A DNA stretch of 64,000 nucleotides, taken from contig CAZKMR010000001.1 in assembly GCA_964553795.1 (NCBI GenBank), forward strand, positions 19,230 to 83,229, given 5' to 3'. The notes beneath the pieces were generated by a model. It was given only the letters and a program-made list of their open reading frames with translations. It ran no database searches and had not been told where the DNA came from. This document shows positions 1-64,000 of this stretch, in pieces; position 1 is the stretch's first letter; each line of letters opens with the position of its first letter. The stretch comes from an uncultured Bifidobacterium sp. (GTDB lineage: Bacteria; Verrucomicrobiota; Verrucomicrobiia; Limisphaerales; JADLHS01). Made by a program: the position numbers and the translations under genes.

Positions 1-1
1 G

Positions 2-1576
2 GCCGTGAACAACTCGGTGACACGCAGCTTTACGGTGACGGTAACCGAAGTGAACAGCGCGCCGACGATTTCGGCGATCGCGAATCAGACCATTATCTCC
101 GGCACCAACAGCGGCTTGCTGAACTTCACGATTGGTGACGTGGAATCGCCGGTGAATTCACTCGCGCTCACCGCCAGTTCGACCGTGCCCAGTCTCGTGC
201 CGGTGACGAACATCGTCTTCGGTGGCAACGGCAGCAATCGCACGGTGCGTATCACGCCCGTGGCGGGCTTGACGGGTATTTCCGATATTACGCTGACGGT
301 GAATGACGGCGCGGCCTCGGCGAACACAACGTTCCGCGTGACGGTGACCACGCCGCCGCCGGAACCGGGTCAGCTTTCCTTGACCAAATCGGGTTCGGGC
401 TCGATCTCTCCGGATTTATCGGCGACCACGTTGATCGTGGGTCAAACCTACACGGTGACGGCGACGCCGGCGGCCGGTTATGTGTTCTCCGGCTGGACGG
501 GCAGCATTCAATCCTCATCGCCGACAATTACTTTCACGATGACGTCCTCCTTCACGTTGCAGGCGAATTTCACAGTGAACCCCTACACGGCCACCGCGGC
601 AACGTATAACGGTTTGTTCTATGAAAACGCCGAAGTGCGCCTCACCAGCGCGGGCGCGTTCAATGTGTTCATGGACGGCAGCGGCAATTACTCCGGGTGG
701 GTGCAAATGGGTTACATGCGGCATCAACTCTCCGGCAAGTTCAGCTCGAATTTGCGCGCCACGAACGTGATCACACGCTGGAATGGCACATCGTTGACGG
801 TGGAATTGCAAATCGGTTCCGGCGCCACGCTCGGACAAATCACGGGTCGCGTGACGGACGGTACGTGGAACGCGCCGCTCTCCGGCGGTCGGTCCAGCGC
901 CACCTCGCCGTATGTCGGTGAATACACCGTGATGATTCCGGGCACGGCAAATAATGCGGCCCTGCCGGCGGGCGACGGATATGCCACGTTGCATGTGGCG
1001 GCCGACGGCCTTGGCACGATGAGCGGCACGTTGGCGGATGGTTCGATGTTCATGTGCTCGGCGTACGTTACGGAAAACGGCGATTGGCCGTTGCACGTGT
1101 CGCTGTATGCGGGCCAGGGCATCGTCATGAGTTGGTTGAACTTCACCAATCTTTCGAGCAGCGACGTGAGCGGCGACCTGGTCTGGATCAAAGCCGCGGG
1201 CGCCAGCGCCACGAGTTATCCGGCGGGCTTCACCGTCGGCACCAAAGCGGTGGGTTCGGCGTATGTCGCGCCGGAAGCCACGGGTAAAGCGGTGAATCTC
1301 TCCGGCGCCGTGGTCGCGTTCAGTGGAGGCGATCTCGCGACGTCCTTCAACAATGTGGTCAGCGTCAATGCGGGCAGTCAGGTCGTTAACCTGAGTCCGA
1401 ATACCATGTCTTTCAGTATCAATCCGGCTTCCGGCAGTTTCAGCGGCCAAGTGTTGGAGGCGGCCTCCGGGCAAACCCGCACGTTCGGCGGCGTGGTGCT
1501 GCAAAAACGCAATGCCGCCCATGGCTCAATGCAAGGGAACACGCAATCCAGTCGGGTGGTGTTGGCCGAGCCGTAA
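2..1576 (+). CDS. C-terminal part of a large secreted repeat/adhesin-like protein, 5' end cut by the window edge
   Basis: The ORF is open to the window edge. It has an Ig/cadherin-like module (VNSAPTISAIANQTI...ITLTVNDG) and a GYVFSGWTGS bacterial-repeat motif. It sits next to another large secreted protein. Confidence 0.6.
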   Translation, partial: AVNNSVTRSFTVTVTEVNSAPTISAIANQTIISGTNSGLLNFTIGDVESPVNSLALTASSTVPSLVPVTNIVFGGNGSNRTVRITPVAGLTGISDITLTVNDGAASANTTFRVTVTTPPPEPGQLSLTKSGSGSISPDLSATTLIVGQTYTVTATPAAGYVFSGWTGSIQSSSPTITFTMTSSFTLQANFTVNPYTATAATYNGLFYENAEVRLTSAGAFNVFMDGSGNYSGWVQMGYMRHQLSGKFSSNLRATNVITRWNGTSLTVELQIGSGATLGQITGRVTDGTWNAPLSGGRSSATSPYVGEYTVMIPGTANNAALPAGDGYATLHVAADGLGTMSGTLADGSMFMCSAYVTENGDWPLHVSLYAGQGIVMSWLNFTNLSSSDVSGDLVWIKAAGASATSYPAGFTVGTKAVGSAYVAPEATGKAVNLSGAVVAFSGGDLATSFNNVVSVNAGSQVVNLSPNTMSFSINPASGSFSGQVLEAASGQTRTFGGVVLQKRNAAHGSMQGNTQSSRVVLAEP

Positions 1577-1639
1577 GCCGCAAATTCTTTGGTCCCGTTC
1601 ACCACAGACAGTGTGGAGTAGGCGCACTAAAGGGGGAGA

Positions 1640-4600
1640 ATGAAGCAATCGACGGCACACCGTCGGACACAAAAGCAACGATCATACGCAAGTCGGCCCG
1701 GGCTGCTCGCCTTACTGGCCGCTTGCGGTTTTGGTTTGTTGACGAGCGCCGCTCCGGCCGCCCCGCGCAAAGTGCGAGTGCCCGACCCGGCCGCTGCGCA
1801 GGAACTGTTGTCGCGCGGCGGAAAACTCATCGCCGACTACGAAGGTTTTCAACTGATTGAAGTTGCGGAATCCACCGCAGTGCTGCAACCCACGCGTCGT
1901 CCCACAGTGGAATTGCCGGGCGACACCATCGAGTTGCAATCCGTTCGCATTGATACCCGATCCGCCGAGGCTCGGATGATGCGCAAAAAACGCGGCAGTT
2001 TTGTTGGCCGGCAGTTGCATCTGATTCAGTTTGCCGGGCCCATCCTGCCCGAGTGGCGCGAACGCCTCGAACGATGCGGCGTCAAGGTGATCAATTACGT
2101 GCCGCAAAACGCCTATCTCGTGCAGGGCGACGCGCCAGCGCTGGCGAAACTTCAGGAGTGGGCGGAAGTGACGAGTGCCGTGCAATGGGACGGCGACTTT
2201 GCCTCCGCCTACAAAATTCATCCGGGCGCGCGGGTGCGGAATGAGTTTGGCCAGGCGCAAAAACTCGACACGGACCTGTTTGCGATTCAACTCGTGGTGG
2301 ATGAGTACGAGAACGCGTCAACGTTGGCGTTGCTGGCGCGCGCGCAACTTGAGTCCGTGAAGCGGGACTTTCGCGTGCTGCAGTTTCGCAACCTGATCGT
2401 TCGTTTGCCGCCGGAAGTGCTCAGCGAAATCGCCGCCCAGCCGGATGTGATTTCGATTCAGCCGTACCTCTCTCCCGAGAAACAGGATGAGCGACAGGCG
2501 CAGATCATGGCCGGGCAATTGGCGGGAACTTCACTCATCGGACCTGGCTATCTCGATTGGCTCGCGCAGAAAGGTTTTTCACAGGCGCAATTCGACGCGT
2601 CGGGATTTGTCGTGGATGTCACGGACAGCGGAATTGACAATGGTACCACGACGCCCGGGCATTTCGGGCTCTACACTCACGGCAATCCCGCGTTGGCAAG
2701 TCGCGTGGCCTACAATCGCATCGAAGGCACGGCGCACAGTGGCGGCACAACGACCGGATGCGACGGTCATGGCAATCTCAACGCGCACATTCTCGCGGGC
2801 TATAGCGATCGGACGGGTGGATTTCCGCATACGGACAGCGCGGGTTTTCGGTATGGATTGGGCGTGTGTCCATTCGTGCGCGTCGGCGCGTCGGTGGTGT
2901 TCGATCCATTTCAATTCACCTATCCGAATTATGCCGATTTGCAATCGCGCGCCTACGCGGACGGCGCGCGCATCAGCGCGAACAGTTGGGGCATGACCAA
3001 CAATACTTACACGGTGGATGCGCAGGCGTTTGATGCATTGGTACGCGACGCGCAACCGGACGGAGCGGCCGTGTCCGCGCCGGGTAATCAGGAAATGGTC
3101 ATTGTGTTCGCGGCGGGAAATCGTGGCAGTACGGCCCACACCGTCGGAGCGCCGGGCACCGCCAAGAATGTGATTACCGTTGGTGCTTCGGAGAATGTGC
3201 GTTCGCTCAACACCGCCAGCGGCGGCAAAAGCGCGATGGGCAATGATGGGTGCGGTTACTCGGATGTGAGCGCGGATGCGGCCACGGATTTGGCGACCTT
3301 TTCAAGTCGCGGCCCGTGCAGCGACGGGCGGCAGAAACCCGATTTGGTCGCGCCCGGCTCGCACATCGTGGGTGGTGCGCCTCAATCTGCGCCATCGCTC
3401 GAAGGTTTGGGAAATGCATTGTCCTGCTTCACGGCATCGAGTCTCTGCGTGCAAAGCGGTGGCGGCGTGATGGGTAGCACCAACAATTTCTTTCCGCTAG
3501 GACAACAGTTCTACACGGTTTCTTCGGGCACAAGTCACGCCGCGCCCGCCGTCGCGGGCGCATGCGCATTGTTGCGTCAGTATTTCTTGAACCAGGGTTG
3601 GAACGCGCCCAGTCCGGCGATGACCAAGGCGTTTCTCATGAATTCGACGCGGTTTTTGACCGGTGCGGGTGCGAACGACAATTTATGGTCGCCGGGGCAG
3701 GGCATGGGGGCAGTGAATCTGGGGCGTGCGCTTGATGGCGTGTCGCGCATCTTGCGGGATCAGCGGGAGGCGGACACGTTCACGGCATCCGGTCAATCGC
3801 GGGTGTTCACCGGACGAATTGTCGCTACGAATGAACCGGTGCGCGTGACTGTCGCGTGGACCGATGCTCCGGGCAGCACCACGGGCAATGCATTTAATAA
3901 TGACCTGGATTTAATCGTTGAAGTTGGTGGCAGCACTTATCTCGGCAATCGGTTCAGCGGAGCTTACTCGATTCCCGGCGGCAGTGCTGACGCCCGCAAC
4001 AATGTCGAAAGTGTACTGTTGCCGACGGGAACTTCCGGAGACTTAGTGATCACCATCCTGGCGGCGAATATCAATTCCGATGGCGTTCCGAATTACGGAG
4101 GTGGTCTGGATCAGGATTTCGCACTGGTGGTTTACAACGCTACGAATACGACCGTGCCGCGAATCGCCAGTGCCGGCAGTTCCATCGTCGCCGAGGGTTT
4201 CTTCCCGACGAATAACGCCATTGATCCAGGTGAAATGGTAGTGGTGCAATTGGCTTTGAGAAATACCGGGACGGCCACCGCTACCAATCTCCAGGTCAGT
4301 TTGTTGAATGCCGGGGGAATTAATTCAGCGAGCGGACCGCAATCGTATGGCGATTTGGTTAACGACGGTCAGTCGGTGAGCCGCAGTTTTACTTTTACCG
4401 CTGCATCGGGCGTTTGTGGGAGTGCGATTACGGCGCAATTTCAGCTTCAAGATGACACGGGCGATCTGGGGATGTTGACGTTGGAATGGCCGTTAGGCTT
4501 GCAGACGGTGGAAACCTCGCACTTCACGAATAATACGGCGCTGACGATCCCGGATAGCGGCCCGGCTTCGGTCTATCCGTCCGCAATCAATGTTTCCGGT

Positions 4601-5941
4601 TTGAGCGGTGTGGTGCAAAAAGTGACGGCGACGTTGCGTGGGTTCAGTCACGAATGGCCGGACGATGTAGATGTGCTTTTGGTTGGGCCGGGCGGCCAAA
4701 AGGTTTTGCTAATGTCGGATTGCGGCGGTGGCAACGCGCGCAACGGAATTACGGTCACGTTTGATTCAGCAGCGGCGAACTCGGTGCCCGACAGCGGGGC
4801 GATTAGCAGTGGCACGTATAGGCCGACGAACTACGATGCAACGACGGATAATTTTGTCGTTCCGGCGCCGGGGGCGCCATATGGCACGTCTTTAGCCACG
4901 TTCAACAATACTAATCCTAACGGAGCGTGGTCGCTTTACATCCAGGACGACGGAGCAATTGACAGTGGCAGCCTGACGCAGGGGTGGGTGTTGAGCCTTA
5001 CCACGTCGAATCTCGCGTGTGTTTCCGGCGTCGATAATCGGGCTAGTTTGAACCTAACAATGCACACGGCTACTAATCCCGTGTTCACCGGAAGTAACTT
5101 TAGGCTGACGATTTCTGTGACCAATGAAGGTCCGGACGCGGCGGGATTTGTCAGCGTCACCAACGTCTTGCCAGTGGCGTTCGTTGTGGACGGTTTCTCG
5201 GCAACGGTCGGCAGCGTTGTGACGAACGGCAACGTTGTTGTTTGGTCGCTCGGAAATCTGGCGGCGGGTGCGATGAGCACATTGACCATCGAGGGTCGCT
5301 TTCTGTTGGCGGGAAATTTCAGCTTCAACGCCACCGCCGGGAGTGTCACGACGGAATCCAACTTGGTTGATAACGTCGCGACGACATCGGTTTCCGTGTT
5401 CAAGGCGGGCGGTCCGCTGGTGGTGGGAACAACGAACACGCCGCCGGGGTTGGCGCCGATTGCCGATCGGGTCATTCATGCCGGAGCAACATTGTTTGTT
5501 ACGAACACCGCGACTGATGCGGAAACGCCTGCCGCGTTGCACTTCAGTTTCGGGTCCGCGCCGCCAGCCGGCGCAACGATTGATGCCGACTCGGGACTGA
5601 TCTCCTGGGTCACGACCGATCAGGACGCTAACACCACCAACCATTTCTTGGTGCGGGTCAGTGATGCAGGCAGTCCGGCGTTGACGGATGCCAAGTCTTT
5701 CCTGGTGGCAGTCGTGAGTCGTCCGTTGATCACCAATATTGCCGTGACCAACAGCGTGGTGCGCGTGTCGTGGACGACGTTGCCCGGGCAAGCGTATCAG
5801 TTGCAACGCAGCACAAATCTGATGGCGGGCGAATGGTCAGCGGTCGTGCCGGAGGTTCGGGCTACTGGTGCGCTGGTGACCGAAACGAATGTAATTGATG
5901 CCACACCGCAGCAATTCTATCGCGTGCTGGTCCTGCCTTGA
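1640..5941 (+). CDS. Secreted subtilisin-family (S8) serine peptidase with a proprotein-convertase P-domain and C-terminal adhesin-like repeats
   Basis: ATG at 1640 is preceded by GGGGGAG, and the N-terminus is hydrophobic and signal-like. S8 triad motifs are present: VVDVTDSGID (Asp), HGNLNAHILAG (His), SGTSHAAPAVAG (Ser). A P-domain-like segment reads GFSHEWPDDVDVLLVGPGGQKVLLMSDCGG. The C-terminus has DUF11-like and cadherin-like repeats. Confidence 0.85.
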   Translation: MKQSTAHRRTQKQRSYASRPGLLALLAACGFGLLTSAAPAAPRKVRVPDPAAAQELLSRGGKLIADYEGFQLIEVAESTAVLQPTRRPTVELPGDTIELQSVRIDTRSAEARMMRKKRGSFVGRQLHLIQFAGPILPEWRERLERCGVKVINYVPQNAYLVQGDAPALAKLQEWAEVTSAVQWDGDFASAYKIHPGARVRNEFGQAQKLDTDLFAIQLVVDEYENASTLALLARAQLESVKRDFRVLQFRNLIVRLPPEVLSEIAAQPDVISIQPYLSPEKQDERQAQIMAGQLAGTSLIGPGYLDWLAQKGFSQAQFDASGFVVDVTDSGIDNGTTTPGHFGLYTHGNPALASRVAYNRIEGTAHSGGTTTGCDGHGNLNAHILAGYSDRTGGFPHTDSAGFRYGLGVCPFVRVGASVVFDPFQFTYPNYADLQSRAYADGARISANSWGMTNNTYTVDAQAFDALVRDAQPDGAAVSAPGNQEMVIVFAAGNRGSTAHTVGAPGTAKNVITVGASENVRSLNTASGGKSAMGNDGCGYSDVSADAATDLATFSSRGPCSDGRQKPDLVAPGSHIVGGAPQSAPSLEGLGNALSCFTASSLCVQSGGGVMGSTNNFFPLGQQFYTVSSGTSHAAPAVAGACALLRQYFLNQGWNAPSPAMTKAFLMNSTRFLTGAGANDNLWSPGQGMGAVNLGRALDGVSRILRDQREADTFTASGQSRVFTGRIVATNEPVRVTVAWTDAPGSTTGNAFNNDLDLIVEVGGSTYLGNRFSGAYSIPGGSADARNNVESVLLPTGTSGDLVITILAANINSDGVPNYGGGLDQDFALVVYNATNTTVPRIASAGSSIVAEGFFPTNNAIDPGEMVVVQLALRNTGTATATNLQVSLLNAGGINSASGPQSYGDLVNDGQSVSRSFTFTAASGVCGSAITAQFQLQDDTGDLGMLTLEWPLGLQTVETSHFTNNTALTIPDSGPASVYPSAINVSGLSGVVQKVTATLRGFSHEWPDDVDVLLVGPGGQKVLLMSDCGGGNARNGITVTFDSAAANSVPDSGAISSGTYRPTNYDATTDNFVVPAPGAPYGTSLATFNNTNPNGAWSLYIQDDGAIDSGSLTQGWVLSLTTSNLACVSGVDNRASLNLTMHTATNPVFTGSNFRLTISVTNEGPDAAGFVSVTNVLPVAFVVDGFSATVGSVVTNGNVVVWSLGNLAAGAMSTLTIEGRFLLAGNFSFNATAGSVTTESNLVDNVATTSVSVFKAGGPLVVGTTNTPPGLAPIADRVIHAGATLFVTNTATDAETPAALHFSFGSAPPAGATIDADSGLISWVTTDQDANTTNHFLVRVSDAGSPALTDAKSFLVAVVSRPLITNIAVTNSVVRVSWTTLPGQAYQLQRSTNLMAGEWSAVVPEVRATGALVTETNVIDATPQQFYRVLVLP

Positions 5942-6018
5942 CGTGCGGTTATTAGTCGTCGTGTTTGCGACTCGAATTGTTTTTGCAATTCGCTGAGCCG
6001 CCCCACAAAATTGCCCGC

Positions 6019-6393
6019 GTGACTTCGCCTCTGGCAATTCTGTTCTACGAAGATTTGATTCCCGGCAGCCAACTCGTCAATCGGTTGCAGGACCAACGCT
6101 ACCGGGTTCATGTCGCCGGTTCGCCGGAGGAACTGCTTTCAGTGGCAGCCAGCGCCGGGCCCATGTTAATTCTTGCGGATCTGGTTTCCAAACGGACGGA
6201 TGTTTGTGCGCTCATTCAGAAGTTACGAACCGATGCCGCCACGGCACACGTGCCCGTGATCGGTTTTGCGGACGAAGCGGAGTTGGATTTGCAGGCTCGC
6301 GGCAAGGCCGCTGGCGCAGCGTTGGTCGTGTCGGACGCGGCCATCATTCCGCATCTGAACCAGTTCATTGAACGGGCGTTACAGGTGGAATGA
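6019..6393 (+). CDS. Single-domain CheY-like receiver protein (atypical)
   Basis: Receiver-like pattern: AILFYEDL (acidic pair), MLILADL (phospho-Asp position), PVIGFAD. The usual K-P motif is not evident. The start is uncertain: GTG 6019 is preferred over TTG 5965. Confidence 0.5.
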   Translation: MTSPLAILFYEDLIPGSQLVNRLQDQRYRVHVAGSPEELLSVAASAGPMLILADLVSKRTDVCALIQKLRTDAATAHVPVIGFADEAELDLQARGKAAGAALVVSDAAIIPHLNQFIERALQVE

Positions 6394-6424
6394 CCCCCTG
6401 GGACACAGGGGCTCAAACAAAGGC

Positions 6425-6452
6425 TTGACCTCGCAAGAATTGTTTCTATTGT
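6425..6452 (+). promoter_or_regulatory. Putative sigma-70-type promoter of cspA (TTGACC-N16-TATTGT)
   Basis: TTGACC at 6425-6430 and TATTGT at 6447-6452 are separated by a 16-nt spacer. This would give a 5' UTR of roughly 100 nt, typical of cold-shock genes. Confidence 0.35.
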
Positions 6453-6560
6453 CGCATTTGTTGCCGTAATCAGACACCCAATCACGCATAAACCGCACGG
6501 ATGCGATTATTGTTTGCTGTGGTTTGAGGGTGACGATTCGGTGACATTCAGGAGAGAAAT

Positions 6561-6764
6561 ATGGCTAGTGGTAAAGTTAAGTGGTTCGACAATAAGAAAG
6601 GGTTTGGCTTTATCGCCCAGGAGACCGGGCAGGACGTATTCGTGCATCACACGTCCATCATGGGTTCAGGCTTCAAAACCTTGATTGAAGGTGAAGTCGT
6701 AACCTTTGAGGTAATCAGCAGTGACAAAGGTCTCAAAGCCCAAAATGTTCAGCGCAATTTATAG
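6561..6764 (+). CDS. cspA: Cold-shock protein, CspA family
   Basis: 67 aa with RNP1/RNP2 motifs KGFGFI and VFVHH. AGGAGAG lies upstream of the ATG. Confidence 0.95.
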   Translation: MASGKVKWFDNKKGFGFIAQETGQDVFVHHTSIMGSGFKTLIEGEVVTFEVISSDKGLKAQNVQRNL

Positions 6765-6841
6765 CGCCTGAACTTCAGGGTTTGCTGCCAAGCGGGAAAA
6801 ATTGCGTCGCTCTTACCGACGCCCTCCGGTATCTTACACCC

Positions 6842-8038
6842 ATGCCGGAATCTGCCGTCGCACCTGTCACCAGCCTCTATGTTCACGTTCCCTTCTGCGC
6901 GCAGAAGTGCGAATACTGCGCATTTTTTTCCGAGGCTTCCAGTGGCGAGTTGATCAATCGCTACACGCGGGCCCTCCAACGGGAACTGGAATTGGTCGCG
7001 GCAGACTTGTGCCCGCGGACCGTATTTTTTGGCGGCGGTACGCCCTCCTTGCTGAACTTGCGCCAATGGGAAGCCGTGCTGGGGATGATGGAGCGACTGA
7101 ACTTGCTTGGCGCTGAAGAGTTCTCCGTCGAATGCAATCCCGCCACGGTCTCACTCGACAAAGCAAAATTATTGCGCGACTTCGGCGTGAACCGGATTTC
7201 GATGGGGGTGCAATCGCTGGATGAGCAGTTGCTCGAACGCCTCGGACGCGTGCATTCGCGGGAAATGGTTTTCAAGTCATTCGATATTTTGCGTCAGGCC
7301 GGATTCGACAATGTGAACGTGGACCTCATGTTTGCGATCCCTGGTCAAACGATGGCTATCTGGCAAGCCACACTCGATGAAGCACTGGCCTTAGGCAGCG
7401 AACACCTTTCCTGTTACGAAGTCATTTATGAGGAAGACACGCCGTTGTTCGCGCAAATGAATGCGGGAGAGTTCGATGTAGATGAAGATCTCGCGTGCGA
7501 CATGTTTGAAGCACTCGTGGTGCGTTCTGCCGCCGCGGGATTCCACCAATATGAAATCGCCAATTTCGCGCGGGACGTCCGATTAAACGATTTCGCCGCG
7601 GTTGGCCCGGCAACCGTCGATCCGCAAATCCCGCGACTCGCGTGCCAACACAACATCAACTACTGGCGCGGCGGCAATTTTTATGGCCTTGGTCCGAGCG
7701 CGACAGGCTATGTTCGCGGCGTGCGGACGAAGAATTGGTCCAACACACAACTCTACTGCGAGCAACTGGAAAAAGGCCGGCGAGCCATCGAATCGCGCGA
7801 GGAATTTCCGCCTTTGAAACGCGCCGGCGAAACGGCGGCCTTCGGATTGCGGATGAATGCCGGTTGGCCCTACGCCGAATTTCAACGGGTGACGGGTCAT
7901 GACTTGCGTCGAGATTGGGCGGCGGACATGGACTCGCTGGTGCAAAAAGGTTGGGGCATTCGCTCGGCCGACCGGTTTCAGTTGTCGTCGCGCGGATTGC
8001 GTTTTGCAGACGCCGCCGCCGAAGCTTTTCTCCGCTGA
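6842..8038 (+). CDS. hemW: Radical SAM HemN-like protein / heme chaperone HemW
   Basis: LYVHVPFCAQKCEYCAFF (CxxxCxxC radical SAM motif), GGGTPS, and a HemN C-terminal region. Internal ATG 6842 is preferred over the longest ORF start at 6782. Confidence 0.85.
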   Translation: MPESAVAPVTSLYVHVPFCAQKCEYCAFFSEASSGELINRYTRALQRELELVAADLCPRTVFFGGGTPSLLNLRQWEAVLGMMERLNLLGAEEFSVECNPATVSLDKAKLLRDFGVNRISMGVQSLDEQLLERLGRVHSREMVFKSFDILRQAGFDNVNVDLMFAIPGQTMAIWQATLDEALALGSEHLSCYEVIYEEDTPLFAQMNAGEFDVDEDLACDMFEALVVRSAAAGFHQYEIANFARDVRLNDFAAVGPATVDPQIPRLACQHNINYWRGGNFYGLGPSATGYVRGVRTKNWSNTQLYCEQLEKGRRAIESREEFPPLKRAGETAAFGLRMNAGWPYAEFQRVTGHDLRRDWAADMDSLVQKGWGIRSADRFQLSSRGLRFADAAAEAFLR

Positions 8039-8042
8039 AATC

Positions 8043-8741
8043 ATGGAACAACTGCCGCCGCTGACTCCGGCCACGCTTTATCTGGTGGCAACGCCCATTG
8101 GCAATCTCGAAGACATCACGCTTCGGGCGTTGCGCGTCCTGAAGGAATGCGACGTGGTGGCGGCGGAAGACACGCGCCGTTCCGGCCAACTGCTGAAACA
8201 CTTCGGGTTGTCCAAACCGCTGCTGAGTTATTTTCAGTTCAACGAAGCCAAACGGAGCGAAGAAATCCTCGCTCGACTGCAACGCGGCGAAAAAATCGCC
8301 CTCGTCACGGATGCGGGCAGCCCCGGCATCAGCGATCCCGGGGAGCGCATCGTGAAAGCGGCCATTGCGGCGGGTTTCCGGGTGGAAGCCGTGCCTGGCG
8401 CATGCGCTCTGGTGGCGGGTTTGACAGCCAGTGGATTGCCGACGGATGAATTTCACTTCATCGGATTTCTCCCGCACAAATCCGGGCAACGGCGGAATAA
8501 ACTGGAATCGCTCCAATCGGTAGCCGGAACGCTGGTGCTTTACGAATCGCCGTATCGCATCGAGAAACTCCTCGGTGAATTGAGCGAAGTTTATCCGGAA
8601 CGCATCGTCGTGCTCGCGCGGGAATTGACGAAAAAATTCGAGGAATTTCGGCGCGGCAAACCCGCTGAACTTCTCGAGCAGTCCAAGACCCGCAGCTTGA
8701 AAGGCGAATTTGTCGTGCTGATCGCGCCCGCCAGCGACTGA
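8043..8741 (+). CDS. rsmI: 16S rRNA (cytidine1402-2'-O)-methyltransferase
   Basis: LYLVATPIGNLEDITLRALRVLKECDVVAAEDTR and TDAGSPGISDPG are tetrapyrrole-methylase-fold RsmI signatures. The start is ATG 8043. Confidence 0.9.
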   Translation: MEQLPPLTPATLYLVATPIGNLEDITLRALRVLKECDVVAAEDTRRSGQLLKHFGLSKPLLSYFQFNEAKRSEEILARLQRGEKIALVTDAGSPGISDPGERIVKAAIAAGFRVEAVPGACALVAGLTASGLPTDEFHFIGFLPHKSGQRRNKLESLQSVAGTLVLYESPYRIEKLLGELSEVYPERIVVLARELTKKFEEFRRGKPAELLEQSKTRSLKGEFVVLIAPASD

Positions 8742-8759
8742 GCACGAAAACTTGTGGCG

Positions 8760-9467
8760 CTAGATATTTTTGCCATGCCCCTGCGCCACGAACTTGCGGA
8801 TGACGCGCATTTCTTCTTCGCCGGCAATCGTGTGCGGCTTCATGAATTCGTGCCACTCGATATTCAGCCCCGCGCCCTTTGCCTGCTGAACTTGTTGCCG
8901 AGTGCGCGCAAACGGCACGAGGGGATCATGAGTGCCGTGCGTCACCAGAAAACGCTGCTGTTTCGCGAGTGGGGTCAGCGCCGTCAACACTTGCTCGGCG
9001 TCGCAAATCCACCCGCTGATGCCGACCAGTCCGGCAAACTGATGTGGATAGTGCAAGCCGACGTCGATGGTCATCAGGCAACCTTGCGAGAAGCCGCCGA
9101 GTGTAGTTGTTTCGGTGGGAAAACCCTTGGCGCGTTGCGCGTCGAGCAGTGCAAACAGAAGTTGCCGACTGCGTTTGACAGTGCCGACGGTGTCGCCGTC
9201 AATGTCGAACCACGAGAAGCCGCCGTAGTAATCGTCCGGCGCATTCACGAGCAGATAATTCAGCCACGGCAGCCGCATCGCCTCCGGCAGCCAGCGATAA
9301 CCTTCGATGCTGTCGCCCAAGCCGTGCAGCATAATCATTAGATGTTTCGACCCGGAATCAGTCGCGGGCAATAATTCACTGTGAAGCATAAAGTCAGAGG
9401 CCAGAAAATCGTAATCTTGAATCACACCGCGCGAGTCATTCGGCATTCGGCGGGGCGGCCAATTCAC
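8760..9467 (-). CDS. Phospholipase/carboxylesterase-family alpha/beta hydrolase
   Basis: LMIMLHGLGDS and a GFSQG nucleophile elbow, with a C-terminal HG..D region. The true start may be the internal Met at 9389, because the longest ORF overlaps the upstream gene end. Confidence 0.75.
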   Translation of the reverse strand: MNWPPRRMPNDSRGVIQDYDFLASDFMLHSELLPATDSGSKHLMIMLHGLGDSIEGYRWLPEAMRLPWLNYLLVNAPDDYYGGFSWFDIDGDTVGTVKRSRQLLFALLDAQRAKGFPTETTTLGGFSQGCLMTIDVGLHYPHQFAGLVGISGWICDAEQVLTALTPLAKQQRFLVTHGTHDPLVPFARTRQQVQQAKGAGLNIEWHEFMKPHTIAGEEEMRVIRKFVAQGHGKNI

Positions 9468-10278
9468 GGATGGCGGTTTGGATTTGTTGTAATAACTCAG
9501 CGGAGGGACGCAACTCTGCGAGCGTTGTTTGGTCTGAGCGCGCCCCGGCGTCCAGCCACCAATACACCACGGCTAGTTGCGTTTCGCTCAATTGCGGTTT
9601 GCCGGCGGGCGGCATGTGGTCGTCGTCATCCTCCGGCAGCCGCAGGCGATTTCCGAGCAAACTGTATTCAGCGCCGGGCGGATCCAGCGGCGGCCCGGAA
9701 TCCCCGCCTTTGACCAGATGCGCGGCGGTGTCGAGTCGCAAACCGCCTTTGTTTTTCTGCGCCCCGTGACAACTGACGCAATACTCGTCGAAGAGCGGTT
9801 GAATTACCGTCGCGTAAACCGGCTGCGCGGCGAGTTGCTCGGTGGTTGCCGGTTGAGCCGGCTTTGCTTTGGATTTCGGCCAGGCGAGAAAATCGCTGCC
9901 ATGCGTCAGCGATCCGCCAAAATGGCTGGCGACGCCGAGCAACAGGATGGTGACCAACAAACTGCGCCGATAGGCCGTGAACCACCCGCGTTGGCGAATA
10001 ATCCACAACAGACCGACCGCGCCAGCCACCGCCGTGCCGAGCCAGCGATGCCAAAAAAGTGCTTGCGCGTCGTATTTGCCATCGGCCGCGAGAAACCACC
10101 CGCAGACCACGCTGGCTAACGCCGCCGGAATGCTGAGCAGGAGAATGACGCGATTTGCGGTGGCCAACTCCTTCCAGTTCGGGCGCAACGCCAGCCATTC
10201 CAGCGCGCCTAATAGCAATAAGAAGCCAATCGGCAAATGAACAAATAACGGATGAAACTTTCCAAGATATTCAATCAT
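9436..10278 (-). CDS. Integral membrane protein with a C-terminal c-type cytochrome domain (Planctomycete-type)
   Basis: Several N-terminal TM helices (FVHLPIGFLLLLGALEWL...) followed by the heme-binding motif CVSCHGAQKNKGGLRLD. Confidence 0.7.
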   Translation of the reverse strand: MIEYLGKFHPLFVHLPIGFLLLLGALEWLALRPNWKELATANRVILLLSIPAALASVVCGWFLAADGKYDAQALFWHRWLGTAVAGAVGLLWIIRQRGWFTAYRRSLLVTILLLGVASHFGGSLTHGSDFLAWPKSKAKPAQPATTEQLAAQPVYATVIQPLFDEYCVSCHGAQKNKGGLRLDTAAHLVKGGDSGPPLDPPGAEYSLLGNRLRLPEDDDDHMPPAGKPQLSETQLAVVYWWLDAGARSDQTTLAELRPSAELLQQIQTAIRELAAPPNAE

Positions 10279-10430
10279 GGTTGAAACCGGATCGTGATTT
10301 CGCGCTCAGAATTAACGAAACTACGCGTCTCACTCAACTGGATTGTACGATGCGCCGCGGGCCCGGAAGTTCCGGGCCGCCGGTCGGCACAGTTCCGTTG
10401 CGGGTTGTTCTAATCAACTACTCGCAAGAA

Positions 10431-10448
10431 TTGCATGATGTAATGCAA
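10431..10448. promoter_or_regulatory. Palindrome TTGCAT-N6-ATGCAA, possible operator in a divergent promoter region
   Basis: Perfect 6-bp inverted arms lie 44 nt upstream of ATG 10492. No regulator can be assigned. Confidence 0.25.
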
Positions 10449-10491
10449 AGGACAGCTTGCCGCACGCGCCCAAAAAAGTAGATATTTAAAT

Positions 10492-11685
10492 ATGCGTTTC
10501 GATAGTCGTCTGCTGAGTCGCCGCCCCCTCGGGTGGATTGCCACGCTGCTCTGGTGTTCCGTGCTGGTCGCCGCCGCGAGTGAAAAAGTTCGCGTGTACA
10601 CCGTGCCAAAGGAACGACCGCAATCCAATGTGCCTCCGGGCCACTCAGCCAATGACGGTCACGATCACGGATCTGCCGACGGCCACGGTCACGCGCCCGG
10701 TGGCAATCCACATGGCATGCGCGCGATGCCCAAAGTGAGTTACACCACGCCGGAAGGTTGGCGCGAAGCTGGCGCGGGCGAAATGCGCGTCGCGGGTTTC
10801 ACCATTACCGGAACGAATGGCCAAACGGCACACGTCGCCGTGACGCCGCTGCCTGGCATGGCGGGGCGCGAAACGCTGATCGTTAATATGTGGCGACAAC
10901 AGGTCGGCTTGAGCGAACTGGCCGACGGCGAAGCAGAGAAAGAACTCATCGCGGTGGACATTGGCGGCGAACCCGGAAAGATGTTCGATATGTCGGGTCC
11001 GTCGCCAGCGGGACAAACCGTTCGCATCGTTACAGCGATGGCGCATCTCGGCGACACCAGTTGGTTTTATAAATTGCAAGGCGATGACGCCCTCGTGACG
11101 GCGCAAAAGCCAAACTTCGTTGCGTTTCTGAAATCCATAAAGATTGAAGCCCCGGCGGCGGGAGAATTGCCGGCGGGACATCCGCCGATCGCGCGCGGCT
11201 CAATGCCCGGCGCGTCCATGCCCGGCGCGGTGACATCGCAACGTCCGCCCAAACCGCGCGAAGGCGGTCCGACCTGGACCGTGCCGACCGGCTGGAAGGA
11301 AATTGATGGCGGCCAATTCCTGTTCGCGAAGTTTTTCATCGAAGGCGAAAACAAGCAGCAAGCGACGGTCAACGTGAGCGTTTCAGCGGGTGATGGCGGC
11401 GGTTTATTGCCGAACGTCAATCGGTGGCGCGCGCAGTTGGGCCAAGGCAGTTGGAGTGCCGCGGACTTGCAGAAGAACACGCAGGAGATTGAAGTCGCCG
11501 GCGGCAAAGCGACGTATCTGGAATTGAGCGGCACAGATAGCGCGACGGACCACGCTGCAACGACGCTCGGCGCGCAGGTGAGTCGCAACGGGCAAACCTG
11601 GTTTTACAAACTGATGGGCGATCCGGAACTGGTGGCCGCGCACAAAGACAACTTCCTCGCGTTCGTCAAAGGAGTGAAATACTGA
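10492..11685 (+). CDS. Secreted His-rich protein with two tandem homologous domains (unknown function)
   Basis: Signal-like N-terminus and a His/Asp/Gly-rich tract HSANDGHDHGSADGHGHAPGGNPHG. Two internally similar domains of about 140 aa each end in WFYKL.GD..LV.A.K.NF.AF.K. A 1-nt gap separates it from resB. Confidence 0.7.
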   Translation: MRFDSRLLSRRPLGWIATLLWCSVLVAAASEKVRVYTVPKERPQSNVPPGHSANDGHDHGSADGHGHAPGGNPHGMRAMPKVSYTTPEGWREAGAGEMRVAGFTITGTNGQTAHVAVTPLPGMAGRETLIVNMWRQQVGLSELADGEAEKELIAVDIGGEPGKMFDMSGPSPAGQTVRIVTAMAHLGDTSWFYKLQGDDALVTAQKPNFVAFLKSIKIEAPAAGELPAGHPPIARGSMPGASMPGAVTSQRPPKPREGGPTWTVPTGWKEIDGGQFLFAKFFIEGENKQQATVNVSVSAGDGGGLLPNVNRWRAQLGQGSWSAADLQKNTQEIEVAGGKATYLELSGTDSATDHAATTLGAQVSRNGQTWFYKLMGDPELVAAHKDNFLAFVKGVKY

Positions 11686-11686
11686 C

Positions 11687-12841
11687 ATGCTCACGCGCCT
11701 CTATAATTTTTTTACGTCCGTCAAACTGGCGGTCGTGTTGCTGGCGCTGGGCTTGATCCTGGTGTTCTGGGGCACGCTGGCGCAGGTGAAGCTGGGACTC
11801 TACCAAGCGCAGGATCAATTCTTCCGCAGTTGGTTCATCTACGCGCAATTGCCCGGCACGGAAATGCGCGTGCCAATCTTTCCCGGCACTTACCTCGTCG
11901 GCGGCCTCTTGCTGATCAACCTTTTCGCCGCGCATCTGCGTTACTATCGCAAGGGCTGGAAACATTTCGGCATCGCCCTGTTGCACATTGGCGTCGTGCT
12001 GCTGTTGGTCGGTCAATTCGCCACCGACGTGCTCTCGGTGGAAAGTTACATGCGCATCCGCGAAGGCGCGGCGTCGAATTACTCGGAATCCAATGGGCGT
12101 TGGGAACTCGCCATCGTGGACACGAGCGACGAGCAATCAGACAAAGTGGTCGCAATTCCGGCCGCCCTGTTAGACGACGGCGAAACGCTGGAGAATCCCG
12201 AGTTGCCCTTCAAAGTCAAAGTGCTGGAGTATCATTTGAACTCCATGCTCGCGACGCAAGCCGGCGAAGGATTCAAATCAGTTGAAGCCGAAAATGCGGT
12301 TGGGATGCCAATCTGGTGGCGCGCGCTGCCGAAGGAAACGCGGATGAACTTTCGCGATATTCCTTCCGTGCTCGTGGAATTGATCCAGCCGAACGGCACA
12401 ACTCAAAAGATTTTGTTGTCCGGTCACCTCGCGCGACCGCAAACGCTCACGGTCGGAGGACGTGACATGAAGTTGGATTTGCGCCCCGAGCGTTATTACA
12501 AGCCGTTTTATCTGCATTTGGAAGATTTCCGCTTTGATCGCTATCCCGGCACGGAGATTCCGAAAAACTTTTCCAGTCGCGTGCGCATCATTCGCCCCGA
12601 AACCGGCGAAGATCGGGAAGTAACGATTCGCATGAACGAACCGTTGCGCTACGAAGGCAAAACTTTTTTCCAATCCAGCTTCGATGAAGCGGACGAAAAA
12701 GGCACGGTGCTGCAAGTAGTGGATAACCCGAGTTGGTTGACGCCGTATTTCGCGTGCGTGCTCGTGGCTTTGGGAATGACGTGGCAGTTTACGGTTCACC
12801 TCGTCGGCTTCGCCGCGAAACGGAAGGGAACAACAGTATGA
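11687..12841 (+). CDS. resB: Cytochrome c biogenesis protein, ResB/Ccs1 family (System II)
   Basis: N-terminal FFTSVKLAVVLLALGLILVFWGTLAQ, a periplasmic domain and a C-terminal TM helix. Its stop overlaps the ccsA start (ATGA). Confidence 0.8.
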   Translation: MLTRLYNFFTSVKLAVVLLALGLILVFWGTLAQVKLGLYQAQDQFFRSWFIYAQLPGTEMRVPIFPGTYLVGGLLLINLFAAHLRYYRKGWKHFGIALLHIGVVLLLVGQFATDVLSVESYMRIREGAASNYSESNGRWELAIVDTSDEQSDKVVAIPAALLDDGETLENPELPFKVKVLEYHLNSMLATQAGEGFKSVEAENAVGMPIWWRALPKETRMNFRDIPSVLVELIQPNGTTQKILLSGHLARPQTLTVGGRDMKLDLRPERYYKPFYLHLEDFRFDRYPGTEIPKNFSSRVRIIRPETGEDREVTIRMNEPLRYEGKTFFQSSFDEADEKGTVLQVVDNPSWLTPYFACVLVALGMTWQFTVHLVGFAAKRKGTTV

Positions 12842-14811
12842 AACCAATTCTAAAAATTCTTCCCTGGTTGCTCCTGGCGGTGTTCGTCACGGAAATGGTC
12901 ATGGTCATGAAACCGAAGTCCGACGGCGAAATGCGCGTCGCGGAATTTGGTCGCCTGCCCGCGCTGTTGGAAGGGCGCGTGCAACCGCTGGACTCGGTCG
13001 CGCGCAATTCGCTGTTGCAAATGCGCAGCACGGGCGATTTGCCGTTGGAGATTGTGCCCGGTTGGCAATTCTGGCGGCATCCGAAAAAACTGCGTTCCAC
13101 CGAATGGTTGCTCGAAGTGGCGTTCAAACCCGAAGTCGCGGACACGCGTCCGGCGTTTTTGATTCATCATCCCGACCTTATCAGCGAACTCAAGCTCGGC
13201 GAAACGGGCGTCGAAAAATCCGGGCTCCGCTATTACACCTACGACGAAATTGAACCGCTCGTCAGCGAGATTTTTACGCAAGCGAGCACGGCGTCGCAGG
13301 TGGAATCCGCCCAACGTACGCCGTATCAACAACAGGTCCTGAAGCTCGCCAATGCGATCAATATTTATCAACGGCTGAAGAATAGTTTTCAGCCCGAGGG
13401 CACGACGAACTTTATCCAATTGCTCGCCGACTATGAAGCCACGTTGCCCGAAGGCGTCGCTGCCATGCGCGCGCAACGCACGGGTGGCGAGGCGAATCGC
13501 GAGGCGTTGGATAAGTTCATGGCGATCGCGCAGAAAATCGAAGCGGCGGCGAATCGCTCCTATCCGCGCGTCGTCCCGCCACCGAATCCCGAGCAGGACC
13601 GCGATGCGTGGTCGAACGTCGGCGCCAGCTTGCTCGCCGCCATTCGCGACCAGCAGATTCCGCCGGCGGCAACGTTTTACGCGCGCATCGCCAACGCATA
13701 TCAGGCGGGCGACAACGCCGAGTTCAACGCCGCCGTGGCGGGCTACAAAAACTGGCTCGCGAAAGATTTCTCGAAGGAAGCGAGCAAAGGTCGCGCGGAA
13801 TACTATTTCAACCGCGTGAAATTGTTTTTGCACGCGACGATCATTTACATCGCCGCATTCGTGCTGGCGGGCGGGGCGCTGCTGACGTTTGGTGCGTGGC
13901 CGAATGTTTCGGAATCCTTCCGGCGCTCGGCGTATTATCTGATCGGCTTGGCGTTTATTGTTCACACGGGCGGACTCATTTTCCGCATGGCTTTGGAGGG
14001 TCGCCCGCCGGTGACGAATCTTTATTCGTCCGCGATTTTTATTGGCTGGGGAACGTGCGTGCTGGGCTTGATTCTGGAACGCATTTACAAAGTCGGCCTC
14101 GGCAGCGCGATGGCCGGATTGTCCGGTTTTGTCACGCTATTGATCGCGCACAATCTGGCGCTGGGCGGTGACACCATGCAAATGATGCGCGCGGTTTTAG
14201 ACACGAACTTCTGGCTCGCGACGCACGTGGTCGTGGTGACGCTGGGTTACTCGGCGACCTTCGTCGCGGGCGTGCTGGCGATGGCGTATGTGATACTGGG
14301 CGTGTTCACGCCAACGTTGACCGCGCGGAAGGATTTTAATCTCAGCAAAGCGCTGTCGAAGATGGTGTATGCCATCATTTGTTTTGCGACGTTGTTCAGT
14401 TTCACCGGCACGGTGCTCGGCGGCATCTGGGCGGACCAATCCTGGGGACGATTCTGGGGTTGGGATCCGAAAGAAAACGGTGCGCTGCTGATCGTCATTT
14501 GGTGCGCGCTAATTCTGCATGCGCGGTGGGGCGGTTTGGTGAAAGAGCGCGGGCTGATGAATCTCGCCATCTTTGGAAATGTCATCACCGCGTGGTCGTG
14601 GTTCGGCACGAACATGCTCGGCATCGGTTTGCACAGCTACGGCTTTATGGATGCCGGGTTCAAATGGCTCATGCTGTTCGTTGGCAGCCAGGTCGCGCTG
14701 ATTGTGCTCGGGTCGCTGCCGCTGAACATGTGGAAGAGTTTTCAATCCACCGAACCTCCGCCGACTCCACCCAGCGCGCCCGGACAAAAGCCCGTCCCGG
14801 CTTCCGCCTGA
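12838..14811 (+). CDS. ccsA: Cytochrome c assembly protein CcsA/ResC with a long N-terminal periplasmic extension
   Basis: WWD-type heme-handling motif WGRFWGWDPKENGAL and multiple TM helices. ATG 12838 overlaps the resB stop. Confidence 0.85.
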   Translation: MKPILKILPWLLLAVFVTEMVMVMKPKSDGEMRVAEFGRLPALLEGRVQPLDSVARNSLLQMRSTGDLPLEIVPGWQFWRHPKKLRSTEWLLEVAFKPEVADTRPAFLIHHPDLISELKLGETGVEKSGLRYYTYDEIEPLVSEIFTQASTASQVESAQRTPYQQQVLKLANAINIYQRLKNSFQPEGTTNFIQLLADYEATLPEGVAAMRAQRTGGEANREALDKFMAIAQKIEAAANRSYPRVVPPPNPEQDRDAWSNVGASLLAAIRDQQIPPAATFYARIANAYQAGDNAEFNAAVAGYKNWLAKDFSKEASKGRAEYYFNRVKLFLHATIIYIAAFVLAGGALLTFGAWPNVSESFRRSAYYLIGLAFIVHTGGLIFRMALEGRPPVTNLYSSAIFIGWGTCVLGLILERIYKVGLGSAMAGLSGFVTLLIAHNLALGGDTMQMMRAVLDTNFWLATHVVVVTLGYSATFVAGVLAMAYVILGVFTPTLTARKDFNLSKALSKMVYAIICFATLFSFTGTVLGGIWADQSWGRFWGWDPKENGALLIVIWCALILHARWGGLVKERGLMNLAIFGNVITAWSWFGTNMLGIGLHSYGFMDAGFKWLMLFVGSQVALIVLGSLPLNMWKSFQSTEPPPTPPSAPGQKPVPASA

Positions 14812-15020
14812 CGTAACTGCTGAAGAAACGCAAAGCCGACGAGAACGGCGGCGCTCCGCTCTAGCGGTTCGAACTAGCGTTCCTCTGCGCTCTCCGCGTC
14901 TCCGCGTTTTTCGGCCCAGTTTGGTTTGTGTCTTCTGTGCCTCTTCGTGGCGAGTTGGAAAAATAGTCGCACTTTTTTGTCCGCTTTTGTCGGTCGGCGG
15001 GTCTTTACTGGTGTTAAACG

Positions 15021-16697
15021 ATGACCGAGACCCAACAATTGCTCGCCGATTACGTCGCTTCCGGTTCGGAGCCGGCCTTTCGCGAACTCGTCAGTCGCTA
15101 CGTGAATCTCGTGTATTCCGCCGCGATTCGCTTGGTCAATGGCGACTCGCATCTGGCGGAAGACGTGACGCAAACCGTGTTTGCCGATTTGGCGCGACAG
15201 GCGCGCACGTTGCGCAGCGAAACCATGCTGGGCGGTTGGTTGCATCGGCATACGTGTTTTGTCGCCAGTAAAGCGTTGCGCAGTGAGCGGCGGCGGTTGG
15301 CGCGAGAAAGGCAGGCGGTTGCAATGAGCGAACTTCAAGATCATTCCGAAGCGAACCTCGCGGCGCTGACGCCGGTGCTCGACGAAGCGGTGAACGAACT
15401 CAGTCCGGAAGATCGCGCGGCGATTCTGCTGCGCTATTTCGAGCAACAGGATTTTCGGTCGGTCGGCGCGGCGTTGGGCAGCAACGAAGAAGCAGCCCGC
15501 AAACGCGTGGATCGCGCGTTGGACAAATTGCACGGGCTGCTCAAAGTGCGCGGCGTCACGCTTTCCGGCGCGGCGTTGGCGACGGCGTTGTCGGCGAATG
15601 CCGTCGCGGCAGCGCCGGTCGGACTTGCGGTAACAGCTTCATCCTTTGCGCTGGCCAGTGCGGCAGCAGGTGCGGGAACAGCATTAACCCTCTTGGAGAT
15701 CATCAGTATGGCCAAATTAAAATTCGGAGTGATCGCTGCCGTCGTGGTGGCGGGAGTCGCAATTCCCTGTGTGATGTTGCAACGCACGCAGAGTAAACTT
15801 GAAACCACCAACGCGGTGTTGGATTTGCAGAAAACCCAGTACGAAGACCTGGTTGCCGAGAATGAACGGCTCGCCAAACTCGCGGCGAAACCCGCGCCCG
15901 CGCCTGTAGTGGACAATTCGCCGTCGCTGGAATTGTTGCGGCTGCGTGGCGAAGTCGCTCGGTTGCGCGGTGATCTGGCGAATGAACAGTCGCGGACCAA
16001 CGGCCCGAGCGCGCTCAGCGGGATCAAAGCCGATCCCGCCATGTGGCAATTGATTCGCGATCAGCAAAAAATGGGGATGGGACAGATTTACAAAGATTTC
16101 GCGAAGAAATTGAATTTGCCCGAGGAACAGCGCGAGAAGTTCAATCAATTACTCGCGGATGACGTGATGGAGAACATTGATCACATCACTGCGGTTCTGC
16201 GCGACAAACTGACTTTGCAACAGATGGAGCCGATTTTCGCCGGTCAGGAAGCCGCGATGCTGGAAAAGGTGCAGGCGTTGCTCGGACCTGAAGCGGTGGA
16301 GCAATACCAGGAATACACGAGTCGGCTCGCGAGCAATATCACGGCGGAACAGTTCAAAGAAATGCTCAGTGGCGAAGACGCGGAAAAGAAGGCGAAAGCG
16401 CGACAGCTTTACGAAGCGATGCTCGCGGAAACACAGCAGGCATTGGCGAATGCCGGGTTGCCGCAGAACTACCAGACGTTGGCCATCCTGAACTTCCGCA
16501 ATATTGCTTCGGAGACAGCCGCCGAGAGCAATTTGCAATTACTCGATGGAATCTATGCGCGCGTGGCAGCCAACGCGGGTTCGTATCTTTCACCGGATGA
16601 AGTTAAAAAATTCGGCGAGTTTCGGGAAAAGGCGATGAATGCGCAGCGGACGGCGCTCAAGATGAATCGCGTGATGATGGCGCCGAGTTCCAATTGA
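15021..16697 (+). CDS. ECF-type sigma-70 factor fused to a transmembrane helix, a coiled coil and a C-terminal domain
   Basis: Sigma region 2 (AEDVTQTVFADLAR) and region 4 (EDRAAILLRYFEQQDFRSVGAALGSNEEAARKRV) are present. They are followed by a TM segment KFGVIAAVVVAGVAIPCVML and then the coiled coil LRLRGEVARLRGDL. Confidence 0.8.
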   Translation: MTETQQLLADYVASGSEPAFRELVSRYVNLVYSAAIRLVNGDSHLAEDVTQTVFADLARQARTLRSETMLGGWLHRHTCFVASKALRSERRRLARERQAVAMSELQDHSEANLAALTPVLDEAVNELSPEDRAAILLRYFEQQDFRSVGAALGSNEEAARKRVDRALDKLHGLLKVRGVTLSGAALATALSANAVAAAPVGLAVTASSFALASAAAGAGTALTLLEIISMAKLKFGVIAAVVVAGVAIPCVMLQRTQSKLETTNAVLDLQKTQYEDLVAENERLAKLAAKPAPAPVVDNSPSLELLRLRGEVARLRGDLANEQSRTNGPSALSGIKADPAMWQLIRDQQKMGMGQIYKDFAKKLNLPEEQREKFNQLLADDVMENIDHITAVLRDKLTLQQMEPIFAGQEAAMLEKVQALLGPEAVEQYQEYTSRLASNITAEQFKEMLSGEDAEKKAKARQLYEAMLAETQQALANAGLPQNYQTLAILNFRNIASETAAESNLQLLDGIYARVAANAGSYLSPDEVKKFGEFREKAMNAQRTALKMNRVMMAPSSN

Positions 16698-16761
16698 ACG
16701 GCACGGAAGTGTAACGTGAGAGAAATAATGTTGTTCTGTCAGAGGTAACAGAAGGAACTAT

Positions 16762-17043
16762 ATGCGCGAATTGACATTGCTGGAAACCGGTTACTTGGCG
16801 GGGCTGCTCTTGCTTTCGCTGGTGCTGCCGTTGCTCCTTAGCTTTCGCGGCCAACGGAGCACATCAGATCGGCGTCCGTTGCTGACGACCGTCTGGTGCG
16901 GGCAGATTTTCGGGGCTATTTGTGGCATCGGGGTGTTGGCTTCGGAAGCAATTGCTCCGTTTGCTTTCGGGTTGGGCGTCGCCAGTTATTTTTTCTGCAT
17001 GGCGATTGTGCGCCGCAAACTGCGGCTCGCCTCGGCTGCCTGA
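16762..17043 (+). CDS. Small hydrophobic membrane protein (hypothetical)
   Basis: 93-aa ORF with three hydrophobic stretches. No recognisable motif. Confidence 0.4.
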   Translation: MRELTLLETGYLAGLLLLSLVLPLLLSFRGQRSTSDRRPLLTTVWCGQIFGAICGIGVLASEAIAPFAFGLGVASYFFCMAIVRRKLRLASAA

Positions 17044-17094
17044 CTTGCGCTGGTGTTCCGGATTCGGGTTGGTTAGTTTCGCCTCAATCATCAA

Positions 17095-18069
17095 ATGAAC
17101 GGCAATTCTCAGAGCACGGTCGCGCCGCTGGAATTACGCAATGTTGCCAAGCGCTTCGGTGATTTTCGCGCGGTGGATGACGTGAGTTTCACGCTGCCGG
17201 CAGGTTCAATCTACGGTTTTCTCGGCCCCAACGGCGCAGGCAAAACCACGACGATTCGGATGATTCTCGAAATCATCCGACCCACGAGCGGCAGCATCAC
17301 GGTGTTGGGCGAATCTTCGGCGCTGAAAGTGCGCCACCGCATCGGTTACTTGCCGGAGGAAAAGGGGCTCTACAAAAAAATGAAGTGTTGGTCGGTGATC
17401 GCCTATTTCGCGACATTGAAAGGGATGAACCGTGGCGCGGCGAAACGACGCGCCTTCGAATTGTTGGAGCGTTACGGTCTGAAAGATTTCGCCAACAGCC
17501 CGACCGAAGCGCTTTCCAAAGGCATGGGCCAAAAAGTGCAGGTGCTGGCGTCCATCGCGCATGATCCGGAGTTTGTGATTCTCGATGAACCGTTCTCCGG
17601 TCTCGATCCAGTGAACCAACAAGTGATGGAAGAAATCATTCGCGACATGGCGAAGCGCGGGCGCACTGTGCTGTTTTCCACGCATGTCATGCAGCACGCG
17701 GAACGGTTGTGCGATCGCATTTTGTTGCTCGCACGGGGGCGCAAGATTTTTGATGGCACGATTGGGGAAGCGAAGCAAACGATTCCGCGCCGCGTGCGCA
17801 TCGAAACTGAAGATGACATCGCGCCGTTGCGGGAGTTGAGCGAGGTGGTGGCCACCAACGAAACGCCACCACTCAATGGTCACGCGACGGCGGGCGCGAG
17901 CAAGCATTGGGAACTGGAGTTGCGCGAGAGCGCCGATCCGCAGGGTATTTTGCAAACGTGTTTTTCGCGCGGCATCCGCTTGCGCAGTTTCAACCAAACC
18001 GATCCCACGTTGCATGAAGTGTTCGTGCGACTTGTCGGGCCGGAAGCGAAGGAGGCGTCGTTCCGATGA
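17095..18069 (+). CDS. ABC transporter ATP-binding protein (ABC-2/NatA-like)
   Basis: Walker A GPNGAGKTT, signature LSKGMGQK and Walker B FVILDEP. An ATGA overlap joins it to the permease gene. Confidence 0.9.
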   Translation: MNGNSQSTVAPLELRNVAKRFGDFRAVDDVSFTLPAGSIYGFLGPNGAGKTTTIRMILEIIRPTSGSITVLGESSALKVRHRIGYLPEEKGLYKKMKCWSVIAYFATLKGMNRGAAKRRAFELLERYGLKDFANSPTEALSKGMGQKVQVLASIAHDPEFVILDEPFSGLDPVNQQVMEEIIRDMAKRGRTVLFSTHVMQHAERLCDRILLLARGRKIFDGTIGEAKQTIPRRVRIETEDDIAPLRELSEVVATNETPPLNGHATAGASKHWELELRESADPQGILQTCFSRGIRLRSFNQTDPTLHEVFVRLVGPEAKEASFR

Positions 18070-19589
18070 AATACGCCTTTCTCGTCGCCTGGCGCGAATA
18101 CGTTGAGAACGCCAAGACCAAAGGCTTCTGGCTCGGCCTGTTCGTCGTGCCGATCATCATTTTCGGAACGATTCAAGTGCCGATCTGGTTGCAGAAGAAA
18201 GGCACGCCAACGCGCTATTACGTGCTGGTGGATCAATCGAAGTCGCTCGGATCAGTCATCGAGACGAAGATTGAAACTGCCTATCAGCGGCGCGTGTATA
18301 ACGAGCTGAATGATTACGCGCGCAAGAATTCCACCGCCGCTGGCGAGGCGGGAAAATTCAATCCACCTTCGTTCGAGGATTATAAGGAGGGTGGCGAAAC
18401 CGTATTTCTCGAAAAGTTACAAACGCATTTACGCCCCGGTTCGCCGCCCTTCAAAGCACCGCGGCGAGATTTTCAACAAGCGGCGTTGCCTTCAGGCGTG
18501 AATGCCGAAGCAGACTTGGAAACCGTGGCCGAGCAATTGCGCCCATATTTGCGCGGCGAGAAACGCATCAAATTGGACGATCAATCTGTGCCGTTGACGG
18601 CGGCGATTTTGATTCCGGCGGACATTGCAGATCAGGTCGTGCGACCTGGAAAAAAGCGCGATAAAGAGGCGACCGGAATTGAGTATTGGTCAGGCAATCT
18701 CGCCGACACCAAGTTGCGGGAAGACGTCGAGCAGGCGGTGAATGCGGAGATTCGGCAGCGTGAATATGCGTTGCGCGGTCTCGATGCAAAGGCGATTCGC
18801 GAGGTGGAGCAGACTTACGCGCCGATCGCGAGTTTGAATCCGAAGAAAGAGGCCGGGCAGGAAGCCGTCAAAGGCGTGGACGTCATCAAACAATGGGCGC
18901 CGAGTGCGTTCGTTTATCTGCTGTGGATTTCCATTTTCGCCATCGCGCAAATGCTCCTCACGAACATCATCGAGGAAAAATCGAATCGCATCATCGAGGT
19001 GCTGTTGTCATCAGTGACGCCGGGCGAGTTGATGATGGGAAAATTATTTGGTATCGCGGCAGTGGGATTGACGATGGTGGGATCGTGGATTTTCGCGCTG
19101 GTCGCGATTCTGACATGGAAAGCGGGGACGGCGTCGTCGGTGCCCGGACAGTTACTTCAAGTGGTGCAATCGTCGAATCTCGTTCCGATGTTCGTGGTTT
19201 ACTTCATCTTCGGATTCTTCATTTACGCGGCTTCAATTCTCGCGCTCGGCAGCGTCTGCAATACTCTAAAAGAATCGCAGAGTTACATGGCGATCATCAC
19301 GATGGTCATGATGGTGCCGCTCATGACGATGACCTTTATCCCGAAAGATCCCAATGGCGTGGTCGCGCGGACGCTCTCGTGGATTCCGCTCTACACGCCG
19401 TTCATCATGATGAATCGCGTGATGGCTGATCCACCGTGGGTGGACATCATAGGCACGAGTCTGTTGTTAATCGTAACGGCTGGGCTGGCGCTGTGGATGG
19501 CGGGAAAAGTTTTTCGCATCGGCATTCTGCGCACGGGGCAACCGCCGAAGTTGCTCGAAATGTTGCGGTGGGTGCGGCGGAAGCCGTGA
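18066..19589 (+). CDS. ABC-2 family permease (NatB-like) with a large extracytoplasmic loop
   Basis: An N-terminal TM helix, a soluble loop of about 250 aa, then 5 or more C-terminal TM helices. Translationally coupled to the ATPase gene. Confidence 0.8.
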   Translation: MKYAFLVAWREYVENAKTKGFWLGLFVVPIIIFGTIQVPIWLQKKGTPTRYYVLVDQSKSLGSVIETKIETAYQRRVYNELNDYARKNSTAAGEAGKFNPPSFEDYKEGGETVFLEKLQTHLRPGSPPFKAPRRDFQQAALPSGVNAEADLETVAEQLRPYLRGEKRIKLDDQSVPLTAAILIPADIADQVVRPGKKRDKEATGIEYWSGNLADTKLREDVEQAVNAEIRQREYALRGLDAKAIREVEQTYAPIASLNPKKEAGQEAVKGVDVIKQWAPSAFVYLLWISIFAIAQMLLTNIIEEKSNRIIEVLLSSVTPGELMMGKLFGIAAVGLTMVGSWIFALVAILTWKAGTASSVPGQLLQVVQSSNLVPMFVVYFIFGFFIYAASILALGSVCNTLKESQSYMAIITMVMMVPLMTMTFIPKDPNGVVARTLSWIPLYTPFIMMNRVMADPPWVDIIGTSLLLIVTAGLALWMAGKVFRIGILRTGQPPKLLEMLRWVRRKP

Positions 19590-19596
19590 TTGGCGT

Positions 19597-19763
19597 GTAG
19601 CGGCGGGCATCTTGTCTGCCGTAGAGCCGGGCTTCGAGCCCGGCGGTTAAAACGAAATCACGACGGTAGCGGTCAAAGAACGCGGAAGTTATCGGTCAAT
19701 CGGTCGTCTATTCCGGGCGGCAAGATGCCGCCCTCTACGTCAGGCGCGGACGCCTGACGCTAC
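19597..19763. repeat. Array of GTAG-plus-hairpin (REP-like) units in inverted orientation
   Basis: The left side reads GTAGC[GGCGGGC ATCTTG TCTGCC]GTAGA[GCCGGGC TTCG AGCCCGGC]. The right side, read as reverse complement, is GTAGC[GTCAGGCG TCCG CGCCTGAC]GTAGA[GGGCGGC ATCTT GCCGCCC]. Confidence 0.6.
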
Positions 19764-19820
19764 TTCGCATCGCCAGAATTTGCGCTTTTGCTGGGGCGCG
19801 GAAAACTTATCCTCGCGGCG

Positions 19821-20615
19821 ATGAATCCTGTTGCTCTGATCACCGGCGCGTCGCGTGGCATCGGTCGTGGTATCGCGCTGGAATTGGCCAAGCTCGGCTA
19901 CGATCTCGTGATCAATTACGCCGGCAACGCTGAAGCCGCGCAAAAGACGGCAGGGGATTGTGTCACAGTTGCAAGCGAAGCAGGAAAAACCATTCGTGCC
20001 GAGATCTGTCAGGCGGATATTTCGGAGAGCGCCGACCGGCAGAAACTGATTTCATTCACGCGCGAGAAGTTCAATCGTCTTGATCTGCTGGTAAACAATG
20101 CCGGCGTCGCACCGAACGTGCGCGCAGATATCCTGGAAGCGGGCGAGGAAAGCTTCGACCGCCTCATTGCCATCAACGTCAAAGGCCCGTATTTCCTCAC
20201 GCAACTCGCCGCGAAGTGGATGGTTGAAGAAACGCGGAGTGCGGAGTGCGGAGTGCGGAAACCAAAAATTGTGACAGTGAGTTCTATTTCCGCTTACACC
20301 GCTTCAACAAATCGCGGCGATTACTGTGTAAGCAAAGCGGCGCTCTCGATGTTGACGCCGTTGTTTGCGGCGCGGCTTGCGGAGTACGGCATCAATGTTT
20401 ACGAAATTCGTCCGGGAGTTATCGCCACAGACATGACCGGCGCGGTGAAGGAGAAGTATGACAAACTCATCGCCGAAGGAATGACGCCGATTCAACGCTG
20501 GGGCACGCCCGAAGACATCGGTCGCGCCGTGGCAGCGATTGCGAGCGACGCGTTTCCGTTTAGTACGGGTGAAGTCATCAACGTGGACGGCGGATTTCAT
20601 TTAAAAAGATTGTAG
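19821..20615 (+). CDS. Short-chain dehydrogenase/reductase (SDR)
   Basis: [12 protein letters not shown] cofactor motif, NNAG, and catalytic S...YCVSK. The start is ATG 19821. The TAG stop lies inside the GTAG of a repeat arm. Confidence 0.85.
20234..20259 (+). repeat. Tandem heptamer GCGGAGT x3 (plus a partial copy) inside the SDR coding sequence
   Basis: Read directly: gcggagt gcggagt gcggagt gcgga, translated as RSAECGVR in a loop just before the IVTVSS strand. Confidence 0.7.
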
Positions 20616-20695
20616 GAGACGACGTAAGGAGTCTCTAACTCGACCGAATCGCGCAGAAAACTGATTGATTTGAGACTCGTCACCTCGTCTCCTAC
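20612..20695. repeat. REPIN-like inverted doublet (GTAG-GAGAC-loop-GTCTC arms)
   Basis: The left arm is GTAGGAGACGACGTAAGGAGTCTC (20612-20635). The right arm is GAGACTCGTCACCTCGTCTCCTAC (20672-20695). The arms are inverted copies with 3 mismatches. Confidence 0.65.
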
Positions 20696-20703
20696 CAAAA
20701 AAC

Positions 20704-22218
20704 ATGGCCACAAAAATCGACACCAAACTCACGCCCCAAAAACTCCTGCCGCAAATCGAACGCGTGTTCGAGTTGTCCGGGCAAAAAATCCTGAGCATCG
20801 AAAAATCCTGGAAACCGGCGCAGGGCACGCCGGTGTTCACAGTGAAGGGTAAATACACGTCGCGCGGCTGGACGGAGTGGACGCAGGGTTTTCAATACGG
20901 TTCGGCTTTGCTGCAGTTCGATGCGATGGGCGACGAGCGGTTTCTCGAAATCGGCAAGCGCGGCACGGTGAAATACATGGCATCGCACGTGTCGCACATC
21001 GGCGTGCATGATCATGGATTCAACAATGTTTCGACGTACGGCAATTTGCTGCGCTTGATGCGCGAGGGGAAGATTCCGCAGAACGACGAGGAACAGAATT
21101 TCTACGAAATCGCGCTCAAGGTCAGCGGCGCGGTGCAGGCGTCGCGCTGGACGAAACTCGCGGATGGCACGGGGTTCATTCACAGCTTCAACGGGCCGCA
21201 CTCGCTGTTCGTGGATACGATTCGCTCGTGTCGTGCGCTGGCGGTGGCGCATCAACTCGGCCACGTGCTGATGGGCGAGCAGGACGCGAAGATTTCGTTG
21301 CTGCAACGAGTCGTCGAACACGCCCTGAACACGGCGCGCTACAACGTTTACTATGGCGAAGGGCGCGACGCTTACGATGTGCGCGGTCGCACGGCGCATG
21401 AAGCGGTGTTCAATACGGCGAGTGGGGTGTTTCGGTGCCCGAACTCGCAGCAGGGTTATTCGCCGTTCAGCACCTGGACGCGCGGGTTGGCGTGGGCGAT
21501 TTGTGGTTTTGCGGAGCAATTAGAGTTCATCCGCTTCATTCCTTGGCAAGAGCTTGAATTAGCCTCGTCGAAAAATCGGTGGCTACGAGACTATCGCTCG
21601 TTAAGCGATAAGCAAAAACTTCAACTCACACCTAAATTCGAATCTACTATTCGTAGATTGGCTACTGAGCCCGCAGCTAAAGCTTTGAAGGCGTTCCAAA
21701 CTGCCGCAATTTCTGCAGCAGACTTCTACCTCGAAAATTCCTGTGCCGATGGCGTGCCGATGTGGGACACGGGCGCGCCGAATCTGCATCGCCTGCCCGT
21801 GAATTATCTCAAGAAAGCATCCGATCCGTACAACAAGTTTGAACCGGTGGACGGGTCGGCGGCGGCGATTGCGGCGCAGGGCTTGATCCGGTTGGGCAAT
21901 TATTTAGGAAGCAATTCGAGGACGAGGACGAGAACGAAGGACGAGGACGATGGAAAGCGCTACAAACAGGCCGGGCTTACGATTGCGCGCACGTTGTTCA
22001 GCGAGCCCTGTCTTTCCACTGATCCGAAACATCAAGGTCTGTTGCTGCACTCGGTTTATCATCGGCCGAACGGCTGGGATTACATCGCGCCGGGGCAAAG
22101 CGTGCCAAATGGCGAAAGCTCGATGTGGGGCGATTATCATTTGCGTGAACTGGCTCTCCTCATTCTCCGCGAAGCGCGTGGTGAGCATTATCTGACGTTC
22201 TTTGATTCGACGAAATGA
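20704..22218 (+). CDS. GH88/GH105-like unsaturated uronyl hydrolase, carrying two apparent insertions
   Basis: WTEWTQGFQYG, HDHGFNN, WTRGLAWAICGF and a C-terminal MWGDYHLRELAL resemble unsaturated glucuronyl/rhamnogalacturonyl hydrolases. The family assignment is from memory of motifs only. Confidence 0.65.
   Translation: MATKIDTKLTPQKLLPQIERVFELSGQKILSIEKSWKPAQGTPVFTVKGKYTSRGWTEWTQGFQYGSALLQFDAMGDERFLEIGKRGTVKYMASHVSHIGVHDHGFNNVSTYGNLLRLMREGKIPQNDEEQNFYEIALKVSGAVQASRWTKLADGTGFIHSFNGPHSLFVDTIRSCRALAVAHQLGHVLMGEQDAKISLLQRVVEHALNTARYNVYYGEGRDAYDVRGRTAHEAVFNTASGVFRCPNSQQGYSPFSTWTRGLAWAICGFAEQLEFIRFIPWQELELASSKNRWLRDYRSLSDKQKLQLTPKFESTIRRLATEPAAKALKAFQTAAISAADFYLENSCADGVPMWDTGAPNLHRLPVNYLKKASDPYNKFEPVDGSAAAIAAQGLIRLGNYLGSNSRTRTRTKDEDDGKRYKQAGLTIARTLFSEPCLSTDPKHQGLLLHSVYHRPNGWDYIAPGQSVPNGESSMWGDYHLRELALLILREARGEHYLTFFDSTK
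21918..21950 (+). repeat. GAGGAC-type hexamer low-complexity run inside the hydrolase ORF
   Basis: gaggacgaggacgagaacgaaggacgaggacga is translated as RTRTRTKDEDD. Confidence 0.5.
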
Positions 22219-22296
22219 AACGCGAAGGCGCAAAGACGCGAAGACACAGCAAGTCTTGCTGCCATCCAGGAACGCCAACGGCGTTCACTGCAAGAG

Positions 22297-22370
22297 CGGA
22301 GCGTGGCTCTATGAGCCGCAGCACGTCTCTTTGCAAATCGGGCCGCTGCGGGTCACAGACCCGCGCTCCG
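22297..22370. repeat. Nested-hairpin inverted repeat, GGAGCG-frame family
   Basis: CGGAGCGTGG-CTC-TAT-GAG-CCGCAGC ... GCTGCGG-GTC-ACA-GAC-CCGCGCTCCG. The frame matches the elements at 50040-50148 and 52459-52568. Confidence 0.65.
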
Positions 22371-23183
22371 TTTTCGGGAACGCGTCTTTGCGTTAAATCG
22401 CTCCGCCTTGGTGTGGCGCTTCTGGTTTTCGCGCTGATTACCGGTTCAGCATTGTCGCAAAGCAATCCCGTGACGCTTCACATGATCGGGGACTCAACCA
22501 TGGCGAATAAACCGGTCATTCCAGCGAATCCGGAACGCGGTTGGGGGCAGATGCTGCAGATGTATTTCAAAGATTCGCTCCGCGTGGAAAATTACGCGCA
22601 AAACGGTCGCAGCACGAAGAGCTTCATCAACGAAGGTCGTTGGGACAAGGTTGTCGCTGCAATCCAACCGGGTGATTTCGTCATCATTCAATTTGGGCAC
22701 AACGATGAGAAAACGAACAACGTCAAAGTCGGGACGGCGCCCTTTGGCGAGTTCTCGGAAAATCTGACGCGCTTCATTCGCGAGTCGCGTGAGCGTCAGG
22801 CCACGCCGATTTTGGCGACGCCGGTGGCACGACGGAAGTTTGACGAGACTGGCACGCTAACGAACTCACACGGCGTTTATCCGGGAGCCGTGCGAAAGGT
22901 GGCGGCAGCGGAAAAAGTTCCCTTGCTGGAGCTGACCCTTGCGACCGAGAAACTGTTGCAACAACTCGGGCCGGAAAGTTCCAAGCGCTTGTTTGATTGG
23001 ATTCCCGCCGGTGAATTTGCAGCTCGCCCCGATGGGCTGGAAGACGACACGCATTTCAACGCTTACGGCGCGAGCCGGGTTTGCGATCTGGCGGTGATCG
23101 AGATCGAAGTCAAAATTCCCGAGTTGGCGGCGCATTTGAATCGAAAATCTCCTGCCAAAAGCGCGGCAACAATCGAGCGTTAA
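22311..23183 (+). CDS. SGNH/GDSL hydrolase (rhamnogalacturonan acetylesterase-like)
   Basis: Signal-like LRLGVALLVFALITGSALS, block I IGDSTM, and IIQFGHNDE. The start is uncertain: the only in-frame ATG (22311) lies inside the repeat element. Confidence 0.75.
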   Translation: MSRSTSLCKSGRCGSQTRAPFSGTRLCVKSLRLGVALLVFALITGSALSQSNPVTLHMIGDSTMANKPVIPANPERGWGQMLQMYFKDSLRVENYAQNGRSTKSFINEGRWDKVVAAIQPGDFVIIQFGHNDEKTNNVKVGTAPFGEFSENLTRFIRESRERQATPILATPVARRKFDETGTLTNSHGVYPGAVRKVAAAEKVPLLELTLATEKLLQQLGPESSKRLFDWIPAGEFAARPDGLEDDTHFNAYGASRVCDLAVIEIEVKIPELAAHLNRKSPAKSAATIER

Positions 23184-23204
23184 TTGAAAAACAACAAGCA
23201 GCCC

Positions 23205-24275
23205 ATGAACTCAACAAAGACTTCATCCGCCGGAAGCATCAACCGCCGCAATTTTCTAGGCGCGACCACCACACTGGTTGCCGGTGCGCTGGCCGCTCCG
23301 AGTCTTGCGGCGGATCGCGACTGGAGCGGCCAACGACCGGTGCGTTATCCCGATCCCGACATCATTTCGCTCGATCCGCGCTTCAACAAATACAAGCTGG
23401 GCAACACGCCGATCCAACGACTGCATACGGGCATGTTGTGGGCGGAAGGTCCGGCGTGGAATGGCGTCGGTCGTTATCTGATGTGGAGCGATATTCCCAA
23501 CAACGTGCAATTGCGCCGGCTGGACGAAGATGGTCACGTGAGCACGTTTCGCAATCCGGCGGGAAACAGCAACGGCAACACGTTCGATTTCGAGGGACGA
23601 CAAATCAGTTGCGAGCACGGGAATCGTCGCGTGGTGCGCTATGAACCCAACGGCGGCATCACCGTGTTGGCGGAAAAGTGGAACGGCAAACCACTCAACG
23701 CGCCGAACGATGTGGTGGTGCATCCGGATGGCGGGATCTGGTTCACCGATCCCGGCTACGGCAGCATGATGAATTACGAAGGCAACAAAGGCGCGTTGGA
23801 AATCAAAGAAGCTGTTTATCGCATTGACCCCAAGACTGCGAAAATGGAATTGGTCACGGATGAATTGAGCAAGCCGAACGGACTCTGTTTTTCGCCGGAC
23901 TACCAAAAGCTCTACATCGCGGATACGGGTGCGGAGGCGCCGAAGCCGATTCAGGTTTTTGATGTGGTGGACGGCGTGAAGCTCAGCAAGGGTCGCCGCT
24001 TTTGCGCGATGGATTACAACGGCAAGAACGGCGGTGCGGACGGAATTCGCGCGGACGTTGATGGCAACATCTGGGCGAGCGCGGGCTGGGCGGGCGAAGG
24101 TTACGATGGCGTGCATGTGTTTGCGCCGGACGGCAAACGCATTGGTGTGATTCTGTTGCCGGAAATTTGCTCGAACGTGTGCTTCGGTGGCGCGAAGCGG
24201 AATCGCCTGTTCATGACGGCGAGCCAGTCGCTCTACGCGGTGTATGTCGAGACGCAAGGAGCGCATATTTGCTGA
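23205..24275 (+). CDS. SMP-30/gluconolactonase/LRE-family lactonase with a Tat signal
   Basis: Twin-arginine motif RRNFLGATTTLVAGALAAPSLAA, plus beta-propeller lactonase motifs AEGPAW, NGNTFD, PNDVVVHPDG, PNGLCFSPD and DGIRADVDGN. Confidence 0.85.
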   Translation: MNSTKTSSAGSINRRNFLGATTTLVAGALAAPSLAADRDWSGQRPVRYPDPDIISLDPRFNKYKLGNTPIQRLHTGMLWAEGPAWNGVGRYLMWSDIPNNVQLRRLDEDGHVSTFRNPAGNSNGNTFDFEGRQISCEHGNRRVVRYEPNGGITVLAEKWNGKPLNAPNDVVVHPDGGIWFTDPGYGSMMNYEGNKGALEIKEAVYRIDPKTAKMELVTDELSKPNGLCFSPDYQKLYIADTGAEAPKPIQVFDVVDGVKLSKGRRFCAMDYNGKNGGADGIRADVDGNIWASAGWAGEGYDGVHVFAPDGKRIGVILLPEICSNVCFGGAKRNRLFMTASQSLYAVYVETQGAHIC

Positions 24276-24278
24276 ATC

Positions 24279-24302
24279 GAGACTCGTCACCTCGTCTCCT
24301 AC
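24279..24302. repeat. Solo REP-like arm identical to the right arm at 20672-20695
   Basis: GAGACTCGTCACCTCGTCTCCTAC is an exact 24-nt match. A decayed partner arm may overlap the last codons of the lactonase gene. Confidence 0.55.
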
Positions 24303-24318
24303 AAATGGAAATCAATTT

Positions 24319-25806
24319 ATGGCTGAACCATTCAAACTGACTCGCATTCCCACGCTGAAAACGGTGGCGGACTTTCGCGCGCACATCGCGGCGCTGGGCC
24401 TGGACTTGCCTTGTGAAGATCAAATCGTAGCCGGCGGTGATTCACCGCTCGCGCAGGCGATTGAGGGCGTGACCATCAATGGCAAACGCATTGGCAATCG
24501 CTGGGCGATTCATCCGATGGAAGGTTGGGACGGCACAACGACCGGTGGCGTGACCGAGGAAATGTTGCGGCGCTGGCAGCGGTTTGGCGAAAGCGGCGCG
24601 AAGTTGATTTACGGCGGCGAAGCGATGGCCGTGCGTCCGGATGGTCGCGCGAATCCGAATCAAATTATCATCACTGAGGAAAACAAGGCGGGCATTGCGT
24701 CGTTGCGCGAGACGCTGGTGAAGGCGCATCAAGAGCGGTACGGCAAGGTGGATGACTTGGTGATCGGCTTTCAACTCACGCACTCGGGACGGTTCTGCAA
24801 GCCGAACGACAAAAAACGCATGGAGCCGCGTGTGGCGTTTCGGCATCCGATTCTGGATCGCAAATTCAACGTGACGAGCGATGCGCAGATGTTTACGGAT
24901 GCGGAGATTGAGGAACTGATTCAATGCTACATTCGCGCGGCAAAGATTGCGTGGGACGTGGGCGCGGACTTCGTGGACATCAAACATTGTCACGGCTATC
25001 TGCTGCACGAATTTCTCGGCGCGCACACGCGACCGGGCAAGTTCGGTGGCTGCTTTGAGAATCGCACCCGCATCTTGCGCGACATAGTGGCGGGCATTCG
25101 CGCGAGTGGAAATGCGATTGAACTCGGCGTGCGACTCAGCGCGTTTGATTTTGTGCCGTTCAAACCCGATCCGGCGCTGTCGCAACCTGGCAAACTCGGT
25201 CCGGGCATTCCGGAGGACTACTCGCATTGCGTGCCGTATCGCTACGGCTTCAGTGTGAATCCCGACAACCCCGTGGACTACGACTTGTCGGAGACGCATC
25301 AGTTCGTCGAACTGTGTGCGCAACTCGGCGTGAAGATTCTGAATCTGAGCGCGGGTTCACCTTATTACAATCCGCATATCCAACGTCCGGCGGCGTATCC
25401 GCCGAGCGACGGGTATCAGCCGGCGCATGATCCGCTGATTGATGTGGCGCGACAGATCAATGTGGTGCGCCAGATTAAAGTTCGCGCGCCGAAGAATATG
25501 GTGCTGGTGGGAACAGCGTACAGTTACTTGCAGGAATACCTGCCGCATGTGGCGCAGTACGTCGTGCGCCACGGCTGGACGGACATGGTGGGCCTGGGTC
25601 GCATGGTTTTGAGTTATCCGAACATCCTCGCCGAGGCGGTGGAGAAGGGGAGCATCACGCCGAAGCAGATTTGTCGCACGTTCAGTGATTGCACCACCGC
25701 GCCGCGCAACGGAATGATTTCCGGCTGCTATCCGCTGGATAAATATTACTCGGCCAAACCCGAGTTCCAGCAGTTGAAGGAAGTGAAGAAGAAGGTGGGG
25801 GCGTGA
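24319..25806 (+). CDS. NADH:flavin oxidoreductase (Old Yellow Enzyme-like TIM barrel)
   Basis: HPMEGWDG, QLTHSGR and DIKHCHGYLLHEFL are typical of OYE/2,4-dienoyl-CoA-reductase-like flavoenzymes. The start is ATG 24319. Confidence 0.8.
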   Translation: MAEPFKLTRIPTLKTVADFRAHIAALGLDLPCEDQIVAGGDSPLAQAIEGVTINGKRIGNRWAIHPMEGWDGTTTGGVTEEMLRRWQRFGESGAKLIYGGEAMAVRPDGRANPNQIIITEENKAGIASLRETLVKAHQERYGKVDDLVIGFQLTHSGRFCKPNDKKRMEPRVAFRHPILDRKFNVTSDAQMFTDAEIEELIQCYIRAAKIAWDVGADFVDIKHCHGYLLHEFLGAHTRPGKFGGCFENRTRILRDIVAGIRASGNAIELGVRLSAFDFVPFKPDPALSQPGKLGPGIPEDYSHCVPYRYGFSVNPDNPVDYDLSETHQFVELCAQLGVKILNLSAGSPYYNPHIQRPAAYPPSDGYQPAHDPLIDVARQINVVRQIKVRAPKNMVLVGTAYSYLQEYLPHVAQYVVRHGWTDMVGLGRMVLSYPNILAEAVEKGSITPKQICRTFSDCTTAPRNGMISGCYPLDKYYSAKPEFQQLKEVKKKVGA

Positions 25807-25810
25807 CGGT

Positions 25811-26239
25811 TTAATCTCCACCAATCCAACCGTATCCAGGCGAGTAAGCAATATGGTGATCCCCAAACGGCGACCAGCGCGCGATCATTGTCCAGTTGCC
25901 CGGGTTTTCACCAAATTCTTTCACAGCTAGAACCTCTTGTATTCCTGCAAATGACTCGGCGAATCCAATCATTGCTACAAGTGCGAGGGAAAATCGAATG
26001 AGTGCTTTGCGCCAGGGCAGCCCCAGCACGCCTAAAACCGTAAGAGGAAGAACGGAAAAGCTCGCCAGTAAAACCAAGCCGAGTATCCCTCGAAGAGAGA
26101 AGCCAAAGAACTGGGTGCGCCAATATGCAAGCCAGTACATGCCCCAGATGATGCTGGCGATCAGAAAGGCCGTTTGAATATCTGGCTTTGGAATCTTCAT
26201 CTGCTGCCGGAACTTGATTCTGTTCAACACAGGTCTCAC
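25811..26239 (-). CDS. Hypothetical membrane protein
   Basis: 142-aa ORF with 3-4 hydrophobic helices, co-directional with the upstream TlpA-like gene. Confidence 0.45.
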   Translation of the reverse strand: MRPVLNRIKFRQQMKIPKPDIQTAFLIASIIWGMYWLAYWRTQFFGFSLRGILGLVLLASFSVLPLTVLGVLGLPWRKALIRFSLALVAMIGFAESFAGIQEVLAVKEFGENPGNWTMIARWSPFGDHHIAYSPGYGWIGGD

Positions 26240-26266
26240 TCGAGCGGCGCTAAGTCAACCGTCGTT

Positions 26267-27532
26267 TCAGTGCTTAGCCATATCAATTTCCGCCAACAAC
26301 TGTTCCACCGTTTCATTTAACGCTTTGTCAGTGGACTCGCCGCCGTAGCCGCTGAACTTGCGGCGGATTTTTCCGTTGGCATCGAGAATGTAAACGGTGG
26401 GCCAGCCTTTGACATTCCAGTCGGAAGCAATCCCGCCTGCCGGTCCGCCGCTTCCGTTCCAGAATGATTTCCAAGTCATCTTCTCGTTCTTTGCGGCCTG
26501 TTGGGCAGTCTTGCGGGAGGTATCGCCATTGACGCCAACGAGGGCGAAGGGTTGCTTGGCAAATTTGCGCGCCAGGTCGCGTTCCGCCGGGACCATTTGC
26601 ATGCACGGACCGCACCACGAGGCCCAGAAATTCAGCACCACGACTTTGCCACGATAATCGCTCAACTTCATTTCTTTACCGTCGAGATCTTCACCGACGA
26701 TTTCCGGCGCAGTCTTGCCGAGGCCCAGCGAGGTCAACTCGCGCAACTCAGCTTTCGCCGTCTGTGCAAGCGTCGAATTGTTGGAGCGCAGATAAGGGCA
26801 ATCGCCGTATTCGTTAATAAGGCGGGCGAACAATTTTTCGGCGCGTTCGGTGGCGGCGGCGGAGTTGTCGGATTCCGCCCATTTCAGGTATTCGACGCGC
26901 GCTTTCTGAGCGGCTTCGGTGTCGGTGGGTGACGCAGGTTTATTCTCGAAGGCTTCAAGATATTGCGCCTTGGCCTTGGTCATTTTTGCCAACGCTAGCA
27001 ATGCTTGTCCGCGAACGATGCGCTCGGGATTTTGTTCGGAAACGGTCTGGAAAAAATTCGTGACTACTTCAAAGCGCCAGCGGTGATCCCAGTAATGTGC
27101 CGCCCGGGCGCAGAACGGACCGAGTTCCGCGTGGGTCGCGTGATGCTGCGAAAGCATTTCGACGGCCTGCAAGACGTGCGGCCAAACATCGGCGGATGAG
27201 GAGCGGCGATTATTGGCAATCCAAAGGAACGCATCGAACGCGGGTTCGGTGTCGGGATGTTGCTTCGCCAGCTCCAGGAGCACGACGAGATTCGTGTCGT
27301 TCTTCTCCGCGTAAATTTTCCAGGCGCGTTCACTGTCCGCTTCGTTGCCGGCGTTACGATAGTCTGATTCGGCATGGTCCACTTCCCGTTGCAACAATTT
27401 CAGACGCTCCGTCCACGCAGTCAGGGTTTCTGATTGGGCTGCGGTTGATACAGTCTCAACAGCGATTAGCGGTAGCGCGCTCAGCGCAGCCACCAGAATC
27501 ACGGCGAGACAAACGAGAGTTGCTTTGTTCAT
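26267..27532 (-). CDS. Secreted TlpA-like thiol:disulfide oxidoreductase with an N-terminal helical domain
   Basis: Signal peptide and the thioredoxin active site FWASWCGPCMQ, with a C-terminal GWPTVYILD. Confidence 0.8.
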   Translation of the reverse strand: MNKATLVCLAVILVAALSALPLIAVETVSTAAQSETLTAWTERLKLLQREVDHAESDYRNAGNEADSERAWKIYAEKNDTNLVVLLELAKQHPDTEPAFDAFLWIANNRRSSSADVWPHVLQAVEMLSQHHATHAELGPFCARAAHYWDHRWRFEVVTNFFQTVSEQNPERIVRGQALLALAKMTKAKAQYLEAFENKPASPTDTEAAQKARVEYLKWAESDNSAAATERAEKLFARLINEYGDCPYLRSNNSTLAQTAKAELRELTSLGLGKTAPEIVGEDLDGKEMKLSDYRGKVVVLNFWASWCGPCMQMVPAERDLARKFAKQPFALVGVNGDTSRKTAQQAAKNEKMTWKSFWNGSGGPAGGIASDWNVKGWPTVYILDANGKIRRKFSGYGGESTDKALNETVEQLLAEIDMAKH

Positions 27533-27563
27533 GCGAGATTTGGACCAATTGAGAGAACAATTC

Positions 27564-28145
27564 TCACGCGCTTATCGCGGCGGAGAGTTTCCGGACCGAA
27601 TCACCAACGCGCACAGGATTGGCGCGAATGACTTTGGCGTTTACGCCGCGCAGGTGCAGTTGTTTGCCTTCGGGCGAATTGACGAACTTCATCGCGTCCG
27701 GACCGAAACGAGCAGAGAACTTTTTGCAGCCGAGATGGGGTGGGGCAGTGATTTCAATGACGGCATCGCCGATGGCGAGTTGGGTGCCGGGTGGAATGTT
27801 GGTTTCGCTTAAATCAAAATCCACAAACAACTGGTCGCCGGCCAATGACCAGCGTTCTTTGGTTTGCGCCAGTAACTCGATGACGCGGGCGTTCATGACG
27901 TTGAGTTGCATCTCGGGATTGGCTGAGCCATCCGGCGTGCTGCGACTGCCGCGTGCTTTCCAGTTATCGCCGACGAGACCTTGTGCGGAATCCAAGTGGC
28001 CTTCCTCCACCACTTCGCGCTCGTCGGTGTTGGGGCGACGGCAGATCATTCGCAACACGCCCACGTCTTTAGGCGATTGGCGGATGGTCGTGAGTCCGGC
28101 TTCCATCTCGGCGAGGGTGAGAAAAGTTGCTGAATTGTGGTTCAT
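27564..28145 (-). CDS. MOSC domain protein
   Basis: QLNVMNARV, GDQLFVDFDLS and PHLGCKKFSARFG resemble YiiM/MOSC family proteins. Confidence 0.75.
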   Translation of the reverse strand: MNHNSATFLTLAEMEAGLTTIRQSPKDVGVLRMICRRPNTDEREVVEEGHLDSAQGLVGDNWKARGSRSTPDGSANPEMQLNVMNARVIELLAQTKERWSLAGDQLFVDFDLSETNIPPGTQLAIGDAVIEITAPPHLGCKKFSARFGPDAMKFVNSPEGKQLHLRGVNAKVIRANPVRVGDSVRKLSAAISA

Positions 28146-28197
28146 GATTTAAGTGGCGCCAGATTACAAGTGATTGATCGCAATTTGTGCCAGAATT

Positions 28198-29175
28198 TCA
28201 GAGCCGGAACAATCGTTTGGCGTTTTCATAAAGTAATTTGCGCTCAACTGTTGGATGGGGCGCCAAACGTCGGATAACGGCAAGGGTGCGGGCGCCCTGA
28301 CATTTTTCGTCGGCGCCGTGAGGGTCATCGCAATCACTTCCATAAAGCAGTTTGTCCTGGTGGCGCGCGAAGAATCCGGGCGTGAACGATTCATCGCGCG
28401 TCAACGCATTCAAACCTGATCCCGCCGACAAATCACCATACATGTTCGGGTAATCCGCCAGATATTTTTCAGTCAAACCGCCCGGCGTGACGAGACCTTT
28501 CGGATACAGCACGGCCTGGTCGCGATGATTTTTATCCACGTTGGCCCACCAGGTCTGCGCGTGGCCGATAAAATTGACGCGGGGATATTTTTCCAACATG
28601 CGATAAAAACGCTCGAAACCGTGATTGTACTTTTGATGCTGCCAGTGCATCAGCACCGGCACGTCGTAGTCCTGAGCGAGCAAATAGATTTTTTGCATCG
28701 CCGGGGAATCGCATTCCACGCCAAACTTCAATTCCGCAATCATCACTGCGCCGAGTTTCAGGTATTTTTCAATTTCCTGCGTCGCGCCATCCAATGTCGG
28801 AACTTCGTTCGCCGCAAAACGAAACTCTTTCGGATGAGCCCGGCACAGGCGGTAACATTCCTCGTTGCCGAATGCTTTTGCGGCCAAACCGTTCGAGACA
28901 CCTTCATGTGTTGCCGGGTTCTTTACAGGTCGTCCCGCCGGCAGCAGAATCGTCGTCGTGATTCCCATAGCCCGTTGATGTTCCAGGAGCAATTCGTTCG
29001 ACCGGTTCGAGTAATTGACGTGTTGATGGATATCAATGATCTCGCTTGATGGCGCGGCGGTCGTGACACAGCCATTCAACACCGCGCCAGCCAATGTGAC
29101 GCTGGTGATGGTGAGAAAATCCCGCCGGGAAAGCTGCGCTTGGGTAGTGGCAAGGAGCGATTTTGGATGTGGCAT
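28198..29175 (-). CDS. Tat-exported amidohydrolase-2 family metal-dependent hydrolase
   Basis: Tat-like SRRDFLTITSVTLAGAVLNGC, IIDIHQHV metal-binding start, and a C-terminal LLYGSDCD. Internal Met 29175 is preferred over 29256. Confidence 0.75.
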   Translation of the reverse strand: MPHPKSLLATTQAQLSRRDFLTITSVTLAGAVLNGCVTTAAPSSEIIDIHQHVNYSNRSNELLLEHQRAMGITTTILLPAGRPVKNPATHEGVSNGLAAKAFGNEECYRLCRAHPKEFRFAANEVPTLDGATQEIEKYLKLGAVMIAELKFGVECDSPAMQKIYLLAQDYDVPVLMHWQHQKYNHGFERFYRMLEKYPRVNFIGHAQTWWANVDKNHRDQAVLYPKGLVTPGGLTEKYLADYPNMYGDLSAGSGLNALTRDESFTPGFFARHQDKLLYGSDCDDPHGADEKCQGARTLAVIRRLAPHPTVERKLLYENAKRLFRL

Positions 29176-29264
29176 CGATGGATTTTGCGCGAGGCGGATG
29201 GGCGGTTCAACGGAGAAAATCGAGAACCTCGGCAGGTTGGCTGGCGGGTGCGTCATTCTTAGTT

Positions 29265-32234
29265 ATGAAGTTTCATGTGGGTGTAATTTTAGCGCTGAAC
29301 GGACTTTGGTTCGATGGCGTGAACGCGGCGCCGCCGGAACTGACTCGAGCCGACCTGCCGCGGGTGTTGCCGGTCGAGACGTCGAATGTCTTTCAAACGT
29401 TTCAATTGAAACCGGGATTCAACCTGCAATTGGCCGCCGCCGAGCCGCTCGTTGTTGATCCCATCGAAATGTGTTTCGATGAAAACGGGAGAATGTTCGT
29501 GGTCGAGATGCGGGATTATTCCGAGCGCCGCGAGGAACAACCGCATTTGGGAAGAATCCGCTTGCTGACCGATCCGGACGGCGATGGCGTTTTTGATAAG
29601 GCGACGGTTTTTGCGGAAGATTTGCCGTGGCCAACCGGCGTGTGTTGTTACGCTGGCGGCATCTTCGTCGCCGCGACCCCGGACATCATTTATTTCAAAG
29701 ACACCGACGGCGATGGTCGGGCGGACGTGCGGCAGGTGGTCTTCACCGGGTTTGGGGCTGGCCGGGAGGATAAGCTCAATGTGCAAGCACTGGTGAACAG
29801 TTTGCGCTGGGGAATGGACAACCGCATTCACGGGCAAACCGCTGGCAACGGGGCCGTGCTCAAGCGACCGGGTGCGCCGGATGCGACAGCCCTCATGCTG
29901 CGCGGGCGTGATTTCAGTTTCGATCCACGCCGACTGGATTTACGCGCGGAGAATGGCGGCGGCCAATACGGCATGAGCTTCGATAACCGGGGCCGGAAGT
30001 TTGTGTGCAGTAATTCGCATCACATCCAAACGTTCCGGTACGAATCGCGTTATGCAGAACGCAATCCATTCTATGACCTGCTGCGGGCCTTGGTGGACAT
30101 TGCGGTGGACGGACCGGCGGCGGAAGTCTATCGCACGAGCCCGGAAGAAGCCTGGCGCGTGATTCGCACCCAATGGCGCGTGAGCGGCGTGGTGTCAGGA
30201 TTGATCGAGGGCGGGGGACGTTCATCGGGGTATTTCACATCGGCGACGGGCATCACCATTTACCGCGGCGACGCGTTCCCCGAGGAATTTCAGGGTGACG
30301 CGTTCATTGCAGACGTGGGAAGCAACCTCATTCATCGCAAGAAAGTTCGTCGCGACGGGGTAGGCGTCCTCGCTGAACGACCCGGTGACGAACAAAAAAT
30401 TGAGTTTCTCACGTCCACGGATTTGTGGTTTCGACCGACGATGCTCGCCAACGCTCCGGATGGTTGCCTCTATTTTTGCGACATGTATCGTGAAGTGATC
30501 GAGCATCCCTGGTCCTTGCCTGAGAATATCAAGAAGTTACTCGATCTGAACGCCGGGAATGACCGTGGTCGGATTTACCGAATTGCCCCCGCTGGTTTTA
30601 GCGCGCGCCGGCCACCGCAATTGGGCCGCGCCACCATTCAACAACTGGTTGCCACGCTTGAACACAAGAATGGCTGGCATCGGGACACGGCCGCGCGTTT
30701 GTTGTTTGAGCGCGGGGATTTAACCGCTGTTCCGCTACTGCAAAAAATGCTGCGGGACTCCACTTCGGCTCTGAGTCGGCTGCATGCGCTCCACGTTTTG
30801 GATGGGCTGCAGGCACTGACGGAGGCCGATGTGTTGGCCGCCTTGAACGATTCCGAGGCGTCGGTTCGAGAACACGCGATTGGCCTGGCTGAAAAACTGA
30901 TCGCCGCCGGCAATCTCAAACTGTGGAAGCGGATTTGTCAGTTAAGCGATGATCCCGACATCAACGTGCGTTATCAACTGGCTTTCACGCTGGGCGAGTT
31001 CGATTACCCGGGACGAATCCAAAGTCTGGTCGCTATTGCCCGTCGTGATCTGGAGGACAAGTGGATGCGCGCAGCGATTTATTCGTCCCTCGCCAAAGGC
31101 GCAGGCGAAATGTTTGCCGCGTTAGCGGGTGACGCGGAAGTCCGCACGACAATGGCCGGACAGGAGTTGCTTCAGCAGTTGATCGTGTTCGTCGGGGCAA
31201 ACAATCGTCCTGATGAGATCGCTTTGGTCATCCAGTTGATCGATCAAGTGGATGATCCCGCAACAATGTTTGGTCTGACCCGGGCCTTAGGGGACGGTAT
31301 GCGGCGGGCTCAGAAATCGTTGGATCCCACCGACGACAATTTGAAACGCGTCTTGGTGCGCGCCCGAATGGAATCGGTTAACCCAACTGCCGCTGAATCT
31401 ATTCGTCTTGCAGCCATCGAACTGCTCGCGGTCACGAGCTATCAAGAATGTGGCGACCTGCTGCTGGCGTTGCTGGATTCGCAACATCCGCAAACTGTGC
31501 AGCTCGCCGCGCTGACGGCGCTGGATCAATTTGGCGCGGCGCCCATCGGTGCCGAACTGACACGCCGTTGGTCCGCGTTGACGCCGCGAATCAGAAGCGC
31601 GGCGTTGGCGCTGTTGTTGGCGCGACCGGACCGCGCGAAAGCGTTGTTGGCGGCTATCGAGAGCGACGCGATTCGGGCCAGCGTGCTTGACTCAACACAG
31701 ACCAAGCTTTTGCTCACGTATCGCCATGCCGCAGTGCGCGAGTTGGCGCAGAAAATTCTCGCCCGGCAAACCAATGGCTCACGGCAGAAGGTCATTGCTG
31801 ACTATTCGCCCGCATTAAGCTTGCGCGGCGACGCCGCGGCCGGGAAGAAGATTTACGTCGAGCGTTGTGCGTTTTGTCATCAATCCAACGGCGAGGGCTA
31901 CGCCTTGGGACCGGATTTTGCGACCGTCAAGAACGCTGGCAAGGAGCACCTGTTAACTAGCATCATTGATCCCAATGCCGAGGTGCGCCCGGAATTTGTC
32001 GGTTACGTCATCGAAACGAAGGATGAGCAGAGTTTGCACGGATTGGTCATCAGCGAAAGCGCGGCGAGCATCACGCTGCGGCAACCGTACGGCAAGCAGA
32101 GCGTAATTCCGCGTTCCAACATCATGGCAATGCAAAGCCAGGGTTTATCGGTGATGCCGGAAGAATTGGAGGCTGGTCTCACTCCGCAGGCGATGGCGGA
32201 TTTGCTTGAATACATTGCGAATCCAGCGCCGTAA
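29265..32234 (+). CDS. PVC-type heme-binding protein: membrane-bound-dehydrogenase-like beta-propeller, HEAT repeats and C-terminal cytochrome c
   Basis: Signal peptide, FxLxLAAAEPLVVDPIEMCFDENGRMFVVEMRDY, a HEAT-like middle section, and a C-terminal CAFCHQSNGEG heme c motif. Confidence 0.8.
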   Translation: MKFHVGVILALNGLWFDGVNAAPPELTRADLPRVLPVETSNVFQTFQLKPGFNLQLAAAEPLVVDPIEMCFDENGRMFVVEMRDYSERREEQPHLGRIRLLTDPDGDGVFDKATVFAEDLPWPTGVCCYAGGIFVAATPDIIYFKDTDGDGRADVRQVVFTGFGAGREDKLNVQALVNSLRWGMDNRIHGQTAGNGAVLKRPGAPDATALMLRGRDFSFDPRRLDLRAENGGGQYGMSFDNRGRKFVCSNSHHIQTFRYESRYAERNPFYDLLRALVDIAVDGPAAEVYRTSPEEAWRVIRTQWRVSGVVSGLIEGGGRSSGYFTSATGITIYRGDAFPEEFQGDAFIADVGSNLIHRKKVRRDGVGVLAERPGDEQKIEFLTSTDLWFRPTMLANAPDGCLYFCDMYREVIEHPWSLPENIKKLLDLNAGNDRGRIYRIAPAGFSARRPPQLGRATIQQLVATLEHKNGWHRDTAARLLFERGDLTAVPLLQKMLRDSTSALSRLHALHVLDGLQALTEADVLAALNDSEASVREHAIGLAEKLIAAGNLKLWKRICQLSDDPDINVRYQLAFTLGEFDYPGRIQSLVAIARRDLEDKWMRAAIYSSLAKGAGEMFAALAGDAEVRTTMAGQELLQQLIVFVGANNRPDEIALVIQLIDQVDDPATMFGLTRALGDGMRRAQKSLDPTDDNLKRVLVRARMESVNPTAAESIRLAAIELLAVTSYQECGDLLLALLDSQHPQTVQLAALTALDQFGAAPIGAELTRRWSALTPRIRSAALALLLARPDRAKALLAAIESDAIRASVLDSTQTKLLLTYRHAAVRELAQKILARQTNGSRQKVIADYSPALSLRGDAAAGKKIYVERCAFCHQSNGEGYALGPDFATVKNAGKEHLLTSIIDPNAEVRPEFVGYVIETKDEQSLHGLVISESAASITLRQPYGKQSVIPRSNIMAMQSQGLSVMPEELEAGLTPQAMADLLEYIANPAP

Positions 32235-32290
32235 CCGCGCATTCTGAATTTCCTCGTTACGCTTCCCGCAAGCTCGTCTATGTTTCTCGC

Positions 32291-35008
32291 GTGCAGTCGC
32301 TCGAAAACCAACTCGCCGAATTGCCGGCGCTCAATCAGGTCACCGTGCCCGACCTGTGGCAGCAGCAGGCGGTGATGGCGTTGCGCGAAGGCAAAGACGT
32401 GGTCGTGCAAGCGCCGACCGGCTCGGGCAAGACGCTGATTTTCGAGTTGTGGTCCAATCAGGGCAAGCCGCGCGGTCAGGCGATTTACACGGTGCCGACG
32501 CGCGCGTTGGCCAATGACAAACTCGCCGAATGGCGCGCGCGCGGTTGGGATGTTGGCATCGCGACGGGCGATCTCGCCGAAAACCTCGGCGCTCCGGTGA
32601 TCGTGGCAACGTTGGAGACGCAGAAGAATCGGTTGATCGCAGGTGAAGGGCCGACGCTGCTCGTGGTGGATGAATACCAGATGATCAGCGATCCGGATCG
32701 CGGATTGAACTACGAACTCGCGCTCGCGCTCGCGCCGTCGCACACGCAACTTCTGCTGTTGAGCGGCAGTGTTTCCAATCCGCATCACGTGGTGCAATGG
32801 CTGAATCGCCTCGGGCGCAAGGCCGTGTTGATACGTCACGAACATCGCCCGGTGCCGCTAGATGAAGTGTGGGCGAACAATTTGAACTTTCACGTGCCTT
32901 CGGAGATTCGCGGTTATTGGGCGCGCTTGGTCGCGAAAGCGTTGGCCGAAGACCTCGGGCCGATTTTGATCTTTGCGCCGCGCCGACAAGGCGCAGAAAG
33001 CATGGCCGCTGATCTCGCGCGCAATTTGCCCACGCCCAATCCGCTCCAACTTTCCACCGAGCAAAAACAGATTGTTGGCGAACATCTCGCGAAGATGCTC
33101 AAGAGTCGCATCGCGTATCATCACAGCGGCTTGAGCTACGCAGCGCGGGCGGGCGTGATTGAACCGCTGGCGAAGGCGGGACAATTGCGCGTGGTGGTGG
33201 CGACGATGGGTTTGGCGGCGGGCATCAATTTTTCGCTGCGCAGTGTGGCGTTGGCGGGCGAATCGTATCGGCGCGATGCCGTGGAACAGCCGCTGCGCGC
33301 GGATGAGATTTTGCAGATGTTCGGTCGCGCGGGGCGACGCGGATTGGACGAAACGGGCTATGTGTTGATCACGGCGAATGAGATTCGTTTGCTGGATGCG
33401 CGGGCGTGTCATCTGTCGCGGAGCGGCGCGGTGGACTGGAGCGCGTTGTTGGGTTTGATGCAAACGGCGGCGGAGCAGGGGAAGACGCCGTTCGCGGAAG
33501 CGGTGCGCGCGCAGGAACGCTTGTTCACGACGAAGCCGATTTTGCTGGGCGTGGAAGAATCCATGAAACATCCGGTTGTGCCGTGCGGATTGCACACGGA
33601 TGCGGAGCGCGCGCGGCACGTGCGGAAACGGCAGCGCGAGATGTTGAACAGTCGCGGTGAATGGCAGGCGTATCCGATGACGACGGAAAAGCCGTTGCGC
33701 GAAATTGTGGTGGGAGACAAGGAAACGCACAGGGGAACATCCAACATCCAAGGCTCGGCGGATGGCCATTCTTTGGGAAATAGAGCTAACTCGCAGCCGG
33801 TCGGAAATGGGCAGACAGAATATTTGCAGGACGACCACTCACCCCAAAACCGTAGCCGCCGACGTGAGGAGGCGGAGCGCTCTGCAAACGAAATGCTTCC
33901 GCCTCCTCATGTCGGCGACTACCACGAGCCGGTTTCTGCAGACAGCTCGTATGAAGCGAAGCCCACTTTTCGCTCCGTGCTCTCCGAACAAGCGGCGTTG
34001 GAAAAAGTTGGGACGGGGATGATCGTGGTTCTGGAGGAACGCGAGGACGGAACAAAAGTTTACGGTCGCGCTTCAACCGTGGCGGACGTGCTCAGCGGCG
34101 ATCGTGTGATCATCGCCAAGTGGGTGCGGCGACTGACGAATTGGAACGGTCGGCAGGCGGAGTTGAGTGTGTGGCACGAAAAAATTGCGCCGTTGCTCGA
34201 ACACAGACTCGCCGGTCAGCATACGCCGGTGGTGAAGTTCGTGAAGCAGGCGCAACGCATTCTCGTTTACGTGAGTCTCGCAGACCTGACGATGCGCGTG
34301 CCGGTGGATAATTACGGTGTGGCGATGTGGAAACCGGTCGAGCGGGAAGTGTTGCCCTACGATTGCGCGCAGTGTTCGCTGGTCGAAGTGTGCAAAACGC
34401 TGCCGACGGCGACGGGAACGGCGTTGACGTGGCGGCGTTTGAATCTCGTGGATGCGGAAGGCAAGCCGACGCTGCGCGGGCGCGTGGTGAGTTTCTTTCA
34501 ACAGGGCGACGGCTTGGCAATCGCTGCGGCGCTGGAGGATGAGCGGTATCCGTTGGACGAATTGATTTACGACATCGCGAATTTAGACGGCGGTTTTCGC
34601 TTTTGCGGCGATGAGAATCGTTATGCGGGCCGATTGGCGAATGCGTGTCACGAGAAGTTTCAATTGCTCAGCATACCCGGCTATCTCGAAAACGGGTTGC
34701 CGCCGAAATATGGTTACGGCGCGGAAGCGGTCGTGCAGAGCGTGCATAAAAATCCCGCGAGCAAACATCATTGGGTGACGGATTTGCTCGGGGCGGGGGA
34801 CATTGATCGGGCGATTATCGAGTGGCGTAGTTTACTGCGGCAAATTTCGCATGCGCCGGAACTGGAGTGGCCGCGCTGGAGCGCGTTTCAGGCGTTGGCA
34901 AAGACGACGTTGAACGAGACGGAATCGCCGACGCTAACGGAGTTACCGCGGCTGGAGTACCACCAAACGCGGCGCGTGGATCATCGGTTGATTTTGCGGC
35001 GGCATTGA
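32291..35008 (+). CDS. Superfamily-2 DEAD/DEAH-box (Ski2/HelY-like) helicase
   Basis: Motif I QAPTGSGKT, motif II VVDEYQ, motif VI QMFGRAGRRG, and a large C-terminal domain. It contains a low-complexity, repeat-bearing insert around 33720-33960. Confidence 0.85.
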   Translation: MQSLENQLAELPALNQVTVPDLWQQQAVMALREGKDVVVQAPTGSGKTLIFELWSNQGKPRGQAIYTVPTRALANDKLAEWRARGWDVGIATGDLAENLGAPVIVATLETQKNRLIAGEGPTLLVVDEYQMISDPDRGLNYELALALAPSHTQLLLLSGSVSNPHHVVQWLNRLGRKAVLIRHEHRPVPLDEVWANNLNFHVPSEIRGYWARLVAKALAEDLGPILIFAPRRQGAESMAADLARNLPTPNPLQLSTEQKQIVGEHLAKMLKSRIAYHHSGLSYAARAGVIEPLAKAGQLRVVVATMGLAAGINFSLRSVALAGESYRRDAVEQPLRADEILQMFGRAGRRGLDETGYVLITANEIRLLDARACHLSRSGAVDWSALLGLMQTAAEQGKTPFAEAVRAQERLFTTKPILLGVEESMKHPVVPCGLHTDAERARHVRKRQREMLNSRGEWQAYPMTTEKPLREIVVGDKETHRGTSNIQGSADGHSLGNRANSQPVGNGQTEYLQDDHSPQNRSRRREEAERSANEMLPPPHVGDYHEPVSADSSYEAKPTFRSVLSEQAALEKVGTGMIVVLEEREDGTKVYGRASTVADVLSGDRVIIAKWVRRLTNWNGRQAELSVWHEKIAPLLEHRLAGQHTPVVKFVKQAQRILVYVSLADLTMRVPVDNYGVAMWKPVEREVLPYDCAQCSLVEVCKTLPTATGTALTWRRLNLVDAEGKPTLRGRVVSFFQQGDGLAIAAALEDERYPLDELIYDIANLDGGFRFCGDENRYAGRLANACHEKFQLLSIPGYLENGLPPKYGYGAEAVVQSVHKNPASKHHWVTDLLGAGDIDRAIIEWRSLLRQISHAPELEWPRWSAFQALAKTTLNETESPTLTELPRLEYHQTRRVDHRLILRRH
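33852..33922. repeat. REPIN-like inverted doublet inside the helicase ORF
   Basis: GTAGCCGCCGACGTGAGGAGGCGGA (33852-33876), a 21-nt spacer, then TCCGCCTCCTCATGTCGGCGACTAC (33898-33922). The arms are complementary at 23/25 positions. Confidence 0.7.
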
Positions 35009-35198
35009 GTGCGTTGTGGACTACGTCGGCAAAGCGCAGCGGCGACGGCGACTTCGGGCGGATGACGGCGGGCCGAATTAGCGGGGAACTTTGAGCGTGC
35101 GAAAGCGGTGTCGCGCTGCGCTTGCCACCGCAGTCCAAGACGGCGGATTTGCGTTGGTTCATGGCAACAATGCGCGACTTCAAATCGCCGAATCAGCA

Positions 35199-36686
35199 TC
35201 AGCGCGCCATCTTGATGAAGTCCTGATCGATGACGATTTTCCAGTCGCTGGCGAAGCGTTGCATTTTGACGGTTTCGTGTTTCGGCGGGCCGGAGTTCAA
35301 TCGGGTTTCCAGTTGCAGAATGACGTGGTCGTCGTCTGGCGTTTGTTCGGAGAGGATGCGATAACCTTGATAGCCGCGATGCTGATGTTCGGCCATCATC
35401 GGCATCAGAATTCCCTCTTCGACACCGAATTGATTCTTCAACAGTTCTTCGAGCATTTGCGCTTTGTTCGGGTCGTTCGAAGCCTCGGCCATTTTGATGA
35501 ACATGTCTTCAAGGGTTTGGCGCGCGTCGGCGGTGATGAAGATGGATTCTTTGAAGCGGTCGCGATTTCCATTCAGCACGGACCAACCGCGCGTTTGCAA
35601 TGCTGCGTGAGGCGTGGCGAAGCCGACGTCGTTCCATGAAGCAATAGGTAGTTCGACGGGCGAATTGGTTGACGCGGCGGCGGTGGTCGTGGGCGGAGGT
35701 TCGGCGAGCGTTGTTGGGGGATTGGAACGCAGTCGCGCAACTTCGCCTCGTAACCGGGCAACGTCATTCGCGCTGCGGCGTAGTTGCTCGTTCTCCTGCT
35801 GCATCGCATTCAATTGAGCGGTGATGTTCTCGTGCGCTTCGCGAAGTTCCTGGTTCGCGCTGAACGATTGCTTTTGCAGATTCTGCACCTGTTCGCGCAG
35901 TCGAGCGTTCTGGCGGAACTCATAAACACCCACGCCGGCAAGCACGGCGATGGTGGTAGTGATGATTGTTTTTTGAAGCGTGGTCATAGCGAGAGCGTTT
36001 GCGGTAGTGGCCGTGGCGGGGGTGGCAAGACTGGCGACGCTGAGCGCGGCAGTGGAACTGATGGTGAGCGCGAGGCCGATCGGCGCGGCTTGAACCGCGT
36101 TGGCGGAGACGGCGGCGACCCATCCGCTCGCACCGACGGTAACGCCTCGTTTGGCGAAGAATTCGCGCAAGCGTTCGACGGCGCGGCTGACGCGTTTTTG
36201 CGCGGCATCGTCGCTGATGCCGAGTTGTTGGCCGACGACCCGCAGCGATTTGTTCTCGAAGAAACGGAGCAGGACGGCGGTGCGGTCGGCTTCGTCGAGC
36301 GCAGATACGGCTTCGTCGAGGAGTGGTTCGATGTCGGTCCAACTGGCGTCGGGGGCGTTGGTGGCGTTCATCTGAGTGGCGATTTGTTCACGCAATTGGC
36401 GGCGTGCTTCGCGGCGCACGACATCTATTGCAGTGTGGCGGGTCACTTGATAAAGCCAGGCAGTGAGCACGGTGTCGGCCTGAAGTTTTCCGGCGACACG
36501 CGCGAGATCGGTGAAAACCATCTGGCTGACTTCTTCGGCTAATTGCGTTGCACGGACCTGGCGCAACGCGGCGGAGTAAACGAGGTTTACGTGGCGGCGG
36601 ACGAGTTCCGCAAAGTCCTCGTCCGCGCGGTGGCGGGCGTAACGGGTGAGCAATTCCTGGTCGGTTTGATTGGCGCGCGCGCTCAT
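35199..36686 (-). CDS. ECF-type sigma-70 factor fused to a TM helix, a coiled coil and a C-terminal domain (paralog of 15021-16697)
   Basis: Sigma regions 2 and 4 (AEEVSQMVFTDLAR; DRTAVLLRFFENKSLRVVGQQLGISDDAAQKRV), TM segment IITTTIAVLAGVGVY, and coiled coil VARLRGEVARLRS. Confidence 0.8.
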   Translation of the reverse strand: MSARANQTDQELLTRYARHRADEDFAELVRRHVNLVYSAALRQVRATQLAEEVSQMVFTDLARVAGKLQADTVLTAWLYQVTRHTAIDVVRREARRQLREQIATQMNATNAPDASWTDIEPLLDEAVSALDEADRTAVLLRFFENKSLRVVGQQLGISDDAAQKRVSRAVERLREFFAKRGVTVGASGWVAAVSANAVQAAPIGLALTISSTAALSVASLATPATATTANALAMTTLQKTIITTTIAVLAGVGVYEFRQNARLREQVQNLQKQSFSANQELREAHENITAQLNAMQQENEQLRRSANDVARLRGEVARLRSNPPTTLAEPPPTTTAAASTNSPVELPIASWNDVGFATPHAALQTRGWSVLNGNRDRFKESIFITADARQTLEDMFIKMAEASNDPNKAQMLEELLKNQFGVEEGILMPMMAEHQHRGYQGYRILSEQTPDDDHVILQLETRLNSGPPKHETVKMQRFASDWKIVIDQDFIKMAR

Positions 36687-36743
36687 TTTCGCAAGTATAT
36701 CGCCGCCGTCGGGGCGAATCCGACAAAGTTTTTTCGGTTCAGG

Positions 36744-36772
36744 TGTAACCGGCGGCGCGTGAGTTTCGTATT
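36744..36772 (+). promoter_or_regulatory. Putative ECF-type promoter (TGTAAC-N17-CGTATT) upstream of the 36809 operon
   Basis: TGTAAC at 36744-36749 and CGTA at 36767-36770 resemble the AAC / CGT ECF promoter pattern. It lies in the divergent region between two sigma-containing units. Confidence 0.3.
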
Positions 36773-36808
36773 CCTTGGCAAAACGGCGAATGGGTCGCTG
36801 GAGAAAGA

Positions 36809-37762
36809 ATGACTATGAAAATCAAAGCGTATTTGAGTTTGGTGGGTTTAACCGGAGTGTTGGCGGGGGGCAATGTCCTGGCGGCGCCGTTGCAACGTTC
36901 CGACGTGATGAATGATCCGGCGTGGGTGTTGCATCTGGATTGCGATGAACTACGGCAGACGGCGATGGGAAAGCAAATCCTGGCGGAAATGGACAAACCG
37001 GACGCGCAGAAGAAACTCGCGGCGTTCGAGGCGGTGTTTAAGGTGGACCTGCGGAAGGATTTGCACGGCGTCACAGTTTACAGCGCGACGAAAGATGAAC
37101 CAGATGGCGTGGTGCTGGCTTACGCCGACTTCGACGCGGAACGGTTGGTCACGTTGGTGCAGGCGAATCCGAGTTACGAGAGCGTCAAGCGGAATGGGCA
37201 CACGATTCACAATTGGATTGATGACAAGAAAAAGGAAGTGAATGGCGTGAAGCCGCGAACCTACGGCGCGATTTACCAGGACAAGATCATTGTCGTGGGC
37301 CAAAAGGAGAATCGTGTGGTCGAAGCACTTGAGGTGTTGGCCGGCAAGAAGCCGGATGTGACCAAGAGCGCGACGTTTGCGCCGCTGGCGAAACCGGAGG
37401 CGGGTACCATCGTGCAAGCGGCGGCCCGGAAGTTGAATCTGCCCGGCAACGATCCCGGCGCGGCAGTGTTCAAGCAGGCGAAAATGATCTGGCTGAATTT
37501 CGGTGAACGCGCGGGCAAAGCGGAATTGAAACTGAATCTGGACGCGGATTCGGCGGAGGTCGCGCAGCAAATGGTGGATGTGGCGAAAGGATTGATCGCG
37601 GTGATGGCGTTGCAGACCGACAAACCGGAAGCGGTGAAGTTGGCCAAGGCCGCGACGGTGGATTCGACGGCATCGAGTGTGGCGATAAAATTCGCTTTAC
37701 CGGCGGCGGACGTGGTGCAGATGATCAAAGACAAAGCTGCGGAACAGTCGAAGAAGGACTGA
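36809..37762 (+). CDS. Secreted hypothetical protein
   Basis: Signal peptide MTMKIKAYLSLVGLTGVLAGGNVLA. It ends 14 nt upstream of an ECF sigma gene. No recognisable catalytic motif. Confidence 0.65.
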   Translation: MTMKIKAYLSLVGLTGVLAGGNVLAAPLQRSDVMNDPAWVLHLDCDELRQTAMGKQILAEMDKPDAQKKLAAFEAVFKVDLRKDLHGVTVYSATKDEPDGVVLAYADFDAERLVTLVQANPSYESVKRNGHTIHNWIDDKKKEVNGVKPRTYGAIYQDKIIVVGQKENRVVEALEVLAGKKPDVTKSATFAPLAKPEAGTIVQAAARKLNLPGNDPGAAVFKQAKMIWLNFGERAGKAELKLNLDADSAEVAQQMVDVAKGLIAVMALQTDKPEAVKLAKAATVDSTASSVAIKFALPAADVVQMIKDKAAEQSKKD

Positions 37763-37775
37763 GCGGGCCGGAATT

Positions 37776-38399
37776 GTGTCAGCGTCGCCTCAAATCATTT
37801 CGGACGAACAACTCGCGCAACGGGCTCAAGCCGGTTGCGCGGGAAGTTTTGAAGAGTTGGTCACCCGCTTTGAAGGGCGGCTGTATCGGTTTGTGGTCAA
37901 TCGCTGCGGGAGTCGCGACGCGGCGCAGGAGGTGACACAGGATAGTTTCGTGGCGGCGTATCGGGCATTGGAACGATTTGATGGTCGCCGCTCGTTCGCC
38001 GCGTGGTTGTTCGCCATTGCCCGGCGCAAGTGCGTGGATTACCACCGGCGGCAACCCTTGGCGGTTGCCGAAGAATACGCTGGCGGCGACGCGGACGGTA
38101 ACGATCCGGCGACGATGCTGGCGCACCGCGAGTCCGCTGGCGATTTTTGGCGGCGCGTGCGGGGGGCGCTGTCCGAACTCCAATTTGAAGCGGTGTGGTT
38201 GCGTTACGCTGAGGACATGGGCATACCCGAAATCGCGCAGGTGCTGGGGCGCACGCAAACCCACGTCAAGGTGGTGTTGTTTCGGGCGCGATTAAAATTG
38301 GAGCAAGAACTGACAAGTGCGACTGGCGAGACGGTTGAGCGTCCTACCACTGCGCCGTTGAATACCGTAACGCCGCCGAAACCAGTAAAAGTTGTATGA
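37776..38399 (+). CDS. ECF sigma factor (RpoE-like)
   Basis: Region 2 AQEVTQDSFVAAYRAL..FAAWLFAIARRKCVDYHRR and region 4 LQFEAVWLRYAEDMGIPEIAQVLGRTQTHVKVVLFRARLKL. Confidence 0.85.
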   Translation: MSASPQIISDEQLAQRAQAGCAGSFEELVTRFEGRLYRFVVNRCGSRDAAQEVTQDSFVAAYRALERFDGRRSFAAWLFAIARRKCVDYHRRQPLAVAEEYAGGDADGNDPATMLAHRESAGDFWRRVRGALSELQFEAVWLRYAEDMGIPEIAQVLGRTQTHVKVVLFRARLKLEQELTSATGETVERPTTAPLNTVTPPKPVKVV

Positions 38400-38875
38400 A
38401 AGCGTGGTTGGAAAAATTCCGAATCTCAAACGCGGCGGATGCCGGGCGGGAGTTGCCGCTGAGTTCCGCCCGCCCCGAAGCGAAGCAATTTGTCGCGACC
38501 CTGCGTGAAATGGAGCGCGCATCACGGTGTGATGCGCCGGAAGTTCCCGCCAGCTTGCATCAGAACATCATGCGGGCGGTGCGCGCGGAGCAGCGCGGCA
38601 CGCAGACATCTGCGACGCACGGTTGGCGATGGGCGGTCGGTATCGCGACGGTAGCGTTGGTGGGAATCATCGCGAGTGATTGGTGGAATGATGTGCCTGT
38701 GTCAAAGGAGATGCCCGTGCCGCAACTCGCGTCGGTGACGCTGGTGCTGGAGAAAGGGCAGGCATTGCCACAGGCGGCGCCGAATGTCGTCTTGGCGCCG
38801 CTATCCAACGAATGGCAACTGGTGCATCAGGATGTGCGGAGCGCCATGACGTTGCTGGTCGCCAGTCTGCCGTGA
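38396..38875 (+). CDS. Putative anti-sigma factor (single-pass membrane protein)
   Basis: An ATGA overlap joins it to the ECF sigma gene. It has a short cytoplasmic N-terminus, a TM helix WRWAVGIATVALVGIIA and a small extracytoplasmic tail. Confidence 0.55.
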   Translation: MKAWLEKFRISNAADAGRELPLSSARPEAKQFVATLREMERASRCDAPEVPASLHQNIMRAVRAEQRGTQTSATHGWRWAVGIATVALVGIIASDWWNDVPVSKEMPVPQLASVTLVLEKGQALPQAAPNVVLAPLSNEWQLVHQDVRSAMTLLVASLP

Positions 38876-38965
38876 TGGCGGGCAGGCTGATCGAGGGGTG
38901 CTCGGCGCGATTTTCCCACGCAATTCCATTGACGGTGGCGGCGACGTCTCTAAGAATTTTGGGGC

Positions 38966-40180
38966 ATGTTCAAAAGTCTCATCCTCCGTCCGGGCGCAAC
39001 AAGCGCGTCAAGTTTTTCACTGTGGTCCCTCTTCCTTGTTATCGGGGTGTTGCTGCTGGCTACAACTGCGAATGCCAGCGACGACCGTTACTATCGGATT
39101 TACGGAATCATTGAGCAGGGCGACGCGTTGGCTAAGGCGGGACAGCGCGACAAGGCGGTGGCTAAATATGTTGAAGCGGAAAAAGGGCTGCGGGAGATCA
39201 AACAGTATTATCCGAACTACAATCCCAAACTGATCGCCGCGCGATTGTCCTACTTGACGGAACAAATCGCCGTTCTTTCCAAACCGCCCGTGGTCGAAAT
39301 CCCGACCGATTCGACTTCGGGCGCTGCGACTCCGACTGCGGTGGTTCCCGGACGACCGCAAATAAAATTGATTGAGGCCGGCGCGACGCCGCAAGAAGTT
39401 TATCGGTTGAAAGCCGAAACCGGAGACAAACAGATCGCGAATATTACCGCCAAGATCAGCACTGGCATGTCCGCACCGGGAATGGAGGGCGAGATGATGA
39501 ACATGCCGGCCATTAAAATGAAGGCGACCCTCACGATCAAAGATGTCACGACGGGCGGGGATGTAAACTACGAGGTGCGAGTGGATGAAGTGGACGTGGT
39601 GGCGGAGGCGAGCGTGCCCGCGCCATTGGTCGAAGGCATGAAGGCATCATTGGCCGGCATGAAGGGATTGGTGATAGCGAGTACGGTGACTGACCGGCTG
39701 CTGAACAAGAAAGTGGAGGCGAAAATTCCACCGGGCACGGACGCACAAACCCGCGCCAGCATGGAGCAGATGAAGGAATCTTTTGCCAATCCGGAATTCA
39801 TCCTCCCGGAGGAGGCCATCGGCGTCGGCGCCAAATGGGAGGTCAAGGAGAAAGCCAAGACGCAGGGCATGACGATTGATCAGACCACCACTCATGAGCT
39901 GGTTTCCATCGAAGGCGACACATTGATTGTAAAAAGCTCCACTACCCAAAGTGCCGCGAACCAAAAAATCCCCAATCCACTCATGCCCAGTTTGAAAGTG
40001 GACATGACCAAGATGACCGGTTCGGCAACGGGGACTTCGACCGTGAGCTTGAAGAAAATTCTGCCGGTCAAAGCCACGTCCAATGAACGCGCCGAATTGA
40101 ACCTGTCCGTCAATGCGGGGGGACAAAAACAGGTGATGACCATGACCACCGAAACCCGCAGCACGCTGGAGACCGAGTAA
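38966..40180 (+). CDS. Secreted hypothetical protein (TPR-like N-terminal segment plus a beta-rich domain)
   Basis: Signal/TM segment [19 protein letters not shown]. The body is Thr/Met-rich. Co-directional with the ECF/anti-sigma pair. Confidence 0.6.
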
Positions 40181-40203
40181 TCCATGGCAGAAACGAACGC
40201 GCT

Positions 40204-41328
40204 GTGAAACGCAAGAAACGCATCGGGATTCTGACGGCGGGCGGCGACAGCCCGGGGCTCAACGCGGCGATCCGTGGCGTTGGCAAGGCGGCGTTGGACG
40301 CGGGGATGGAGATCATCGGGTTTCGCGACGGTTTTCGCGGGTTGGCGGAGAATCACACCATTCGCCTGGATAAACGGTTGCTGGCGGGGATTCTGACGGT
40401 GGGCGGCACGCTGCTGGGAACGGGGCGCGATAAGCCGCATCGCATGGAAGTCAACGGTCACGTGCGCGACATGCGCGAGGTCATCGCGCGAAATTATCGG
40501 CGGTTGAAACTCGACGCGCTGGTGTGTCTCGGCGGCGGCGGCACGCATAAGAACGCGCTGAAACTCATAGAGCGCGGGTTGAACATCGTCACGTTACCCA
40601 AGACGATTGATAACGATCTGGCGGAAACCGATACGACGATTGGTTTCGATACGGCCCTCGGCGTGGCGACGGTGGCGATTGATCGGTTGCATAGCACGGC
40701 CCACAGTCATCATCGCATCATCATCGCGGAAATTATGGGCCACCGCGCCGGCTGGCTGGCCTTGGGTGCCGGCATCGCGGGAGGCGCGGATGTGATTTTG
40801 ATTCCGGAAATTCCCTACGACGTGCGTAATGTGGCCGCGGCGATTCGCCGGCGCAAAATGCACGGCACGAATTTCAGCATCGTGGCGGTGGCGGAAGGCG
40901 CGATGCCGATGAAAGAGGCGGCGCAATTTGCGATTGCCGCGCGCCACAAAAAAGAAGCCAGCAACAAGAGCGAGAAAGCCAAAGCGAAGGCGGAATTGAT
41001 TCATTTGCGCGAATTGCACGCGGGCCACACGATGCGGTTGGCGAAGCAATTGGAGGAACTGACGCATTTGGAAGCGCGGGTGACGATTTTGGGTTACGTG
41101 CAACGCGGCGGCACGCCGTCGGCGGCGGACCGGTTGTTGGCCACGCGGCTGGGCACGAAAGCGGTGGAGCTGATCGCGAAAGAAAACTTCGGTATGATGG
41201 TCGCGGCGCGCGGCGATGAAGTCAGAGCCGTGCCGATTACCGCCGTGGCGGGAAGACTGAAGCTCGTGCCGCCGGATCATTCTTGGGTCACCAGTGCGCG
41301 AGATGTCGGGACGTGCTTTGGTGATTGA
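40204..41328 (+). CDS. pfkA: 6-phosphofructokinase (PfkA family; phosphoryl donor unresolved)
   Basis: [36 protein letters not shown] and LGYVQRGG are present. The usual GGDGS motif reads GGGGT. Confidence 0.85.
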
Positions 41329-41358
41329 AGGCAGGCTTGGTATTTATCCGGGACGTTT

Positions 41359-42285
41359 CTAGGGTTTAAAATCCAACTGCCAGTTTGGGTCGCGAACCTG
41401 ATAGTGCGGCAACTGCCCGTCGACTGGATTCTTGGGAATGCGGGGAAGATAATCTGGGATTAACTCGGTCAGTTGCGCGGGGGGCTTTCCTTTCTCTGCG
41501 GCGTAGCGGTGCAGGGCCAGTTCGACGATGAAACGCCGCCGTTGCCCGACGCGTTGCTGGTATTTCAGCTTTGCCTTTTCCAATGAGGCGCGCGCGGTCC
41601 ACCAATTGCGAAACCACTCAACTGGATTGTAAGACTGTTGCGACATGTGACTCATAAAAAGTCGCTCACCCGTTTCAAATTCATCCCAAGTGGCGGCGGT
41701 GGCATCAAATTTTTCCAAGTCGGCAATAATTTGGGTAGTATCGGTCGCGTTGAGTTTTGCGGTCAGGTTGGTGAGCCGATTGAAGGCAATGGCTTCGCAA
41801 GCGATGCCGACTAATCCGTGGATGAGAAATCCGCCGCGCGAGAGTTCGTCGCTGAGGGTGAATCCGCGAAGGTAAATTTGAACCGCGTCATTGGTGCGGC
41901 CTTCAAGTTCTGCGAGGCGTCCGAGGGCGCGGTTGAATTGGGCAATGCGTTTAGTAACTGCCAATTCTGTCATGGCCAGTGTTTGATTTGTGATAAACAC
42001 TACCATTGGCACATTGCACGTGCGACTCAGGCCCAACTCCAACAACCGCACTGCTTCAGCATTGGTGGCGACGAAGGCGCGCAGCGGTTCAAGCGGCATC
42101 TCGTCTGCATTGATCAGTTCGTCAGTAACGAGATTTCCGGCGGCAACTAAATCGTCGTAGCCATTGGGAGAGGGCAGGGGCGCAAACGAAAGCGGCGCAC
42201 GACTGCGGAGCGCGAGTGTTAATAGCAACAACGCGCTGATCAAGACCGCGAACGTGATGAGACTGAGTTTTCCCGGGAGGCGCAT
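41359..42285 (-). CDS. Hypothetical membrane-anchored protein
   Basis: N-terminal TM helix LSLITFAVLISALLLLTLAL. Helical body with no known motif. Confidence 0.55.
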   Translation of the reverse strand: MRLPGKLSLITFAVLISALLLLTLALRSRAPLSFAPLPSPNGYDDLVAAGNLVTDELINADEMPLEPLRAFVATNAEAVRLLELGLSRTCNVPMVVFITNQTLAMTELAVTKRIAQFNRALGRLAELEGRTNDAVQIYLRGFTLSDELSRGGFLIHGLVGIACEAIAFNRLTNLTAKLNATDTTQIIADLEKFDATAATWDEFETGERLFMSHMSQQSYNPVEWFRNWWTARASLEKAKLKYQQRVGQRRRFIVELALHRYAAEKGKPPAQLTELIPDYLPRIPKNPVDGQLPHYQVRDPNWQLDFKP

Positions 42286-42379
42286 GGCGGCAGAATGATG
42301 AAATTGGCCGGCGCGTCAAGGTTGGCAGTTCAACTTGGAAATTGGCAATCGCAGTTCCGCTTGTTAGCTTCCGCGCCGC

Positions 42380-43300
42380 ATGTCCGAGCCGGCCACCGCC
42401 CCGCCACCACTCTCGAAGGCGAAAGTCTTTGTGCGTCGTCTCTCCAGTACCGCCGTTTTGTGGACGGTGGTGTTGGTGGCGATGTTCTCGGGTAACAAAC
42501 TGATTTCCGATTACGTGTTCGCCGGCTTCATGGTGGTGCTGGCGTGCGTCGGGTTAATGGAGTTTTACGGTTTGGTCGCCAAACGCGGGCTGGTTTGTTT
42601 CAAGCTCTCGGGGATTATTGCCGGCGTCTTGATGATGGTGGTCACCTCGTTGCATTGCACCGGCCGGCTCGGACCACACGACAATCCCGCGCTGGTCAAC
42701 GATTTTGAAACCACCATTCTCATTCTGTTCGTGCTGGGATTGTGCGTGCGGCAGTTCGTGTCCAAGTCGAACACCGCCGGCATCCTGGCGATTTCCACCA
42801 CCCTGTTCGGGCTGATGTACGTGCCGTGGTTGCTGAACTTCATTCAGAAGATCAATTATTTCCCGGGCATCAACGACAACGGCAAATACTTCGTCCTTTA
42901 TTTCATTCTGGTGACGAAATTCAGCGACACGGGCGCGTATGCGATTGGGTCGTTGATTGGTAAACACAAGATGATCCCGCGCATCAGTCCGGCGAAAACG
43001 TGGGAAGGTTTCGGGGGCGCCATTCTGGTGGCGACTGGAGCGAGTTTGGCCTTCTCGCACTTTTTCGCGGCCCAGATGCCCGGCATGACGCCGCTACACG
43101 CGGTGATTGTGGGGGTCATTCTAAGTTCCACCGCGGTAGTGGGAGATTTGATTGAATCGCTGTTCAAGCGCGAAGCCGGCGTGAAGGATTCGGGGAACTT
43201 TTTTCCGGGCATCGGCGGCATTCTGGATCTGTTGGACAGCTTGTTGTTCAACGCGCCGATCATGTATCTCTATCTGCGTTACGTTCTCAATCCTTCATGA
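42380..43300 (+). CDS. cdsA: Phosphatidate cytidylyltransferase
   Basis: Polytopic membrane protein with the CdsA signature SDTGAYAIGSLIGKHKM..ISPAKTWEG and DLIESLFKREAGVKDSG. Confidence 0.85.
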   Translation: MSEPATAPPPLSKAKVFVRRLSSTAVLWTVVLVAMFSGNKLISDYVFAGFMVVLACVGLMEFYGLVAKRGLVCFKLSGIIAGVLMMVVTSLHCTGRLGPHDNPALVNDFETTILILFVLGLCVRQFVSKSNTAGILAISTTLFGLMYVPWLLNFIQKINYFPGINDNGKYFVLYFILVTKFSDTGAYAIGSLIGKHKMIPRISPAKTWEGFGGAILVATGASLAFSHFFAAQMPGMTPLHAVIVGVILSSTAVVGDLIESLFKREAGVKDSGNFFPGIGGILDLLDSLLFNAPIMYLYLRYVLNPS

Positions 43301-44442
43301 AAAACGTTGTTGTCCTCGGTTGCACCGGTTCCATCGGTACGAGCACCGTCAAAGTGGCGGAAGATTTGCCGGATCGGCTGCGGTTGATTGGGTTGGCGGC
43401 CGGCAATAATGCTGACCTGTTGATTGAACAGACGCGCAAGCATCGTCCGGTGGCGGTGTCCATCAGTGACCCGGCGAAGGCCAATGAATTGCGCGGCACG
43501 CTCGGCGCACATTGTGAGGTCTATTCCGGCGCGGAAGGACTGATCAAACTCGCGACGCATCCGGAGGCGGACATCGTGTTGATTGCCATCGTCGGCACGG
43601 CGGGATTGCAACCGGCGCTGGCGGCGATTCGGGCGGGTAAAGACATTGCGGTGGCGTCGAAGGAGATTCTCGTCATGGCTGGTGAAACCGTGATGAGCGA
43701 AGCGCGCAAACACGGCGTTCGCGTGCTGGCCGTGGACAGTGAACATTCAGCCATCTTCCAGTGTCTCGACGACAAGCCGGCGTCATCGGTGCGCAAACTC
43801 TGGCTCACGGCGAGCGGCGGACCGTTTCGCGATAAAACGATTTGGCCGAAAGAGAATTTTTCTGAAATCACCGTAGAACGCGCGCTCAAGCATCCATCGT
43901 GGGTGATGGGACGGAAGATCACGATTGATTCCGCGACGCTGTTCAACAAGGGGCTGGAGATGATTGAGGCGCGGTGGCTGTTCGATATCGAGATGGCGCG
44001 CGTCGGCGTCTTGGTTCATCCGCAAAGCATCGTGCATTCGATGGTGGAGTTTGTGGACGGCTCGTTGCTGGCGCAGTTGTCCACGCCGGACATGTGTTTG
44101 CCGATTCAATATGCATTGACCTACCCGGAGCGGGTGGCGAGCGAACGTGTCCAAACGGATTTCCCGAAAGTGGGCACACTGACGTTTGAAGAGCCGGATT
44201 TGGAGCGGTTTCCCGCGCTCAATCTGGCGCGGCGCGCGGGCGAGGTCGGCGGCACGCTGCCTGCGGTATTGAACGCCGCCAATGAAGTCGCGGTCGAAGC
44301 CTTCGTGAATCGCCAGCTCAATTTCCCGCAAATCACTGAGACCGTGCGTCGTGTGATGGAGGCGCATCAGGTGGAGGCGCATCCGTCGCTGGACCAGATT
44401 CTCGCGGCAGACGCCTGGGCACGGGCGGAGGCGGGGCGTTGA
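43297..44442 (+). CDS. dxr: 1-deoxy-D-xylulose-5-phosphate reductoisomerase
   Basis: VLGCTGSIGTST, LAVDSEHSAIFQCL, LTASGGPFR and NKGLEMIEA. An ATGA overlap joins it to cdsA. Confidence 0.95.
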   Translation: MKNVVVLGCTGSIGTSTVKVAEDLPDRLRLIGLAAGNNADLLIEQTRKHRPVAVSISDPAKANELRGTLGAHCEVYSGAEGLIKLATHPEADIVLIAIVGTAGLQPALAAIRAGKDIAVASKEILVMAGETVMSEARKHGVRVLAVDSEHSAIFQCLDDKPASSVRKLWLTASGGPFRDKTIWPKENFSEITVERALKHPSWVMGRKITIDSATLFNKGLEMIEARWLFDIEMARVGVLVHPQSIVHSMVEFVDGSLLAQLSTPDMCLPIQYALTYPERVASERVQTDFPKVGTLTFEEPDLERFPALNLARRAGEVGGTLPAVLNAANEVAVEAFVNRQLNFPQITETVRRVMEAHQVEAHPSLDQILAADAWARAEAGR

Positions 44443-44507
44443 ATGAATTGCCGCGCGGGATTTCATCGTTATACTTCTTTCGCTCCTTGGGGGCACACTG
44501 ATTACGC

Positions 44508-45932
44508 ATGTCCATATTAAAAGTCATCCTGGTGGTGTTGGAAGCGCTGCTCGCGCTGAACCTGCTCATTTTCGTTCACGAACTCGGGCACTTCCTTGCC
44601 GCGCGCTGGCGCGGTTTGAAAGTCGAACGCTTCGCCATCTGGTTCGGCAAGCCGATCTGGAGCAAGAAGATCAACGGTGTGGAATATGCGCTCGGCTGGA
44701 TTCCCGCCGGCGGTTACGTGTCGCTCCCCCAAATGGCCACGATGGAAGCCATCGAAGGCAAAACCGAGGAAAAGGCTGAGCAACTACCGAACATTTCGCC
44801 GCTGGACAAGATCATCGTGGCGTTTGCCGGACCGCTGTTCAGTTTTCTGCTGGCAATTATGTTCGCGGTGCTCGTCTGGCAAGTCGGCAAACCGGTGAGC
44901 GTGGTGGAAGAAGCACCCGTGCTGGGGTGGGTCGTGCCCGAAGGGCCGGCGTGGAAGGCGGGGTTGCGCCCCGGCGATCAAATCCTCGAGATCGACGACA
45001 AACCGGTAACCACCTTTGGCCCGCCGTCGCGGGATAGCATCACCTGGCGCGTCATTACCAGCGAGGGGGAACAACTCAAGATCAAGTATGAGCGCGACGG
45101 GCAAACCAATGTCGTTTTCGCCACTCCCGAAAAAGCAAAGACGAAATGGTATGAACGCCGCGCCTTGCGGATGATCAAAGTGGGCCCGGTCGAAACGGCG
45201 ATGATCTACAACGTCGCTTCGAACAGTCCCGCGGCGCTGGCCGGAATTCGTCCCGGGGACATTATCACCAAATTGAATGGCGAAGACATTTTGAGTTACG
45301 CGGAGGTGTTTCATGCGCAAGCCGGCCAGACCAATCCCAGCGCAGGCCCCGTGGAATTCACAGTGAAACGAGGCGCGGAGGAATTCACGCGCACGCTCGC
45401 CGCCGTCAAGCCGGTTTCCCCCACCAACATGCCGCCCTCATTTGGGATTCTGAGTTTTCAAGCGAATACGAACGTCGCCGTGAAATACCGGCATCCCAGC
45501 CCGTGGGAGCAGATCGAAGACAGCGCCGGTCAGATTTTCGCGACCATCGGCGCGGTATTTTCACCGAAAACTGACATCGGCGTGCAACAACTCGGCGGCG
45601 CGGTGATGATCATCCGCGTTTACAAAAACCTGTTTGAGAACGAAGACGGCTGGCGCTTGGTGCTCTGGTTCAGCGTCGTCCTCAACGTGAATCTCGCGAT
45701 GCTGAATATGTTGCCGCTGCCCGTGCTGGATGGCGGACACATCACGCTCGCATTGGTCGAAGCGGCGCGGCGCCGCCCCGTCAGTCCCAGATTGCTCAAT
45801 TATATTCAAAGCGGCTTCGCGATTCTCTTAATCACCTTCATGTTGTGGATTGCATTCTTCGATACGGGCGATTGGATTCGCAGCGCCCGGTCGGATCGCG
45901 AGCACAAAATTGTTTTTGCCCCGCAACAGTAA
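44508..45932 (+). CDS. rseP: RIP site-2 zinc metalloprotease RseP (M50)
   Basis: HELGHFLAA zinc motif, PDZ domains (GLRPGDQILEID; GIRPGDIITKLNG) and a C-terminal LNMLPLPVLDGG. Confidence 0.9.
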   Translation: MSILKVILVVLEALLALNLLIFVHELGHFLAARWRGLKVERFAIWFGKPIWSKKINGVEYALGWIPAGGYVSLPQMATMEAIEGKTEEKAEQLPNISPLDKIIVAFAGPLFSFLLAIMFAVLVWQVGKPVSVVEEAPVLGWVVPEGPAWKAGLRPGDQILEIDDKPVTTFGPPSRDSITWRVITSEGEQLKIKYERDGQTNVVFATPEKAKTKWYERRALRMIKVGPVETAMIYNVASNSPAALAGIRPGDIITKLNGEDILSYAEVFHAQAGQTNPSAGPVEFTVKRGAEEFTRTLAAVKPVSPTNMPPSFGILSFQANTNVAVKYRHPSPWEQIEDSAGQIFATIGAVFSPKTDIGVQQLGGAVMIIRVYKNLFENEDGWRLVLWFSVVLNVNLAMLNMLPLPVLDGGHITLALVEAARRRPVSPRLLNYIQSGFAILLITFMLWIAFFDTGDWIRSARSDREHKIVFAPQQ

Positions 45933-45942
45933 GCATTGGCTT

Positions 45943-47799
45943 ATGCGTTATTGCGATTCTCCCTACGTCTTCAAACGTCGCCAGACGCGCGAGGTGGTCA
46001 TTGGCGATCCGGCGAACGGGGGCGTGATCATTGGTGGCGATCATCCAGTGGTCGCACAATCCATGATCACCTGCGACACGATGGACACGGCGGCGAGCGT
46101 GCAGCAAACGCTTGATCTCGTCGCGGTCGGTTGCCAGATCGTGCGCATCACCGCGCCAACGGTGAAGGACGCGGCGAACTTGCAGAACATCGTGGCGGAA
46201 TTGCGCCAGCGCGGTTGCAACGTGCCGATTGTCGCGGACATTCACTTCAAACCCGAAGCCGCGATGGAAGCGGTGAAATGGGTGGAAGTCATTCGCGTCA
46301 ATCCCGGTAACTATGCCGACTCCAAGAAATTCGCGATCAAGGAATACACCGACGAGCAATACGCGGCGGAGCTGAAGCGGATTGAAGAAAAGTTCACGCC
46401 GCTCGTGCTCGAGTGCCTGAAGCTCAAGCGCGCGATGCGCATCGGCACGAACCACGGTTCACTCAGCGATCGCATCATGAATCGCTACGGCGACACGCCG
46501 TTGGGAATGGTCGAAAGCGCGCTGGAATTCGCCCGCATCTGCCGCAAGCACGACTTTCACAACTTCAAGTTCTCGATGAAGTCGAGCAATCCGAAGGTGA
46601 TGATTGAGTGTTATCGCCTATTAGTGGCGCGGCTGGAACAGGAAGGACCGGATTGGAATTATCCGATTCACCTCGGCGTCACTGAAGCCGGCGAAGGCGA
46701 GGATGGACGCATCAAGAGCGCCATCGGGATCGGCTCGCTATTGTGCGACGGCTTGGGCGATACGATTCGCGTTTCGCTGACGGAAGATTCGCCGCGCGAA
46801 ATTGAAGTCTGCCGCGATTTGCTCGCGCAGATTCCGTTGCTCGCCAATACAAAGACCAGCATTGCGGAAACGAGTTTTCCCTTTGATCCCTTTCACTTCG
46901 AAAAGCGACAGACGCCCGAGATTGAACTGAACGAACAAGTCAAATGCGGCGGCGAACAACTTATCCGCGTCGTCGTCACCAGAGCGACCTGGGACAAAGT
47001 CGCGCCGAAGATTCGTCCCAAGGACGATGTAAAACCCGAAGCGGTTTACGAGGATTTGAACGTTGCGGAGCTTGATCCGACTCAAGACTTCGAAATCAAC
47101 TGCGACACGCAACTGGTCACCGTGAAGGACGGCGTGAATTTGCCGGCCATCACGGCGTTTCGCTTGTTGGTCGCTAAATTGAAGCGGCTGGGTCGCAAGA
47201 ATCCCATTTTGCTGAAAGATTGTCTGGGATTCGGTGGTAGCCGCCGAGGTAACGAGGCGGACACTTCGATTGGCAAGAATCCGCCTCCTCACGTCGGCGG
47301 CTACGAAGTTCTTGAGCCGAAGATCGCTTTGCTTCGCGCCTCGGTAGTCATCGGATCATTGCTGGCGGATGGCATCGGCGATGCGATTCTCGTTCGGGGC
47401 GAATCGGGTGCGGGCCAAAGTCTGCGGCTCGCGTATAATATTTTGCAGGCGGCGGGTTGCCGCAGCTTCAAGACGGATTACGTCGCTTGCCCGAGTTGCG
47501 GTCGCACATTGTTCAATCTCCAGACCGTCACCGCGCGCATCAAAGCGCGCACGGAACATCTCAAGGGCGTGAAAATCGCCATCATGGGTTGCATCGTAAA
47601 TGGTCCGGGCGAAATGGCGGATGCGGATTTCGGTTACGTTGGCGGCGCGCCGGGCAAAATCAATCTCTACGTCGGCAAAACTCCGATCAAGTTCAACATC
47701 CCCGAAGCCGAAGCGGTGGAGCGGCTCGTGGATTTGATTCGCGAACACGGCAAGTGGGTTGAGCCGGAAGTCGAATTGGCGAAAGTAGAACAGTCGTAA
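45943..47799 (+). CDS. ispG: 4-hydroxy-3-methylbut-2-enyl diphosphate synthase, long form
   Basis: VRITAPT, IVADIHF, IRVNPGN, a C-terminal ACPSCGRT ... GCIVNGPGE Fe-S motif, and a large internal domain typical of long-type IspG. The start is ATG 45943. Confidence 0.9.
   Translation: MRYCDSPYVFKRRQTREVVIGDPANGGVIIGGDHPVVAQSMITCDTMDTAASVQQTLDLVAVGCQIVRITAPTVKDAANLQNIVAELRQRGCNVPIVADIHFKPEAAMEAVKWVEVIRVNPGNYADSKKFAIKEYTDEQYAAELKRIEEKFTPLVLECLKLKRAMRIGTNHGSLSDRIMNRYGDTPLGMVESALEFARICRKHDFHNFKFSMKSSNPKVMIECYRLLVARLEQEGPDWNYPIHLGVTEAGEGEDGRIKSAIGIGSLLCDGLGDTIRVSLTEDSPREIEVCRDLLAQIPLLANTKTSIAETSFPFDPFHFEKRQTPEIELNEQVKCGGEQLIRVVVTRATWDKVAPKIRPKDDVKPEAVYEDLNVAELDPTQDFEINCDTQLVTVKDGVNLPAITAFRLLVAKLKRLGRKNPILLKDCLGFGGSRRGNEADTSIGKNPPPHVGGYEVLEPKIALLRASVVIGSLLADGIGDAILVRGESGAGQSLRLAYNILQAAGCRSFKTDYVACPSCGRTLFNLQTVTARIKARTEHLKGVKIAIMGCIVNGPGEMADADFGYVGGAPGKINLYVGKTPIKFNIPEAEAVERLVDLIREHGKWVEPEVELAKVEQS
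47237..47304. repeat. REPIN-like inverted doublet inside the ispG ORF
   Basis: GTAGCCGCCGAGGTAACGAGGCGGA (47237-47261), an 18-nt spacer, then TCCGCCTCCTCACGTCGGCGGCTAC (47280-47304). The arms are complementary at 22/25 positions. Confidence 0.7.
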
Positions 47800-47894
47800 T
47801 TCTCAAGTTTCCCGCTGCTGGTTCGGCTTTTATTCGTTTCTGATCGGCTAAAACAATCTTTCTCCGCCGCTCGCGCTCCACTATTCTCCGCGGC

Positions 47895-48779
47895 GTGCGT
47901 TGGAACAAAATCACACTCGTTGGCGTCGGCTTGCTGGGCGGTTCGCTTGGCCTGGCGCTGCGCCGACGTAAGCTCGCCAAAGAGATTGCCGGCTATGTTC
48001 GACGGGAGGCGAGTATCGCGGAGTGTGAGCAAGCGGGTGCAACGGATTACGCGACGACCGATTTGCTCGCCGCAGTTTCAAATGCGGATTTGATCATCCT
48101 CTGCACGCCGTTAGCACAAATGAAATCGCTGACGCGGCAAATGCTTCCGGCGCTGAAGCGCGGCGCGATTGTCAGCGACGTTGGCAGTGTGAAAGCCTGT
48201 GTCGTGAAGGATGTCGAAACGCTGATTCACAAAGCGGGCGCGCATTTTGTGGGGAGTCATCCGATGGCGGGTGGCGAAAAACAGGGCGTGCTGGCGGCGC
48301 GGGCGGAATTGTTCGAGAACGCGATTTGCGTCGTCACCCCAACGCGGAAAACCAACGCAACCGCCTTGCGCAAAGTGGAAACTCTGTGGCGCGATGTTGG
48401 GGCGCGATTGCTGCGCACCACGCCGGAAGCGCATGATGAGTTTGTGAGCCGCTCCAGTCACTTGCCGCATCTGCTGGCGGCGACGCTGGCGAATCTGGTG
48501 CTCAATCCGAAATTGCCCAAAGAACAAACCAAACTTTGTGCAACCGGTTTTCGTGACACGACGCGGATTGCGTCCGGTTCGCCGGAGATGTGGCGGGACA
48601 TCGCGATGACCAATCGCAAGTATCTCCTTCGCGCGGTAAAAACCTTTGCTGGTGACTTGGGCAAGTTTGAAAAAGCGTTGAAGCAAAATGATGCCCAAGC
48701 CATCGCCAATTTTTTCCAGACTGCCAAGCAGCGGCGTGACAACTGGTGCGCGGCGTGTGCGTCATCTTCGTCCGAGTAA
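47895..48779 (+). CDS. tyrA: Prephenate/arogenate dehydrogenase
   Basis: ITLVGVGLLGGSLGLAL NAD fold, GSHPMAG, SHLPHLLA and PEMWRDI. Confidence 0.85.
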   Translation: MRWNKITLVGVGLLGGSLGLALRRRKLAKEIAGYVRREASIAECEQAGATDYATTDLLAAVSNADLIILCTPLAQMKSLTRQMLPALKRGAIVSDVGSVKACVVKDVETLIHKAGAHFVGSHPMAGGEKQGVLAARAELFENAICVVTPTRKTNATALRKVETLWRDVGARLLRTTPEAHDEFVSRSSHLPHLLAATLANLVLNPKLPKEQTKLCATGFRDTTRIASGSPEMWRDIAMTNRKYLLRAVKTFAGDLGKFEKALKQNDAQAIANFFQTAKQRRDNWCAACASSSSE

Positions 48780-48797
48780 CTCCACCAAATACTAATT

Positions 48798-49526
48798 ATG
48801 AGCGAACCTAGCGAATTCAGCGACAGCGGTCAGCCGATTTATCGGCATACGGAGCGAAAGCGGGAATTTGAGTTCGCTGCCGGCGACGAACAAAGCATCG
48901 AACTTATTTCGGATCACATCGAGAAACATCTCGGCACTCCGGCGACGGTGTTTCACGAGTTGATTTCGGATCTCGTCCATATTGACGTTCATATCATAGC
49001 GCCCACTGAGGAGCGGCCGTTTTATTCGCTGATCACCTCGGGGATGAGCGACAAACCGATGAATGCCCCGGAAGGAGCCGAGGACTTGCGGTACGCCGAA
49101 TTGATGATTTGTCTTCCGCCTGACTGGCCGATGACGCAAGAAGAATGGAAGAAAGACCAGGATAGTTTCTGGCCGATCCAGTCGCTGAAATTTCTCGCCC
49201 GGTTTCCGCATGAATACGATACCTGGCTTTGCCTTGATCACACCGTCCCGAATGGCGACCCGCCCGAACCATTCGGAAACACCGAATTCTGTTGCGCGAT
49301 GCTGGGCGGCTGCGCCACAGCGCCGCAGGAGTTCTGGCAACTGAAGGTCAGTGAGGATAAAACCATCAACTTCTTCGGGTTATACTTCCTTTATCGCGAA
49401 GAGATGGATTTGAAGATGAAGAAAGGTGCGGAGGCGCTTTGGGAGCTGTTGGAGAAAAGCAACGTGACCGAATTGCTGGACGTCTCGCGCAAGAATACGG
49501 CGAAAAAACGATTTGGAATATTTTAG
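48798..49526 (+). CDS. SUFU-like (suppressor-of-fused family) domain protein
   Basis: HIDVHIIAPTEERPFYSLITSGMSDKPM..AELMICLPPDWP...WPIQSLKFLARFPHEY matches my memory of the bacterial SUFU/Imm-SUFU domain pattern. Confidence 0.6.
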   Translation: MSEPSEFSDSGQPIYRHTERKREFEFAAGDEQSIELISDHIEKHLGTPATVFHELISDLVHIDVHIIAPTEERPFYSLITSGMSDKPMNAPEGAEDLRYAELMICLPPDWPMTQEEWKKDQDSFWPIQSLKFLARFPHEYDTWLCLDHTVPNGDPPEPFGNTEFCCAMLGGCATAPQEFWQLKVSEDKTINFFGLYFLYREEMDLKMKKGAEALWELLEKSNVTELLDVSRKNTAKKRFGIF

Positions 49527-49534
49527 TGCCTCGG

Positions 49535-50992
49535 ATGCCTCTTCCCGATTTGATCGAAATCATCCCGCTCGACGAGCCCGTGCGCGCGGAGATCACCGTG
49601 CCTGGTTCGAAGAGCATCACGAATCGCGCGCTCATTCTCGCGGCGCTGGCGGATGGTGAAGTGACGTTGACGGGCGCGCTGTGGAGTGAGGATACGCAGG
49701 TGATGACCGAGGCGTTGCGAACGCTCGGATTCGACGTGCGCGTGGAGAATGATCCGGCGGAGTTTTGTAATCGGACGATTACGGTCAAAGGGCAGGGCGG
49801 ACGGATTCCCAAAGCAGGCACGGCGGAAAAGCCGCTGGAGCTGTTTGTGGGCAATGCGGGTACAGCAGCGCGGTTTCTGGCGGCGCTGGTTTGTTTGGGC
49901 AACGGCGTGTATCGGTTGAGCGGCGTGCCGCGGATGCACGAACGTCCGCAGGCGGAATTGTTCAAGGCGTTGCGCGAACTTGGCTATCGCGTGGAGACAC
50001 CGAACGAAAAGTTGCCGGCAGTGATTTTTGGCGAAGCGCCGGAGCGCGGCTCTGTGAGCCGCAGCGATTCGGCCACGCCGGAGGCTTCCATTGATTCTGG
50101 ACGTGAAAAAGCTGACGAGAGCGCTGCGGGTCGCAGACCCGCGCTCCGGAAGCGCAGTTGCACCGTCAGCATTTCGGAAAGCTCGCAATTTGCCTCGGCG
50201 CTGTTGCTCGCGGCGAAGCATGGTGGATGGGAAGTGAAGATTGCCGGTGATGATGACGAGGAAGCGCCGTATGTAGTAATGACCCAACGATTGATCGAAT
50301 CGTTTCCCAAACGTGGAGGTCGTTTTCAGATTGAGCCGGATGCATCCAGCGGCAGTTATTTTTGGGGCGCGGGCTGGTTGGTTACAGTGAAATGGTGGCT
50401 GGGTGCTCCGGTTGAGGAACTAGGTCCGGAGGGTTCGCCGATTTGGGTAAAGGCGTGGCCGAAATCTGGCTGGCAAATTGATGCGGCATTTCCCGATTTC
50501 CAGCCTTGGCCGGAAAGTATTTCGCGTGAAGGTCAGTTGGCTGACAGCATCATGACTGCGGTGGTGTTGGTCGCAGACCGGGAAAGTGCAGTTGATTGTT
50601 ATCTTGAGCCTCGTGCGGAGATGAAATTCACCGAACTTGGCCGGTTGCGCGTGCAGGAATGTGAGCGCGTCGTTGCTTTGCGCACGGAGTTGACCAAGTG
50701 CGGAGCAAAAGTGGTTGAAGAAGGCGACACGTTGACGGTTTACCCCTCCGATCTGCACGGCGCGGAGATCGAGACCTACAACGATCATCGCATGGCCATG
50801 TGTTTTGCGATTCTGGGATTGAAAGTGCCGGGGATAAAAATCAAGAATCCCGCGTGCGTGAAGAAGACGTTCCCCAATTTTTTCCAGAAACTCGCCGCGC
50901 CGCCACCCAATGGATTGGGCGTGGAGATTTGGGAAATTAAGGACGCCCAACGGACACGGAAATTGGAAGGTGAAGATTTGTTTGCGGACTGA
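49535..50992 (+). CDS. aroA: 3-phosphoshikimate 1-carboxyvinyltransferase (EPSP synthase) with an in-frame repeat-derived insert
   Basis: PGSKSITNRALILAALA, LFVGNAGTAARFL, MHERP, SSQFASALLL, DHRMAMCFAILGL and VKKTFPNFF. The start is ATG 49535. Confidence 0.9.
   Translation: MPLPDLIEIIPLDEPVRAEITVPGSKSITNRALILAALADGEVTLTGALWSEDTQVMTEALRTLGFDVRVENDPAEFCNRTITVKGQGGRIPKAGTAEKPLELFVGNAGTAARFLAALVCLGNGVYRLSGVPRMHERPQAELFKALRELGYRVETPNEKLPAVIFGEAPERGSVSRSDSATPEASIDSGREKADESAAGRRPALRKRSCTVSISESSQFASALLLAAKHGGWEVKIAGDDDEEAPYVVMTQRLIESFPKRGGRFQIEPDASSGSYFWGAGWLVTVKWWLGAPVEELGPEGSPIWVKAWPKSGWQIDAAFPDFQPWPESISREGQLADSIMTAVVLVADRESAVDCYLEPRAEMKFTELGRLRVQECERVVALRTELTKCGAKVVEEGDTLTVYPSDLHGAEIETYNDHRMAMCFAILGLKVPGIKIKNPACVKKTFPNFFQKLAAPPPNGLGVEIWEIKDAQRTRKLEGEDLFAD
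50040..50148. repeat. Nested-hairpin inverted repeat (GGAGCG-frame family) inside the aroA ORF
   Basis: CGGAGCGCGG-CTC-TGT-GAG-CCGCAGCG (left) ... CGCTGCGG-GTC-GCA-GAC-CCGCGCTCCG (right). The arms are near-identical to those at 22297-22370. Confidence 0.7.
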
Positions 50993-51005
50993 AAAGCGGT
51001 TGCAG

Positions 51006-51084
51006 GTTGAAAGTTGAAGGTTGCAAGTTGGCAGAGAAACGTCGCGGGTAAATCACCTGCAACTTGCAACCTTCAACTTGTAAC
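51006..51084. repeat. Long inverted repeat (about 28-bp stem) built of GTTGNAA heptads, between aroA and cmk
   Basis: The left arm is gttgaaagttgaaggttgcaagttggcag (51006-51034). The right arm is ctgcaacttgcaaccttcaacttgtaac (51057-51084). The loop is 22 nt. Confidence 0.65.
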
Positions 51085-51092
51085 TTTGAATT

Positions 51093-51749
51093 GTGAAGAA
51101 GCATCCCATCGTCATTGCTATTGATGGCACGAGCGCGAGCGGCAAGAGCACCAACGCCAAGTTGGTCGCCAAGGCGCTCGGTTTTGTTTACGTGGACACC
51201 GGCGCGATGTATCGCACGCTGGCGTGGCATTGCCTGTCCAATCGCATTGATTTTCACGATGCGAAAGCGGTGGCGACGGCGTGTCGCAAATGGAAAACCA
51301 AACTCGAATGCGTGGACGCCAAAGTGCGCCTCACGGTGGATGGCTATTTTCCGGAAAAGGAAATTCGCACGGCGGAAGTGAGCGTGGCGGTGTCGATGAT
51401 TGCCGCCGTGCCGAAGGTGCGCGAGTGGATGAAGAAAACGCAGCGCGAATGCATTCAATTCGGCAATCTGGTGATGGAGGGGCGCGACATCGGCACGAAT
51501 GTTTTTCCCGAGACGGACTACAAATATTACCTCGACGCGCATCTTGAAGAGCGCACGAAACGTCGTGTGGCCGAAGGTGTGAATGAAAATCTCGCCGCGC
51601 GCGATCAACGTGACAGTCAACGCGCCGCCGCGCCGTTGATGATCGCGTTGGGGGCGAAGGTGATTAACAACTCGAACATGACGAGCGAGCAGACGAGCGG
51701 GTTGTTGATAAAGGATATTCAGGAACGGTTGAAAGCCGACGGACGATGA
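51093..51749 (+). CDS. cmk: Cytidylate kinase
   Basis: IAIDGTSASGKST P-loop, YVDTGAMYR and GRDIGT. GTG start. Confidence 0.9.
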   Translation: MKKHPIVIAIDGTSASGKSTNAKLVAKALGFVYVDTGAMYRTLAWHCLSNRIDFHDAKAVATACRKWKTKLECVDAKVRLTVDGYFPEKEIRTAEVSVAVSMIAAVPKVREWMKKTQRECIQFGNLVMEGRDIGTNVFPETDYKYYLDAHLEERTKRRVAEGVNENLAARDQRDSQRAAAPLMIALGAKVINNSNMTSEQTSGLLIKDIQERLKADGR

Positions 51750-52399
51750 ACCCCGTTTATTACTGCGGCTGGCGCTTCTTTCGCACGGCGTACAAAGTTT
51801 ATTGTCGCGCCGAGTGGTTCAATGCCGAGCGCGTGCCAAAATCTGGTCCGGTCATCCTGGCCTCTAATCACGCCAGCATCATTGATCCGCCGCTGGTGGG
51901 CACCGGCCTGGAGCGCGGCATTAGTTATCTGGCGCGGGAATCGTTGTTTCGCTTTCCAGGCATTGGTTGGTTGTTGCGCAATTGGGACGCAGTGCCGGTG
52001 GACCGCGACGGTGGCGGTGCGAAGGGATTGAAAATCATTCTGGATCGCTTGCTAGGAGGCGCTGGGATCATTTTGTTTCCCGAAGGAACGCGGACGTTAG
52101 ACGGCAAACTTCAGCCCGCGCGTTCCGGGATTGGTTTAACCGTGATCAAGTCCAACGCGCCGGTAGTGCCGGTGCGGGTGTTTGGGACATTCGAAGCTTT
52201 TGGCAAAGAGGCGAAATTTCCCAAGCCACACAAAATCGCGGCCAAGTACGGGAAGCCGATGGATTTTGCGGCGTTGCGCGCGGAGGCAAAAACGTGTTCC
52301 AAGGCGCGGCTCAAAGAAATTTATCAGGAAGTCGCGGACGAAATCATGCGGCAGATCGCCAAGCTCGAGCCGTGCGTAGATAAAGACACTTTTCCGTAA
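51746..52399 (+). CDS. plsC: 1-acyl-sn-glycerol-3-phosphate acyltransferase
   Basis: NHASIIDP (HX4D) and FPEGTR motifs. An ATGA overlap joins it to cmk. Confidence 0.85.
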   Translation: MNPVYYCGWRFFRTAYKVYCRAEWFNAERVPKSGPVILASNHASIIDPPLVGTGLERGISYLARESLFRFPGIGWLLRNWDAVPVDRDGGGAKGLKIILDRLLGGAGIILFPEGTRTLDGKLQPARSGIGLTVIKSNAPVVPVRVFGTFEAFGKEAKFPKPHKIAAKYGKPMDFAALRAEAKTCSKARLKEIYQEVADEIMRQIAKLEPCVDKDTFP

Positions 52400-52458
52400 G
52401 GCCTCGGCGAGTAAACGGGTGTGATTAAAAGTGGGTGAGGCGCGGCGCAGATCATTGT

Positions 52459-52568
52459 GGAGCGCGGACGGTCTCCGTCCGCAGCGCGCCGCCAGCACGA
52501 CCCGCAACGAATTTGTCCGAGCCACCTTTTCCTGTCCCTGCGCTGCGAGCGGGGACCGCTCGCGCTCC
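52459..52568. repeat. Nested-hairpin inverted repeat (GGAGCG-frame family), intergenic
   Basis: GGAGCGCGG-ACGG-TCT-CCGT-CCGCAGCG ... CGCTGCG-AGCGG-GGA-CCGCT-CGCGCTCC. The outer frame matches the aroA and 22297 copies, but the inner stems differ. Confidence 0.6.
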
Positions 52569-52663
52569 AGCAGATCCCGACACTCACTTTTAATTGCATC
52601 CCACCACAACAGTCTTCAAGGAAATGTATTTTCCAATCGGATGGCGGTTCGTAAGCTACGCCG

Positions 52664-53866
52664 GTGTCTGAAGCGAAAGCACAATCCAATCTAGTCGAGC
52701 CAAGCGTGTCTCCGTCCCGTTCGCTGCCAATCTTGGGCATTGTCGGTGGCGGACAACTTGCCAAGATGATTGCGCAAGCGGCGCGGCAACTCGGCTGCGA
52801 CGTTGCGGTGCTCGAACGCCAGGCTCATAGCCCGGCAGCGGACCTCACCACGCATCACATCGTCGGCGATTGGGATGATCCCGAAACCTTGATTGAGCTG
52901 GGGAAAGTTTCCGATGTCGTGACGTTGGAAAACGAATTTGTCTCCGCAGATAGTCTGGCGGCGCTGGAGCGGGCCGGGCATGCGTTGTGGCCCACGGCGG
53001 CGAACATTCGCGTGGTGCAGGACAAGCTGACGCAGAAGCAGGCGTTCGTGGACGCCGGTCTGCCCGTGCCGCGTTTCATGGCGGTGGCGAATCAGGCTGA
53101 GGTGGCCGCTGCCGCTGAAAAGCTTGGCTGGCCGTTGCTGCTGAAGAAGCGGCGTTGCGGTTATGACGGCAAAGGCAATTTTACCGTGCGCTCGACGGCG
53201 GACATTGAAACCGCGTGGCAGCAACTCGGCGGTGACAGCAATGAGCTTTATGTCGAGGAGTTCTGCCGGTTCACGGCGGAACTAGCCATTATGATCACGC
53301 GCGGGCGCGACGGCACGAGCGTGAGTTATCCCCTCGTGGAAACGATTCAGCGTGATCACATTTGTCACGTCGTCAAAGCACCGGCGGCAGTTTCGCCGGG
53401 CATTGCCGCAATTGCGGCGGACATTGCGCAACGCGCGGTCGCTGCGGTGAACGGCGTTGGCAGCGTGGGCGTGGAAATGTTTCTCACCGCCGACCGCAAC
53501 ATTTTGATCAATGAAATGGCCCCGCGCGTGCACAACTCAGGTCATTACACCATTGAAGCGTGCGCGTGTTCGCAGTTTGAAAATCACGTTCGGGCGGTGA
53601 TGGGATGGCCGTTGGGTTCGCCGGCACTGCGCGCGCCCGCGGCGGTGATGGTGAATTTGCTGGGTGCGGCGAAAGGCTCGGGCAATCCGCATGGAATGAG
53701 CGCCGCGTTACGAGTTGCCGGTGCCAGCGTTCACGTTTACGGTAAAACTTCCAGTTCGCCCGGGCGCAAGATGGGACACATCACCGCGTTGGGCGAGACG
53801 ATGGAACAGGCGTTGGAAAGCGCACAGGCCGCGACGGCAGCGATTCGTTTTGGAGGAACAAATTGA
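52664..53866 (+). CDS. purK: N5-carboxyaminoimidazole ribonucleotide synthase
   Basis: [13 protein letters not shown], an ATP-grasp fold ([21 protein letters not shown]) and [12 protein letters not shown]. The start is uncertain: GTG 52664 or GTG 52706. Confidence 0.85.
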
Positions 53867-54363
53867 AAGCGAAAGCAACTCAACCACTGGTCGGCATCAT
53901 CATGGGCAGCGATTCGGATTGGCCGACGATGAAAGCGGCCGCTGATATCTGCGAGCAGTTTGGCGTGCCGCACGAGGTGCGCGTGGTTTCGGCGCATCGC
54001 ACACCGGATGACATGGCGCGCTATGGTCGCACGGCGCACAAACGTGGTTTGCGCGTGGTGATTGCAGGCGCGGGTGGCGCGGCGCATTTACCGGGAATGA
54101 TTGCGAGCCACACGCCGTTGCCGGTGGTCGGAGTGCCGGTGGAGAGCAAGGCGCTGAAGGGCATGGACTCGTTGTTATCCATTGCGCAAATGCCGGCTGG
54201 CGTCCCGGTGGCGACAGTGGCGATTGGTAACGGTCGCAACGCAGGGCTGTTGGCGGTGGAGATTCTCGGCACGAGCGACGCGGCGTTGCAGAAAAAACTG
54301 CTGGCGTACAAAGCGCAGATGGCAAAGGAATCGCGGGCCAAGAATAAAAATCTGGCGCGTTAA
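53863..54363 (+). CDS. purE: N5-CAIR mutase
   Basis: [21 protein letters not shown] and [17 protein letters not shown] start overlaps the purK stop. Confidence 0.93.
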
Positions 54364-54365
54364 AC

Positions 54366-55355
54366 ATGGGCTTCTTCGATGCCATCCAAGCGAATCTGCT
54401 GACACCGGCAGTGTTGTTCTTTGCGCTCGGGTGCATTGCCGCTCTGGTGAAAAGCGATCTGCGGTTTCCCGAGCCGTTGTACATCACGCTGACGATCTAT
54501 CTGCTGGTGGCCATTGGATTCAAGGGCGGGGTGGCGATTTCGGAAGCCGGCCTGCGGGCCGTTTGGTTGCCATCGGTGGCGGCGTTGATTATCGGGACAT
54601 TGATTCCACTGTGGACGTATCCGTTGCTTCGCTACGTCGGAAAATTGTCGCCGGTAGATGCTGCGGCGATCGGCGGACACTACGGCTCAGTGAGTGCGGT
54701 GACGTTCATAGCCGCGACAAATTTTCTCAAGTCCGTTTCCGAGCCGCATGAGAATTATGCGTCGGCGTTTCTCGCGGTGATGGAATCGCCGGCGATAGTC
54801 ATCGCGGTGCTGCTGGGCAAGATGGCGACGCGCGACGCGAAGTCCGATTTCAAGGAAACGATGAAAGTGGCGCTGCATGAATCCATGCTGGGGCGCAGCG
54901 TGGTGTTGCTGGTCGGCGCGCTGATCATCGGATTTTTGTGTGGCAAACGCGGGGCGGAAACCACGGCGGGCTTGTTTGTGACGCCGTTCCAAGGCGTGCT
55001 CGCGTTGTTTCTTCTGGAGATGGGCACAATCGCCGCGCGACGTTTTCAGGATTTGCGCAAGGTCGGTTTGTTCCTGCTGGCGTTCGGCGTCGTGATGCCG
55101 CTAATTCACGGCATGATCGGCATCTGGCTCGGGAAAACGGTGGGCTTGAGTCTGGGCGGCGCGACGTTGTTTGGCGTGTTGACGGCGAGTGCGTCGTACA
55201 TAGCTGCTCCGGCGGCGATGCGGTTGTCGTTGCCGGAAGCGAATCCCACGCTGTACCTGACGGCGGCGTTGGCGATTACGTTCCCGTTCAACATCGCATT
55301 TGGCATTCCGATTTATTACGCGGTGGCGAAATGGCTGTTTGGAGGAAGCGTATGA
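54366..55355 (+). CDS. sbtA: SbtA-like sodium-dependent bicarbonate transporter family permease
   Basis: Polytopic protein of about 330 aa starting MGFFDAIQANLLTPAVLFFALGCIAALVKSDLRFPE, matching the Sbt_1/DUF897 pattern as I remember it. It starts 2 nt after purE. Confidence 0.75.
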   Translation: MGFFDAIQANLLTPAVLFFALGCIAALVKSDLRFPEPLYITLTIYLLVAIGFKGGVAISEAGLRAVWLPSVAALIIGTLIPLWTYPLLRYVGKLSPVDAAAIGGHYGSVSAVTFIAATNFLKSVSEPHENYASAFLAVMESPAIVIAVLLGKMATRDAKSDFKETMKVALHESMLGRSVVLLVGALIIGFLCGKRGAETTAGLFVTPFQGVLALFLLEMGTIAARRFQDLRKVGLFLLAFGVVMPLIHGMIGIWLGKTVGLSLGGATLFGVLTASASYIAAPAAMRLSLPEANPTLYLTAALAITFPFNIAFGIPIYYAVAKWLFGGSV

Positions 55356-55654
55356 CCATGTATCCGATGAAACTGGTGACGATCATTTGTGAAGCGCTGG
55401 CGCGGGAGCCGCTCACGCGATTTCTCGACAAGTCTGGGGCACACGGCTACACGTTGTTTCGCGTCGAAGGCACGGGCGCAAAAGGCTCGCGCGTCGCGGA
55501 TATGGAGGAGTTTGCCAACATCCAGGTGGAAGTCGTCGTCACGCCGGAAGTGGCGGAGCGATTGTTGGAGCAGCTGCAGAAGGAATTCTTCGCGCGCTTT
55601 GCCATGATCGCCTTCGAATCCGACGTGCGCGTGTTGCGGTCCAACAAATTCTAA
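55352..55654 (+). CDS. sbtB: PII-like regulator SbtB
   Basis: 100 aa. KLVTIICEALAREPLTRFLDKSGAHGYTLFRVEGTGAKGSR aligns by eye with cyanobacterial SbtB (KLVIVTE...ESGAKGYTV..GGKGSR). An ATGA overlap joins it to sbtA. Confidence 0.75.
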   Translation: MTMYPMKLVTIICEALAREPLTRFLDKSGAHGYTLFRVEGTGAKGSRVADMEEFANIQVEVVVTPEVAERLLEQLQKEFFARFAMIAFESDVRVLRSNKF

Positions 55655-55675
55655 CCGCCCACTTCAATCCCTACC

Positions 55676-56335
55676 GTGCAAAAGCTCATCGACGGAGTTC
55701 ACAAGTTTCGTAACGACGAGTTCGGCAATTACCGGAAACTGTTTCGCAAGCTGTCGCAGGAAGGGCAGAATCCGCACACGCTATTCATCACCTGTTCGGA
55801 TTCCCGCGTGTTGGCGGAGTTGATTACGCAGAGCAAGCCCGGGGATTTGTTTGTGGTGAAAAATGTCGGCAACATTGTCCCACCGGCGGAATCCACCGGC
55901 AGCACCAACTCGACCGCGGCGGCCATTGAATTCGCCGTCGAATCCCTGAAGGTCAGTGACATCGTAGTGTGCGGCCACACGCAATGCGGGGCGATGGAGG
56001 CGCTGCTGCGCGGACTGAAAGAGCCGGAGAGCCAGCCGCATTTGCGCGATTGGTTGTCACTGGCGTTGCCGGTGCGCCAGACGATTCAGACGCAATACAC
56101 CCACCTGAAAAGTCATGCGGAGCAAACCACCGCGGCGGGGCAGGAGAATGTCCTGTTCGCGCTCGATAACCTGCACAGTTACGCCTGCGTCCAACGCCGG
56201 TTGAACGACGGTTCCCTGCGCTTGCACGGCTGGTTCTTCAAGATCGCGACGGCGGAACTCTTTGCCTTTGATCCGGAGACGAAACAGTTCCTGCCGCTGG
56301 GAACAGATCTGGCCGCGCAAAGCCAATCCGATTGA
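55676..56335 (+). CDS. can: Beta-class carbonic anhydrase
   Basis: Zinc ligand motifs CSDSRV and GHTQCGAM. GTG start 21 nt after sbtB. Confidence 0.85.
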   Translation: MQKLIDGVHKFRNDEFGNYRKLFRKLSQEGQNPHTLFITCSDSRVLAELITQSKPGDLFVVKNVGNIVPPAESTGSTNSTAAAIEFAVESLKVSDIVVCGHTQCGAMEALLRGLKEPESQPHLRDWLSLALPVRQTIQTQYTHLKSHAEQTTAAGQENVLFALDNLHSYACVQRRLNDGSLRLHGWFFKIATAELFAFDPETKQFLPLGTDLAAQSQSD

Positions 56336-56397
56336 GGGAAGACTTTTTCGGAGCGAGCGAGGATTCATTCAGGGTTTGCATGGCTGTATGCTGTCGG

Positions 56398-56413
56398 CTT
56401 TACAACTGTAAAG
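56398..56413. promoter_or_regulatory. BlaI/CopY-type operator dyad CTTTACA-AC-TGTAAAG
   Basis: A perfect 7-bp inverted repeat containing TACAnnTGTA, 62 nt upstream of the blaI-like ATG. Confidence 0.5.
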
Positions 56414-56428
56414 ATTGCGCTTGACCGG

Positions 56429-56444
56429 CTTTACGGTTGTAGAG
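56429..56444. promoter_or_regulatory. Second, imperfect operator dyad CTTTAC-GGTT-GTAGAG
   Basis: It shares the CGGCTTTAC left half with the first dyad and sits 31 nt downstream of it. Confidence 0.4.
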
Positions 56445-56474
56445 ATGATGCGCCCGTCATCACCCAATTTTCAC

Positions 56475-56879
56475 ATGCCGCAAAAGCCGATTGAACTTAC
56501 CGAAGCCGAATGGACTGTCATCAAAGCCGTTTGGGAAGGCGAACCCTGCACCGCGCCCGCCATTCAGGAGAAGTTGTTTGCCGAAACGGCGTGGACTTAT
56601 TCCACGGTGCGGACGCTGATGGATCGCATGGTGACGAAAGGGTTGCTGGCGGCGGAGAAGGAAAAGAACGTGACGTTGTATCGCTCGGTGGTGACGCGCG
56701 CGCAGGCGCAGCGCGGGGAGCTGCTCTACGCGTTGAAACATGCGTTCAATGGCGCGCTCACGCCGATGGTGCAATGCCTGCTCGATACGAAGGAGATTAC
56801 CAGGTCTGAACTGGACCAACTCAAGCAACTCATCGCCGCGCACGAAAAGGGTCGCGGTAAAAGTGGGAGGAAATCATGA
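56475..56879 (+). CDS. BlaI/MecI/CopY-family transcriptional repressor
   Basis: Winged-helix pattern LTEAEWTVIKAVWE...WTYSTVRTLMDRMVTKGLL..EKEKNVTLYRSVV. An ATGA overlap joins it to the sensor gene. Confidence 0.85.
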   Translation: MPQKPIELTEAEWTVIKAVWEGEPCTAPAIQEKLFAETAWTYSTVRTLMDRMVTKGLLAAEKEKNVTLYRSVVTRAQAQRGELLYALKHAFNGALTPMVQCLLDTKEITRSELDQLKQLIAAHEKGRGKSGRKS

Positions 56880-59575
56880 ATGGCCTGTTGCGCTGGCTGG
56901 CGTCACCCGAATGGGCGCAACTCATCAGCGCATTTTTGCATTCGCTTTGGCTGGGAGCAGTCGTGGCGGTTGGTTTGGCGGTTGTGCTGCGGCGCGCCGT
57001 TAATCCCGTAATCCGCTATCTTTGCAGTCTGGCGGCTTTGGGACTGTTGCTGGGGTCTGGAGTGTTGGCGTGGGCGATTTTGAGCGCGCCGACTGTTCCA
57101 GTGGCAAATTCACCGCTGGTTGAGATAGTCGAGTCCGATCTTCCGAGTTCGGCCAGTGCGCCGACATCGTTTGATGTCGCCGATGAAGTGGTCGTAGTGG
57201 GACGGATGACTGTCCCCGAAGCGCCAACGCAATGGACAGCGTGGCTGGCGGGAATTTGGTTGCTGGGAGCTGCGGTGATGTTGCTGCGGGCGGGAATCAA
57301 GGTCGCGGGCGCTGAGCAACTGCGACGTTCCTGTCAGCCGCTGGCAGACGAACAAATGGCCGCATTGGTGGCCGAGGCGTGTCGCGCGGTAGGCCTGGCG
57401 CGACGCATCCGTGTGGCAGTCACGGAACGGCTGACTTCTCCGGCAGTAGTGGGGATAATTGTGCCGACCTTAATCCTGCCGCTATCGGTCTTCACGACAT
57501 TGACGCCGACCCAGATTCAGTTTGTCTTGCTGCACGAACTCGCGCACATCCGGCGCGGTGATTATCTCGCCAATTTATTCCAACTCTTTGCGGAAGCGTT
57601 GTTGTTCTTCAATCCTGCGGTGTGGTGGATCAGTCATCAAATCCGGCGCGAGCGCGAAGCGTGTTGCGATGCCCTGGCGATCCAATTGAGCGGCGCGCCG
57701 ACGGATTATGCAAAAACGTTAGTACAGGTGGCGGAAAACATTTTGCAATCTGCCCCCGCCGCAGCGCCTGCTTTTGGCGGCTACGGACAAGAAAACTCAT
57801 CGCTGGCGGATCGGGTGCAGCGATTGCTCGTTCCCGGCTATCGACCGACTCTGCACCTTACTTGGCGCGCAATGCTCGGCTCATTATTCGTGGGTGCCGT
57901 GATACTGGTTGCTTCCGCATACGGCACTCGAAACACGGTGGGGGCAATGATCTCATCTGCTCAACCGACAACAAATTATCCGCCGGTGTCAGACGTTTCA
58001 CTGATCACTGCTGCTGAAGGGAAACCTCGAACTCCTTCAAACGTGAACACAACCATACCCGTTCTGCGTGATTTACCACTCCTCAGCGGCCTGTTTACCA
58101 GCGAATCGCAAGTTCAACGCGAGGACGGTAAAGATGCATTCGGCATGAATGATTTGATGGTTGATAGCCAACAACGAAGCCACCAGCAATTTTGGTATCG
58201 GTCTGGCGATACCAATGTGCCGAAGCAATCCACCAACAGCGCCCCCACCGAGCCTTTGGCTACGCGCATGTTCAAAGTTGATATGGGGCAGATTTACTCC
58301 GCCTTAGGGTTGGCTTTGGATGGAACAAACAGCTTGAGTGCAACTAACTTGCATAATGCGGTTCGCGACTACTTCAGCAAGGCTGGAGTCAATCTAGATC
58401 CCCTGTTGGGCAAGAGCACCTACTTCAATTTGAGTCGGGGTGAATTGTGGGTTCGAGCTACACGCGAAGAACTGGACCTGGTTGAAGATATATTGCATTC
58501 GATGGCAGTTGCGACCGTGCGCGAATCCGAGATTTCAAATTCCGATACGCTCAAATCCCGAACTGAACATTCTGGTGGTCGCGCCATCGAATCGCTCCAA
58601 AACCAAGTCCCAACGAAAGCGTTAGTAACGCGAACTTTCAAAGCCAGTCCAGAGGCTTTAGCCGAAACTCTTGCGATAAGCGGATTTGAAACTGCGGATA
58701 ACGGGAAAACTAATCTTGCAGAAAGCTTGCGCGCTTTTCTGAAATCGATGGGCGTAGATCTTTCACTGCCCAAGTCTATGTACTATAACGAACGAGCGGG
58801 AGGACTTTTTGTTCGGGCGACGGCGGAAGATCTGGGCGTGATTGAGCAATTGCTTGAAGTCGTGAATCAACAATCGCAGCAAGTGAACATCAAGGCAATG
58901 TTTGTGGAAGTACCCGCGGATAAGTATGACGCGACAGAAATAGACCGCTTGCTGTTTTCCAATTTGAATAAAGCTGCAGGTGACAATGAACGTCAGTCGT
59001 TTGGCATTTTGACGGAGAGCGAATTTGCAAAGGTGCTCAAGAATCTCAGAGAGAGATTTCACGCTGAAATCGTGGCTGCTCCTCAGGTCACGACGTTGAG
59101 CGGCAGGCAGGCGCAAATCCAGATGGCAGACATCAAAACCATATTCACCGGCATGACGGCGGTAGTGACAAATGGGGTGACCAACTACGTCTATGAAACC
59201 GAAACCAGGCCTTTTGGACCAGTATTGGATTTGTTGCCGACGGTTTCTGGCGATGGAACTGCCGTTCAAATGACTGTAATTCCAAGCCTGACAGAGTTTG
59301 GGGGGTACACAAAATCAGGAGATAACCCATACTACGACTCCAATTATTATGACGCACTGCCAGTTCCCGGTGCCAATTCAGCAACGCTTCCGTTGCCGGT
59401 TTTTCGTGTTCGCAAGATGACGACGGTAACAACGGTTAAAGATGGTCAGACGTTGGTATTCGGAGGTTATGAAGCTAAGCCCCCTCTTCTTGGTTTATTC
59501 AAACGTGTGCGTTTCACCTTTGTAACGCCAACAATCCTTGATCCCGCAGGCAATCGTTTGAATCCCCCAAAATAA
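56876..59575 (+). CDS. BlaR1-type M56 sensor metalloprotease fused to two secretin-N-like repeats and a secretin core domain
   Basis: The N-terminus has TM helices and an HELAHIRRGDY (HExxH) M56 domain, followed by a further TM helix. Residues from about 462 form two repeats of about 85 aa (TRMFKV...WVRATREELDLVEDIL / TRTFKA...FVRATAEDLGVIEQLL). Residues 670-899 are secretin-like (VNIKAMFVEV..., APQVTTLSGRQAQIQ, VTTVKDGQTLVFGG, PLLGLF). Confidence 0.8.
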   Translation: MNGLLRWLASPEWAQLISAFLHSLWLGAVVAVGLAVVLRRAVNPVIRYLCSLAALGLLLGSGVLAWAILSAPTVPVANSPLVEIVESDLPSSASAPTSFDVADEVVVVGRMTVPEAPTQWTAWLAGIWLLGAAVMLLRAGIKVAGAEQLRRSCQPLADEQMAALVAEACRAVGLARRIRVAVTERLTSPAVVGIIVPTLILPLSVFTTLTPTQIQFVLLHELAHIRRGDYLANLFQLFAEALLFFNPAVWWISHQIRREREACCDALAIQLSGAPTDYAKTLVQVAENILQSAPAAAPAFGGYGQENSSLADRVQRLLVPGYRPTLHLTWRAMLGSLFVGAVILVASAYGTRNTVGAMISSAQPTTNYPPVSDVSLITAAEGKPRTPSNVNTTIPVLRDLPLLSGLFTSESQVQREDGKDAFGMNDLMVDSQQRSHQQFWYRSGDTNVPKQSTNSAPTEPLATRMFKVDMGQIYSALGLALDGTNSLSATNLHNAVRDYFSKAGVNLDPLLGKSTYFNLSRGELWVRATREELDLVEDILHSMAVATVRESEISNSDTLKSRTEHSGGRAIESLQNQVPTKALVTRTFKASPEALAETLAISGFETADNGKTNLAESLRAFLKSMGVDLSLPKSMYYNERAGGLFVRATAEDLGVIEQLLEVVNQQSQQVNIKAMFVEVPADKYDATEIDRLLFSNLNKAAGDNERQSFGILTESEFAKVLKNLRERFHAEIVAAPQVTTLSGRQAQIQMADIKTIFTGMTAVVTNGVTNYVYETETRPFGPVLDLLPTVSGDGTAVQMTVIPSLTEFGGYTKSGDNPYYDSNYYDALPVPGANSATLPLPVFRVRKMTTVTTVKDGQTLVFGGYEAKPPLLGLFKRVRFTFVTPTILDPAGNRLNPPK

Positions 59576-59737
59576 ACGCGCTTCGATCCATTCCTCTGCC
59601 AATCATTAACTTGCCGTCTCCGTGACATCCTTCTGAAAGGCTGGGGAATGTTCGGCAAAGGAATTTGATTCCGGCGCAGAAGCAATCATACCGCTGCGCC
59701 TCTTTGCGTCCTTCGCGCCTCCGCGTTTGTCCACGCG

Positions 59738-61288
59738 TCAACCCACGCCCATGCCGATGAGGAATTCGATGTTGCTCTTTGTCTTCTTCAGTTTGCCCAG
59801 CAGCAGTTCCATGGATTCCACGGGCGGCACGCCGGTGAGGGCGCGACGCAACAGCATGACCCGGGTGTATTCATCCGGGTGATAGAGCAATTCTTCTTTG
59901 CGCGTGCCGGAGCGTTCGATGTTGATCGAAGGGAAAATGCGGCGATCCACGAGCGAGCGGTCCAGGTGGACTTCCATGTTGCCCGTGCCTTTGAACTCTT
60001 CAAAGATGACTTCATCCATGCGGCTCCCGGTATCCACGAGCGCGGTCGCCATGATGGTGAGCGAGCCGCCTTCCTCAATGTTACGCGCCGCGCCGAAGAA
60101 GCGTTTCGGTTTGTGCAACGCATTCGCGTCCACACCACCGGAGAGAATCTTGCCGGAGTGTGGTTGCACGGTGTTGTAAGCGCGGGCCAGACGTGTGATG
60201 GAGTCGAGCAGGATGACGACGTCGCGCTTGTGTTCGACCATGCGCTTGGCTTTTTCGATGACCATTTCGGCCACCTGCACGTGACGTTCCGGCGGTTCGT
60301 CGAACGTGGACGAAATCACTTCCGCGCCCACGCAAGTGCGTTCCATGTCGGTGACTTCTTCGGGACGTTCGTCAATCAACAGGATGAACAAATACGTCTC
60401 CGGGTTGTTCTTGAGAATCGCGTTGGCGATTTTCTGCATCAACACCGTTTTGCCCGTGCGCGGCGGGGCGACGATCAAACCGCGGGTGCCTTTGCCGATG
60501 GGGCACACGAGGTCGAGCACGCGCATGTTCACTTCTTCAGGCGTCGTTTCGAGCAGCAAGCGCCGATTCGGGAAGAGCGGCGTGAGGTTTTCGAAATGCG
60601 TCTTGTCCTTTGCCTTGTCCGGTTCTTCGGCATCGACAGCTTCAACTTTAAGCAGCGCAAAGAATTTTTCTTTATCCTTCGGCGGACGGATCTGGCCGGC
60701 GATCAAATTGCCGGTCTGCAAATCGAAGCGCCGAATCTGCGACGGCGACACGTAAATGTCTTCCGGGCACGAGAGGTAATTGAAACTTTGCGAGCGGAGG
60801 AAGCCGTAGCCGTCGGGCAAAACTTCGAGCACGCCTTCGGAGAACAACACGCCGGCGCGTTCGGCGTTTTTCTGGAGGATGTGGAAAATGACCTCGTGCT
60901 TGCGCATCGTGCCGTAGTTTTCCACGCCCAAATCCTTGGCCATGTTGTTCAGGTCGTTCATCTGCATGCCCTGAAGTTTGGCGATGTTGAGCGAATGAAC
61001 GATCTTGTCGCGCTCACCGCGGCGGCCGTAATTCTGCTGTTGCGGCGATTCGGCGGGTTGCTCGGGAACGGAAGCTTCAATCGGGCGCGTGGGCGGTTGC
61101 AGCGGCGCATCCTCGTCCACCGGTGGGGGTGGCGGCGGGGGAGACGCTTTGGGCGCCGGCGCGGGCGAAGGGTCAACGGCTTCGGGGGCGAGTTCCGGCG
61201 GCGCGGGGGGAGGGGATAAATCGAGATCTTCGCTGGGCTTGGCTTTCGGTGCTTTTGCTTTGGCCTTCTTGGTAACGGCTTTTGCCAT
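59738..61288 (-). CDS. rho: Transcription termination factor Rho with a Lys/Pro/Ala-rich N-terminal extension of about 95 aa
   Basis: [15 protein letters not shown], Walker [35 protein letters not shown] and a C-terminal [11 protein letters not shown]. Confidence 0.95.
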
Positions 61289-61439
61289 AAAATAGTCCTC
61301 GGTACTTAAATTTTACGTGAGCGGCAGGAGCAACCCAATTGCAACTTCCCGTCCAATCCCTGCTTGGACGAGCGAGCCCCGGATAAGTTCAAAATGGAAT
61401 GGCTACCGTTCGGAGAGCGCGAGCTTCAACTTGTTGGTA

Positions 61440-63614
61440 TCAATACGGCAAGGGGAATCTCGCAGTCAGTTCGCGGACACGTTGACGCACCTTGGCGATA
61501 GCGTCAAGGTTTTTGATGTCCATCAACACTTCGCTGATCATGTCAGCGATGGCCGCCATTTCGGTCTCGTTCATGCCGCGCGTGGTGCAGGCTGGAGTGC
61601 CGAGCCGGATGCCGCTGGCCTGGAACGGAGAGCGGGTCTCAAACGGAATCGTGTTCTTGTTCGTGGTGATGCCGGCCTCGTCGAGCGCGAGCTGACATTC
61701 TTTGCCGGTCAGTCCTTTCGCGCCCACGTCCACGAGCATGAGATGGTTGTCCGTGCCACCGCTGATGAGGCGGAAGCCGTTGCGTTTCATGCCATCCGCC
61801 AAGGCGGCGGCATTGGTCACAATTTGTTGCTGATACGTTTTGAAATCCGGTTGCGCGGCTTCGTGAAAGCAAACGGCTTTGGCGGCGATGACGTGCATGA
61901 GCGGCCCGCCTTGAATGCCGGGGAACACCTGCGAATCAATTTCCTTCGCGTACTTTTCTTTGCACAAAATCAAACCACCGCGCGGGCCACGCAGGGTTTT
62001 ATGCGTGGTGGTAGTAACAAAGTCAGCATGCGCCATCGGACTGGGATGCACGCCGGCGGCAACGAGACCGGCGATGTGCGCGATGTCGGCGAGCAGATAC
62101 GCGCCGACTTCCCGGGCGATTTCGCCCATGCGCTTGAAATCAATGATGCGCGGATAGGCGCTGGCGCCGACCGTGATCATCTTCGGCTTGTGTTCGCGCG
62201 CCATCCGGGCGAGTTGATCGTAATCAATGCGCTCGTCCTCTTTGCACACGCCGTAGTGGACGATTTCGAAAAACTTTCCGGAAAAATTGGCTTTGTTGCC
62301 ATGAGTCAAATGGCCGCCGTGGCTCAGGTCCATGGTGAGCATGCGGTCGCCGGGTTTGAGGAACGCGAAATAAACGGCCATGTTCGCGCCGCTGCCGGAG
62401 TGCGGCTGCACGTTGGCGTGTTCGGCGCCGAAGAGTTGTTTGGCGCGATCTATCGCCAGTTGCTCGACGGTGTCCACGTTTTCGCAGCCGCCGTACCAGC
62501 GTTTCTTGGGATAGCCTTCGGCGTATTTGTTGGTGAGCACGGAACCTTGCGCTTCCATGACCGCCGGGCTGGTAAAGTTTTCGCTGGCGATGAGTTCGAT
62601 GTTTTCCTGCTGGCGCAGGCGTTCGCTTTCAATGGCGTTGGCGATTTCAGTGTCAACGCGGTTCAATCGGAGTTCAGGTGACATGGCTTTTTCTTCCATC
62701 TTGTGGACGCGCCGTTCGTGGCGGCCGCCCTCAAATTCAGTGTTCAAAAAGTTATCGAGAATCTGTTTGGCCAGATCGGCCGGGGTAAATTTCCCGGAGA
62801 GACACAGCACATTCGCATCATTGTGCTTGCGCGTCAGCAGGGCGGAGTCGGCGTCCGAAACCATCGCGGCGCGAATGCCTGGAACTTTATTCGCCGTGAT
62901 GCTCATGCCGATGCCAGTGGTGCAAACCAGCAACCCGACTTCGGCCTTATGTTCGGCCACGCTGTTGGCCACCAGCAACGCGTAATCCGGATAATCCACT
63001 GAGTCTTTGCCGTGCGTGCCGAAATCGTGAAAGGAAACGTTCCGTTCCCGCAGATACTTTTTCAGTTCTTCCTTGAGATCGAATCCGCCGTGGTCCGCAC
63101 CAATCGCGACGCGCGCCGTTTGCCCGGCGGCCACGGCCTTGATGGTCTGGGTGGTTTCGCCTTGATTGATGAAGCGCAACAACGAAGCAATGCCTTGTTC
63201 GATTTGATCGCGGCAATGCAAATAAACTTCGTACGAACCGCCGATCGGATCGCTGATGTCCTTCTCGAACGGATCGAGCGTGTCGTCGAACTCGCGCAAC
63301 AGGAATGTTTTTTCCGCCGCCTGCGGGTAGAGCAGGGCAATGGTGTCCACGTGGCTGTGCGTCATGCCGAGGATGTAATCGGCTTGCTTGACCATTTCGG
63401 CGGTGAGCATGCGACTGCGTTGCCGCGTAATATCTACGCCGATCTCGCGCATCGCCTGAACGGAATACGTGCTCGGGGCCTGCCCATCCACCGCGCCCAA
63501 TCCTGCGGACACCGCGCGATAGTCGCTGCGGCCCTGCGTGGCGTGGCGAAAGAGCGCCTCGGCCATGGGACTGCGGCAGATGTTACCCGTGCAAACGAAC
63601 AAGAAAGTTTTCAT
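61440..63614 (-). CDS. glyA: Tri-domain fusion: low-molecular-weight phosphatase + ribose-5-phosphate isomerase B + serine hydroxymethyltransferase
   Basis: Residues 1-150 carry CTGNICRS (CX5R-S) and DISDP. Residues about 167-306 carry [28 protein letters not shown] and GGRHERRV. Residues about 311-724 carry [26 protein letters not shown] and the PLP-lysine motif [13 protein letters not shown]. No stop codon separates the domains. Confidence 0.85.
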
Positions 63615-63773
63615 TCGAGCGACGGAGAGTTTGGTTGTGTCAGCCGAATCGTCAACGGTAAATAACGGTGTCGCTGCGGCAGAGCGGGCAAAGCCGCGTT
63701 TTTGCCGCGGATAAAATCATTGCGAAAGTCCCACCCGGTCGCACGTGGCAGGGGTGGTAGTTCGGCAAAACCA

Positions 63774-64000
63774 TCAATTGGCCGGAGCCGCGTTCGTATT
63801 TTTCCTGGCGGGTTTTTTGATGGGCCACTGAGGGGATTCGGCGCGGGCGGTTTTCAAATAGGTTTCGAACTTTGTCACAATCGCCGGGTTTTGCCTCGCC
63901 ACGTTCTCCTTTTCGCCGGGATCAGCTTTAAGATTGTAAATCTCGAGCGGCTCGTCGGCCTGGGGACGAACGGCTTTCCAATCGCCGGACCGCGCGGCTT
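63774..64000 (-). CDS. C-terminal end of a sulfatase-family protein, 5' part outside the window
   Basis: My own minus-strand translation gives ...DWKAVRPQADEPLEIYNLKADPGEKENVARQNPAIVTKFETYLKTARAESPQWP...*. The LYDL..DPGE.NNLA-type tail is typical of arylsulfatases. It is absent from the ORF track because no start codon lies in the window. Confidence 0.55.
   Translation of the reverse strand, partial: AARSGDWKAVRPQADEPLEIYNLKADPGEKENVARQNPAIVTKFETYLKTARAESPQWPIKKPARKNTNAAPAN

Follow-up and report, generated by a model that had tools for sequence, protein, structure and literature searches.

A GTAG-tagged inverted hairpin doublet in a verrucomicrobial genome is very probably a REPIN-like pair of REP units propagated by RAYT-type transposases

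What is the inverted hairpin doublet that separates two sugar-metabolism genes at positions 20612-20695 of the window, by which we mean the whole 64-kb stretch of DNA analysed here, and what accounts for its recurrence elsewhere? The doublet is composed of two inverted 24-nt units and fills the 88-nt gap between the stop codon of a short-chain dehydrogenase gene and the ATG at 20704 of a GH88-like gene. The two genes are co-directional, and the element lies 0 nt past the stop codon of the first and 8 nt ahead of the start of the second. Read as single-stranded DNA, a unit of this type is GTAG-GAGAC-GACGTGAGGA-GTCTC. The features needed for the argument are the following.

19788-20615: short-chain dehydrogenase ORF, 275 aa, the last codon being the TAG in GTAG
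20612-20635, + strand: left candidate REP unit, GTAG-GAGAC-GACGTAAGGA-GTCTC, with 5/5 stem pairs
20613-20615, + strand: TAG stop of the short-chain dehydrogenase gene, inside the GTAG tag
20636-20671, no strand: doublet spacer, 36 nt, its first bases TAAC being a recurrent W-N-W-Y tail
20672-20695, - strand: right candidate REP unit, inverted; the plus strand reads GAGAC-TCGTCACCTC-GTCTC-CTAC and the minus strand GTAG-GAGAC-GAGGTGACGA-GTCTC
20704: ATG of the GH88-like gene, which starts 8 nt past the end of the right unit
24279-24302, - strand: single candidate REP unit, identical to the right arm of the doublet
33852-33922: CCGCC/GGCGG doublet, units 33852-75 (+) and 33899-922 (-)
47237-47304: CCGCC/GGCGG doublet, units 47237-60 (+) and 47281-304 (-)

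A search with the pattern GTAGGAGACGASGTRASGAGTCTC, allowing up to 3 mismatches, returned exactly three sites in the window, namely the two arms of the doublet and 24279-24302, while the shuffled window gave 0 matches. The single unit is located between a gluconolactonase-like gene (stop at 24275) and an OYE-like gene (probable ATG at 24319), and is antisense relative to its own operon. When the search was centred on the loop, four units with a CCGCC/GGCGG stem were added, bringing the total to 7 units at 4 loci in 64 kb; three of these loci are doublets and the GTAG is present in 7/7 units. The two stem types have in common the GTAG and a GA-S-GTRA-S-GA core, and differ at 3/5 stem positions, with every difference compensated on the opposite side. 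Rereading the sequence thus bears out what the original prediction had described at this scale: the GAGAC/GTCTC doublet itself, the exact copy of its right arm, the GTAG and loop consensus shared with CCGCC-type copies, the coordinated stem swap, and the dehydrogenase TAG placed inside the tag. The CCGCC-type sister copies are not intergenic. The doublet at 33852-33922, whose minus-strand unit is slightly degenerate (GACATGAGGA and TCGCC), lies in-frame within the 905-aa ORF of a DEAD-box helicase (32291-35008), and that at 47237-47304 in-frame within a 649-aa IspG/GcpE ORF (45850-47799), where it encodes GSRRGNEADTSIGKNPPPHVGGY. Both contribute about 23 aa to their host genes.

Two other features of the window resemble these units. 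A cluster of differently built GTAG-tagged hairpins occupies 19599-19763, upstream of the dehydrogenase gene; they have 8-9-bp GC-rich stems and 3-5-nt loops:

19621-44, + strand: GTAG-tagged hairpin
19715-38, - strand: GTAG-tagged hairpin
19738-63, - strand: GTAG-tagged hairpin

They probably represent a second REP family, and a pattern for this cluster at about 19.6 kb found no match in 218 loci. The stretch 24242-24265 (GTATGTCGAGACGCAAGGAGCGCA) is unit-like, agreeing with the core at 9/10 positions and carrying GTAT in place of GTAG. As a decayed left arm it would turn the 24279 copy into one half of a doublet, a reading that we considered and rejected because GTATGTCGAGACGCAAGGAGCGCA belongs to the conserved C-terminal coding region of the gluconolactonase-like gene in an element-free ortholog (L217).

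Orthologous loci show what these junctions look like without the elements. Of the orthologs of the GH88-like gene, the closest shows 90% identity (L216) and a second one 82% (L217); both lie in the same gene neighbourhood, in which the elements are missing. The dehydrogenases of these two loci end in ...L-R-R-L-TGA, and at the same codon the window reads ...L-K-R-L-TAG, fused to the unit. Similarly, the gluconolactonase/OYE junction is a 3-nt gap in L217 as against 43 nt with a single unit in the window. The ~23-aa insert of IspG is likewise absent from two homologs of 63-70% identity (P0361 and P0380). A further IspG homolog of 78% identity (P0486) carries a different insert, VGVQPSACPDKLKLELH, at the same linker; VGVQPSACPDKLKLELH possibly comes from another repeat family. 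The elements are insertions and, with the orthologous sites empty, they are recent gains (or losses) and not conserved regulatory sequence.

To see the family at a larger scale, a collection of species-representative genomes was scanned for doublets with the GTAG and the core fixed and all stem positions left free. This returned at least 119 loci from at least 86 assemblies, and among the matches listed the assembly titles were nearly all Verrucomicrobiota, Limisphaerales or Pedosphaera. Some of the records are MAGs titled Bifidobacterium or Gammaproteobacteria (L008, L013, L022, L040, L093, L100, L101, L105), titles which, among otherwise verrucomicrobial matches, are probably labelling issues. 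The same doublet pattern occurred in three contigs of a viral collection; these contigs (L001-L003) come from IMG/VR, where they are classed as viral. None of the fetched loci comes from the genome of the window, the best match among them being 84% identical over 1.3 kb. One MAG had 6 doublets in 6 fetched blocks, and several stem types were found in single genomes (CAVRPQ and CAZIFU, for example), as in the window. When the fetched loci were searched with the loop as the centre, the GTAG was found in 262/274 matches, a figure to be read with the fact that the doublet scan itself demanded GTAG; chance matches to the 10-nt core, estimated at about 13 in the 867 kb searched, come near the 12 without GTAG.

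The scan did not require complementarity of the stems and therefore provides an unbiased test of pairing. Over 88 distinct units, 87.7% of cells were paired compared to 64.5% in shuffles, and 0/500 shuffles reached 87.7%; slid controls were 28-46% paired. The covariation score was 0.539 as against 0.186, with two-sided changes in 5/6 pairs, and G-U pairs are present in the stems. Both arms had identical stems in only 62/125 doublets. Many doublets combine two different stems that are each internally complementary, such as GAGAC/GTCTC with GAGTC/GACTC, and it is therefore the hairpin of the single unit that is conserved and not only the long inter-arm fold. The proposal that selection acts on the folded hairpin is upheld by this covariation and by the mixed, self-complementary arms. 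The accompanying view of a conserved loop needs to be amended: the core is indeed kept across copies, but it is not an unstructured loop. Its positions 3 and 8 covary as C..G or G..C, the inner pair being CG in 51, GC in 35 and other in 2 of the 88 distinct units; in the wider census the same positions were C..G 181 times, G..C 85 times, G..G 8 times and never C..C.

The 24-nt unit can consequently be described as a GTAG, a 5-bp outer stem, tandem G·A/A·G mismatches, one Watson-Crick pair and a GTRA tetraloop. The innermost pair of the outer stem, C9-G20, which sits beside the mismatches, is nearly invariant. At the outermost position of the stem C·C mismatches are frequent; the abundant CAGCC/GGCTC type is an example. 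Ahead of the units stand two pyrimidines, and behind them a W-N-W-Y tail such as TGAC, TAAC or AAAT. In sister families beside related transposase genes the 24-nt layout is kept and the GA/GA positions are Watson-Crick paired, for instance in GTAG-CAGCG-GA-C-GTGA-G-TC-CGCTC and GTAG-CCCCG-CT-C-GTGA-G-AG-CGGGG, which confirms that these positions face each other.

The units also stand in a peculiar relation to genes. A frame open for at least 150 codons ends exactly in the TAG of the GTAG in 19/262 units, a spike to be compared with 1-4 cases at any other distance in the distance histogram of the same 262 units. The stop codon predicted to lie inside the tag of the dehydrogenase gene is thus one instance of a recurrent arrangement. 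At the same time, for 42/122 doublets in the fetched loci the surrounding frame remains open over 80 codons or more to either side. Random 70-nt segments meet this criterion in 59% of cases, and the depletion of doublets from genes is therefore only about 1.7-fold. Ten such doublets were translated, and the genes that contain them include IleS, UvrB, CarB and ValS; in ValS of two genomes, doublets of different stem types occupy one and the same site. Example loci are L022, L009, L021, L028 and L075 (of L004-L122). Two of the three forward frames of a unit contain stop codons, namely the TAG in GTAG and often a TGA or TAA in the tail; intragenic doublets were entered in the remaining frame (xGT-AGN) in 32/46 open-frame cases. 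The resulting peptides are recurrent, of the form SRR(R/G)xEA...PPPHVGGY or ...LLTSAAT.

The original prediction had implied a protein, a RAYT, that recognises the GTAG plus a hairpin. No RAYT-like ORF was found in the 64-kb window, either by phmmer with E. coli RayT or with an HMM of the verrucomicrobial family, so that it is through relatives that the units are tied to a transposase. A six-frame search of the loci with E. coli RayT gave one weak match, truncated by the end of its locus and directly beside three units. Database expansion from this match led to a family of 201-aa proteins with 1450 matches at E ≤ 1e-10, some of them named RayT by JGI. Their alignment contains two invariant motifs, PDHxH..W (HxH) and Y-x3-NP; the invariant residues H80, H82, Y139, N143 and P144 (alignment A2) were aligned with the motifs of 4ER8. 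This structure, E. coli TnpA-REP, was also the best PDB match (profile E 0.0017, hhalign probability 80%, both motifs aligned). Among NCBIfam models the best match of the representative was NF047646 (REP_Tyr_transpos; E 6.9e-12, model positions 3-145 of 146), at a score of 45.5 bits that lies below the 80-bit cutoff and compares with 179 bits for E. coli RayT. By these profile matches, the 201-aa protein is a distant relative, with NF047646 as its best-matching family. The IS200 model NF033573 did not match the verrucomicrobial protein, nor did any Pfam model match the RAYT-like protein, and the AlphaFold model of the latter had a pLDDT of 40, too poor for use.

It is in the arrangement around these genes that the units and the protein meet. 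Units flank every closely related gene with fetched context (L026, L126, L128-L132, L213-L215). Of 80 metagenomic loci found by the protein profile, 67 had both flanks available, and in 49/67 a unit was present within 150 nt on both sides of the RAYT-like gene. In the closest clade the layout is fixed, with a (+) unit 14 nt ahead of the ATG and a (-) unit 21 nt past the stop codon. A clustering of 77 full-length proteins was then compared with the flanking stems. Depending on the protein clade these are GAGAC/GTCTC, CAGCC/GGCTC or fully paired 8-bp stems, and the clade of P0068 and P0088 is flanked by CCACC/GGTGG, the type nearest to the CCGCC of the window. RAYT clades thus track stem type in related genomes, although the separation is not absolute, with mixed-type doublets and with one RAYT gene (L130) flanked by two types. 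Both expectations concerning the protein hold in relatives of the window: a RAYT-like family bordered by the units, which by its sequence would be the one recognising GTAG and hairpin, and stem sub-families that follow RAYT paralogs with the exceptions just given.

Several further observations concern these genes and their flanks. Distant RAYT-like clades (L188, L198, L199, L209, L212, L124) are flanked by 24-nt GTAG units with a fully paired 8-bp stem, which keep the GTGA/GTAA loop, as in GTAG-CAGCGGAC-GTGA-GTCCGCTC and GTAG-CCCCGCTC-GTGA-GAGCGGGG; they keep the scaffold of the present units and close its G·A mismatches. At L195 a GAGAC-type unit on both flanks of the RAYT-like gene (249-797) has its core interrupted by a nested insertion of some 30 nt that carries a hairpin of its own (GTAGGAGACGA-cccgtcctccgtaggctctgcggagggtgg-AGGTGACGAGTCTC). 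Some RAYT-like genes look inactivated (L124 1811-2650; L127 4001-4580), one being interrupted by about 260 nt of unrelated inserted sequence and another lacking the stretch with the catalytic Tyr, and two short homologs (P0084 and P0115) have internal deletions. The C-terminal extensions of P0194 and P0198 (ETPHVVSY; RDSSRRLL) are the translated downstream inverted unit, which is further evidence of a unit following the gene. Many of the RAYT-like homologs are found on short contigs.

Taken together, these data make it very probable that the doublet is a REPIN-like pair of GTAG-tagged REPs propagated by a RAYT (TnpA-REP). REPINs were reportedly introduced by Bertels and Rainey in 2011. As a class, REPs are mobile DNA of the non-autonomous kind, and it is on their folded single strand that a REP-associated tyrosine transposase acts to propagate them. 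By analogy with the E. coli system, the enzyme would read the GTAG together with the interrupted hairpin, and would bind and cleave the unit. The outer stem would be free to change as long as it remains paired, and the RAYT clades would have co-diverged with the outer stems. The cognate RAYT or RAYTs are presumably encoded in the window's own genome.

A different possibility is that the element is primarily an RNA structure that would serve, at the boundary of the dehydrogenase and GH88-like cistrons, for 3′ stabilisation, processing or attenuation, with the tandem G·A mismatches and the GNRA-type tetraloop bound by an RNA-binding protein. The folding data invite such a reading. The minimum-energy fold of the window doublet is a long inter-arm hairpin, at -18.1 kcal/mol (z -4.1) as DNA and a very stable -37.5 kcal/mol (z -5.95) as RNA, and a lone unit folds weakly (-2.7 kcal/mol as DNA). 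Its position between co-directional genes and the G-U pairs in the stems point the same way, and REPs of other bacteria are reported by Di Nocera et al. (2013, PMC3733652) to stabilise mRNA. However, a search for intrinsic terminators, in which a T run comes after a GC-rich hairpin, gave no terminator-like site in 20300-21000, the sequence after the doublet being CCAAAAAAC without a U-tract, and no Rfam family matches the window at gathering score, the sole match being a chance miRNA with an E-value of 1.2. The units occur in both orientations, such that half of them present UCAC and UC·UC instead of GNRA and G·A to a given transcript, and at 24279 the single unit runs antisense to the operon around it. 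Copies inside coding sequences, orthologous junctions without elements and the tight physical association with a transposase-like gene also speak against a primary role in RNA, which we regard as unlikely. The very stable doublet hairpin could still have a side effect on the 3′ end of the dehydrogenase transcript; as a by-product such an RNA effect is plausible, but not as the reason for the existence of the family.

In IS200/IS605 elements, an HUH Y1 enzyme recognises subterminal single-stranded DNA hairpins together with a short guide or tetranucleotide. The units could accordingly be the ends or miniature derivatives (PATE/MITE) of an active insertion sequence of this type, in keeping with the kinship of the flanking protein, an HUH Y1 enzyme, to IS200 transposases, with the many homologs on short contigs as for multi-copy elements, and with the several broken copies. 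Short contigs are, however, equally expected from assembly breaks at the flanking repeats, and the best family model is that of the REP-associated transposase, the IS200 model remaining without match. Unlike the distinct ends of IS200/IS605, the units on the two sides of the gene are identical, forming an inverted short repeat that is also dispersed far from the gene, and no TnpB gene was adjacent to the RAYT-like genes in the contexts examined. The tagging by GTAG is itself a hallmark of REPs (PMC3733652). An origin from such an insertion sequence is thus very unlikely. Since the inverted repeat separates two genes belonging to the same operon, one might think of palindromes arising by chance, or of an operator recognised as double-stranded DNA by a local transcription factor for sugar utilisation, but the zero matches in shuffles, the presence of the unit at unrelated loci of the window and in at least 86 other assemblies, including inside essential genes, and the orthologous operons that lack the element leave them next to no credibility.

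A REPIN-like origin with propagation by a RAYT accounts for a sequence feature that recurs in this genome and in dozens of uncultured Verrucomicrobiota. It also carries a warning for annotation, in that the GTAG can donate stop codons and inserts of about 23 aa in housekeeping proteins derive from the repeat. Breaks in assemblies may occur at the repeats, and the many RAYT-like genes on short contigs would be in line with this. The family moreover offers a natural experiment on REP recognition, with one conserved core and several outer-stem types each tied to a RAYT clade, and with sister clades in which the G·A mismatches are closed to Watson-Crick pairs. A bolder proposition would be that the repeat/RAYT system spans many species of the Verrucomicrobiota, that its in-frame inserts are translated and selected, and that the core possibly has a host function. 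As a whole we find this doubtful. If the inserts are indeed translated and selection keeps them, proteins of the phylum would regularly acquire linker insertions from the repeats, and the invariant GA·GA/GTRA core might then serve the host beyond recognition by the transposase.

How does the repeat compare with known systems? There are published precedents for GTAG-tagged REPs as such, for compensatory changes in their stems, for the flanking of RAYT genes, for the donation of TAG stops and for copies inside genes. Di Nocera et al. (2013, PMC3733652) defined the superfamily of GTAG-tagged REPs and describe stems altered in a complementary way, inverted dimers whose units lie about 20-100 bp apart, RAYT genes flanked by REPs (REPtrons), TAG stops donated by the GTAG, and intragenic copies in Uvr, helicase and tRNA-synthetase genes, Opitutus terrae (Verrucomicrobium) having the most intragenic copies. 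The present family is alike in its 5′ GTAG and short stem-loop, its compensated stems, inverted dimers and RAYT flanking, its donation of TAG, and its copies in helicase, Uvr and aminoacyl-tRNA synthetase genes. Its 5-bp outer stem is shorter than the 6-9 bp given by these authors for most families; they mention 5-bp stems in the Thauera GTAG-1 repeats. Strong conservation of the core C-GA-S-GTRA-S'-GA-G is seen in at least 86 assemblies. The spacer shows no conservation between genomes. Set beside the 24 families of Di Nocera et al. by their descriptions in the text, the present repeat is probably a new family within the known REP/RAYT scheme, and it involves no new mechanism.

A close parallel is the E. 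coli system (Messing et al. 2012, PMC3479197; Corneloup et al. 2021, PMC8266576). There TnpA-REP needs the GTAG and an unpaired 2x2 interruption of the stem, the bases beside the interruption matter, and the enzymes form two groups that co-evolved with bulged and with perfect REPs. GTAG, lower stem, 2x2 unpaired interruption and upper stem-loop are found in both repeats. The interruption is A12A13/G26C27 in the E. coli REP and GA/GA in the present family, and the conserved stem positions next to it are T11/G32 and C9-G20, respectively. The upper part is reduced here to one base pair with a conserved tetraloop, whereas the loop sequence is unselected in E. coli. On the side of the protein, the HUH and Tyr motifs follow in the same order in E. 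coli TnpA-REP (4ER8) and in the 201-aa protein, which is about 35 residues longer than E. coli RayT and has a conserved C-terminal GYP...W..FW...RQPDAGN tail. The division of the E. coli scheme into bulged and perfect REPs, each co-evolving with its own group of enzymes, has a like pattern here between the clades.

Follow-up and report, generated by a model that had tools for sequence, protein, structure and literature searches.

The helicase doublet and its host gene

Within the window, by which we mean the whole stretch of 64,000 nucleotides analysed, a helicase gene is crossed by an inverted pair of short GTAG-tagged repeats, and a second such pair lies within ispG (Table 1). A single unbroken frame of 905 codons runs through the helicase copy, and the protein is kept across Verrucomicrobiota on either side of the insert, each of the 120 homologues being one protein of 829–1056 aa that includes both halves. 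The doublet itself, 71 nt in length, is in frame with the product RSRRREEAERSANEMLPPPHVGDY. Behind its tag the left arm has a hairpin of its own, made of the stem CCGCC (33856–33860), GA, C, the loop GTGA, G, GA and the stem GGCGG (33871–33875), followed by A, and is read as (R)SRRREEA in the helicase frame; the right arm is read as LPPPHVGDY. The two arms are complementary at 23 of 25 positions (92%), the exceptions being one C·A mismatch and one G·T wobble, and the preliminary description of inverted arms at 33852–33922 around a 21-nt spacer is exact in both sequence and coordinates.

Table 1. Copies of the repeat and associated features, in positions of the window
Feature	Position	Strand	Remarks
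SF2 DEAD/DEAH-type helicase gene, 905 aa	32291..35008	+	Pfam DEAD 1.2e-20, Helicase_C 4e-06
Hypervariable inter-domain linker, aa 473–560	33707..33970	+	holds the REP doublet; from orthologue comparison
Left REP arm	33852–33876	+	GTAGCCGCCGACGTGAGGAGGCGGA; exact match to window sequence
GTAG tag of left arm	33852–33855	+	precedes the arm's own hairpin
Spacer, 21 nt	33877–33897	+	encodes ERSANEM; differs among doublets
Right REP arm	33898–33922	-	TCCGCCTCCTCATGTCGGCGACTAC; left-arm unit on opposite strand; 2 transitions relative to consensus
Second in-frame REP doublet, in ispG ORF 45943..47799	47237..47304	+	arms 47237–47261 and 47280–47304
Third copy, stem variant GAGAC/GTCTC	20612..20695	+	intergenic
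Fourth copy	24242..24302	+	left arm degenerate, right arm intergenic

The 83-nt helicase region is predicted to fold with −51.8 kcal/mol as RNA (z −8.7 against shuffles) and with −28.7 kcal/mol as DNA (z −6.6 against shuffles). Nothing in Rfam 15 reached gathering thresholds when the whole window and the helicase region were scanned, the sole matches being generic hairpin matches to miRNA models, far under threshold. Intein, intron and integron attC readings of the element were considered and rejected.

Orthologue comparison places the doublet in a linker whose length and content vary widely among helicases of 75–90% identity, from 12 aa with no hairpin (L202) to about 130 aa (P0069). The same linker is occupied by the palindromic family GGAGCGCC in L203, by the family CCCTCACCC..GGGTGAGGG in L204 and by a different GTAG doublet in L205, and P0069 carries an independent copy of the query's own family stacked with two other families. 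P0069 is also the one exception among the 119 other close homologues (the 120 closest were compared), the remaining 118 being without the query's insert, and the segment is not conserved as protein in the closest orthologue, P0002 (88% identity), where no equivalent peptide was found. Because the linker is hypervariable and carries other palindromic families elsewhere, the earlier view of this inter-domain stretch as a hotspot of repeat accretion is well founded, and its first estimate of 33720–33960 lies near the limits that the orthologues give. Two smaller observations of the preliminary description survive in weak form: the stretch is AT-richer (GC 0.55–0.60) than the sequence upstream (0.62–0.65) but hardly so than that downstream (0.55–0.62), and the micro-repeat amounts to 2.3 trivial copies of AACATCC (33736–33751, TRF score 32).

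Since the linker DNA of the closest orthologue (L201) aligns uninformatively and provides no clean empty site, we infer both the boundaries of the helicase insertion and its origin in a single event. In the AF2 model, aa 478–555 have pLDDT below 50 and are flanked by confident blocks, a weak sign that the linker may be disordered, as the helicase model is poor overall (pLDDT 56).

The ispG doublet and other copies in the window

The product of the second host gene matches GcpE (Pfam, 1.6e-122), and its doublet, which translates as SRRGNEADTSIGKNPPPHVGGY, is a heterodimer with the inner pair G-C in the left arm and C-G in the right arm. A formal alignment with MAFFT keeps the helicase and ispG arms aligned, with unrelated spacers, and thereby upholds the proposal that the arms are the same repeat and that one DNA element gives a near-identical peptide to two unrelated proteins.

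In ispG the insertion is an old one, vertically inherited and common to many orthologues. More than 50 of them keep the doublet peptide, and those that keep the peptide also keep the DNA palindrome, while about 20 close orthologues are without any insert at the site. Across species the arms are 94–98% identical (94–100% at third codon positions), as against 55–61% at the third positions (synonymous sites) of the host gene across the same species and 48–52% for the doublet spacer among orthologues. A purely passive passenger would not be expected to show such conservation of its arms, unless gene conversion or re-insertion acts. In some orthologues the family is present a second time, elsewhere in ispG, and is read there as VAADVRRL..SLLTSAAT; between lineages, at least eight different palindromic families occupy the helicase linker and the 'FEPVPLE' loop of ispG.

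A search of the window with the arm, allowing up to three mismatches, returned exactly four copies, two in the helicase and two in ispG, and none in 100 shuffles. With the two further copies in Table 1 the window holds four doublets in 64 kb, or about 11 arms per 100 kb, the tag being GTAG in seven of the arms and GTAT in the degenerate left arm at 24242. These two copies touch the ends of genes: the TAG (20613–20615) in the GTAG of the third is the stop codon of an SDR gene (19788..20615), and the left arm of the fourth supplies the last 11 or so codons of an SMP-30/gluconolactonase-like gene (23184..24275).

A repeat family of the Verrucomicrobiota

A scan of a genome collection located the family at at least 120 loci, nearly all in Verrucomicrobiota MAGs and in many species, with the arm consensus GTAG + N5-GA-S-GTRA-S-GA-N5, a unit of 24–25 nt, inside the span of about 20–40 nt usual for REPs, with a 5-bp stem, tandem GA/GA and one inner pair. 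Across 83 distinct arms there is no variation at G1, T2 or G4 and conservation of at least 90% at A3, figures that partly reflect ascertainment, the tag having been in the search pattern. The hairpin covaries in the same 83 arms: all six pairs have changed on both sides, the covariation score is 0.431 against 0.149 when shuffled (none of 500 shuffles as high), and 84.9% of hairpin cells are paired against 65.4% in shuffles. Inverted doublets number 49 by the strict pattern and 81 unique with a relaxed loop, and include homodimers and heterodimers. Their spacers, of 10–128 nt but mostly 17–38 nt, are unrelated in sequence and differ in every copy, unlike those of recently amplified REPINs, which move as one unit. 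No target-site duplication was found, as matching flanks occur in 0 of the 81 doublets at k=4 and in 2 of 81 at k=3, where 1.3 are expected.

The family is abundant between genes and is also frequent in frame within them. For 55 of the 146 elements sampled, the reading frame stays open over 50 codons or more to either side, and Pfam domains mark each of the ten such ORFs tested as a bona fide gene, the in-frame hosts being ArgJ, UvrB, UvrA, CarB, IleRS, ValRS, AcrB, MmeI-type and Eco57I-type methylases and a cytochrome. Intragenic arms use all five stop-free frames (sense phases 13 and 19; antisense phases 10, 4 and 12), and the peptide is therefore a by-product of the reading frame that is not selected for. 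Judged by eye from the coordinates, the lengths of intragenic doublets modulo 3 form no single class, so that the exact ends of the insert do not follow from length. The family is thus not predominantly extragenic, both focal copies and a quarter to a third of the sampled copies being intragenic; this weakens the word 'extragenic' but leaves the assignment to the REPs unaffected, because exceptions of like kind have been published (PMC3733652).

Association with RayT genes

Members of the family directly flank a gene for RayT, the REP-associated HUH/Y1 tyrosine transposase, at seven of the seven loci examined (L021, L073, L206, L208/210, L211, L212/213 and L214/215), with the nearest arm 3–250 nt away from the six complete genes, and where single arms stand on both sides they are inverted (L208/L210, L212/L213 and L021). 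The first lead was a tblastn search with a sequence of E. coli YafM, the match then being verified independently. Pfam gave no match to the candidate L021:935-1561 at E 0.01, Y1_Tnp included, and its identity is accordingly taken from a match to E. coli TnpArep (PDB 4ER8, E 8.5e-05) that takes in both the HUH motif (PDHIHLVW) and the Y motif (YVLMNPVKDG), and from the names of its 1362 homologues, many of which are called 'REP element-mobilizing transposase RayT' by JGI. No RayT gene was found within the 64-kb window, and the evidence for a cognate RayT comes from related genomes.

Comparison with known repeats

GTAG-tagged REPs with RayT transposases were reportedly described by Nunvar in 2010. 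The present family resembles such GTAG REP/RayT systems in its imperfect palindrome of 24–25 nt with a 5' GTAG tag, in its frequent inverted doublets with variable spacers (homo- and heterodimers), in stem sub-families that differ by compensatory changes, in repeats that flank RayT genes (REPtron) and in having no target-site duplication. These systems include REPs, REPINs and BIMEs together with RayT, or TnpA_REP (Bertels & Rainey 2011, PMC3116915; Ton-Hoang/Messing 2012, PMC3479197; Di Nocera 2013, PMC3733652). It differs from the published GTAG REPs in being a sequence family of its own (stem N5, GA/GA, one inner pair, GTRA loop), in a comparison with the text of the 2013 paper, in being common to many species and genera of Verrucomicrobiota and not to one species group, in its high intragenic share, and in a RayT clade that falls under the Pfam Y1_Tnp threshold at E 0.01. 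Neither the family nor the RayT clade that accompanies it in Verrucomicrobiota had been characterised before.

The basic phenomenon of in-frame REPs in Verrucomicrobia was already published in 2013. In that paper in-frame GTAG REPs are described, the largest number of them in the verrucomicrobium Opitutus terrae, where monomers and dimers of families GTAG-17 to -20 (Additional file 3) add about 7–30 aa in frame to hosts that include helicases, UvrA and tRNA synthetases, and flexible linkers or loops are suggested there as the places that take up such insertions (Di Nocera et al. 2013, PMC3733652). Our repeats share with these the phylum and the occurrence of in-frame monomers and dimers in known proteins, but the repeats and peptides differ (VGPALAAG is one example from O. 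terrae), as does the order, here Pedosphaerales/Limisphaerales-like MAGs. What is added is orthologue evidence, with empty and filled sites and with the same loops holding different repeat families.

Palindromic elements of Rickettsia (RPE) were reportedly found by Ogata et al. in 2000 in frame in many unrelated functional protein genes, with the peptide tolerated, and the RPE-1 elements are about 100–150 bp long. A palindromic repeat in frame in unrelated genes, with a tolerated peptide segment, is common to both; our repeat is shorter than RPE-1, belongs to a different phylum and has the tag GTAG in place of CGTC, on which ground membership in the RPE or CGTC-tagged REPs was rejected. We know of no RayT association of the REPtron kind for RPE. 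The short RPE-4 and RPE-6 have been classed as CGTC-tagged repeats (PMC3733652). Bacterial MITEs such as Nezha, Correia/NEMIS and ERIC, which also occur in frame in genes (PMC10969869, PMC3184786), are likewise small, non-autonomous palindromic repeats that are sometimes inside ORFs. They have IS-derived terminal inverted repeats and a target-site duplication, whereas the repeat in Verrucomicrobiota has no such duplication in 81 doublets and ends in self-folding GTAG hairpins, and membership in the MITEs was rejected.

Discussion

Because family members flank RayT at every one of the seven loci, we interpret the 71-nt element as a REP doublet of REPIN/BIME architecture, a substrate of the Verrucomicrobiota RayT clade, that landed in a tolerant helicase linker and whose peptide is passive; we put the probability of this reading at roughly 0.85. 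By analogy with the IS200/IS605-RayT mechanism, RayT would recognise the GTAG tag and the hairpin on single-stranded DNA and would move or copy the repeat unit, leaving no target-site duplication. One RayT event in the source genome would have put the doublet into the linker that separates the helicase core from the C-terminal domain and that tolerates changes in length, where translation would continue through the hairpin and the insert would be neutral, with RSRRREEA...PPPHVGDY as its passive read-out. The insert may have survived because five of the six arm frames are stop-free (only that of G-TAG is closed) and because the linker probably accepts almost any sequence. The ispG copy probably goes back to an earlier insertion of this sort, into a surface loop.

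REPs are normally extragenic and AF2 gives low confidence across the linker, as would fit a non-coding region (two genes, or a pseudogene, with an ordinary extragenic REP between) or a palindrome due to chance or assembly. We regard this as next to negligible, given the uninterrupted frame and the homologues, 120 of 120 of which are single proteins; chance is rejected by the shuffles, and an assembly artefact by independent assemblies in which ten verified housekeeping genes contain the family in frame. It is very improbable, too, that both proteins gained PPPHVG[GD]Y as a module with a function in the protein, such as a proline-rich docking motif, with the palindrome secondary. The retention of the peptide in ispG orthologues and the reading frame that the arms share in the two genes would agree with a module, but across genes translation of the arms makes use of every one of the five open frames, in either orientation, the second ispG site gives a different peptide, close ispG orthologues do without the insert, copies of the repeat are plentiful in intergenic DNA and stand beside RayT genes, and the conserved synonymous positions of the arms imply a constraint on DNA, not on peptide.

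That constraint, the very stable RNA hairpin and the position of the helicase copy exactly at a domain boundary could instead mean that the hairpin is kept for a role in RNA or DNA, such as a translation pause, mRNA stability or an RNase site, or protein binding, with its REP ancestry incidental. We consider this unlikely: the helicase copy is lineage-specific, orthologues function with hairpin-free linkers of 12 aa (L202), unrelated palindromes fill these loops in other lineages, and gene conversion from the numerous copies elsewhere in the genome, or re-insertion, could explain the conservation of the arms equally well. A terminator in particular was rejected, there being no T-run. Set beside the REP doublet as a passive insertion is a more tentative extension, which we hold possible but do not favour, namely that REPs are not mere passengers and that active REP-to-REP replacement or homing, or RayT-driven gene conversion, possibly with selection on the hairpin, makes them a self-renewing source of linkers in essential proteins. 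Loops that hold at least eight palindromic families, and arms of 94–100% identity against diverged synonymous sites and spacer, fit replacement, homing or gene conversion.

The puzzle of a peptide shared by two unrelated enzymes is thus explained by a translated mobile REP doublet, and for annotation PPPHVGGY, SRRREEA, SLLTSAAT and VAADVRRL signal REP insertions, not domains. The empty, filled and differently filled orthologous sites in ispG and the helicase form a natural series, usable to test the re-targeting of old REP sites by REPs and the homogenisation of arms. If replacement or homing does occur, REPs would be a systematic, self-renewing supply of linker sequence in essential proteins.

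The same repeat in the helicase and ispG genes

The preliminary description had proposed that one DNA element gives the same peptide to the helicase and to ispG. The helicase doublet was confirmed in sequence as described there, its arms being complementary at 23 of 25 positions, and a search of the 64-kb window allowing up to three mismatches returned four arm copies, two in this doublet and two in a second one within ispG/GcpE, against zero in the shuffled window sequence. Both doublets are in frame, the first within a 905-codon ORF (32291..35008) with DEAD and Helicase_C domains, and they encode RSRRREEA…PPPHVGDY (helicase) and SRRGNEA…PPPHVGGY (IspG). In a formal alignment of the two elements the arms stay aligned and the spacers are unrelated, which supports the proposal: the arms are the same repeat, and one DNA element supplies near-identical peptides to two unrelated proteins.

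Each arm is a self-folding tagged hairpin: the GTAG tag is followed by a 5-bp stem (CCGCC/GGCGG), GA facing GA, a single inner pair and a GTRA loop. The arms fall into two types with the inner pair exchanged, C…G (GACGTGAGGAG) or G…C (GAGGTGACGAG). In the helicase doublet both arms are of the C…G type (a homodimer), and in the ispG doublet the two types are combined (a heterodimer). The left arm in the helicase is identical to the right arm in ispG, and the right helicase arm carries two transitions. As a single strand, the helicase doublet region is predicted to fold into a long hairpin, both as RNA (-51.8 kcal/mol, z -8.7) and as DNA (-28.7 kcal/mol, z -6.6).

Repeat features of the window, with positions in window coordinates
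Feature	Position	Sequence or family	Location or basis
Left arm, helicase doublet	33852-33876	GTAGCCGCCGACGTGAGGAGGCGGA	sequence read directly
Spacer, helicase doublet		21 nt	between left and right arms
Right arm, helicase doublet	33898-33922	TCCGCCTCCTCATGTCGGCGACTAC	sequence read directly
Two arms, ispG doublet	47237-47261; 47280-47304	focal family	ispG/GcpE
Doublet	20612-20695	stem GAGAC/GTCTC	relaxed-pattern search
Doublet	24242-24302	stem GAGAC/GTCTC	relaxed-pattern search
Hairpin cluster	19597-19760	other GTAG-tagged hairpins, e.g. GTAGCGGCGGGCATCTTGTCTGCCG, TAGAGCCGGGCTTCGAGCCCGGC, GTCAGGCGCGGACGCCTGACGCTAC	between ABC-2 permease and SDR genes
Heptamer array	20234-20259	GCGGAGT x 3.7	inside SDR (short-chain dehydrogenase) ORF 19788..20615
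In-frame inverted repeat	50039-50149	other family, CCGGAGCGCGGCTCTGTGAGCCGCAGCG / CGCTGCGGGTCGCAGACCCGCGCTCCGG	aroA (EPSP synthase; ORF 49439..50992)
Intergenic doublet	51006-51084	GTTG...CAAC	between aroA and cmk
Intergenic doublet	52458-52569	GGAGCGCGG type	between acyltransferase gene and purK

The arm is free of stops in five of its six reading frames, G-TAG alone being closed, and all five open frames are in use (sense phases 13 and 19; antisense phases 10, 4 and 12), with SRRREEA, VAADVRRL, PPPHVGGY, SLLTSAAT and ASSRRLL as recurrent peptides. A second doublet of the family, at residues ~302-325 of the IspG orthologues P0122, P0163, P0195, P0203 and P0224, is read in a different frame (VAADVRRL…SLLTSAAT); the equivalent window site (about 46840-46900) is empty, with no insert. 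Since five frames are used and the second ispG site is read in another, the peptide is a by-product of the DNA repeat.

Other repeats of the window also touch coding sequence. The SDR gene has as its stop codon the TAG of the tag at 20612-20615, and a degenerate left arm (24242-24275) codes for the last ~11 residues of an SMP-30/gluconolactonase-like gene. A third housekeeping gene with an in-frame inverted repeat is aroA, where the repeat encodes ...GEAPERGSVSRS...AAGRRPALRK and the Pfam EPSP_synthase match falls into two stretches. The GTAG hairpin cluster indicates that the genome holds several REP families. The GCGGAGT heptamer repeat recurs within REP-doublet spacers of two unrelated genomes (L062 3754-3799; L119 7408-7453).

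Host sites in orthologues

The linker bounded by …EKPLREI and RSVLSEQAALEKVG is 12 to about 130 residues long in an alignment of 120 helicase homologues (73-100% identity). At the DNA level the shortest linker (L202, encoding P0013; 12 residues) is without a hairpin, and loci of other genomes hold a palindrome GGAGCGCC…GGCGCTCC (L203), the CCCTCACCC…GGGTGAGGG family (L204) or a different GTAG doublet, GTAGCACGGGCCTCCGGCCCGT (L205); in homologue P0069 an independent copy of the focal family is stacked with two others. This range of lengths and palindromic families bears out the earlier suggestion of a repeat-accretion hotspot, of which the accompanying details hold weakly: the AT-richer stretch is a small drop in GC (0.55-0.60 versus 0.62-0.65 upstream) and the micro-repeat a heptamer in 2.3 copies. 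In the AF2 model, poor overall, residues 478-555 have pLDDT < 50 and lie between two confident blocks. Within the 120 closest homologues the focal family occupies this linker only in the query and P0069; it is lacking in the closest orthologue, P0002 (88%), whose linker gave no usable DNA alignment with that of the window. This distribution points to a lineage-specific, relatively recent arrival of the helicase copy in a segment that appears to accept almost anything.

The ispG doublet occupies the same position in most of the 120 closest homologues (85-92% identity), the loop is short and 'empty' (C[IL]xFEPVPLE) in about 20, and others carry different inserts there, nearly all of them palindromes at the DNA level as well. 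They comprise stem variants of the focal family (L124, L137), other GTAG or GTGG doublets (L131, L140, L163), single GTAG REPs (L173, L200) and the GGAGCGCGG (L129), GTTGGAGTTCA (L141, L145) and CCCCTCACCCC (L123, L127, L138) families. Across lineages (L121-L200), this four-codon loop FEPVPLE (window 47221-47316) holds at least eight palindromic insert types; the two intergenic doublets of the window have relatives here, the GGAGCGCGG type in L129 and GTTG...CAAC in L141/L145. At L131 the PVPL of the loop is encoded by the right REP arm itself (CCCGTGCCACTAC; empty site CCCGTTCCGCTGG), which may point to microhomology, or to replacement in place of a simple insertion.

Distribution of the family and its association with RayT

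When one genome per species was scanned with a partly degenerate pattern, at least 120 loci matched, and those listed are almost all from Verrucomicrobiota MAGs (Pedosphaera, Limisphaerales, Verrucomicrobiia and others); Rfam has no family matching the repeat. In a set of 83 distinct arms drawn from many genomes, part of whose invariance is ascertainment owing to that pattern, all six hairpin pairs are changed on both sides (stems including CCGCC/GGCGG, GAGAC/GTCTC, GAGCC/GGCTC, CAGCC/GGCTG, GAGTC/GACTC and GAAAC/GTTTC), with a covariation score of 0.431 versus 0.149 in shuffles (0/500 as high; slid controls <=0.09). Inverted doublets whose outer ends carry GTAG are frequent among the matches listed, and their spacers (10 to 128 nt) are not conserved in sequence. 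Of the 146 elements in the listed loci, 55 have a frame that stays open for 50 codons or more in both directions and 37 one that does so for 100 or more, and all ten spanning ORFs tested (ArgJ, UvrB, UvrA, CarB, IleRS, ValRS, AcrB, MmeI- and Eco57I-type enzymes and a multihaem cytochrome) show strong Pfam domains before and after the element. Location inside genes is a trait of the family as a whole.

Between focal-family arms at L021 lies a 208-aa ORF whose match to E. coli TnpArep (PDB 4ER8; E 8.5e-05) spans the HUH and catalytic-Tyr motifs. Its homologues number 1362 at E ≤ 1e-10, and JGI labels many of them 'REP element-mobilizing transposase RayT'. The repeats flank a RayT gene at every locus examined (L021, L073, L206, L208/L210, L211, L212/L213, L214/L215), the nearest arm being 3-250 nt from the six complete genes; single arms on both sides (L208/L210, L212/L213, L021) are inverted, and a GTCA loop variant occurs at two loci. 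The arrangement in these related genomes is that of a REPtron, which defines REP-RayT systems; the 64-kb window contains no RayT gene. At L211 (2001-2648) a RayT gene with flanking REP doublets has as its immediate neighbours pnp (PNPase) on one side and the window helicase's orthologue on the other.

Identity of the element

GTAG- and CGTC-tagged REP superfamilies were defined by Di Nocera, De Gregorio and Rocco (BMC Genomics 2013; PMC3733652), who reported homo- and heterodimers with variable spacers, REPtrons, different REPs occupying nearly the same position in Xanthomonas recB, and in-frame dimers encoding 20-30 residues in Opitutus terrae genes, including those for helicases, UvrA, ligase and tRNA synthetases, and suggested that such inserts occupy flexible linkers or loops. 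The focal element differs from their GTAG REPs in sequence family and host order and agrees with them in all other respects tested. We rejected an RPE, which belongs to the CGTC class, and also a MITE, as there is no target-site duplication, none being found in 81 unique doublets (L001-L215 and the window). The flanks of these doublets favour C at -1 (51/81) and G at +1 (43/81), which may mean a unit one base longer or a target preference; AACC immediately precedes GTAG in 12 of the 81, the helicase copy included. The explanation that we consider highly probable (about 0.85) is a REP doublet that belongs to a RayT-associated GTAG family and lies in frame in a permissive linker.

Compared between the window (47237-47304), L121 (5297-5376) and L122 (2155-2234), the ispG arms are 94-98% identical (third positions 94-100%), far above the host gene (79-82%; third positions 55-61%) and the spacer (48-52%). 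This excess would reflect either constraint at the nucleotide level, homogenisation against the genome's other copies, or re-insertion. Of residual interest are this excess conservation of intragenic arms and the fact that many palindromic families have re-used the same protein loops.

Follow-up and report, generated by a model that had tools for sequence, protein, structure and literature searches.

How does an inverted pair of GTAG-tagged palindromes come to lie in frame within ispG, and is it more than a passenger there? We consider this question for the 68-nt feature at 47237-47304 of a 64-kb stretch of DNA (hereafter the window, meaning the whole stretch that was analysed). Our preferred reading, to which we assign a probability of roughly 85%, is that the feature is a dispersed, non-autonomous mobile GTAG REP doublet, mobilised by a RAYT, that has been translated, inherited and tolerated in a loop of IspG.

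The ispG doublet and its host protein

The features that make up the locus are as follows.

45943..47799, + strand: ispG (gcpE), three-domain; assigned by Pfam GcpE (1e-122), by the alignment to 3NOY and by an identical database protein, P0001 (618 aa)
47237..47304, + strand: REP doublet (REPIN-type, head-to-head) in frame in ispG; encodes (G)SRRGNEADTSIGKNPPPHVGGY, residues 433-454 of the 618-aa protein
47237..47261, + strand: left REP unit, GTAG + CCGCC GA G GTAA C GA GGCGG + A, of the G-C inner-pair type
47262..47279, + strand: 18-nt spacer, CACTTCGATTGGCAAGAA, encoding DTSIGK
47280..47304, - strand: right REP unit, GTAG + CCGCC GA C GTGA G GA GGCGG + A, of the C-G inner-pair type

The left arm reads GTAGCCGCCGAGGTAACGAGGCGGA and the reverse complement of the right arm reads GTAGCCGCCGACGTGAGGAGGCGGA. 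As the original prediction described, the two 25-nt arms match at 22 of 25 positions (the mismatches are at positions 12, 15 and 17) around an 18-nt spacer; a repeat search extends the inverted repeat to 30-nt arms with 83% complementarity. The right unit shows no difference from the family consensus. Folding of an 88-nt stretch containing the doublet gave -46 kcal/mol, compared with -27.7 +/- 3.4 kcal/mol for shuffled sequences (z = -5.43, none of 200 as good). A search of the whole 64-kb window with Rfam at gathering thresholds returned no family match.

The ORF at 45850..47799 remains open across the doublet (...CLGFGGSRRGNEADTSIGKNPPPHVGGYEVLEPK...), and the residue run across the insert includes ...NPPPHVGGYEVLEPK. 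The identical database protein P0001 is 618 aa long, which makes ATG 45943 the likely start of ispG and places the insert at S433-Y454. The gene sits in a dxr-rseP-ispG cluster, and its product shows the A-A*-B arrangement that defines three-domain IspGs. PDB alignment to 3NOY delimits an A TIM barrel at ~11-294, an A* domain at ~295-495 and an Fe-S B domain at ~496-601. Residues 295-495 have no match in 3NOY, and the insert falls within this A* segment, which two-domain IspGs lack entirely and whose role has not been elucidated (PMC10663253). The Pfam GcpE match is likewise split into two stretches, and orthologues carry PF04551 together with PF26540. Residues 496-601 align to the B domain in 3NOY, the IspG of A. 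aeolicus, which bears out the earlier claim that the doublet is read through in frame with the downstream Fe-S domain undisturbed. An AlphaFold model of IspG (54 close homologues) had a mean pLDDT of 54.6 with all of A* below 50, and the loop could not be placed on the surface from it.

A dispersed repeat family and RAYT genes flanked by related units

The window holds four elements comprising seven units. In addition to the ispG doublet these are listed below, together with the gene that hosts the second intragenic copy.

33852..33922, + strand: second doublet, 71 nt, same subfamily as the ispG copy, in frame in a helicase gene; reads RSRRREEAERSANEMLPPPHVGDY
32291..35008, + strand: DEAD/DEAH-box helicase gene, 905 aa (Pfam DEAD and Helicase_C)
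20612..20695, + strand: intergenic doublet of a sister subfamily with stem GAGAC/GTCTC; arms GTAGGAGACGACGTAAGGAGTCTC and GTAGGAGACGAGGTGACGAGTCTC
24279..24302, - strand: single REP unit of the sister subfamily, between two ORFs, found by the unit scan

The helicase arms (33852-33876 and 33898-33922) are 92% complementary, are separated by 21 nt compared with 18 nt in ispG, fold to -50.7 kcal/mol and are read in the same frame as the ispG copy. Within the helicase, this doublet falls in the hypervariable linker that follows the Helicase_C domain. It is missing from the closest orthologue (P0242, 88% identity) and among 120 orthologue clusters is present in this genome only; another cluster, P0309, carries one different insertion. 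A degenerate arm pattern matched four times in the window compared with 0.00 expected from 100 shuffles, and a chance palindrome was rejected on this count together with the fold score (z = -5.4). In a genome collection the pattern was found in at least 120 stretches. Among the matches listed nearly all were Verrucomicrobiota MAGs, several of which had three to four separate contigs carrying the repeat.

Each arm consists of GTAG, an 8-position stem and a GTNA loop, the stem being built of five covarying base pairs, a tandem G.A/A.G mismatch and one further covarying pair. That each arm forms its own small hairpin, as had been proposed, is upheld by strong covariation among 69 distinct units: the covariation score was 0.418 compared with 0.158 for shuffled controls (none of 500 as high) and no more than 0.084 for slid controls, and five of the six stem pairs vary on both sides. 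Units were also detected by fuzzy-consensus scans and by a core-anchored scan keyed solely on GTAG and the core GA[CG]GTNA[GC]GA, which left the N5/N5 segments free. The latter scan recovered 277 units, of which 260 pair at 4-5 of the 5 free positions, in 39 stem types. In 1.67 Mb of sequence, 70 of 147 elements are head-to-head doublets.

Both ispG arms have the terminal GTAG adjoining a short imperfect palindrome (stem 5-13 bp) by which the GTAG-REP class is recognised, and the ispG and helicase copies both show the inverted, paired units with a short spacer that characterise REPINs. Presence and absence at orthologous sites of ispG and of the helicase gene speak for mobility. The extragenic location of REP/REPIN elements is not seen for these two copies, both of which lie in frame inside ORFs. 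A MITE would be expected to have IS-derived terminal inverted repeats and a direct target duplication of fixed length. The doublet in ispG is flanked by G...G and the helicase copy by C...C, which fits a 1-nt duplication or chance; no longer duplication was present at either copy, and no related IS was found.

The link to RAYT transposases comes from related contigs. An ORF at 935-1561 of contig L096 is 39% identical by tblastn (E = 2e-39) to the RAYT that Di Nocera lists for R. baltica. Its top PDB match is the E. coli TnpA-REP 4ER8, with which its HUH and Y-NPV motifs align, although its similarity to the E. coli protein is distant (E = 8.5e-5). Homologues of the ORF carry the JGI name RayT, and REP units surround it at 819-842, 893-916, 1516-1539 and 1591-1614. 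Homologous RAYTs in L201, L204 and L207 are bordered by related units as well. The RAYT assignment thus combines the tblastn match to published RAYTs, the match to 4ER8, the source names and the flanking REPs; a Pfam search with the L096 ORF itself gave no match even at E = 10. The GTAG-tagged inverted doublet, the dispersed family and the relatives that flank RAYT genes in four related contigs together support the REP/REPIN identity put forward in the original prediction. No RAYT gene is present in the 64-kb window, which was the part of the source genome searched, and the doublet may be immobile in that genome.

A location inside a gene turns out to be common for this family. In an unbiased set, 33 of 65 doublets (51%) fall within an open frame of 250 aa or more, compared with 65% for random positions, and doublets occur in frame inside UvrB, UvrA, HrpB, IleRS, ValRS, a P-type ATPase and an MmeI-like enzyme. 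Because about half of the family's doublets in the sampled relatives lie in long ORFs, the ispG case is typical of its lineage and not exceptional. The earlier statement that such an insert would be unusual outside Rickettsia is wrong on this ground, and also in view of the report of Di Nocera et al. 2013 (PMC3733652). Across 33 other genes with the doublet, only two open frames of the left arm are used and the TAG-containing frame never is. The GTAG-to-CTAC lengths of intragenic doublets leave a remainder on division by three of 2 in 19 cases, 1 in 14 and 0 in 4. There is no constant remainder, and these lengths thus do not define precisely which unit was inserted or whether the target was duplicated or deleted.

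The insertion site and the origin of the insert

At the ispG site, orthologues have either an empty stretch of eight codons (C-[LI]-x-F-E-x-V-P), the same doublet, or unrelated palindromic repeats. The empty 24-nt site occurs at 25 loci and in ~20 protein clusters, and the site is filled in most others. The insert is lineage-specific, as had been suggested: many close IspG orthologues are without it, and distant orthologues are without the residues. It also recurs in independently assembled metagenomes and MAGs, so the alternative of an assembly artefact is not borne out. In loci L001-L080, which were retrieved at the DNA level by tblastn with no demand for an intact ORF, all 16 of 16 inserts at the site are in frame and free of stops. 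A filled site is two codons shorter than an empty site plus the element, and the positions of different repeat families within the 24 nt are shifted by a few bases. We conclude that the inserts occupy a permissive loop in A*. A neighbor-joining tree built from 120 IspG orthologues after masking of the variable sites is star-like (84-93% identity) and mixes the insert types, and thus does not demonstrate a single ancient insertion.

Because RAYT genes of related Verrucomicrobiota are bordered by these repeats, we infer that the doublet would have been mobilised on single-stranded DNA by a RAYT (TnpA-REP, HUH/Y1) transposase. Judging from presence and absence at the site, one copy would have entered an 8-codon surface loop of A* in a three-domain IspG. 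The net gain would be +22 codons, a whole number, in a frame that avoids the TAG of the GTAG tag, and it is this combination that would keep ispG open and have the element read as a 22-residue loop, SRRGNEA...PPPHVGGY. Translation of the loop is likewise inferred from frame conservation. The copy would then have passed vertically within a clade of Limisphaerales/Pedosphaera-like bacteria; in other orthologues the site is still empty or is filled by the unrelated palindromic repeats. The doublet is most likely a tolerated passenger in a permissive loop, with no part in catalysis.

The conservation of the arms has to be set against this reading. Among eight orthologous ispG copies the arms show 92.6% pairwise identity, and their four-fold sites are 92% identical compared with 55% in 210 flanking codons, a difference that is not predicted by a simple tolerated-passenger model. 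The spacer, in contrast, is unconstrained (49% pairwise identity). Near-constancy of the arms at the nucleotide level, in the face of a variable spacer, points to a possible constraint on a DNA or RNA hairpin. One could propose that the doublet has been exapted and gained a host-level function at this position, with an mRNA hairpin of -46 kcal/mol pacing translation between the parts of IspG or serving as a processing or stability site, or with RAYT or a host factor binding the hairpin as DNA. Such a function would account for the preserved arms, and the L211 copy, whose right arm carries a compensatory CCACC/GGTGG change, speaks for it as well. It also agrees with the ispG of L212, where two doublets of different subfamilies lie side by side unmixed, which is evidence against simple homogenisation by gene conversion. 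However, many close orthologues function although the site is empty or holds unrelated palindromes, the peptide encoded by the spacer is free to drift, and the reading frame of the doublet varies from gene to gene, so that any function could act only at the level of the nucleic acid. The comparison moreover comprises only eight DNA sequences, and gene conversion from other CCGCC-type copies may have produced the similarity. We therefore regard exaptation at ispG as unlikely. The high stability of the hairpin, and conservation of nucleotides and not of peptide, would also fit a ribosome that bypasses the hairpin or an RNA segment that is removed, leaving a protein without the 22 residues. Bypass or excision would lift the need to keep frame and avoid stops, yet every insert in the DNA-retrieved loci is in frame and stop-free, spacer length changes by whole codons (18 nt in seven ispG copies, 21 nt in one), and the TAG-containing frame goes unused in the 33 other genes; we consider this highly improbable. 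As for an insert that was never mobile, whether a lineage-specific IspG loop that is palindromic by chance or an assembly artefact, the starting point of a single genome window is all that speaks for it. The sharing of the 25-nt arm with an unrelated helicase gene 13 kb away and with the stretches of other genomes, which also answers the earlier question of whether the motif occurs elsewhere, the recurrence in independent assemblies and the related units bordering RAYT genes leave this explanation a practically negligible probability.

Beyond the preferred reading of a mobile, tolerated doublet, a more far-reaching one deserves mention. Since the arms are ~92% identical at synonymous sites compared with 55% nearby, and doublets are almost as frequent in long ORFs (51%) as at random positions (65%), REP doublets in Limisphaerales/Pedosphaera-type Verrucomicrobiota could be actively maintained inside coding sequences and not just tolerated. 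We hold this to be possible but doubtful. If true, in-gene hairpins would act as DNA or mRNA structures, for example in translation pausing, in processing or in RAYT-dependent recombination; several families of REP-type palindromes would, on a major scale, keep furnishing the proteins of the phylum with new loops and linkers; and palindrome families would replace one another at shared hot spots, two in IspG and one in the helicase.

In Verrucomicrobiota, inserts of this kind make gene calls too long or break them up and give rise to spurious hypothetical proteins (LLTSAAT, VAADVRR, PPPHVGGY), and they flag permissive loops in enzymes such as IspG, UvrA/B and aminoacyl-tRNA synthetases. The system, in which orthologous sites are either empty or filled, several repeat families compete for a single loop and a RAYT is associated, is a tractable one in which to ask how selfish palindromes create protein sequence, and why the arms persist over a divergence that saturates synonymous sites.

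Relation to known repeat systems

REP palindromes inside genes have already been described for Verrucomicrobia, and ispG is a further host of another GTAG-REP family. Di Nocera et al. 2013 (BMC Genomics 14:522; PMC3733652) reported REPs of the GTAG and CGTC types lying in frame within genes of several species, the GTAG type being most numerous in the verrucomicrobial Opitutus terrae, and intragenic units are a recognised minority state of REP families (PMC3733652). The GTAG-17 to -20 families of O. terrae come from the same phylum and, like the repeat studied here, combine a GTAG tag with a short GC-rich hairpin. They frequently form head-to-head dimers and contribute 20-30 in-frame residues to hosts that include helicases, uvrA and ligase, in a genome that has a RAYT, ote 2468 (PMC3733652). 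The sequence families differ: the O. terrae peptides include VGPALAAG and none contains VGGY or GGY (PMC3733652), whereas the ispG repeat family has the tandem G.A interruption of the stem and the GTNA loop. ispG is absent from the O. terrae hosts listed, and that report describes neither several repeat families returning to a single site nor arms conserved at the nucleotide level (PMC3733652).

With the Pseudomonas REPIN-RAYT system (Bertels & Rainey 2011, PMC3116915) and the E. coli REP/BIME elements with TnpA-REP (4ER8), the family shares an inverted REP pair as the presumed mobile unit, the GTAG tag, vertical persistence and, in related contigs, a RAYT bordered by REPs of its kind (PMC3116915). 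REPs in those systems are extragenic, unlike the present family with its 33 of 65 doublets in long ORFs.

The host protein shares its architecture with the three-domain IspGs of plants, Chlamydiae, Bacteroidota and Verrucomicrobia, as Liu et al. 2012 are cited in PMC10663253. Solved structures of two-domain IspGs can be aligned with its A and B domains. The 22-residue repeat-derived loop and, ahead of FPFDPF, a second variable site come on top of the A* segment and are found in some Verrucomicrobiota only.

The suggested analogy to Rickettsia palindromic elements (RPE) holds at the functional level and fails as a matter of membership. As far as Ogata et al. 2000, 2002 and Claverie & Ogata 2003 are cited in PMC3733652, RPEs are in-frame palindromes in functional genes, located at surface-compatible sites and translated as added loops, as would be the case here. 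The intragenic RPE-4 and RPE-6 of R. conorii are CGTC-tagged, a class without a known dedicated transposase, and RPE-1 is a longer palindromic insertion (PMC3733652). The ispG doublet, with its GTAG tag and a host placed in Verrucomicrobiota by homology, is unrelated to RPEs in sequence and host phylum.

The doublet in ispG and its repeat family

The original prediction placed a REP/REPIN-like inverted doublet, translated in frame, inside ispG. Its geometry was borne out by the sequence, as two 25-nt arms at 47237-47304 match at 22 of 25 positions around an 18-nt spacer, and with 30-nt arms the inverted repeat still matches at 83%. The region has a predicted fold of -46 kcal/mol (z = -5.43). 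A chance palindrome and an assembly artefact were both excluded as its origin. The doublet also lies, as claimed, within an open frame, ORF 45850..47799, where it is read as GFGGSRRGNEADTSIGKNPPPHVGGYEV. This ORF is IspG (Pfam GcpE, 1e-122) with its start set at ATG 45943 by an identical 618-aa database protein, and the insert therefore comprises residues S433-Y454.

A degenerate arm pattern matches four times in the window versus 0.00 expected from shuffles, and it recurs in other Verrucomicrobiota genomes, as would be expected of a dispersed repeat. Besides the ispG copy, the window contains:

33852-33922: second doublet of the same family, in DEAD/DEAH helicase ORF 32291..35008 (the remaining two arm matches)
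20612-20695: intergenic doublet of a GAGAC/GTCTC sister subfamily
24279-24302: intergenic single unit of the GAGAC/GTCTC sister subfamily

The helicase copy (RSRRREEAERSANEMLPPPHVGDY) shares its reading frame with the ispG copy, and similarity between the two begins at GTAG and stops at CTAC. Each arm forms its own hairpin composed of GTAG, a 5-bp stem, G.A/A.G, one more pair and a GTNA loop. A scan of 1.73 Mb (the window plus fetched loci), anchored solely on GTAG and the GA[CG]GTNA[GC]GA core, gave 277 units, in 260 of which the free 5-nt segments form 4-5 of the 5 possible pairs. The units include 39 stem types (e.g. CCGCC/GGCGG, GAGAC/GTCTC, GAGTC/GACTC, CAGCC/GGCTG), with C-G as inner pair in 169 and G-C in 94. 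Stem covariation among 69 distinct units scored 0.418 as compared with 0.158 for shuffles (none of 500 as high) and ≤0.084 for slid-partner controls.

Insertion hot spots in IspG and other genes

In an alignment with two-domain IspG (3NOY), residues 11-294 of the window's IspG match the A domain and residues 496-601 the B domain, and residues 295-495 constitute the A* segment, which is present in Verrucomicrobia and whose role has not been elucidated (PMC10663253). The predicted IspG structure model was too poor in quality for use. An alignment of 120 orthologue clusters (84-100% identity) identifies the insert as lineage-specific, with the site empty in about 20 (e.g. CLTFENSA|LEPK). Most clusters bear the window's doublet or variant subfamilies (SRRRESAQ...APTDVGGY, SRGCKSAD...PPIHIGGY), and unrelated inserts fill the site in others. 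In DNA of 80 metagenomic loci the empty site is 24 nt long (C[LI]xFExVP), and every insert in it has a palindromic fold and is in frame.

Inserts at the ispG site in metagenomic loci
L001, L002: the window's GTAG doublet
L004, L017: variant GTAG subfamilies of this doublet
L003, L007, L018: CCCCTCACCCC...GGGGAGAGGG family
L011, L021: GTGG-tagged REPs
L020, L025: TTGGAGTTCA palindrome
L053: single GTAGCGCAGG REP
L009: complex palindromic insert

Across the 24-nt site the different inserts enter at points a few bases apart, so their recurrence seems to reflect a permissive-loop filter more than a single precise DNA target. There is a second hot spot directly before FPFDPF at the A/A* junction (~residues 297-315, window ~46830-46890), which in orthologues is occupied by GTAG doublets, by single units or by further peptides of repeat origin (TLSEGRVTRVPNSTGEKSLGLAELVPPN, TVKRLNGDSVKSGNSFNDLTHHSFN, TMVGTSSTSSQTSSENGTQWNASLPG); examples are L052 2368-2435, L013 10945-10968, L004 1951-1974 and L212 1204-1262. 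The GTAG family has a different reading frame here (VAADVRRL...LLTSAAT), and the window's ispG has the short form (AQIPLLANTKTSIAETS).

Three further palindromes were observed in the window:

51006-51084: 79-nt near-perfect palindrome (GTTGAAAGTTGAAGGTTGCAAGTTG...CAACTTGCAACCTTCAACTTGTAAC), -39.6 kcal/mol, starting 14 nt past an aroA-like ORF (end 50992)
52458-52569: 112-nt double-hairpin palindrome (TGGAGCGCGGACGGTCTCCGTCCGCAGCGC...GCGCTGCGAGCGGGGACCGCTCGCGCTCCA), -59.6 kcal/mol, crossed by short open frames only
22297-22370: 74-nt palindrome (CGGAGCGTGGCTC...GACCCGCGCTCCG), -44.5 kcal/mol, ~30 codons into ORF 22215..23183

The reverse complement of the first reads NLQPSTFN, and several orthologues (P0037, P0053, P0072, P0098) have NLQPSTFNLQ at the first IspG hot spot; this palindrome thus looks like a further dispersed family whose copies also enter genes. 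The second resembles the GGGAGCGCGGGCGTCCCGCC... element at the ispG site of L009. The third is either an in-frame repeat near the N-terminus or lies upstream of the true start codon.

The window's helicase insert is missing from the closest orthologue (88% identity), and in other orthologues this linker is occupied by other repeat-derived peptides. The linker, which follows Helicase_C (residues 467-580, window 33690-33990), is hypervariable, ranging from a shortest form VKDHPHPGAPLRPALS to variants that add up to ~150 residues (GAPASGPAS...AGSETGAP, PLPGGEGQGEGER, GQASRLS...ETGATPVL, IYDLRFTIYE...NRKSEIV, STGVSPVVSGVS...), most of which look like translated dispersed repeats.

Of the 65 doublets and 74 single units in 120 loci that were selected solely by DNA pattern from the matches listed, 33 and 17, respectively, are intragenic by an ORF-length heuristic (inside an open frame of at least 250 aa, at least 50 codons either side), as are 65% of random 70-nt windows from the same loci. 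Host ORFs are real genes, since Pfam domains flank or span the insert in UvrB, HrpB, UvrA, IleRS, ValRS, a P-type ATPase and an MmeI-like enzyme. Intragenic doublets use only the two stop-free left-arm frames (24 SRR-type, 9 VAAD-type). In the UvrB gene L091 2735-5032, two different repeat-derived inserts adjoin between the helicase domains, a GTAG doublet (RSSRREEAHSSKDIDQSLLTSAAT) and then PLTPSLSPSGGERVVPQSEG, the latter of the same family as the ispG-site insert of L003, L007 and L018.

Proposed mobilization and maintenance of the ispG copy

When one genome for each prokaryotic species was scanned for the doublet family's exact pattern, at least 120 stretches were found, and among the matches listed almost all are Verrucomicrobiota MAGs (Limisphaerales, Pedosphaera, Opitutaceae and others). 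No RAYT gene was found in the 64-kb window. Using RAYT sequences printed in the supplement of Di Nocera et al. 2013 as tblastn queries, we found an ORF at L096 935-1561 that matches the RAYT of R. baltica (39% identity, E = 2e-39). In the PDB it is closest to E. coli TnpA-REP (4ER8), in an alignment that covers the HUH and Y-NPV motifs, and it has >1,300 database homologues (JGI name "REP element-mobilizing transposase RayT"). Four units of the ispG repeat family flank this gene, and homologous RAYTs on L201, L204 and L207 have related GTAG units on their flanks in inverted orientation.

Directly downstream of the ispG in L021, which bears a GTGG-tagged doublet, is a Y1/HUH transposase-like frame (3589-4038) with one stop codon and similarity to TIR-associated tyrosine transposases (tblastn E down to 4e-14). 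At L156 1599-1902, four REP units in direct orientation, spaced ~80-100 nt and each apparently half of a doublet, cluster within a 300-aa open frame and look like an array of REPs, not one isolated insertion.

We propose, with a probability of about 0.85, that a RAYT would have mobilized the doublet in the source genome, that the doublet inserted into a permissive loop of A* and added 22 codons in open frame that are presumably translated, and that this probably neutral copy was then inherited vertically. Gene order across 43297-50992 is dxr, rseP (M50 site-2 protease), ispG, a prephenate dehydrogenase-like gene, a 242-aa ORF and the aroA-like ORF, and the rseP-ispG neighborhood is conserved in fetched orthologous contigs (Peptidase_M50 upstream of GcpE in L209-L213). 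The IspG orthologue tree was too star-like for counting gains and losses.

The main rival, an exapted nucleic-acid function of the doublet, is improbable yet has to be weighed because the arms are conserved. In the eight orthologous copies compared (window, L001, L002, L209-L213), which have arm types and flanks in common and spacers of 18 nt (21 nt in one), pairwise identity is 92.6% in arms versus 49% in the spacer. Four-fold sites are 92% identical within arms versus 55% in 210 flanking codons, which indicates nucleotide-level constraint on the arms, caused either by selection on the hairpin or by conversion from like copies. L211 has a compensatory CCACC/GGTGG change inside one arm, and in L212 a single gene contains two doublets that belong to different subfamilies and have stayed unmixed. 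Translational bypass of the insert is very unlikely, since the inserts stay in frame, avoid stop codons and have spacers of whole-codon length.

Relation to known intragenic REPs

Di Nocera et al. 2013 (PMC3733652) defined GTAG and CGTC superfamilies of REPs, tied GTAG REPs to RAYTs and catalogued units and dimers inside genes, where they encode 20-30 residues. Intragenic GTAG repeats were most numerous in O. terrae (helicases, uvrA, ligase), and tRNA synthetase genes with REPs were catalogued for other species. The REP/REPIN identity originally predicted thus stands, given a dispersed GTAG doublet with RAYT-flanking relatives, but its supposed rarity outside Rickettsia does not, and the in-frame intragenic GTAG REP is an element of known kind. 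The ispG repeat belongs to a different family from those REPs by sequence, and its host gene, ispG, is new. Beyond that catalogue, we find two multi-family insertion hot spots in IspG, near-random placement of doublets with respect to ORFs, and conservation of arms at synonymous sites.

Follow-up and report, generated by a model that had tools for sequence, protein, structure and literature searches.

The aroA gene in the window, by which we mean the whole 64,000-nucleotide stretch of DNA analysed here, carries a palindromic repeat within its coding sequence. Very probably, this is a non-autonomous REP dimer (REPIN-like) that sits in a turn of the encoded EPSP synthase, has been inherited and is translated with its arms under constraint, and occupies a landing pad for such repeats. 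The element itself is a non-autonomous, REPIN-like hairpin repeat of Verrucomicrobiota, in which two inverted 25-27-nt arms, each with a small hairpin of its own, surround a spacer of fixed length. The host gene, the element with its parts, and a sister copy elsewhere in the window are as follows:

49535-50992, + strand: aroA (EPSP synthase), the host gene of the insertion, 485 aa plus stop, assigned from PF00275 and synteny.
50039-50149, + strand: long-form (109-nt core) type-A hairpin element, recognized by its inverted repeat, its fold, its absence from empty-site orthologs, and low pLDDT.
50041-50065, + strand: left arm, a C-type REP-like unit (GGAGC-GCGGCTC-TGT-GAGCCGC-AGC), with an exact family-motif match and stem covariation.
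50046-50062: left-arm mini-hairpin GCGGCTC-TGT-GAGCCGC, 7 bp (stem 50046-50052 / 50056-50062).
50066-50122, + strand: centre, 57 nt, fixed in length within the family and free in sequence, which codes for DSATPEASIDSGREKADES.
50123-50147, + strand: right arm, an inverted G-type unit (GCT-GCGGGTC-GCA-GACCCGC-GCTCC).
50126-50142: right-arm mini-hairpin GCGGGTC-GCA-GACCCGC, 7 bp (stem 50126-50132 / 50136-50142).
22297-22370, + strand: short-form (74-nt) intergenic copy of the same family as the aroA element, with arms at 22298-22322 / 22345-22369 and a 22-nt centre.

The host gene encodes a class I-like EPSP synthase with the EPSP_synthase fold and the catalytic motifs. Pfam PF00275 matched the protein with E = 1.3e-67, the match being broken into two stretches, and TIGR01356 scored 249.9 bits, below its cut-off of 287. 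Using Foldseek, we found that the best matches were EPSP synthases (probability 1.00, TM-score ~0.65-0.74), and the nearest solved structures were class I enzymes. The motifs GSKS, GNAGTA, PRMHERP, SSQF, DHRMAM, and KKTFP showed no variation in 39 orthologs, in which 230+ columns were invariant in all, and the gene order tyrA-(SUFU)-aroA-cmk-acyltransferase was kept among orthologs. Since protein identity among the orthologs is 75-86% although four-fold sites are ~44% diverged, aroA is under strong purifying selection. Structure alignment placed R and Q at two shikimate-3-phosphate contact positions, which we take to be those of N336 and K340 in E. coli numbering; both residues are invariant across the clade.

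The initial annotation had described a nested-hairpin inverted repeat at 50040-50148, with a mini-hairpin in each arm, lying in frame within aroA, and all of this was borne out. The palindromic unit, 50039-50149, is 111 nt or exactly 37 codons, in frame as AroA residues 169-205. The peptide that it would encode (PERGSVSRS...AAGRRPALR) is of the length that had been proposed for a repeat-derived peptide, about 35-40 aa, and tryptic peptides inside these residues include GSVSR and SDSATPEASIDSGR. The full arms (50039-50066 and 50122-50149) are 28 nt each, 89% complementary, and separated by 55 nt, and they contain the two 7-bp stems. The pairing of a C-type with a G-type unit gives the long hairpin two C.C/G.G mismatches, while both mini-hairpins stay perfect. 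The + strand of the aroA element folds at -73.6 kcal/mol (z = -6.65). A search of the whole window against Rfam at gathering thresholds gave no match. A CRISPR array, a riboswitch, an sRNA gene, and tandem-repeat slippage were considered as origins of the type-A insert and dropped, since it consists of two inverted units, is scattered over many genomes, and matches nothing in Rfam.

When three or fewer mismatches are allowed, the 25-nt arm motif matches the window four times, at both arms of the aroA element and at both arms of the sister copy (22298-22369), where none would be expected by chance (100 dinucleotide shuffles). The proposed match between the aroA element and the one at 22297-22370 thus holds for the arms, both of which fit the motif, and fails for the centre, which is 22 nt rather than 57 in the sister copy and unrelated in sequence, so that the arms alone are common to both. 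The sister copy lies after the stop of ORF 20704-22218 and before a GDSL-lipase gene, and it folds at -49.1 kcal/mol (z = -6.2). As the Pfam GDSL domain begins at residue 93 of the ORF that reads through the sister copy, the repeat most likely lies upstream of the true lipase start.

The origin from a dispersed repeat that the initial annotation had suggested extends well past one sister copy. At least 119 reference-genome stretches contain the arm motif, nearly all of them from Verrucomicrobiota MAGs, and among the matches listed the motif is multi-copy within genomes, with at least nine separate contigs of MAG DASTXC01 and at least seven of CAIYOY01. The family consists mostly of dimers in two fixed size classes, ~74 and ~109 nt. 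An inverted partner was present 35-100 nt away for 109 of 134 evaluable arms, in spacing classes of ~47 and ~82 nt, and 25 arms were solo. Of 30 paired elements, 17 have arm starts 81-83 nt apart; these come from different genomes, and their centre sequences are unrelated. The mini-hairpin of each arm, a 7-bp stem with a 3-nt loop, is backed by covariation: stem positions 10 and 19 form G-C in 102 arms and C-G in 47, never C-C or G-G (149/149 complementary), and unbiased partner arms contain compensatory A-T, T-A, and C-G pairs, including A-T at pair 8/18 in 9 of 50.

At least 69% of the units lie outside any long spanning frame, and up to 31% (38/123, an upper bound) lie within a spanning open frame. 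Ten long spanning frames were tested against Pfam, and in five of them the element lies between or within Pfam domains. Members of the same family are in frame, with Pfam domains on either side, in DAO oxidoreductase, MutY (NUDIX), SNF2 helicase, GcvP, and HsdR genes. The centres are strongly divergent between copies in one genome, so that nothing points to transposition in the recent past; the family may have lost its mobility and persist as a relic that serves the host.

As had been proposed, the insert is extra relative to the canonical enzyme. Solved class I enzymes have 8 residues at this position (3nvs 174-182), compared to ~42 in the window AroA (residues 162-204). The segment from ALRELGY to SSQFAS is a fixed 42 aa in more distant Verrucomicrobiota orthologs and 77 aa here, and the insert is absent from a close ortholog (P0004/L001). 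At the insert position, the chain makes a tight turn both in distant AroA orthologs and in solved EPSP synthases. The extra residues are not general to AroA, and the inverted repeat that underlies them is found elsewhere. In an AF2 model of AroA (pTM 0.82), residues 170-204 have a pLDDT of ~27-32 and lie between strands 162-165 and 207-212, such that the insert is predicted to be a disordered surface loop of ~37 residues joining two strands.

The loop keeps the reading frame and contains no stop, both in the window and in 62 of 62 evaluable ortholog loci, which were derived by tblastn and are independent of gene calls. Judging from sequence, the insert is probably transcribed and translated with aroA, and because its open frame is conserved across diverged orthologs, it is likely to be harmless to the enzyme. 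One copy of the family would have landed in codons for a beta-turn at the AroA surface, ~10 residues before the SSQ motif that binds shikimate-3-phosphate, and the insertion would have survived because its length is a multiple of three, it has no stop in frame, and it merely lengthened the turn. It keeps the frame, lacks stops, is missing from empty-site orthologs, and forms a predicted surface loop in a conserved protein, and thus belongs with in-frame palindromic inserts of the RPE kind.

A homologous centre is common to eight homologs, five of which we compared at the DNA level. The insertion is old and was inherited, and its centre drifted afterwards. In the five orthologous inserts, 4 of 49 columns were variable in the arms and 31 of 57 in the centre, compared to 102 of 144 four-fold sites and 523 of all 1272 sites in the gene (Fisher p = 3e-15). 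Inside the arms, one of nine four-fold sites was variable. Arm divergence was 3% (16/496 pairwise differences), while that at four-fold degenerate sites was 44%. The arms are nearly invariant at the nucleotide level, and since this includes synonymous sites, the constraint belongs to the DNA or RNA element and not to the protein. It may arise from recognition by a cognate enzyme or a host factor, from maintenance of the hairpin, or from gene conversion by sister copies.

The AroA turn is occupied by many families. Eleven of the 120 closest AroA homologs are empty at this loop and the others (~90%) contain inserted hairpins or repeats from many families, including 18 whose sole insert is a 4-aa tandem-heptamer without a hairpin. 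In related bacteria, at least seven unrelated repeat families are found at the loop. The sister families B, E, F, and G that occupy this loop end in GTAG...CTAC; type A lacks a GTAG head, and essentially every copy has (C)GGAG instead. To find hairpins in aroA we used a strict inverted-repeat criterion, which replaced a sliding-window MFE threshold that was too noisy in 57% GC coding DNA, where it gave 38 'other' matches in conserved codons. In 85.7 kb of aroA CDS there were 16 strict inverted repeats, and all 16 were at this loop. One ispG site independently has the same multi-family hairpin pattern.

On an NJ tree of the 120 AroA homologs, insert types were nearly unclustered (Fitch 68 changes versus 76.9 for shuffled labels, minimum 69). 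Either the NJ tree is poorly resolved or the gene recombines, and we therefore give the number of distinct families only as a lower bound. The AroA turn is probably one of a few 'landing pads', at which families would overwrite each other over evolutionary time, rather than insert independently and be filtered by selection. A joint reading that we regard as possible, if doubtful, is that coding sequences contain defined pads (the AroA beta-turn and the IspG insert-domain site), that REP/REPIN-type families successively overwrite one another there in frame, and that the arms are actively maintained, by a cognate enzyme, a host factor, or directed gene conversion, until synonymous sites are near saturation.

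By analogy, our leading guess for the mobilizing enzyme would be a RAYT-type Y1 transposase. Clustering of all ORFs near the arms linked no transposase to them; the recurrent ones were ordinary paralog families such as two-component systems, GFO/IDH/MocA oxidoreductases, and ABC transporters. Screening 1.64 Mb for HUH/Y1 motifs by regular expression found no RAYT-like ORF, which is a weak test on genome fragments. That no RAYT was found would also fit a classical TIR-type MITE, that is, a deletion derivative of a DDE-transposase IS and not a REP/REPIN-type element of a Y1 (RAYT) enzyme, as would the missing GTAG head, the terminal inverted repeats of ~27 nt, and the size of ~74-109 nt. We nevertheless consider a MITE unlikely. 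Flanking the 28 complete copies there was no target-site duplication or target motif beyond a C...G extending the palindrome, which the flanks of complete copies often prolong. Each arm is a covarying hairpin, a feature that distinguishes REPs from IS termini, solo arms occur, and the sister families at the same sites have GTAG...CTAC ends. Moreover, no full-length IS bounded by CGGAGCGCGG...CCGCGCTCCG termini was noticed incidentally in 1.6 Mb.

Another alternative to a REPIN-like repeat that is simply tolerated is that a host benefit keeps the hairpin or the long loop, as an mRNA structure that pauses ribosomes or sets transcript stability between the halves of aroA, as DNA bound by a nucleoid or topology protein, or as a flexible loop with a role in the enzyme, with the families acting as interchangeable suppliers. 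Such a benefit would be consistent with some insert being present in ~90% of the closest homologs, with a loop that is still occupied across at least 44% four-fold divergence, and with arm conservation far past the neutral expectation, at synonymous sites too. It is rendered improbable by the bare 42-aa segment, which suffices in more distant orthologs and in several close ones (P0004, P0005, P0014, P0015, P0020, and others), by the homologs that have the tandem-heptamer alone, and by the centre peptide, which is modelled as disordered and drifts at about the gene-average rate or faster. That the unrelated ispG shares the multi-family pattern at one site suggests that the pattern reflects the elements and not aroA itself. 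Far less credible is that the element is untranslated, through ribosome bypass in the style of phage T4 gene 60 or mitochondrial 'byp' elements or through removal from the mRNA. A very stable, GC-rich hairpin within a coding region does recall yeast mitochondria, where mobile GC hairpins in coding regions are bypassed. However, bypassed or excised elements need neither frame nor openness, yet all 62 loci, with their many families and lengths, are open in frame, and the same is true of the copies found inside genes of five other families. It would be equally surprising if this aroA copy were a decaying pseudogene, whose insert would be uninformative on tolerance. Although the low TIGR01356 score and the R and Q at two substrate contacts could be taken as signs of decay, the ORF is intact, the catalytic motifs are among the columns invariant over 39 orthologs, the R and Q substitutions are themselves clade-wide, synteny is conserved, and the protein has stayed 75-86% identical while four-fold sites diverged.

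The closest known kinds of element are REP dimers (REPINs; Bertels & Rainey 2011, PMC3116915), the intragenic GTAG-REPs of Opitutus terrae, and the RPEs of Rickettsia. Translated in-frame palindromic repeats have thus already been described as a class (PMC3733652); the multi-family occupation of the AroA turn and the ispG site, and the nucleotide-level constraint on the arms, go beyond what the initial annotation had noted. Like REPINs, the type-A family consists of two short imperfect palindromes inverted around a spacer, with arms far more conserved than the spacer; it forms heterodimers of two stem variants that fold as two small hairpins or one long one; and it has many dispersed, mostly extragenic copies and co-resident sister families with GTAG...CTAC ends. 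Unlike REPINs, which include GTAG- and CGTC-tagged REPs (Di Nocera et al. 2013, PMC3733652), its head is GGAG, it has no linked RAYT gene in the genome fragments screened, its spacers come in two discrete lengths (22 and 57 nt), and the share of units in a spanning open frame, with 31% as an upper bound, is unusually large.

In Opitutus terrae, several REP families share one genome, and GTAG-REP monomers and dimers inside ORFs of known proteins add 20-30 residues (PMC3733652). Our case has in common with it the phylum, repeats inside ORFs, and several families together, but the family is different and the lineage is that of subdivision 3 / Pedosphaera-Limisphaerales MAGs. The Opitutus terrae intragenic list does not contain aroA, and that paper describes neither multi-family occupation of one orthologous site nor site-wise arm conservation (PMC3733652). 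In Pseudomonas chlororaphis, different REPIN types occupy one orthologous extragenic space in 13 of 20 fully conserved spaces, and the authors of REPORTH suggested that REPINs are overwritten as RAYTs are exchanged (10.1101/2024.10.14.618302). Here, too, different element types occupy one orthologous position across lineages. Whereas the P. chlororaphis case is extragenic and involves three REPIN types in a single species at <4% divergence, the inserts described here are inside the coding sequence of two essential genes with the frame preserved, belong to at least seven unrelated families, and span much deeper divergence.

Rickettsia palindromic elements (RPEs; Ogata et al. 2000), which are cited in PMC3733652, provide the third comparison. 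The aroA element resembles them as a palindrome lying in frame within a predicted surface loop of a housekeeping protein, and probably also in being translated and compatible with function; it differs in phylum and in sequence, which is unrelated. RPEs are reportedly selfish palindromic repeats that lie in frame in housekeeping genes, are translated, and form surface loops compatible with function. They are ~100-150 nt long, and the peptide they encode is reportedly structured in part or amphipathic. We know of no description of RPEs with an arm-plus-free-spacer architecture. Mitochondrial 'byp' elements and the T4 gene 60 interruption are skipped by the ribosome and do not require a frame; like them, the repeats described here are GC-rich hairpins that interrupt a coding sequence without killing the gene, and unlike them, they are always in frame and stop-free.

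For annotation, these results mean that essential enzymes of a large, mostly uncultured clade from soil and freshwater contain selfish hairpins that are probably translated. Such hairpins lower the scores of family models, as with TIGR01356 here, and produce spurious 'low-complexity' peptides that recur in unrelated proteins. For protein engineering, they show, with many natural replicates, where EPSP synthase, which glyphosate targets, tolerates insertions: a single turn, ~10 residues away from the substrate-binding SSQ motif, accepts inserts of 4 to ~40 residues that come from many sources. A landing pad within ORFs, together with the low divergence of the arms, bears on whether REPIN-like elements live as parasites, survive as relics, or are kept by the host as partners, and orthologous, datable insertions make that question testable. 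If the joint reading of the pads were true, intragenic REPINs would be long-term inhabitants of essential genes that selection retains, as opposed to junk that is passively tolerated, and their mode of transposition would be hairpin-targeted, element-for-element replacement.

The EPSP synthase gene aroA lies in a conserved neighbourhood, tyrA-aroA-cmk-acyltransferase, and contains a hairpin element of a repeat family that we call type A.

Repeat elements and genes in the window
20612-20695: full dimer of a third GTAG family (GTAGGAGACGACGTAAGGAGTCTC...), intergenic, shortly before the start of ORF 20704-22218
22297-22370: short-form type-A copy (sister copy), intergenic
24279-24304: solo unit of the third GTAG family, intergenic, at the end of ORF 23184-24275
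33852-33922, + strand: GTAG...CTAC dimer of the same family as 47237-47304, in frame in ORF 32210-35005
47237-47304, + strand: GTAG...CTAC REP dimer (GTAGCCGCCGAGGTAACGAGGCGGA...), in frame in the ispG/gcpE ORF 45850-47799
48798-49526, + strand: SUFU-family gene (PF05076), between tyrA and aroA
49535-50992, + strand: aroA ORF (Pfam PF00275, E = 1.3e-67)
50039-50149: type-A element within aroA
51006-51084: hairpin between the aroA stop and cmk, with arms of heptamer units GTTGAAA/GTTGAAG/GTTGCAA

The PF00275 match is broken into two stretches and the TIGR01356 score (249.9 bits) falls under the 287 cut-off; Foldseek confirmed the EPSPS fold. The palindromic unit spans exactly 37 codons, AroA residues 169-205 (PERGSVSRSDSATPEASIDSGREKADESAAGRRPALR), in agreement with the repeat-derived peptide of about 35-40 aa proposed in the initial annotation. 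In solved class I enzymes, just eight residues (174-182 in V. cholerae 3nvs) bridge the stretch matching query residues 162-204. Across 58 ortholog loci, the ALRELGY...SSQFAS segment measures 77 aa in the window AroA versus 42 aa in more distant relatives (consensus ...LPALIHGxGPRxGxCxVSIxESSQFAS), and the turn is bare in a close relative (protein P0004, locus L001). In an AlphaFold2 model built from 39 orthologs, which is confident overall (pTM 0.82, mean pLDDT 81), the insert sits between strand 162-165 and strand 207-212, the latter running into the SSQ motif at 216-218; residues 170-204 have pLDDT ~27-32 and lack secondary structure. Since the solved enzymes, the distant orthologs, the bare relative and the modelled position all agree, the type-A element is an insertion into a beta-turn. 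Alignment and structure mapping, the suggested check, thus uphold the proposal that canonical enzymes have only a short loop here and that the peptide is extra.

Read directly from the window, the element consists of CCGGAGCGCGGCTCTGTGAGCCGCAGCG, then 55 nt, then CGCTGCGGGTCGCAGACCCGCGCTCCGG. A repeat finder returned arms of 28 nt each, 89% complementary and separated by 55 nt, and within each arm a 7-bp stem encloses a 3-nt loop (50046-50062 and 50126-50142), so that the description of inverted-repeat ends with their own mini-hairpins holds. The predicted + strand fold has an energy of -73.6 kcal/mol (z = -6.65), and that of the sister copy -49.1 kcal/mol (z = -6.2). An Rfam search returned no family matching the aroA element. 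When the 25-nt arm motif was allowed up to 3 mismatches, it matched the window four times, at both arms of the aroA element and both arms at 22298-22369; none is expected by chance (100 dinucleotide-preserving shuffles). The proposed kinship of the two copies therefore stands for the arms, which are all they have in common: the 22-nt centre of the sister copy is unrelated to the aroA centre.

An exact scan with GGAGCGYGGSTCTRYGASCCGCAGC, one genome per species, found at least 119 stretches, almost all in Verrucomicrobiota MAGs (subdivision 3, Pedosphaera, Limisphaerales), so the flanking repeat does recur elsewhere, as anticipated. Among the matches listed, a single MAG supplies up to at least 9 contigs with the motif, 109 of 134 evaluable arms are matched by an inverted partner, the other 25 being solo, and paired arms fall into two size classes: short (arm-start spacing ~47 nt, 74-nt element, as at 22297-22370) and long (~82 nt, 109-nt element, as in aroA). 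Centres are unrelated in sequence, save for a weak GGCGAAGCY adjoining one arm. Although the search pattern permitted all four combinations at arm positions 10/19, the pattern-matched arms listed have G/C in 102, C/G in 47 and C/C or G/G in 0. In an unbiased set of 50 distinct partner arms, located by position instead of pattern, G-C occupies pair 8/18 in 33 arms and A-T in 9; at pair 9/17 there are 26 G-C, 16 C-G and 2 T-A; and at pair 10/16 there are 39 T-A and 2 A-T. Most elements pair a C-type with a G-type arm, the two stem variants, a combination that leaves two mismatches in the long hairpin and each small hairpin perfect. No target-site duplication was seen at type-A flanks, and several copies lie inside longer host palindromes.

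Larger forms also occur. One composite, of 183 nt (L104:313-493), includes a third internal arm of divergent sequence, and short-form copies at L017/L070/L071, L023 and L116 lie within a longer conserved palindrome (..TCCTAATTTC [element] GAAATTAGGA..); both suggest larger repeat units containing the type-A dimer. Seven arm-motif records (L006, L012, L039, L057, L061, L072, L078) name the MAG in their titles as 'uncultured Klebsiella sp.', 'Bifidobacteriaceae' or 'Bifidobacterium sp.'; these bins are probably mislabelled or contaminated.

We compared the window with four reference loci (L002, L203, L204, L205) that share the insert and a homologous centre. These orthologs were found as whole-protein homologs and assigned to type A from their peptides; because all 8 of 8 homologs with a homologous centre keep intact arms, ascertainment bias on the arms is small.

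Variation among five aroA orthologs (pairwise divergence; variable columns)
Arms: 3.2% (16/496); 4/49
Four-fold sites inside arms: variable columns 1/9
Centre: 25.6%; 31/57
Four-fold sites, rest of aroA: 44%; 102/144
All sites, rest of aroA: 20-26%; 523/1272

The arms, including their four-fold sites, vary far less than four-fold sites of the gene (Fisher test, arms versus four-fold sites, p = 3e-15; four-fold sites inside versus outside arms, p = 6e-4). It is thus the nucleotides that are constrained, not the peptide. An enzyme or host factor that recognises the arms, maintenance of the hairpin, or gene conversion templated by sister copies could account for this.

Insertion of type A into an open frame is not unique to this aroA. 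Among the matches listed, an open frame ≥150 codons long runs through 38 of 123 units, so the intragenic share is at most this high. Pfam domains flank or enclose the element in a DAO oxidoreductase (L025), an SNF2 helicase (L096), GcvP (L095) and HsdR (L026), and in MutY (L082) it lies inside the NUDIX domain. Type-A arms are also present in aroA of four further reference genomes (L013, L021, L033, L056). The ispG dimer, of a different family, lies within an insert domain of ~200 residues and encodes GSRRGNEADTSIGKNPPPHVGGYE. Its relative at 33852-33922 encodes ...NRSRRREEAERSANEMLPPPHVGDY... in a 932-codon DEAD-box helicase-like ORF (DEAD/Helicase_C), ~170 residues past the last Pfam domain.

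Among the 120 closest AroA homologs, the turn is empty in 11, holds a 4-aa tandem-heptamer insert in 18, and in the rest carries peptides in distinct groups, which at the DNA level are near-perfect hairpin elements.

Hairpin families in the AroA loop
A: type A, hairpin at the DNA level
A2 and D: type-A relatives that share outer GGRGCGCGGCT and inner AGCCGCAGC frames with it but differ in the mini-hairpin
B: GTAGCMGCCGA..., the family also present at window positions 33852 and 47237
C: G/C-tract hairpin
E: GTAGGGCGCGTCAC..., perfect 30-bp palindrome
F and H: GTAGGGACGCG...
G: GTAGTGGCACGG...

We scanned 62 aroA coding sequences (85.7 kb) for inverted repeats under strict settings (arms ≥16 nt, ≥85% complementary, gap ≤100 nt). 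There were 16 such repeats, 16/16 at the insert loop and none outside it. Because the 62 evaluable loci were fetched via C-terminal motifs, the set is free of gene-calling dependence; the loop is in frame and stop-free in 62/62, which argues that the inserts are translated rather than bypassed. Insert types are nearly unclustered on a neighbour-joining tree (68 changes versus 76.9 with shuffled labels), which may reflect poor resolution or recombination. The presence of at least seven unrelated families provides a safe lower bound for insertion events.

Other features of AroA and its surroundings varied among orthologs. The heptamers in the 18 homologs (GGTGCGA, GCGGAAT, GAATCCA, AGTCAGA; example peptide VRGEKAEVRS) resemble the units at 51006-51084 and form no hairpin. 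A second hypervariable region (residues ~283-330, window ~50380-50525, alignment columns ~320-520), between GSYFWGAGW and ISRxxQLxDSIMT, consists of unrelated sequences in close orthologs, with length differences up to ~60 residues; the strict scan of the 62 coding sequences found no inverted-repeat element there. Orthologs sharing the type-A insert differ from each other here, a hint that the genes may be mosaic or recombinant. At ~370-375 (LGRLRVQECER), R and Q are invariant in 39 orthologs, clade-wide, at the equivalents of the shikimate-3-phosphate contacts N336 and K340 of E. coli EPSPS; this may be a compensating positive-charge swap. The SUFU gene is also between tyrA and aroA in L205 and is not at that position in L002, L203 or L204.

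The ispG site shows the same pattern. Of 120 IspG orthologs, 19 have no insert there, and no fewer than 6-8 unrelated peptides are found among the rest; three inserts examined as DNA were three different hairpin elements. The hot spot is therefore not special to aroA, and occupancy of a single site by many families is characteristic of these elements and genomes. The closest comparable case lies outside genes: of 20 conserved extragenic spaces in Pseudomonas chlororaphis, 13 contain mixed REPIN types, for which the authors suggested overwriting (10.1101/2024.10.14.618302).

Such a landing pad, one coding-sequence site occupied by many families across lineages, could arise through independent insertions, with selection leaving only the tolerant site, or through element-for-element replacement at a hairpin already present. 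The AroA fold offers many surface loops, the second, clearly length-tolerant region holds no hairpin element, and some copies nest in pre-existing palindromes. For these reasons we tentatively favour replacement, in which an incoming element would take the place of a resident one.

In anatomy, type A is a REP dimer (REPIN), with its dimer architecture, covarying unit hairpin and dispersed copies, except that the head tetranucleotide is GGAG rather than GTAG. Neither the ORFs that recur near the arms nor a motif screen of 1.64 Mb, covering fragments of each genome, yielded a RAYT-like gene. Features of TIR-MITEs are only partly present, since there is no target-site duplication. In Rickettsia, RPEs are in-frame palindromic repeats within housekeeping genes. 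The highest reported number of intragenic GTAG-REPs is in the verrucomicrobium Opitutus terrae, where intragenic REP dimers code for 20-30 residues; aroA is absent from the gene lists of that study (PMC3733652). We therefore place the aroA insert in a known class, as an element that behaves like a REPIN/RPE. In the literature searched, a multi-family landing pad and orthologous arm conservation are undescribed for coding sequence. The in-frame insert itself is of a known kind; the landing pad and the conservation of the insert's arms are extensions worth specialist attention.
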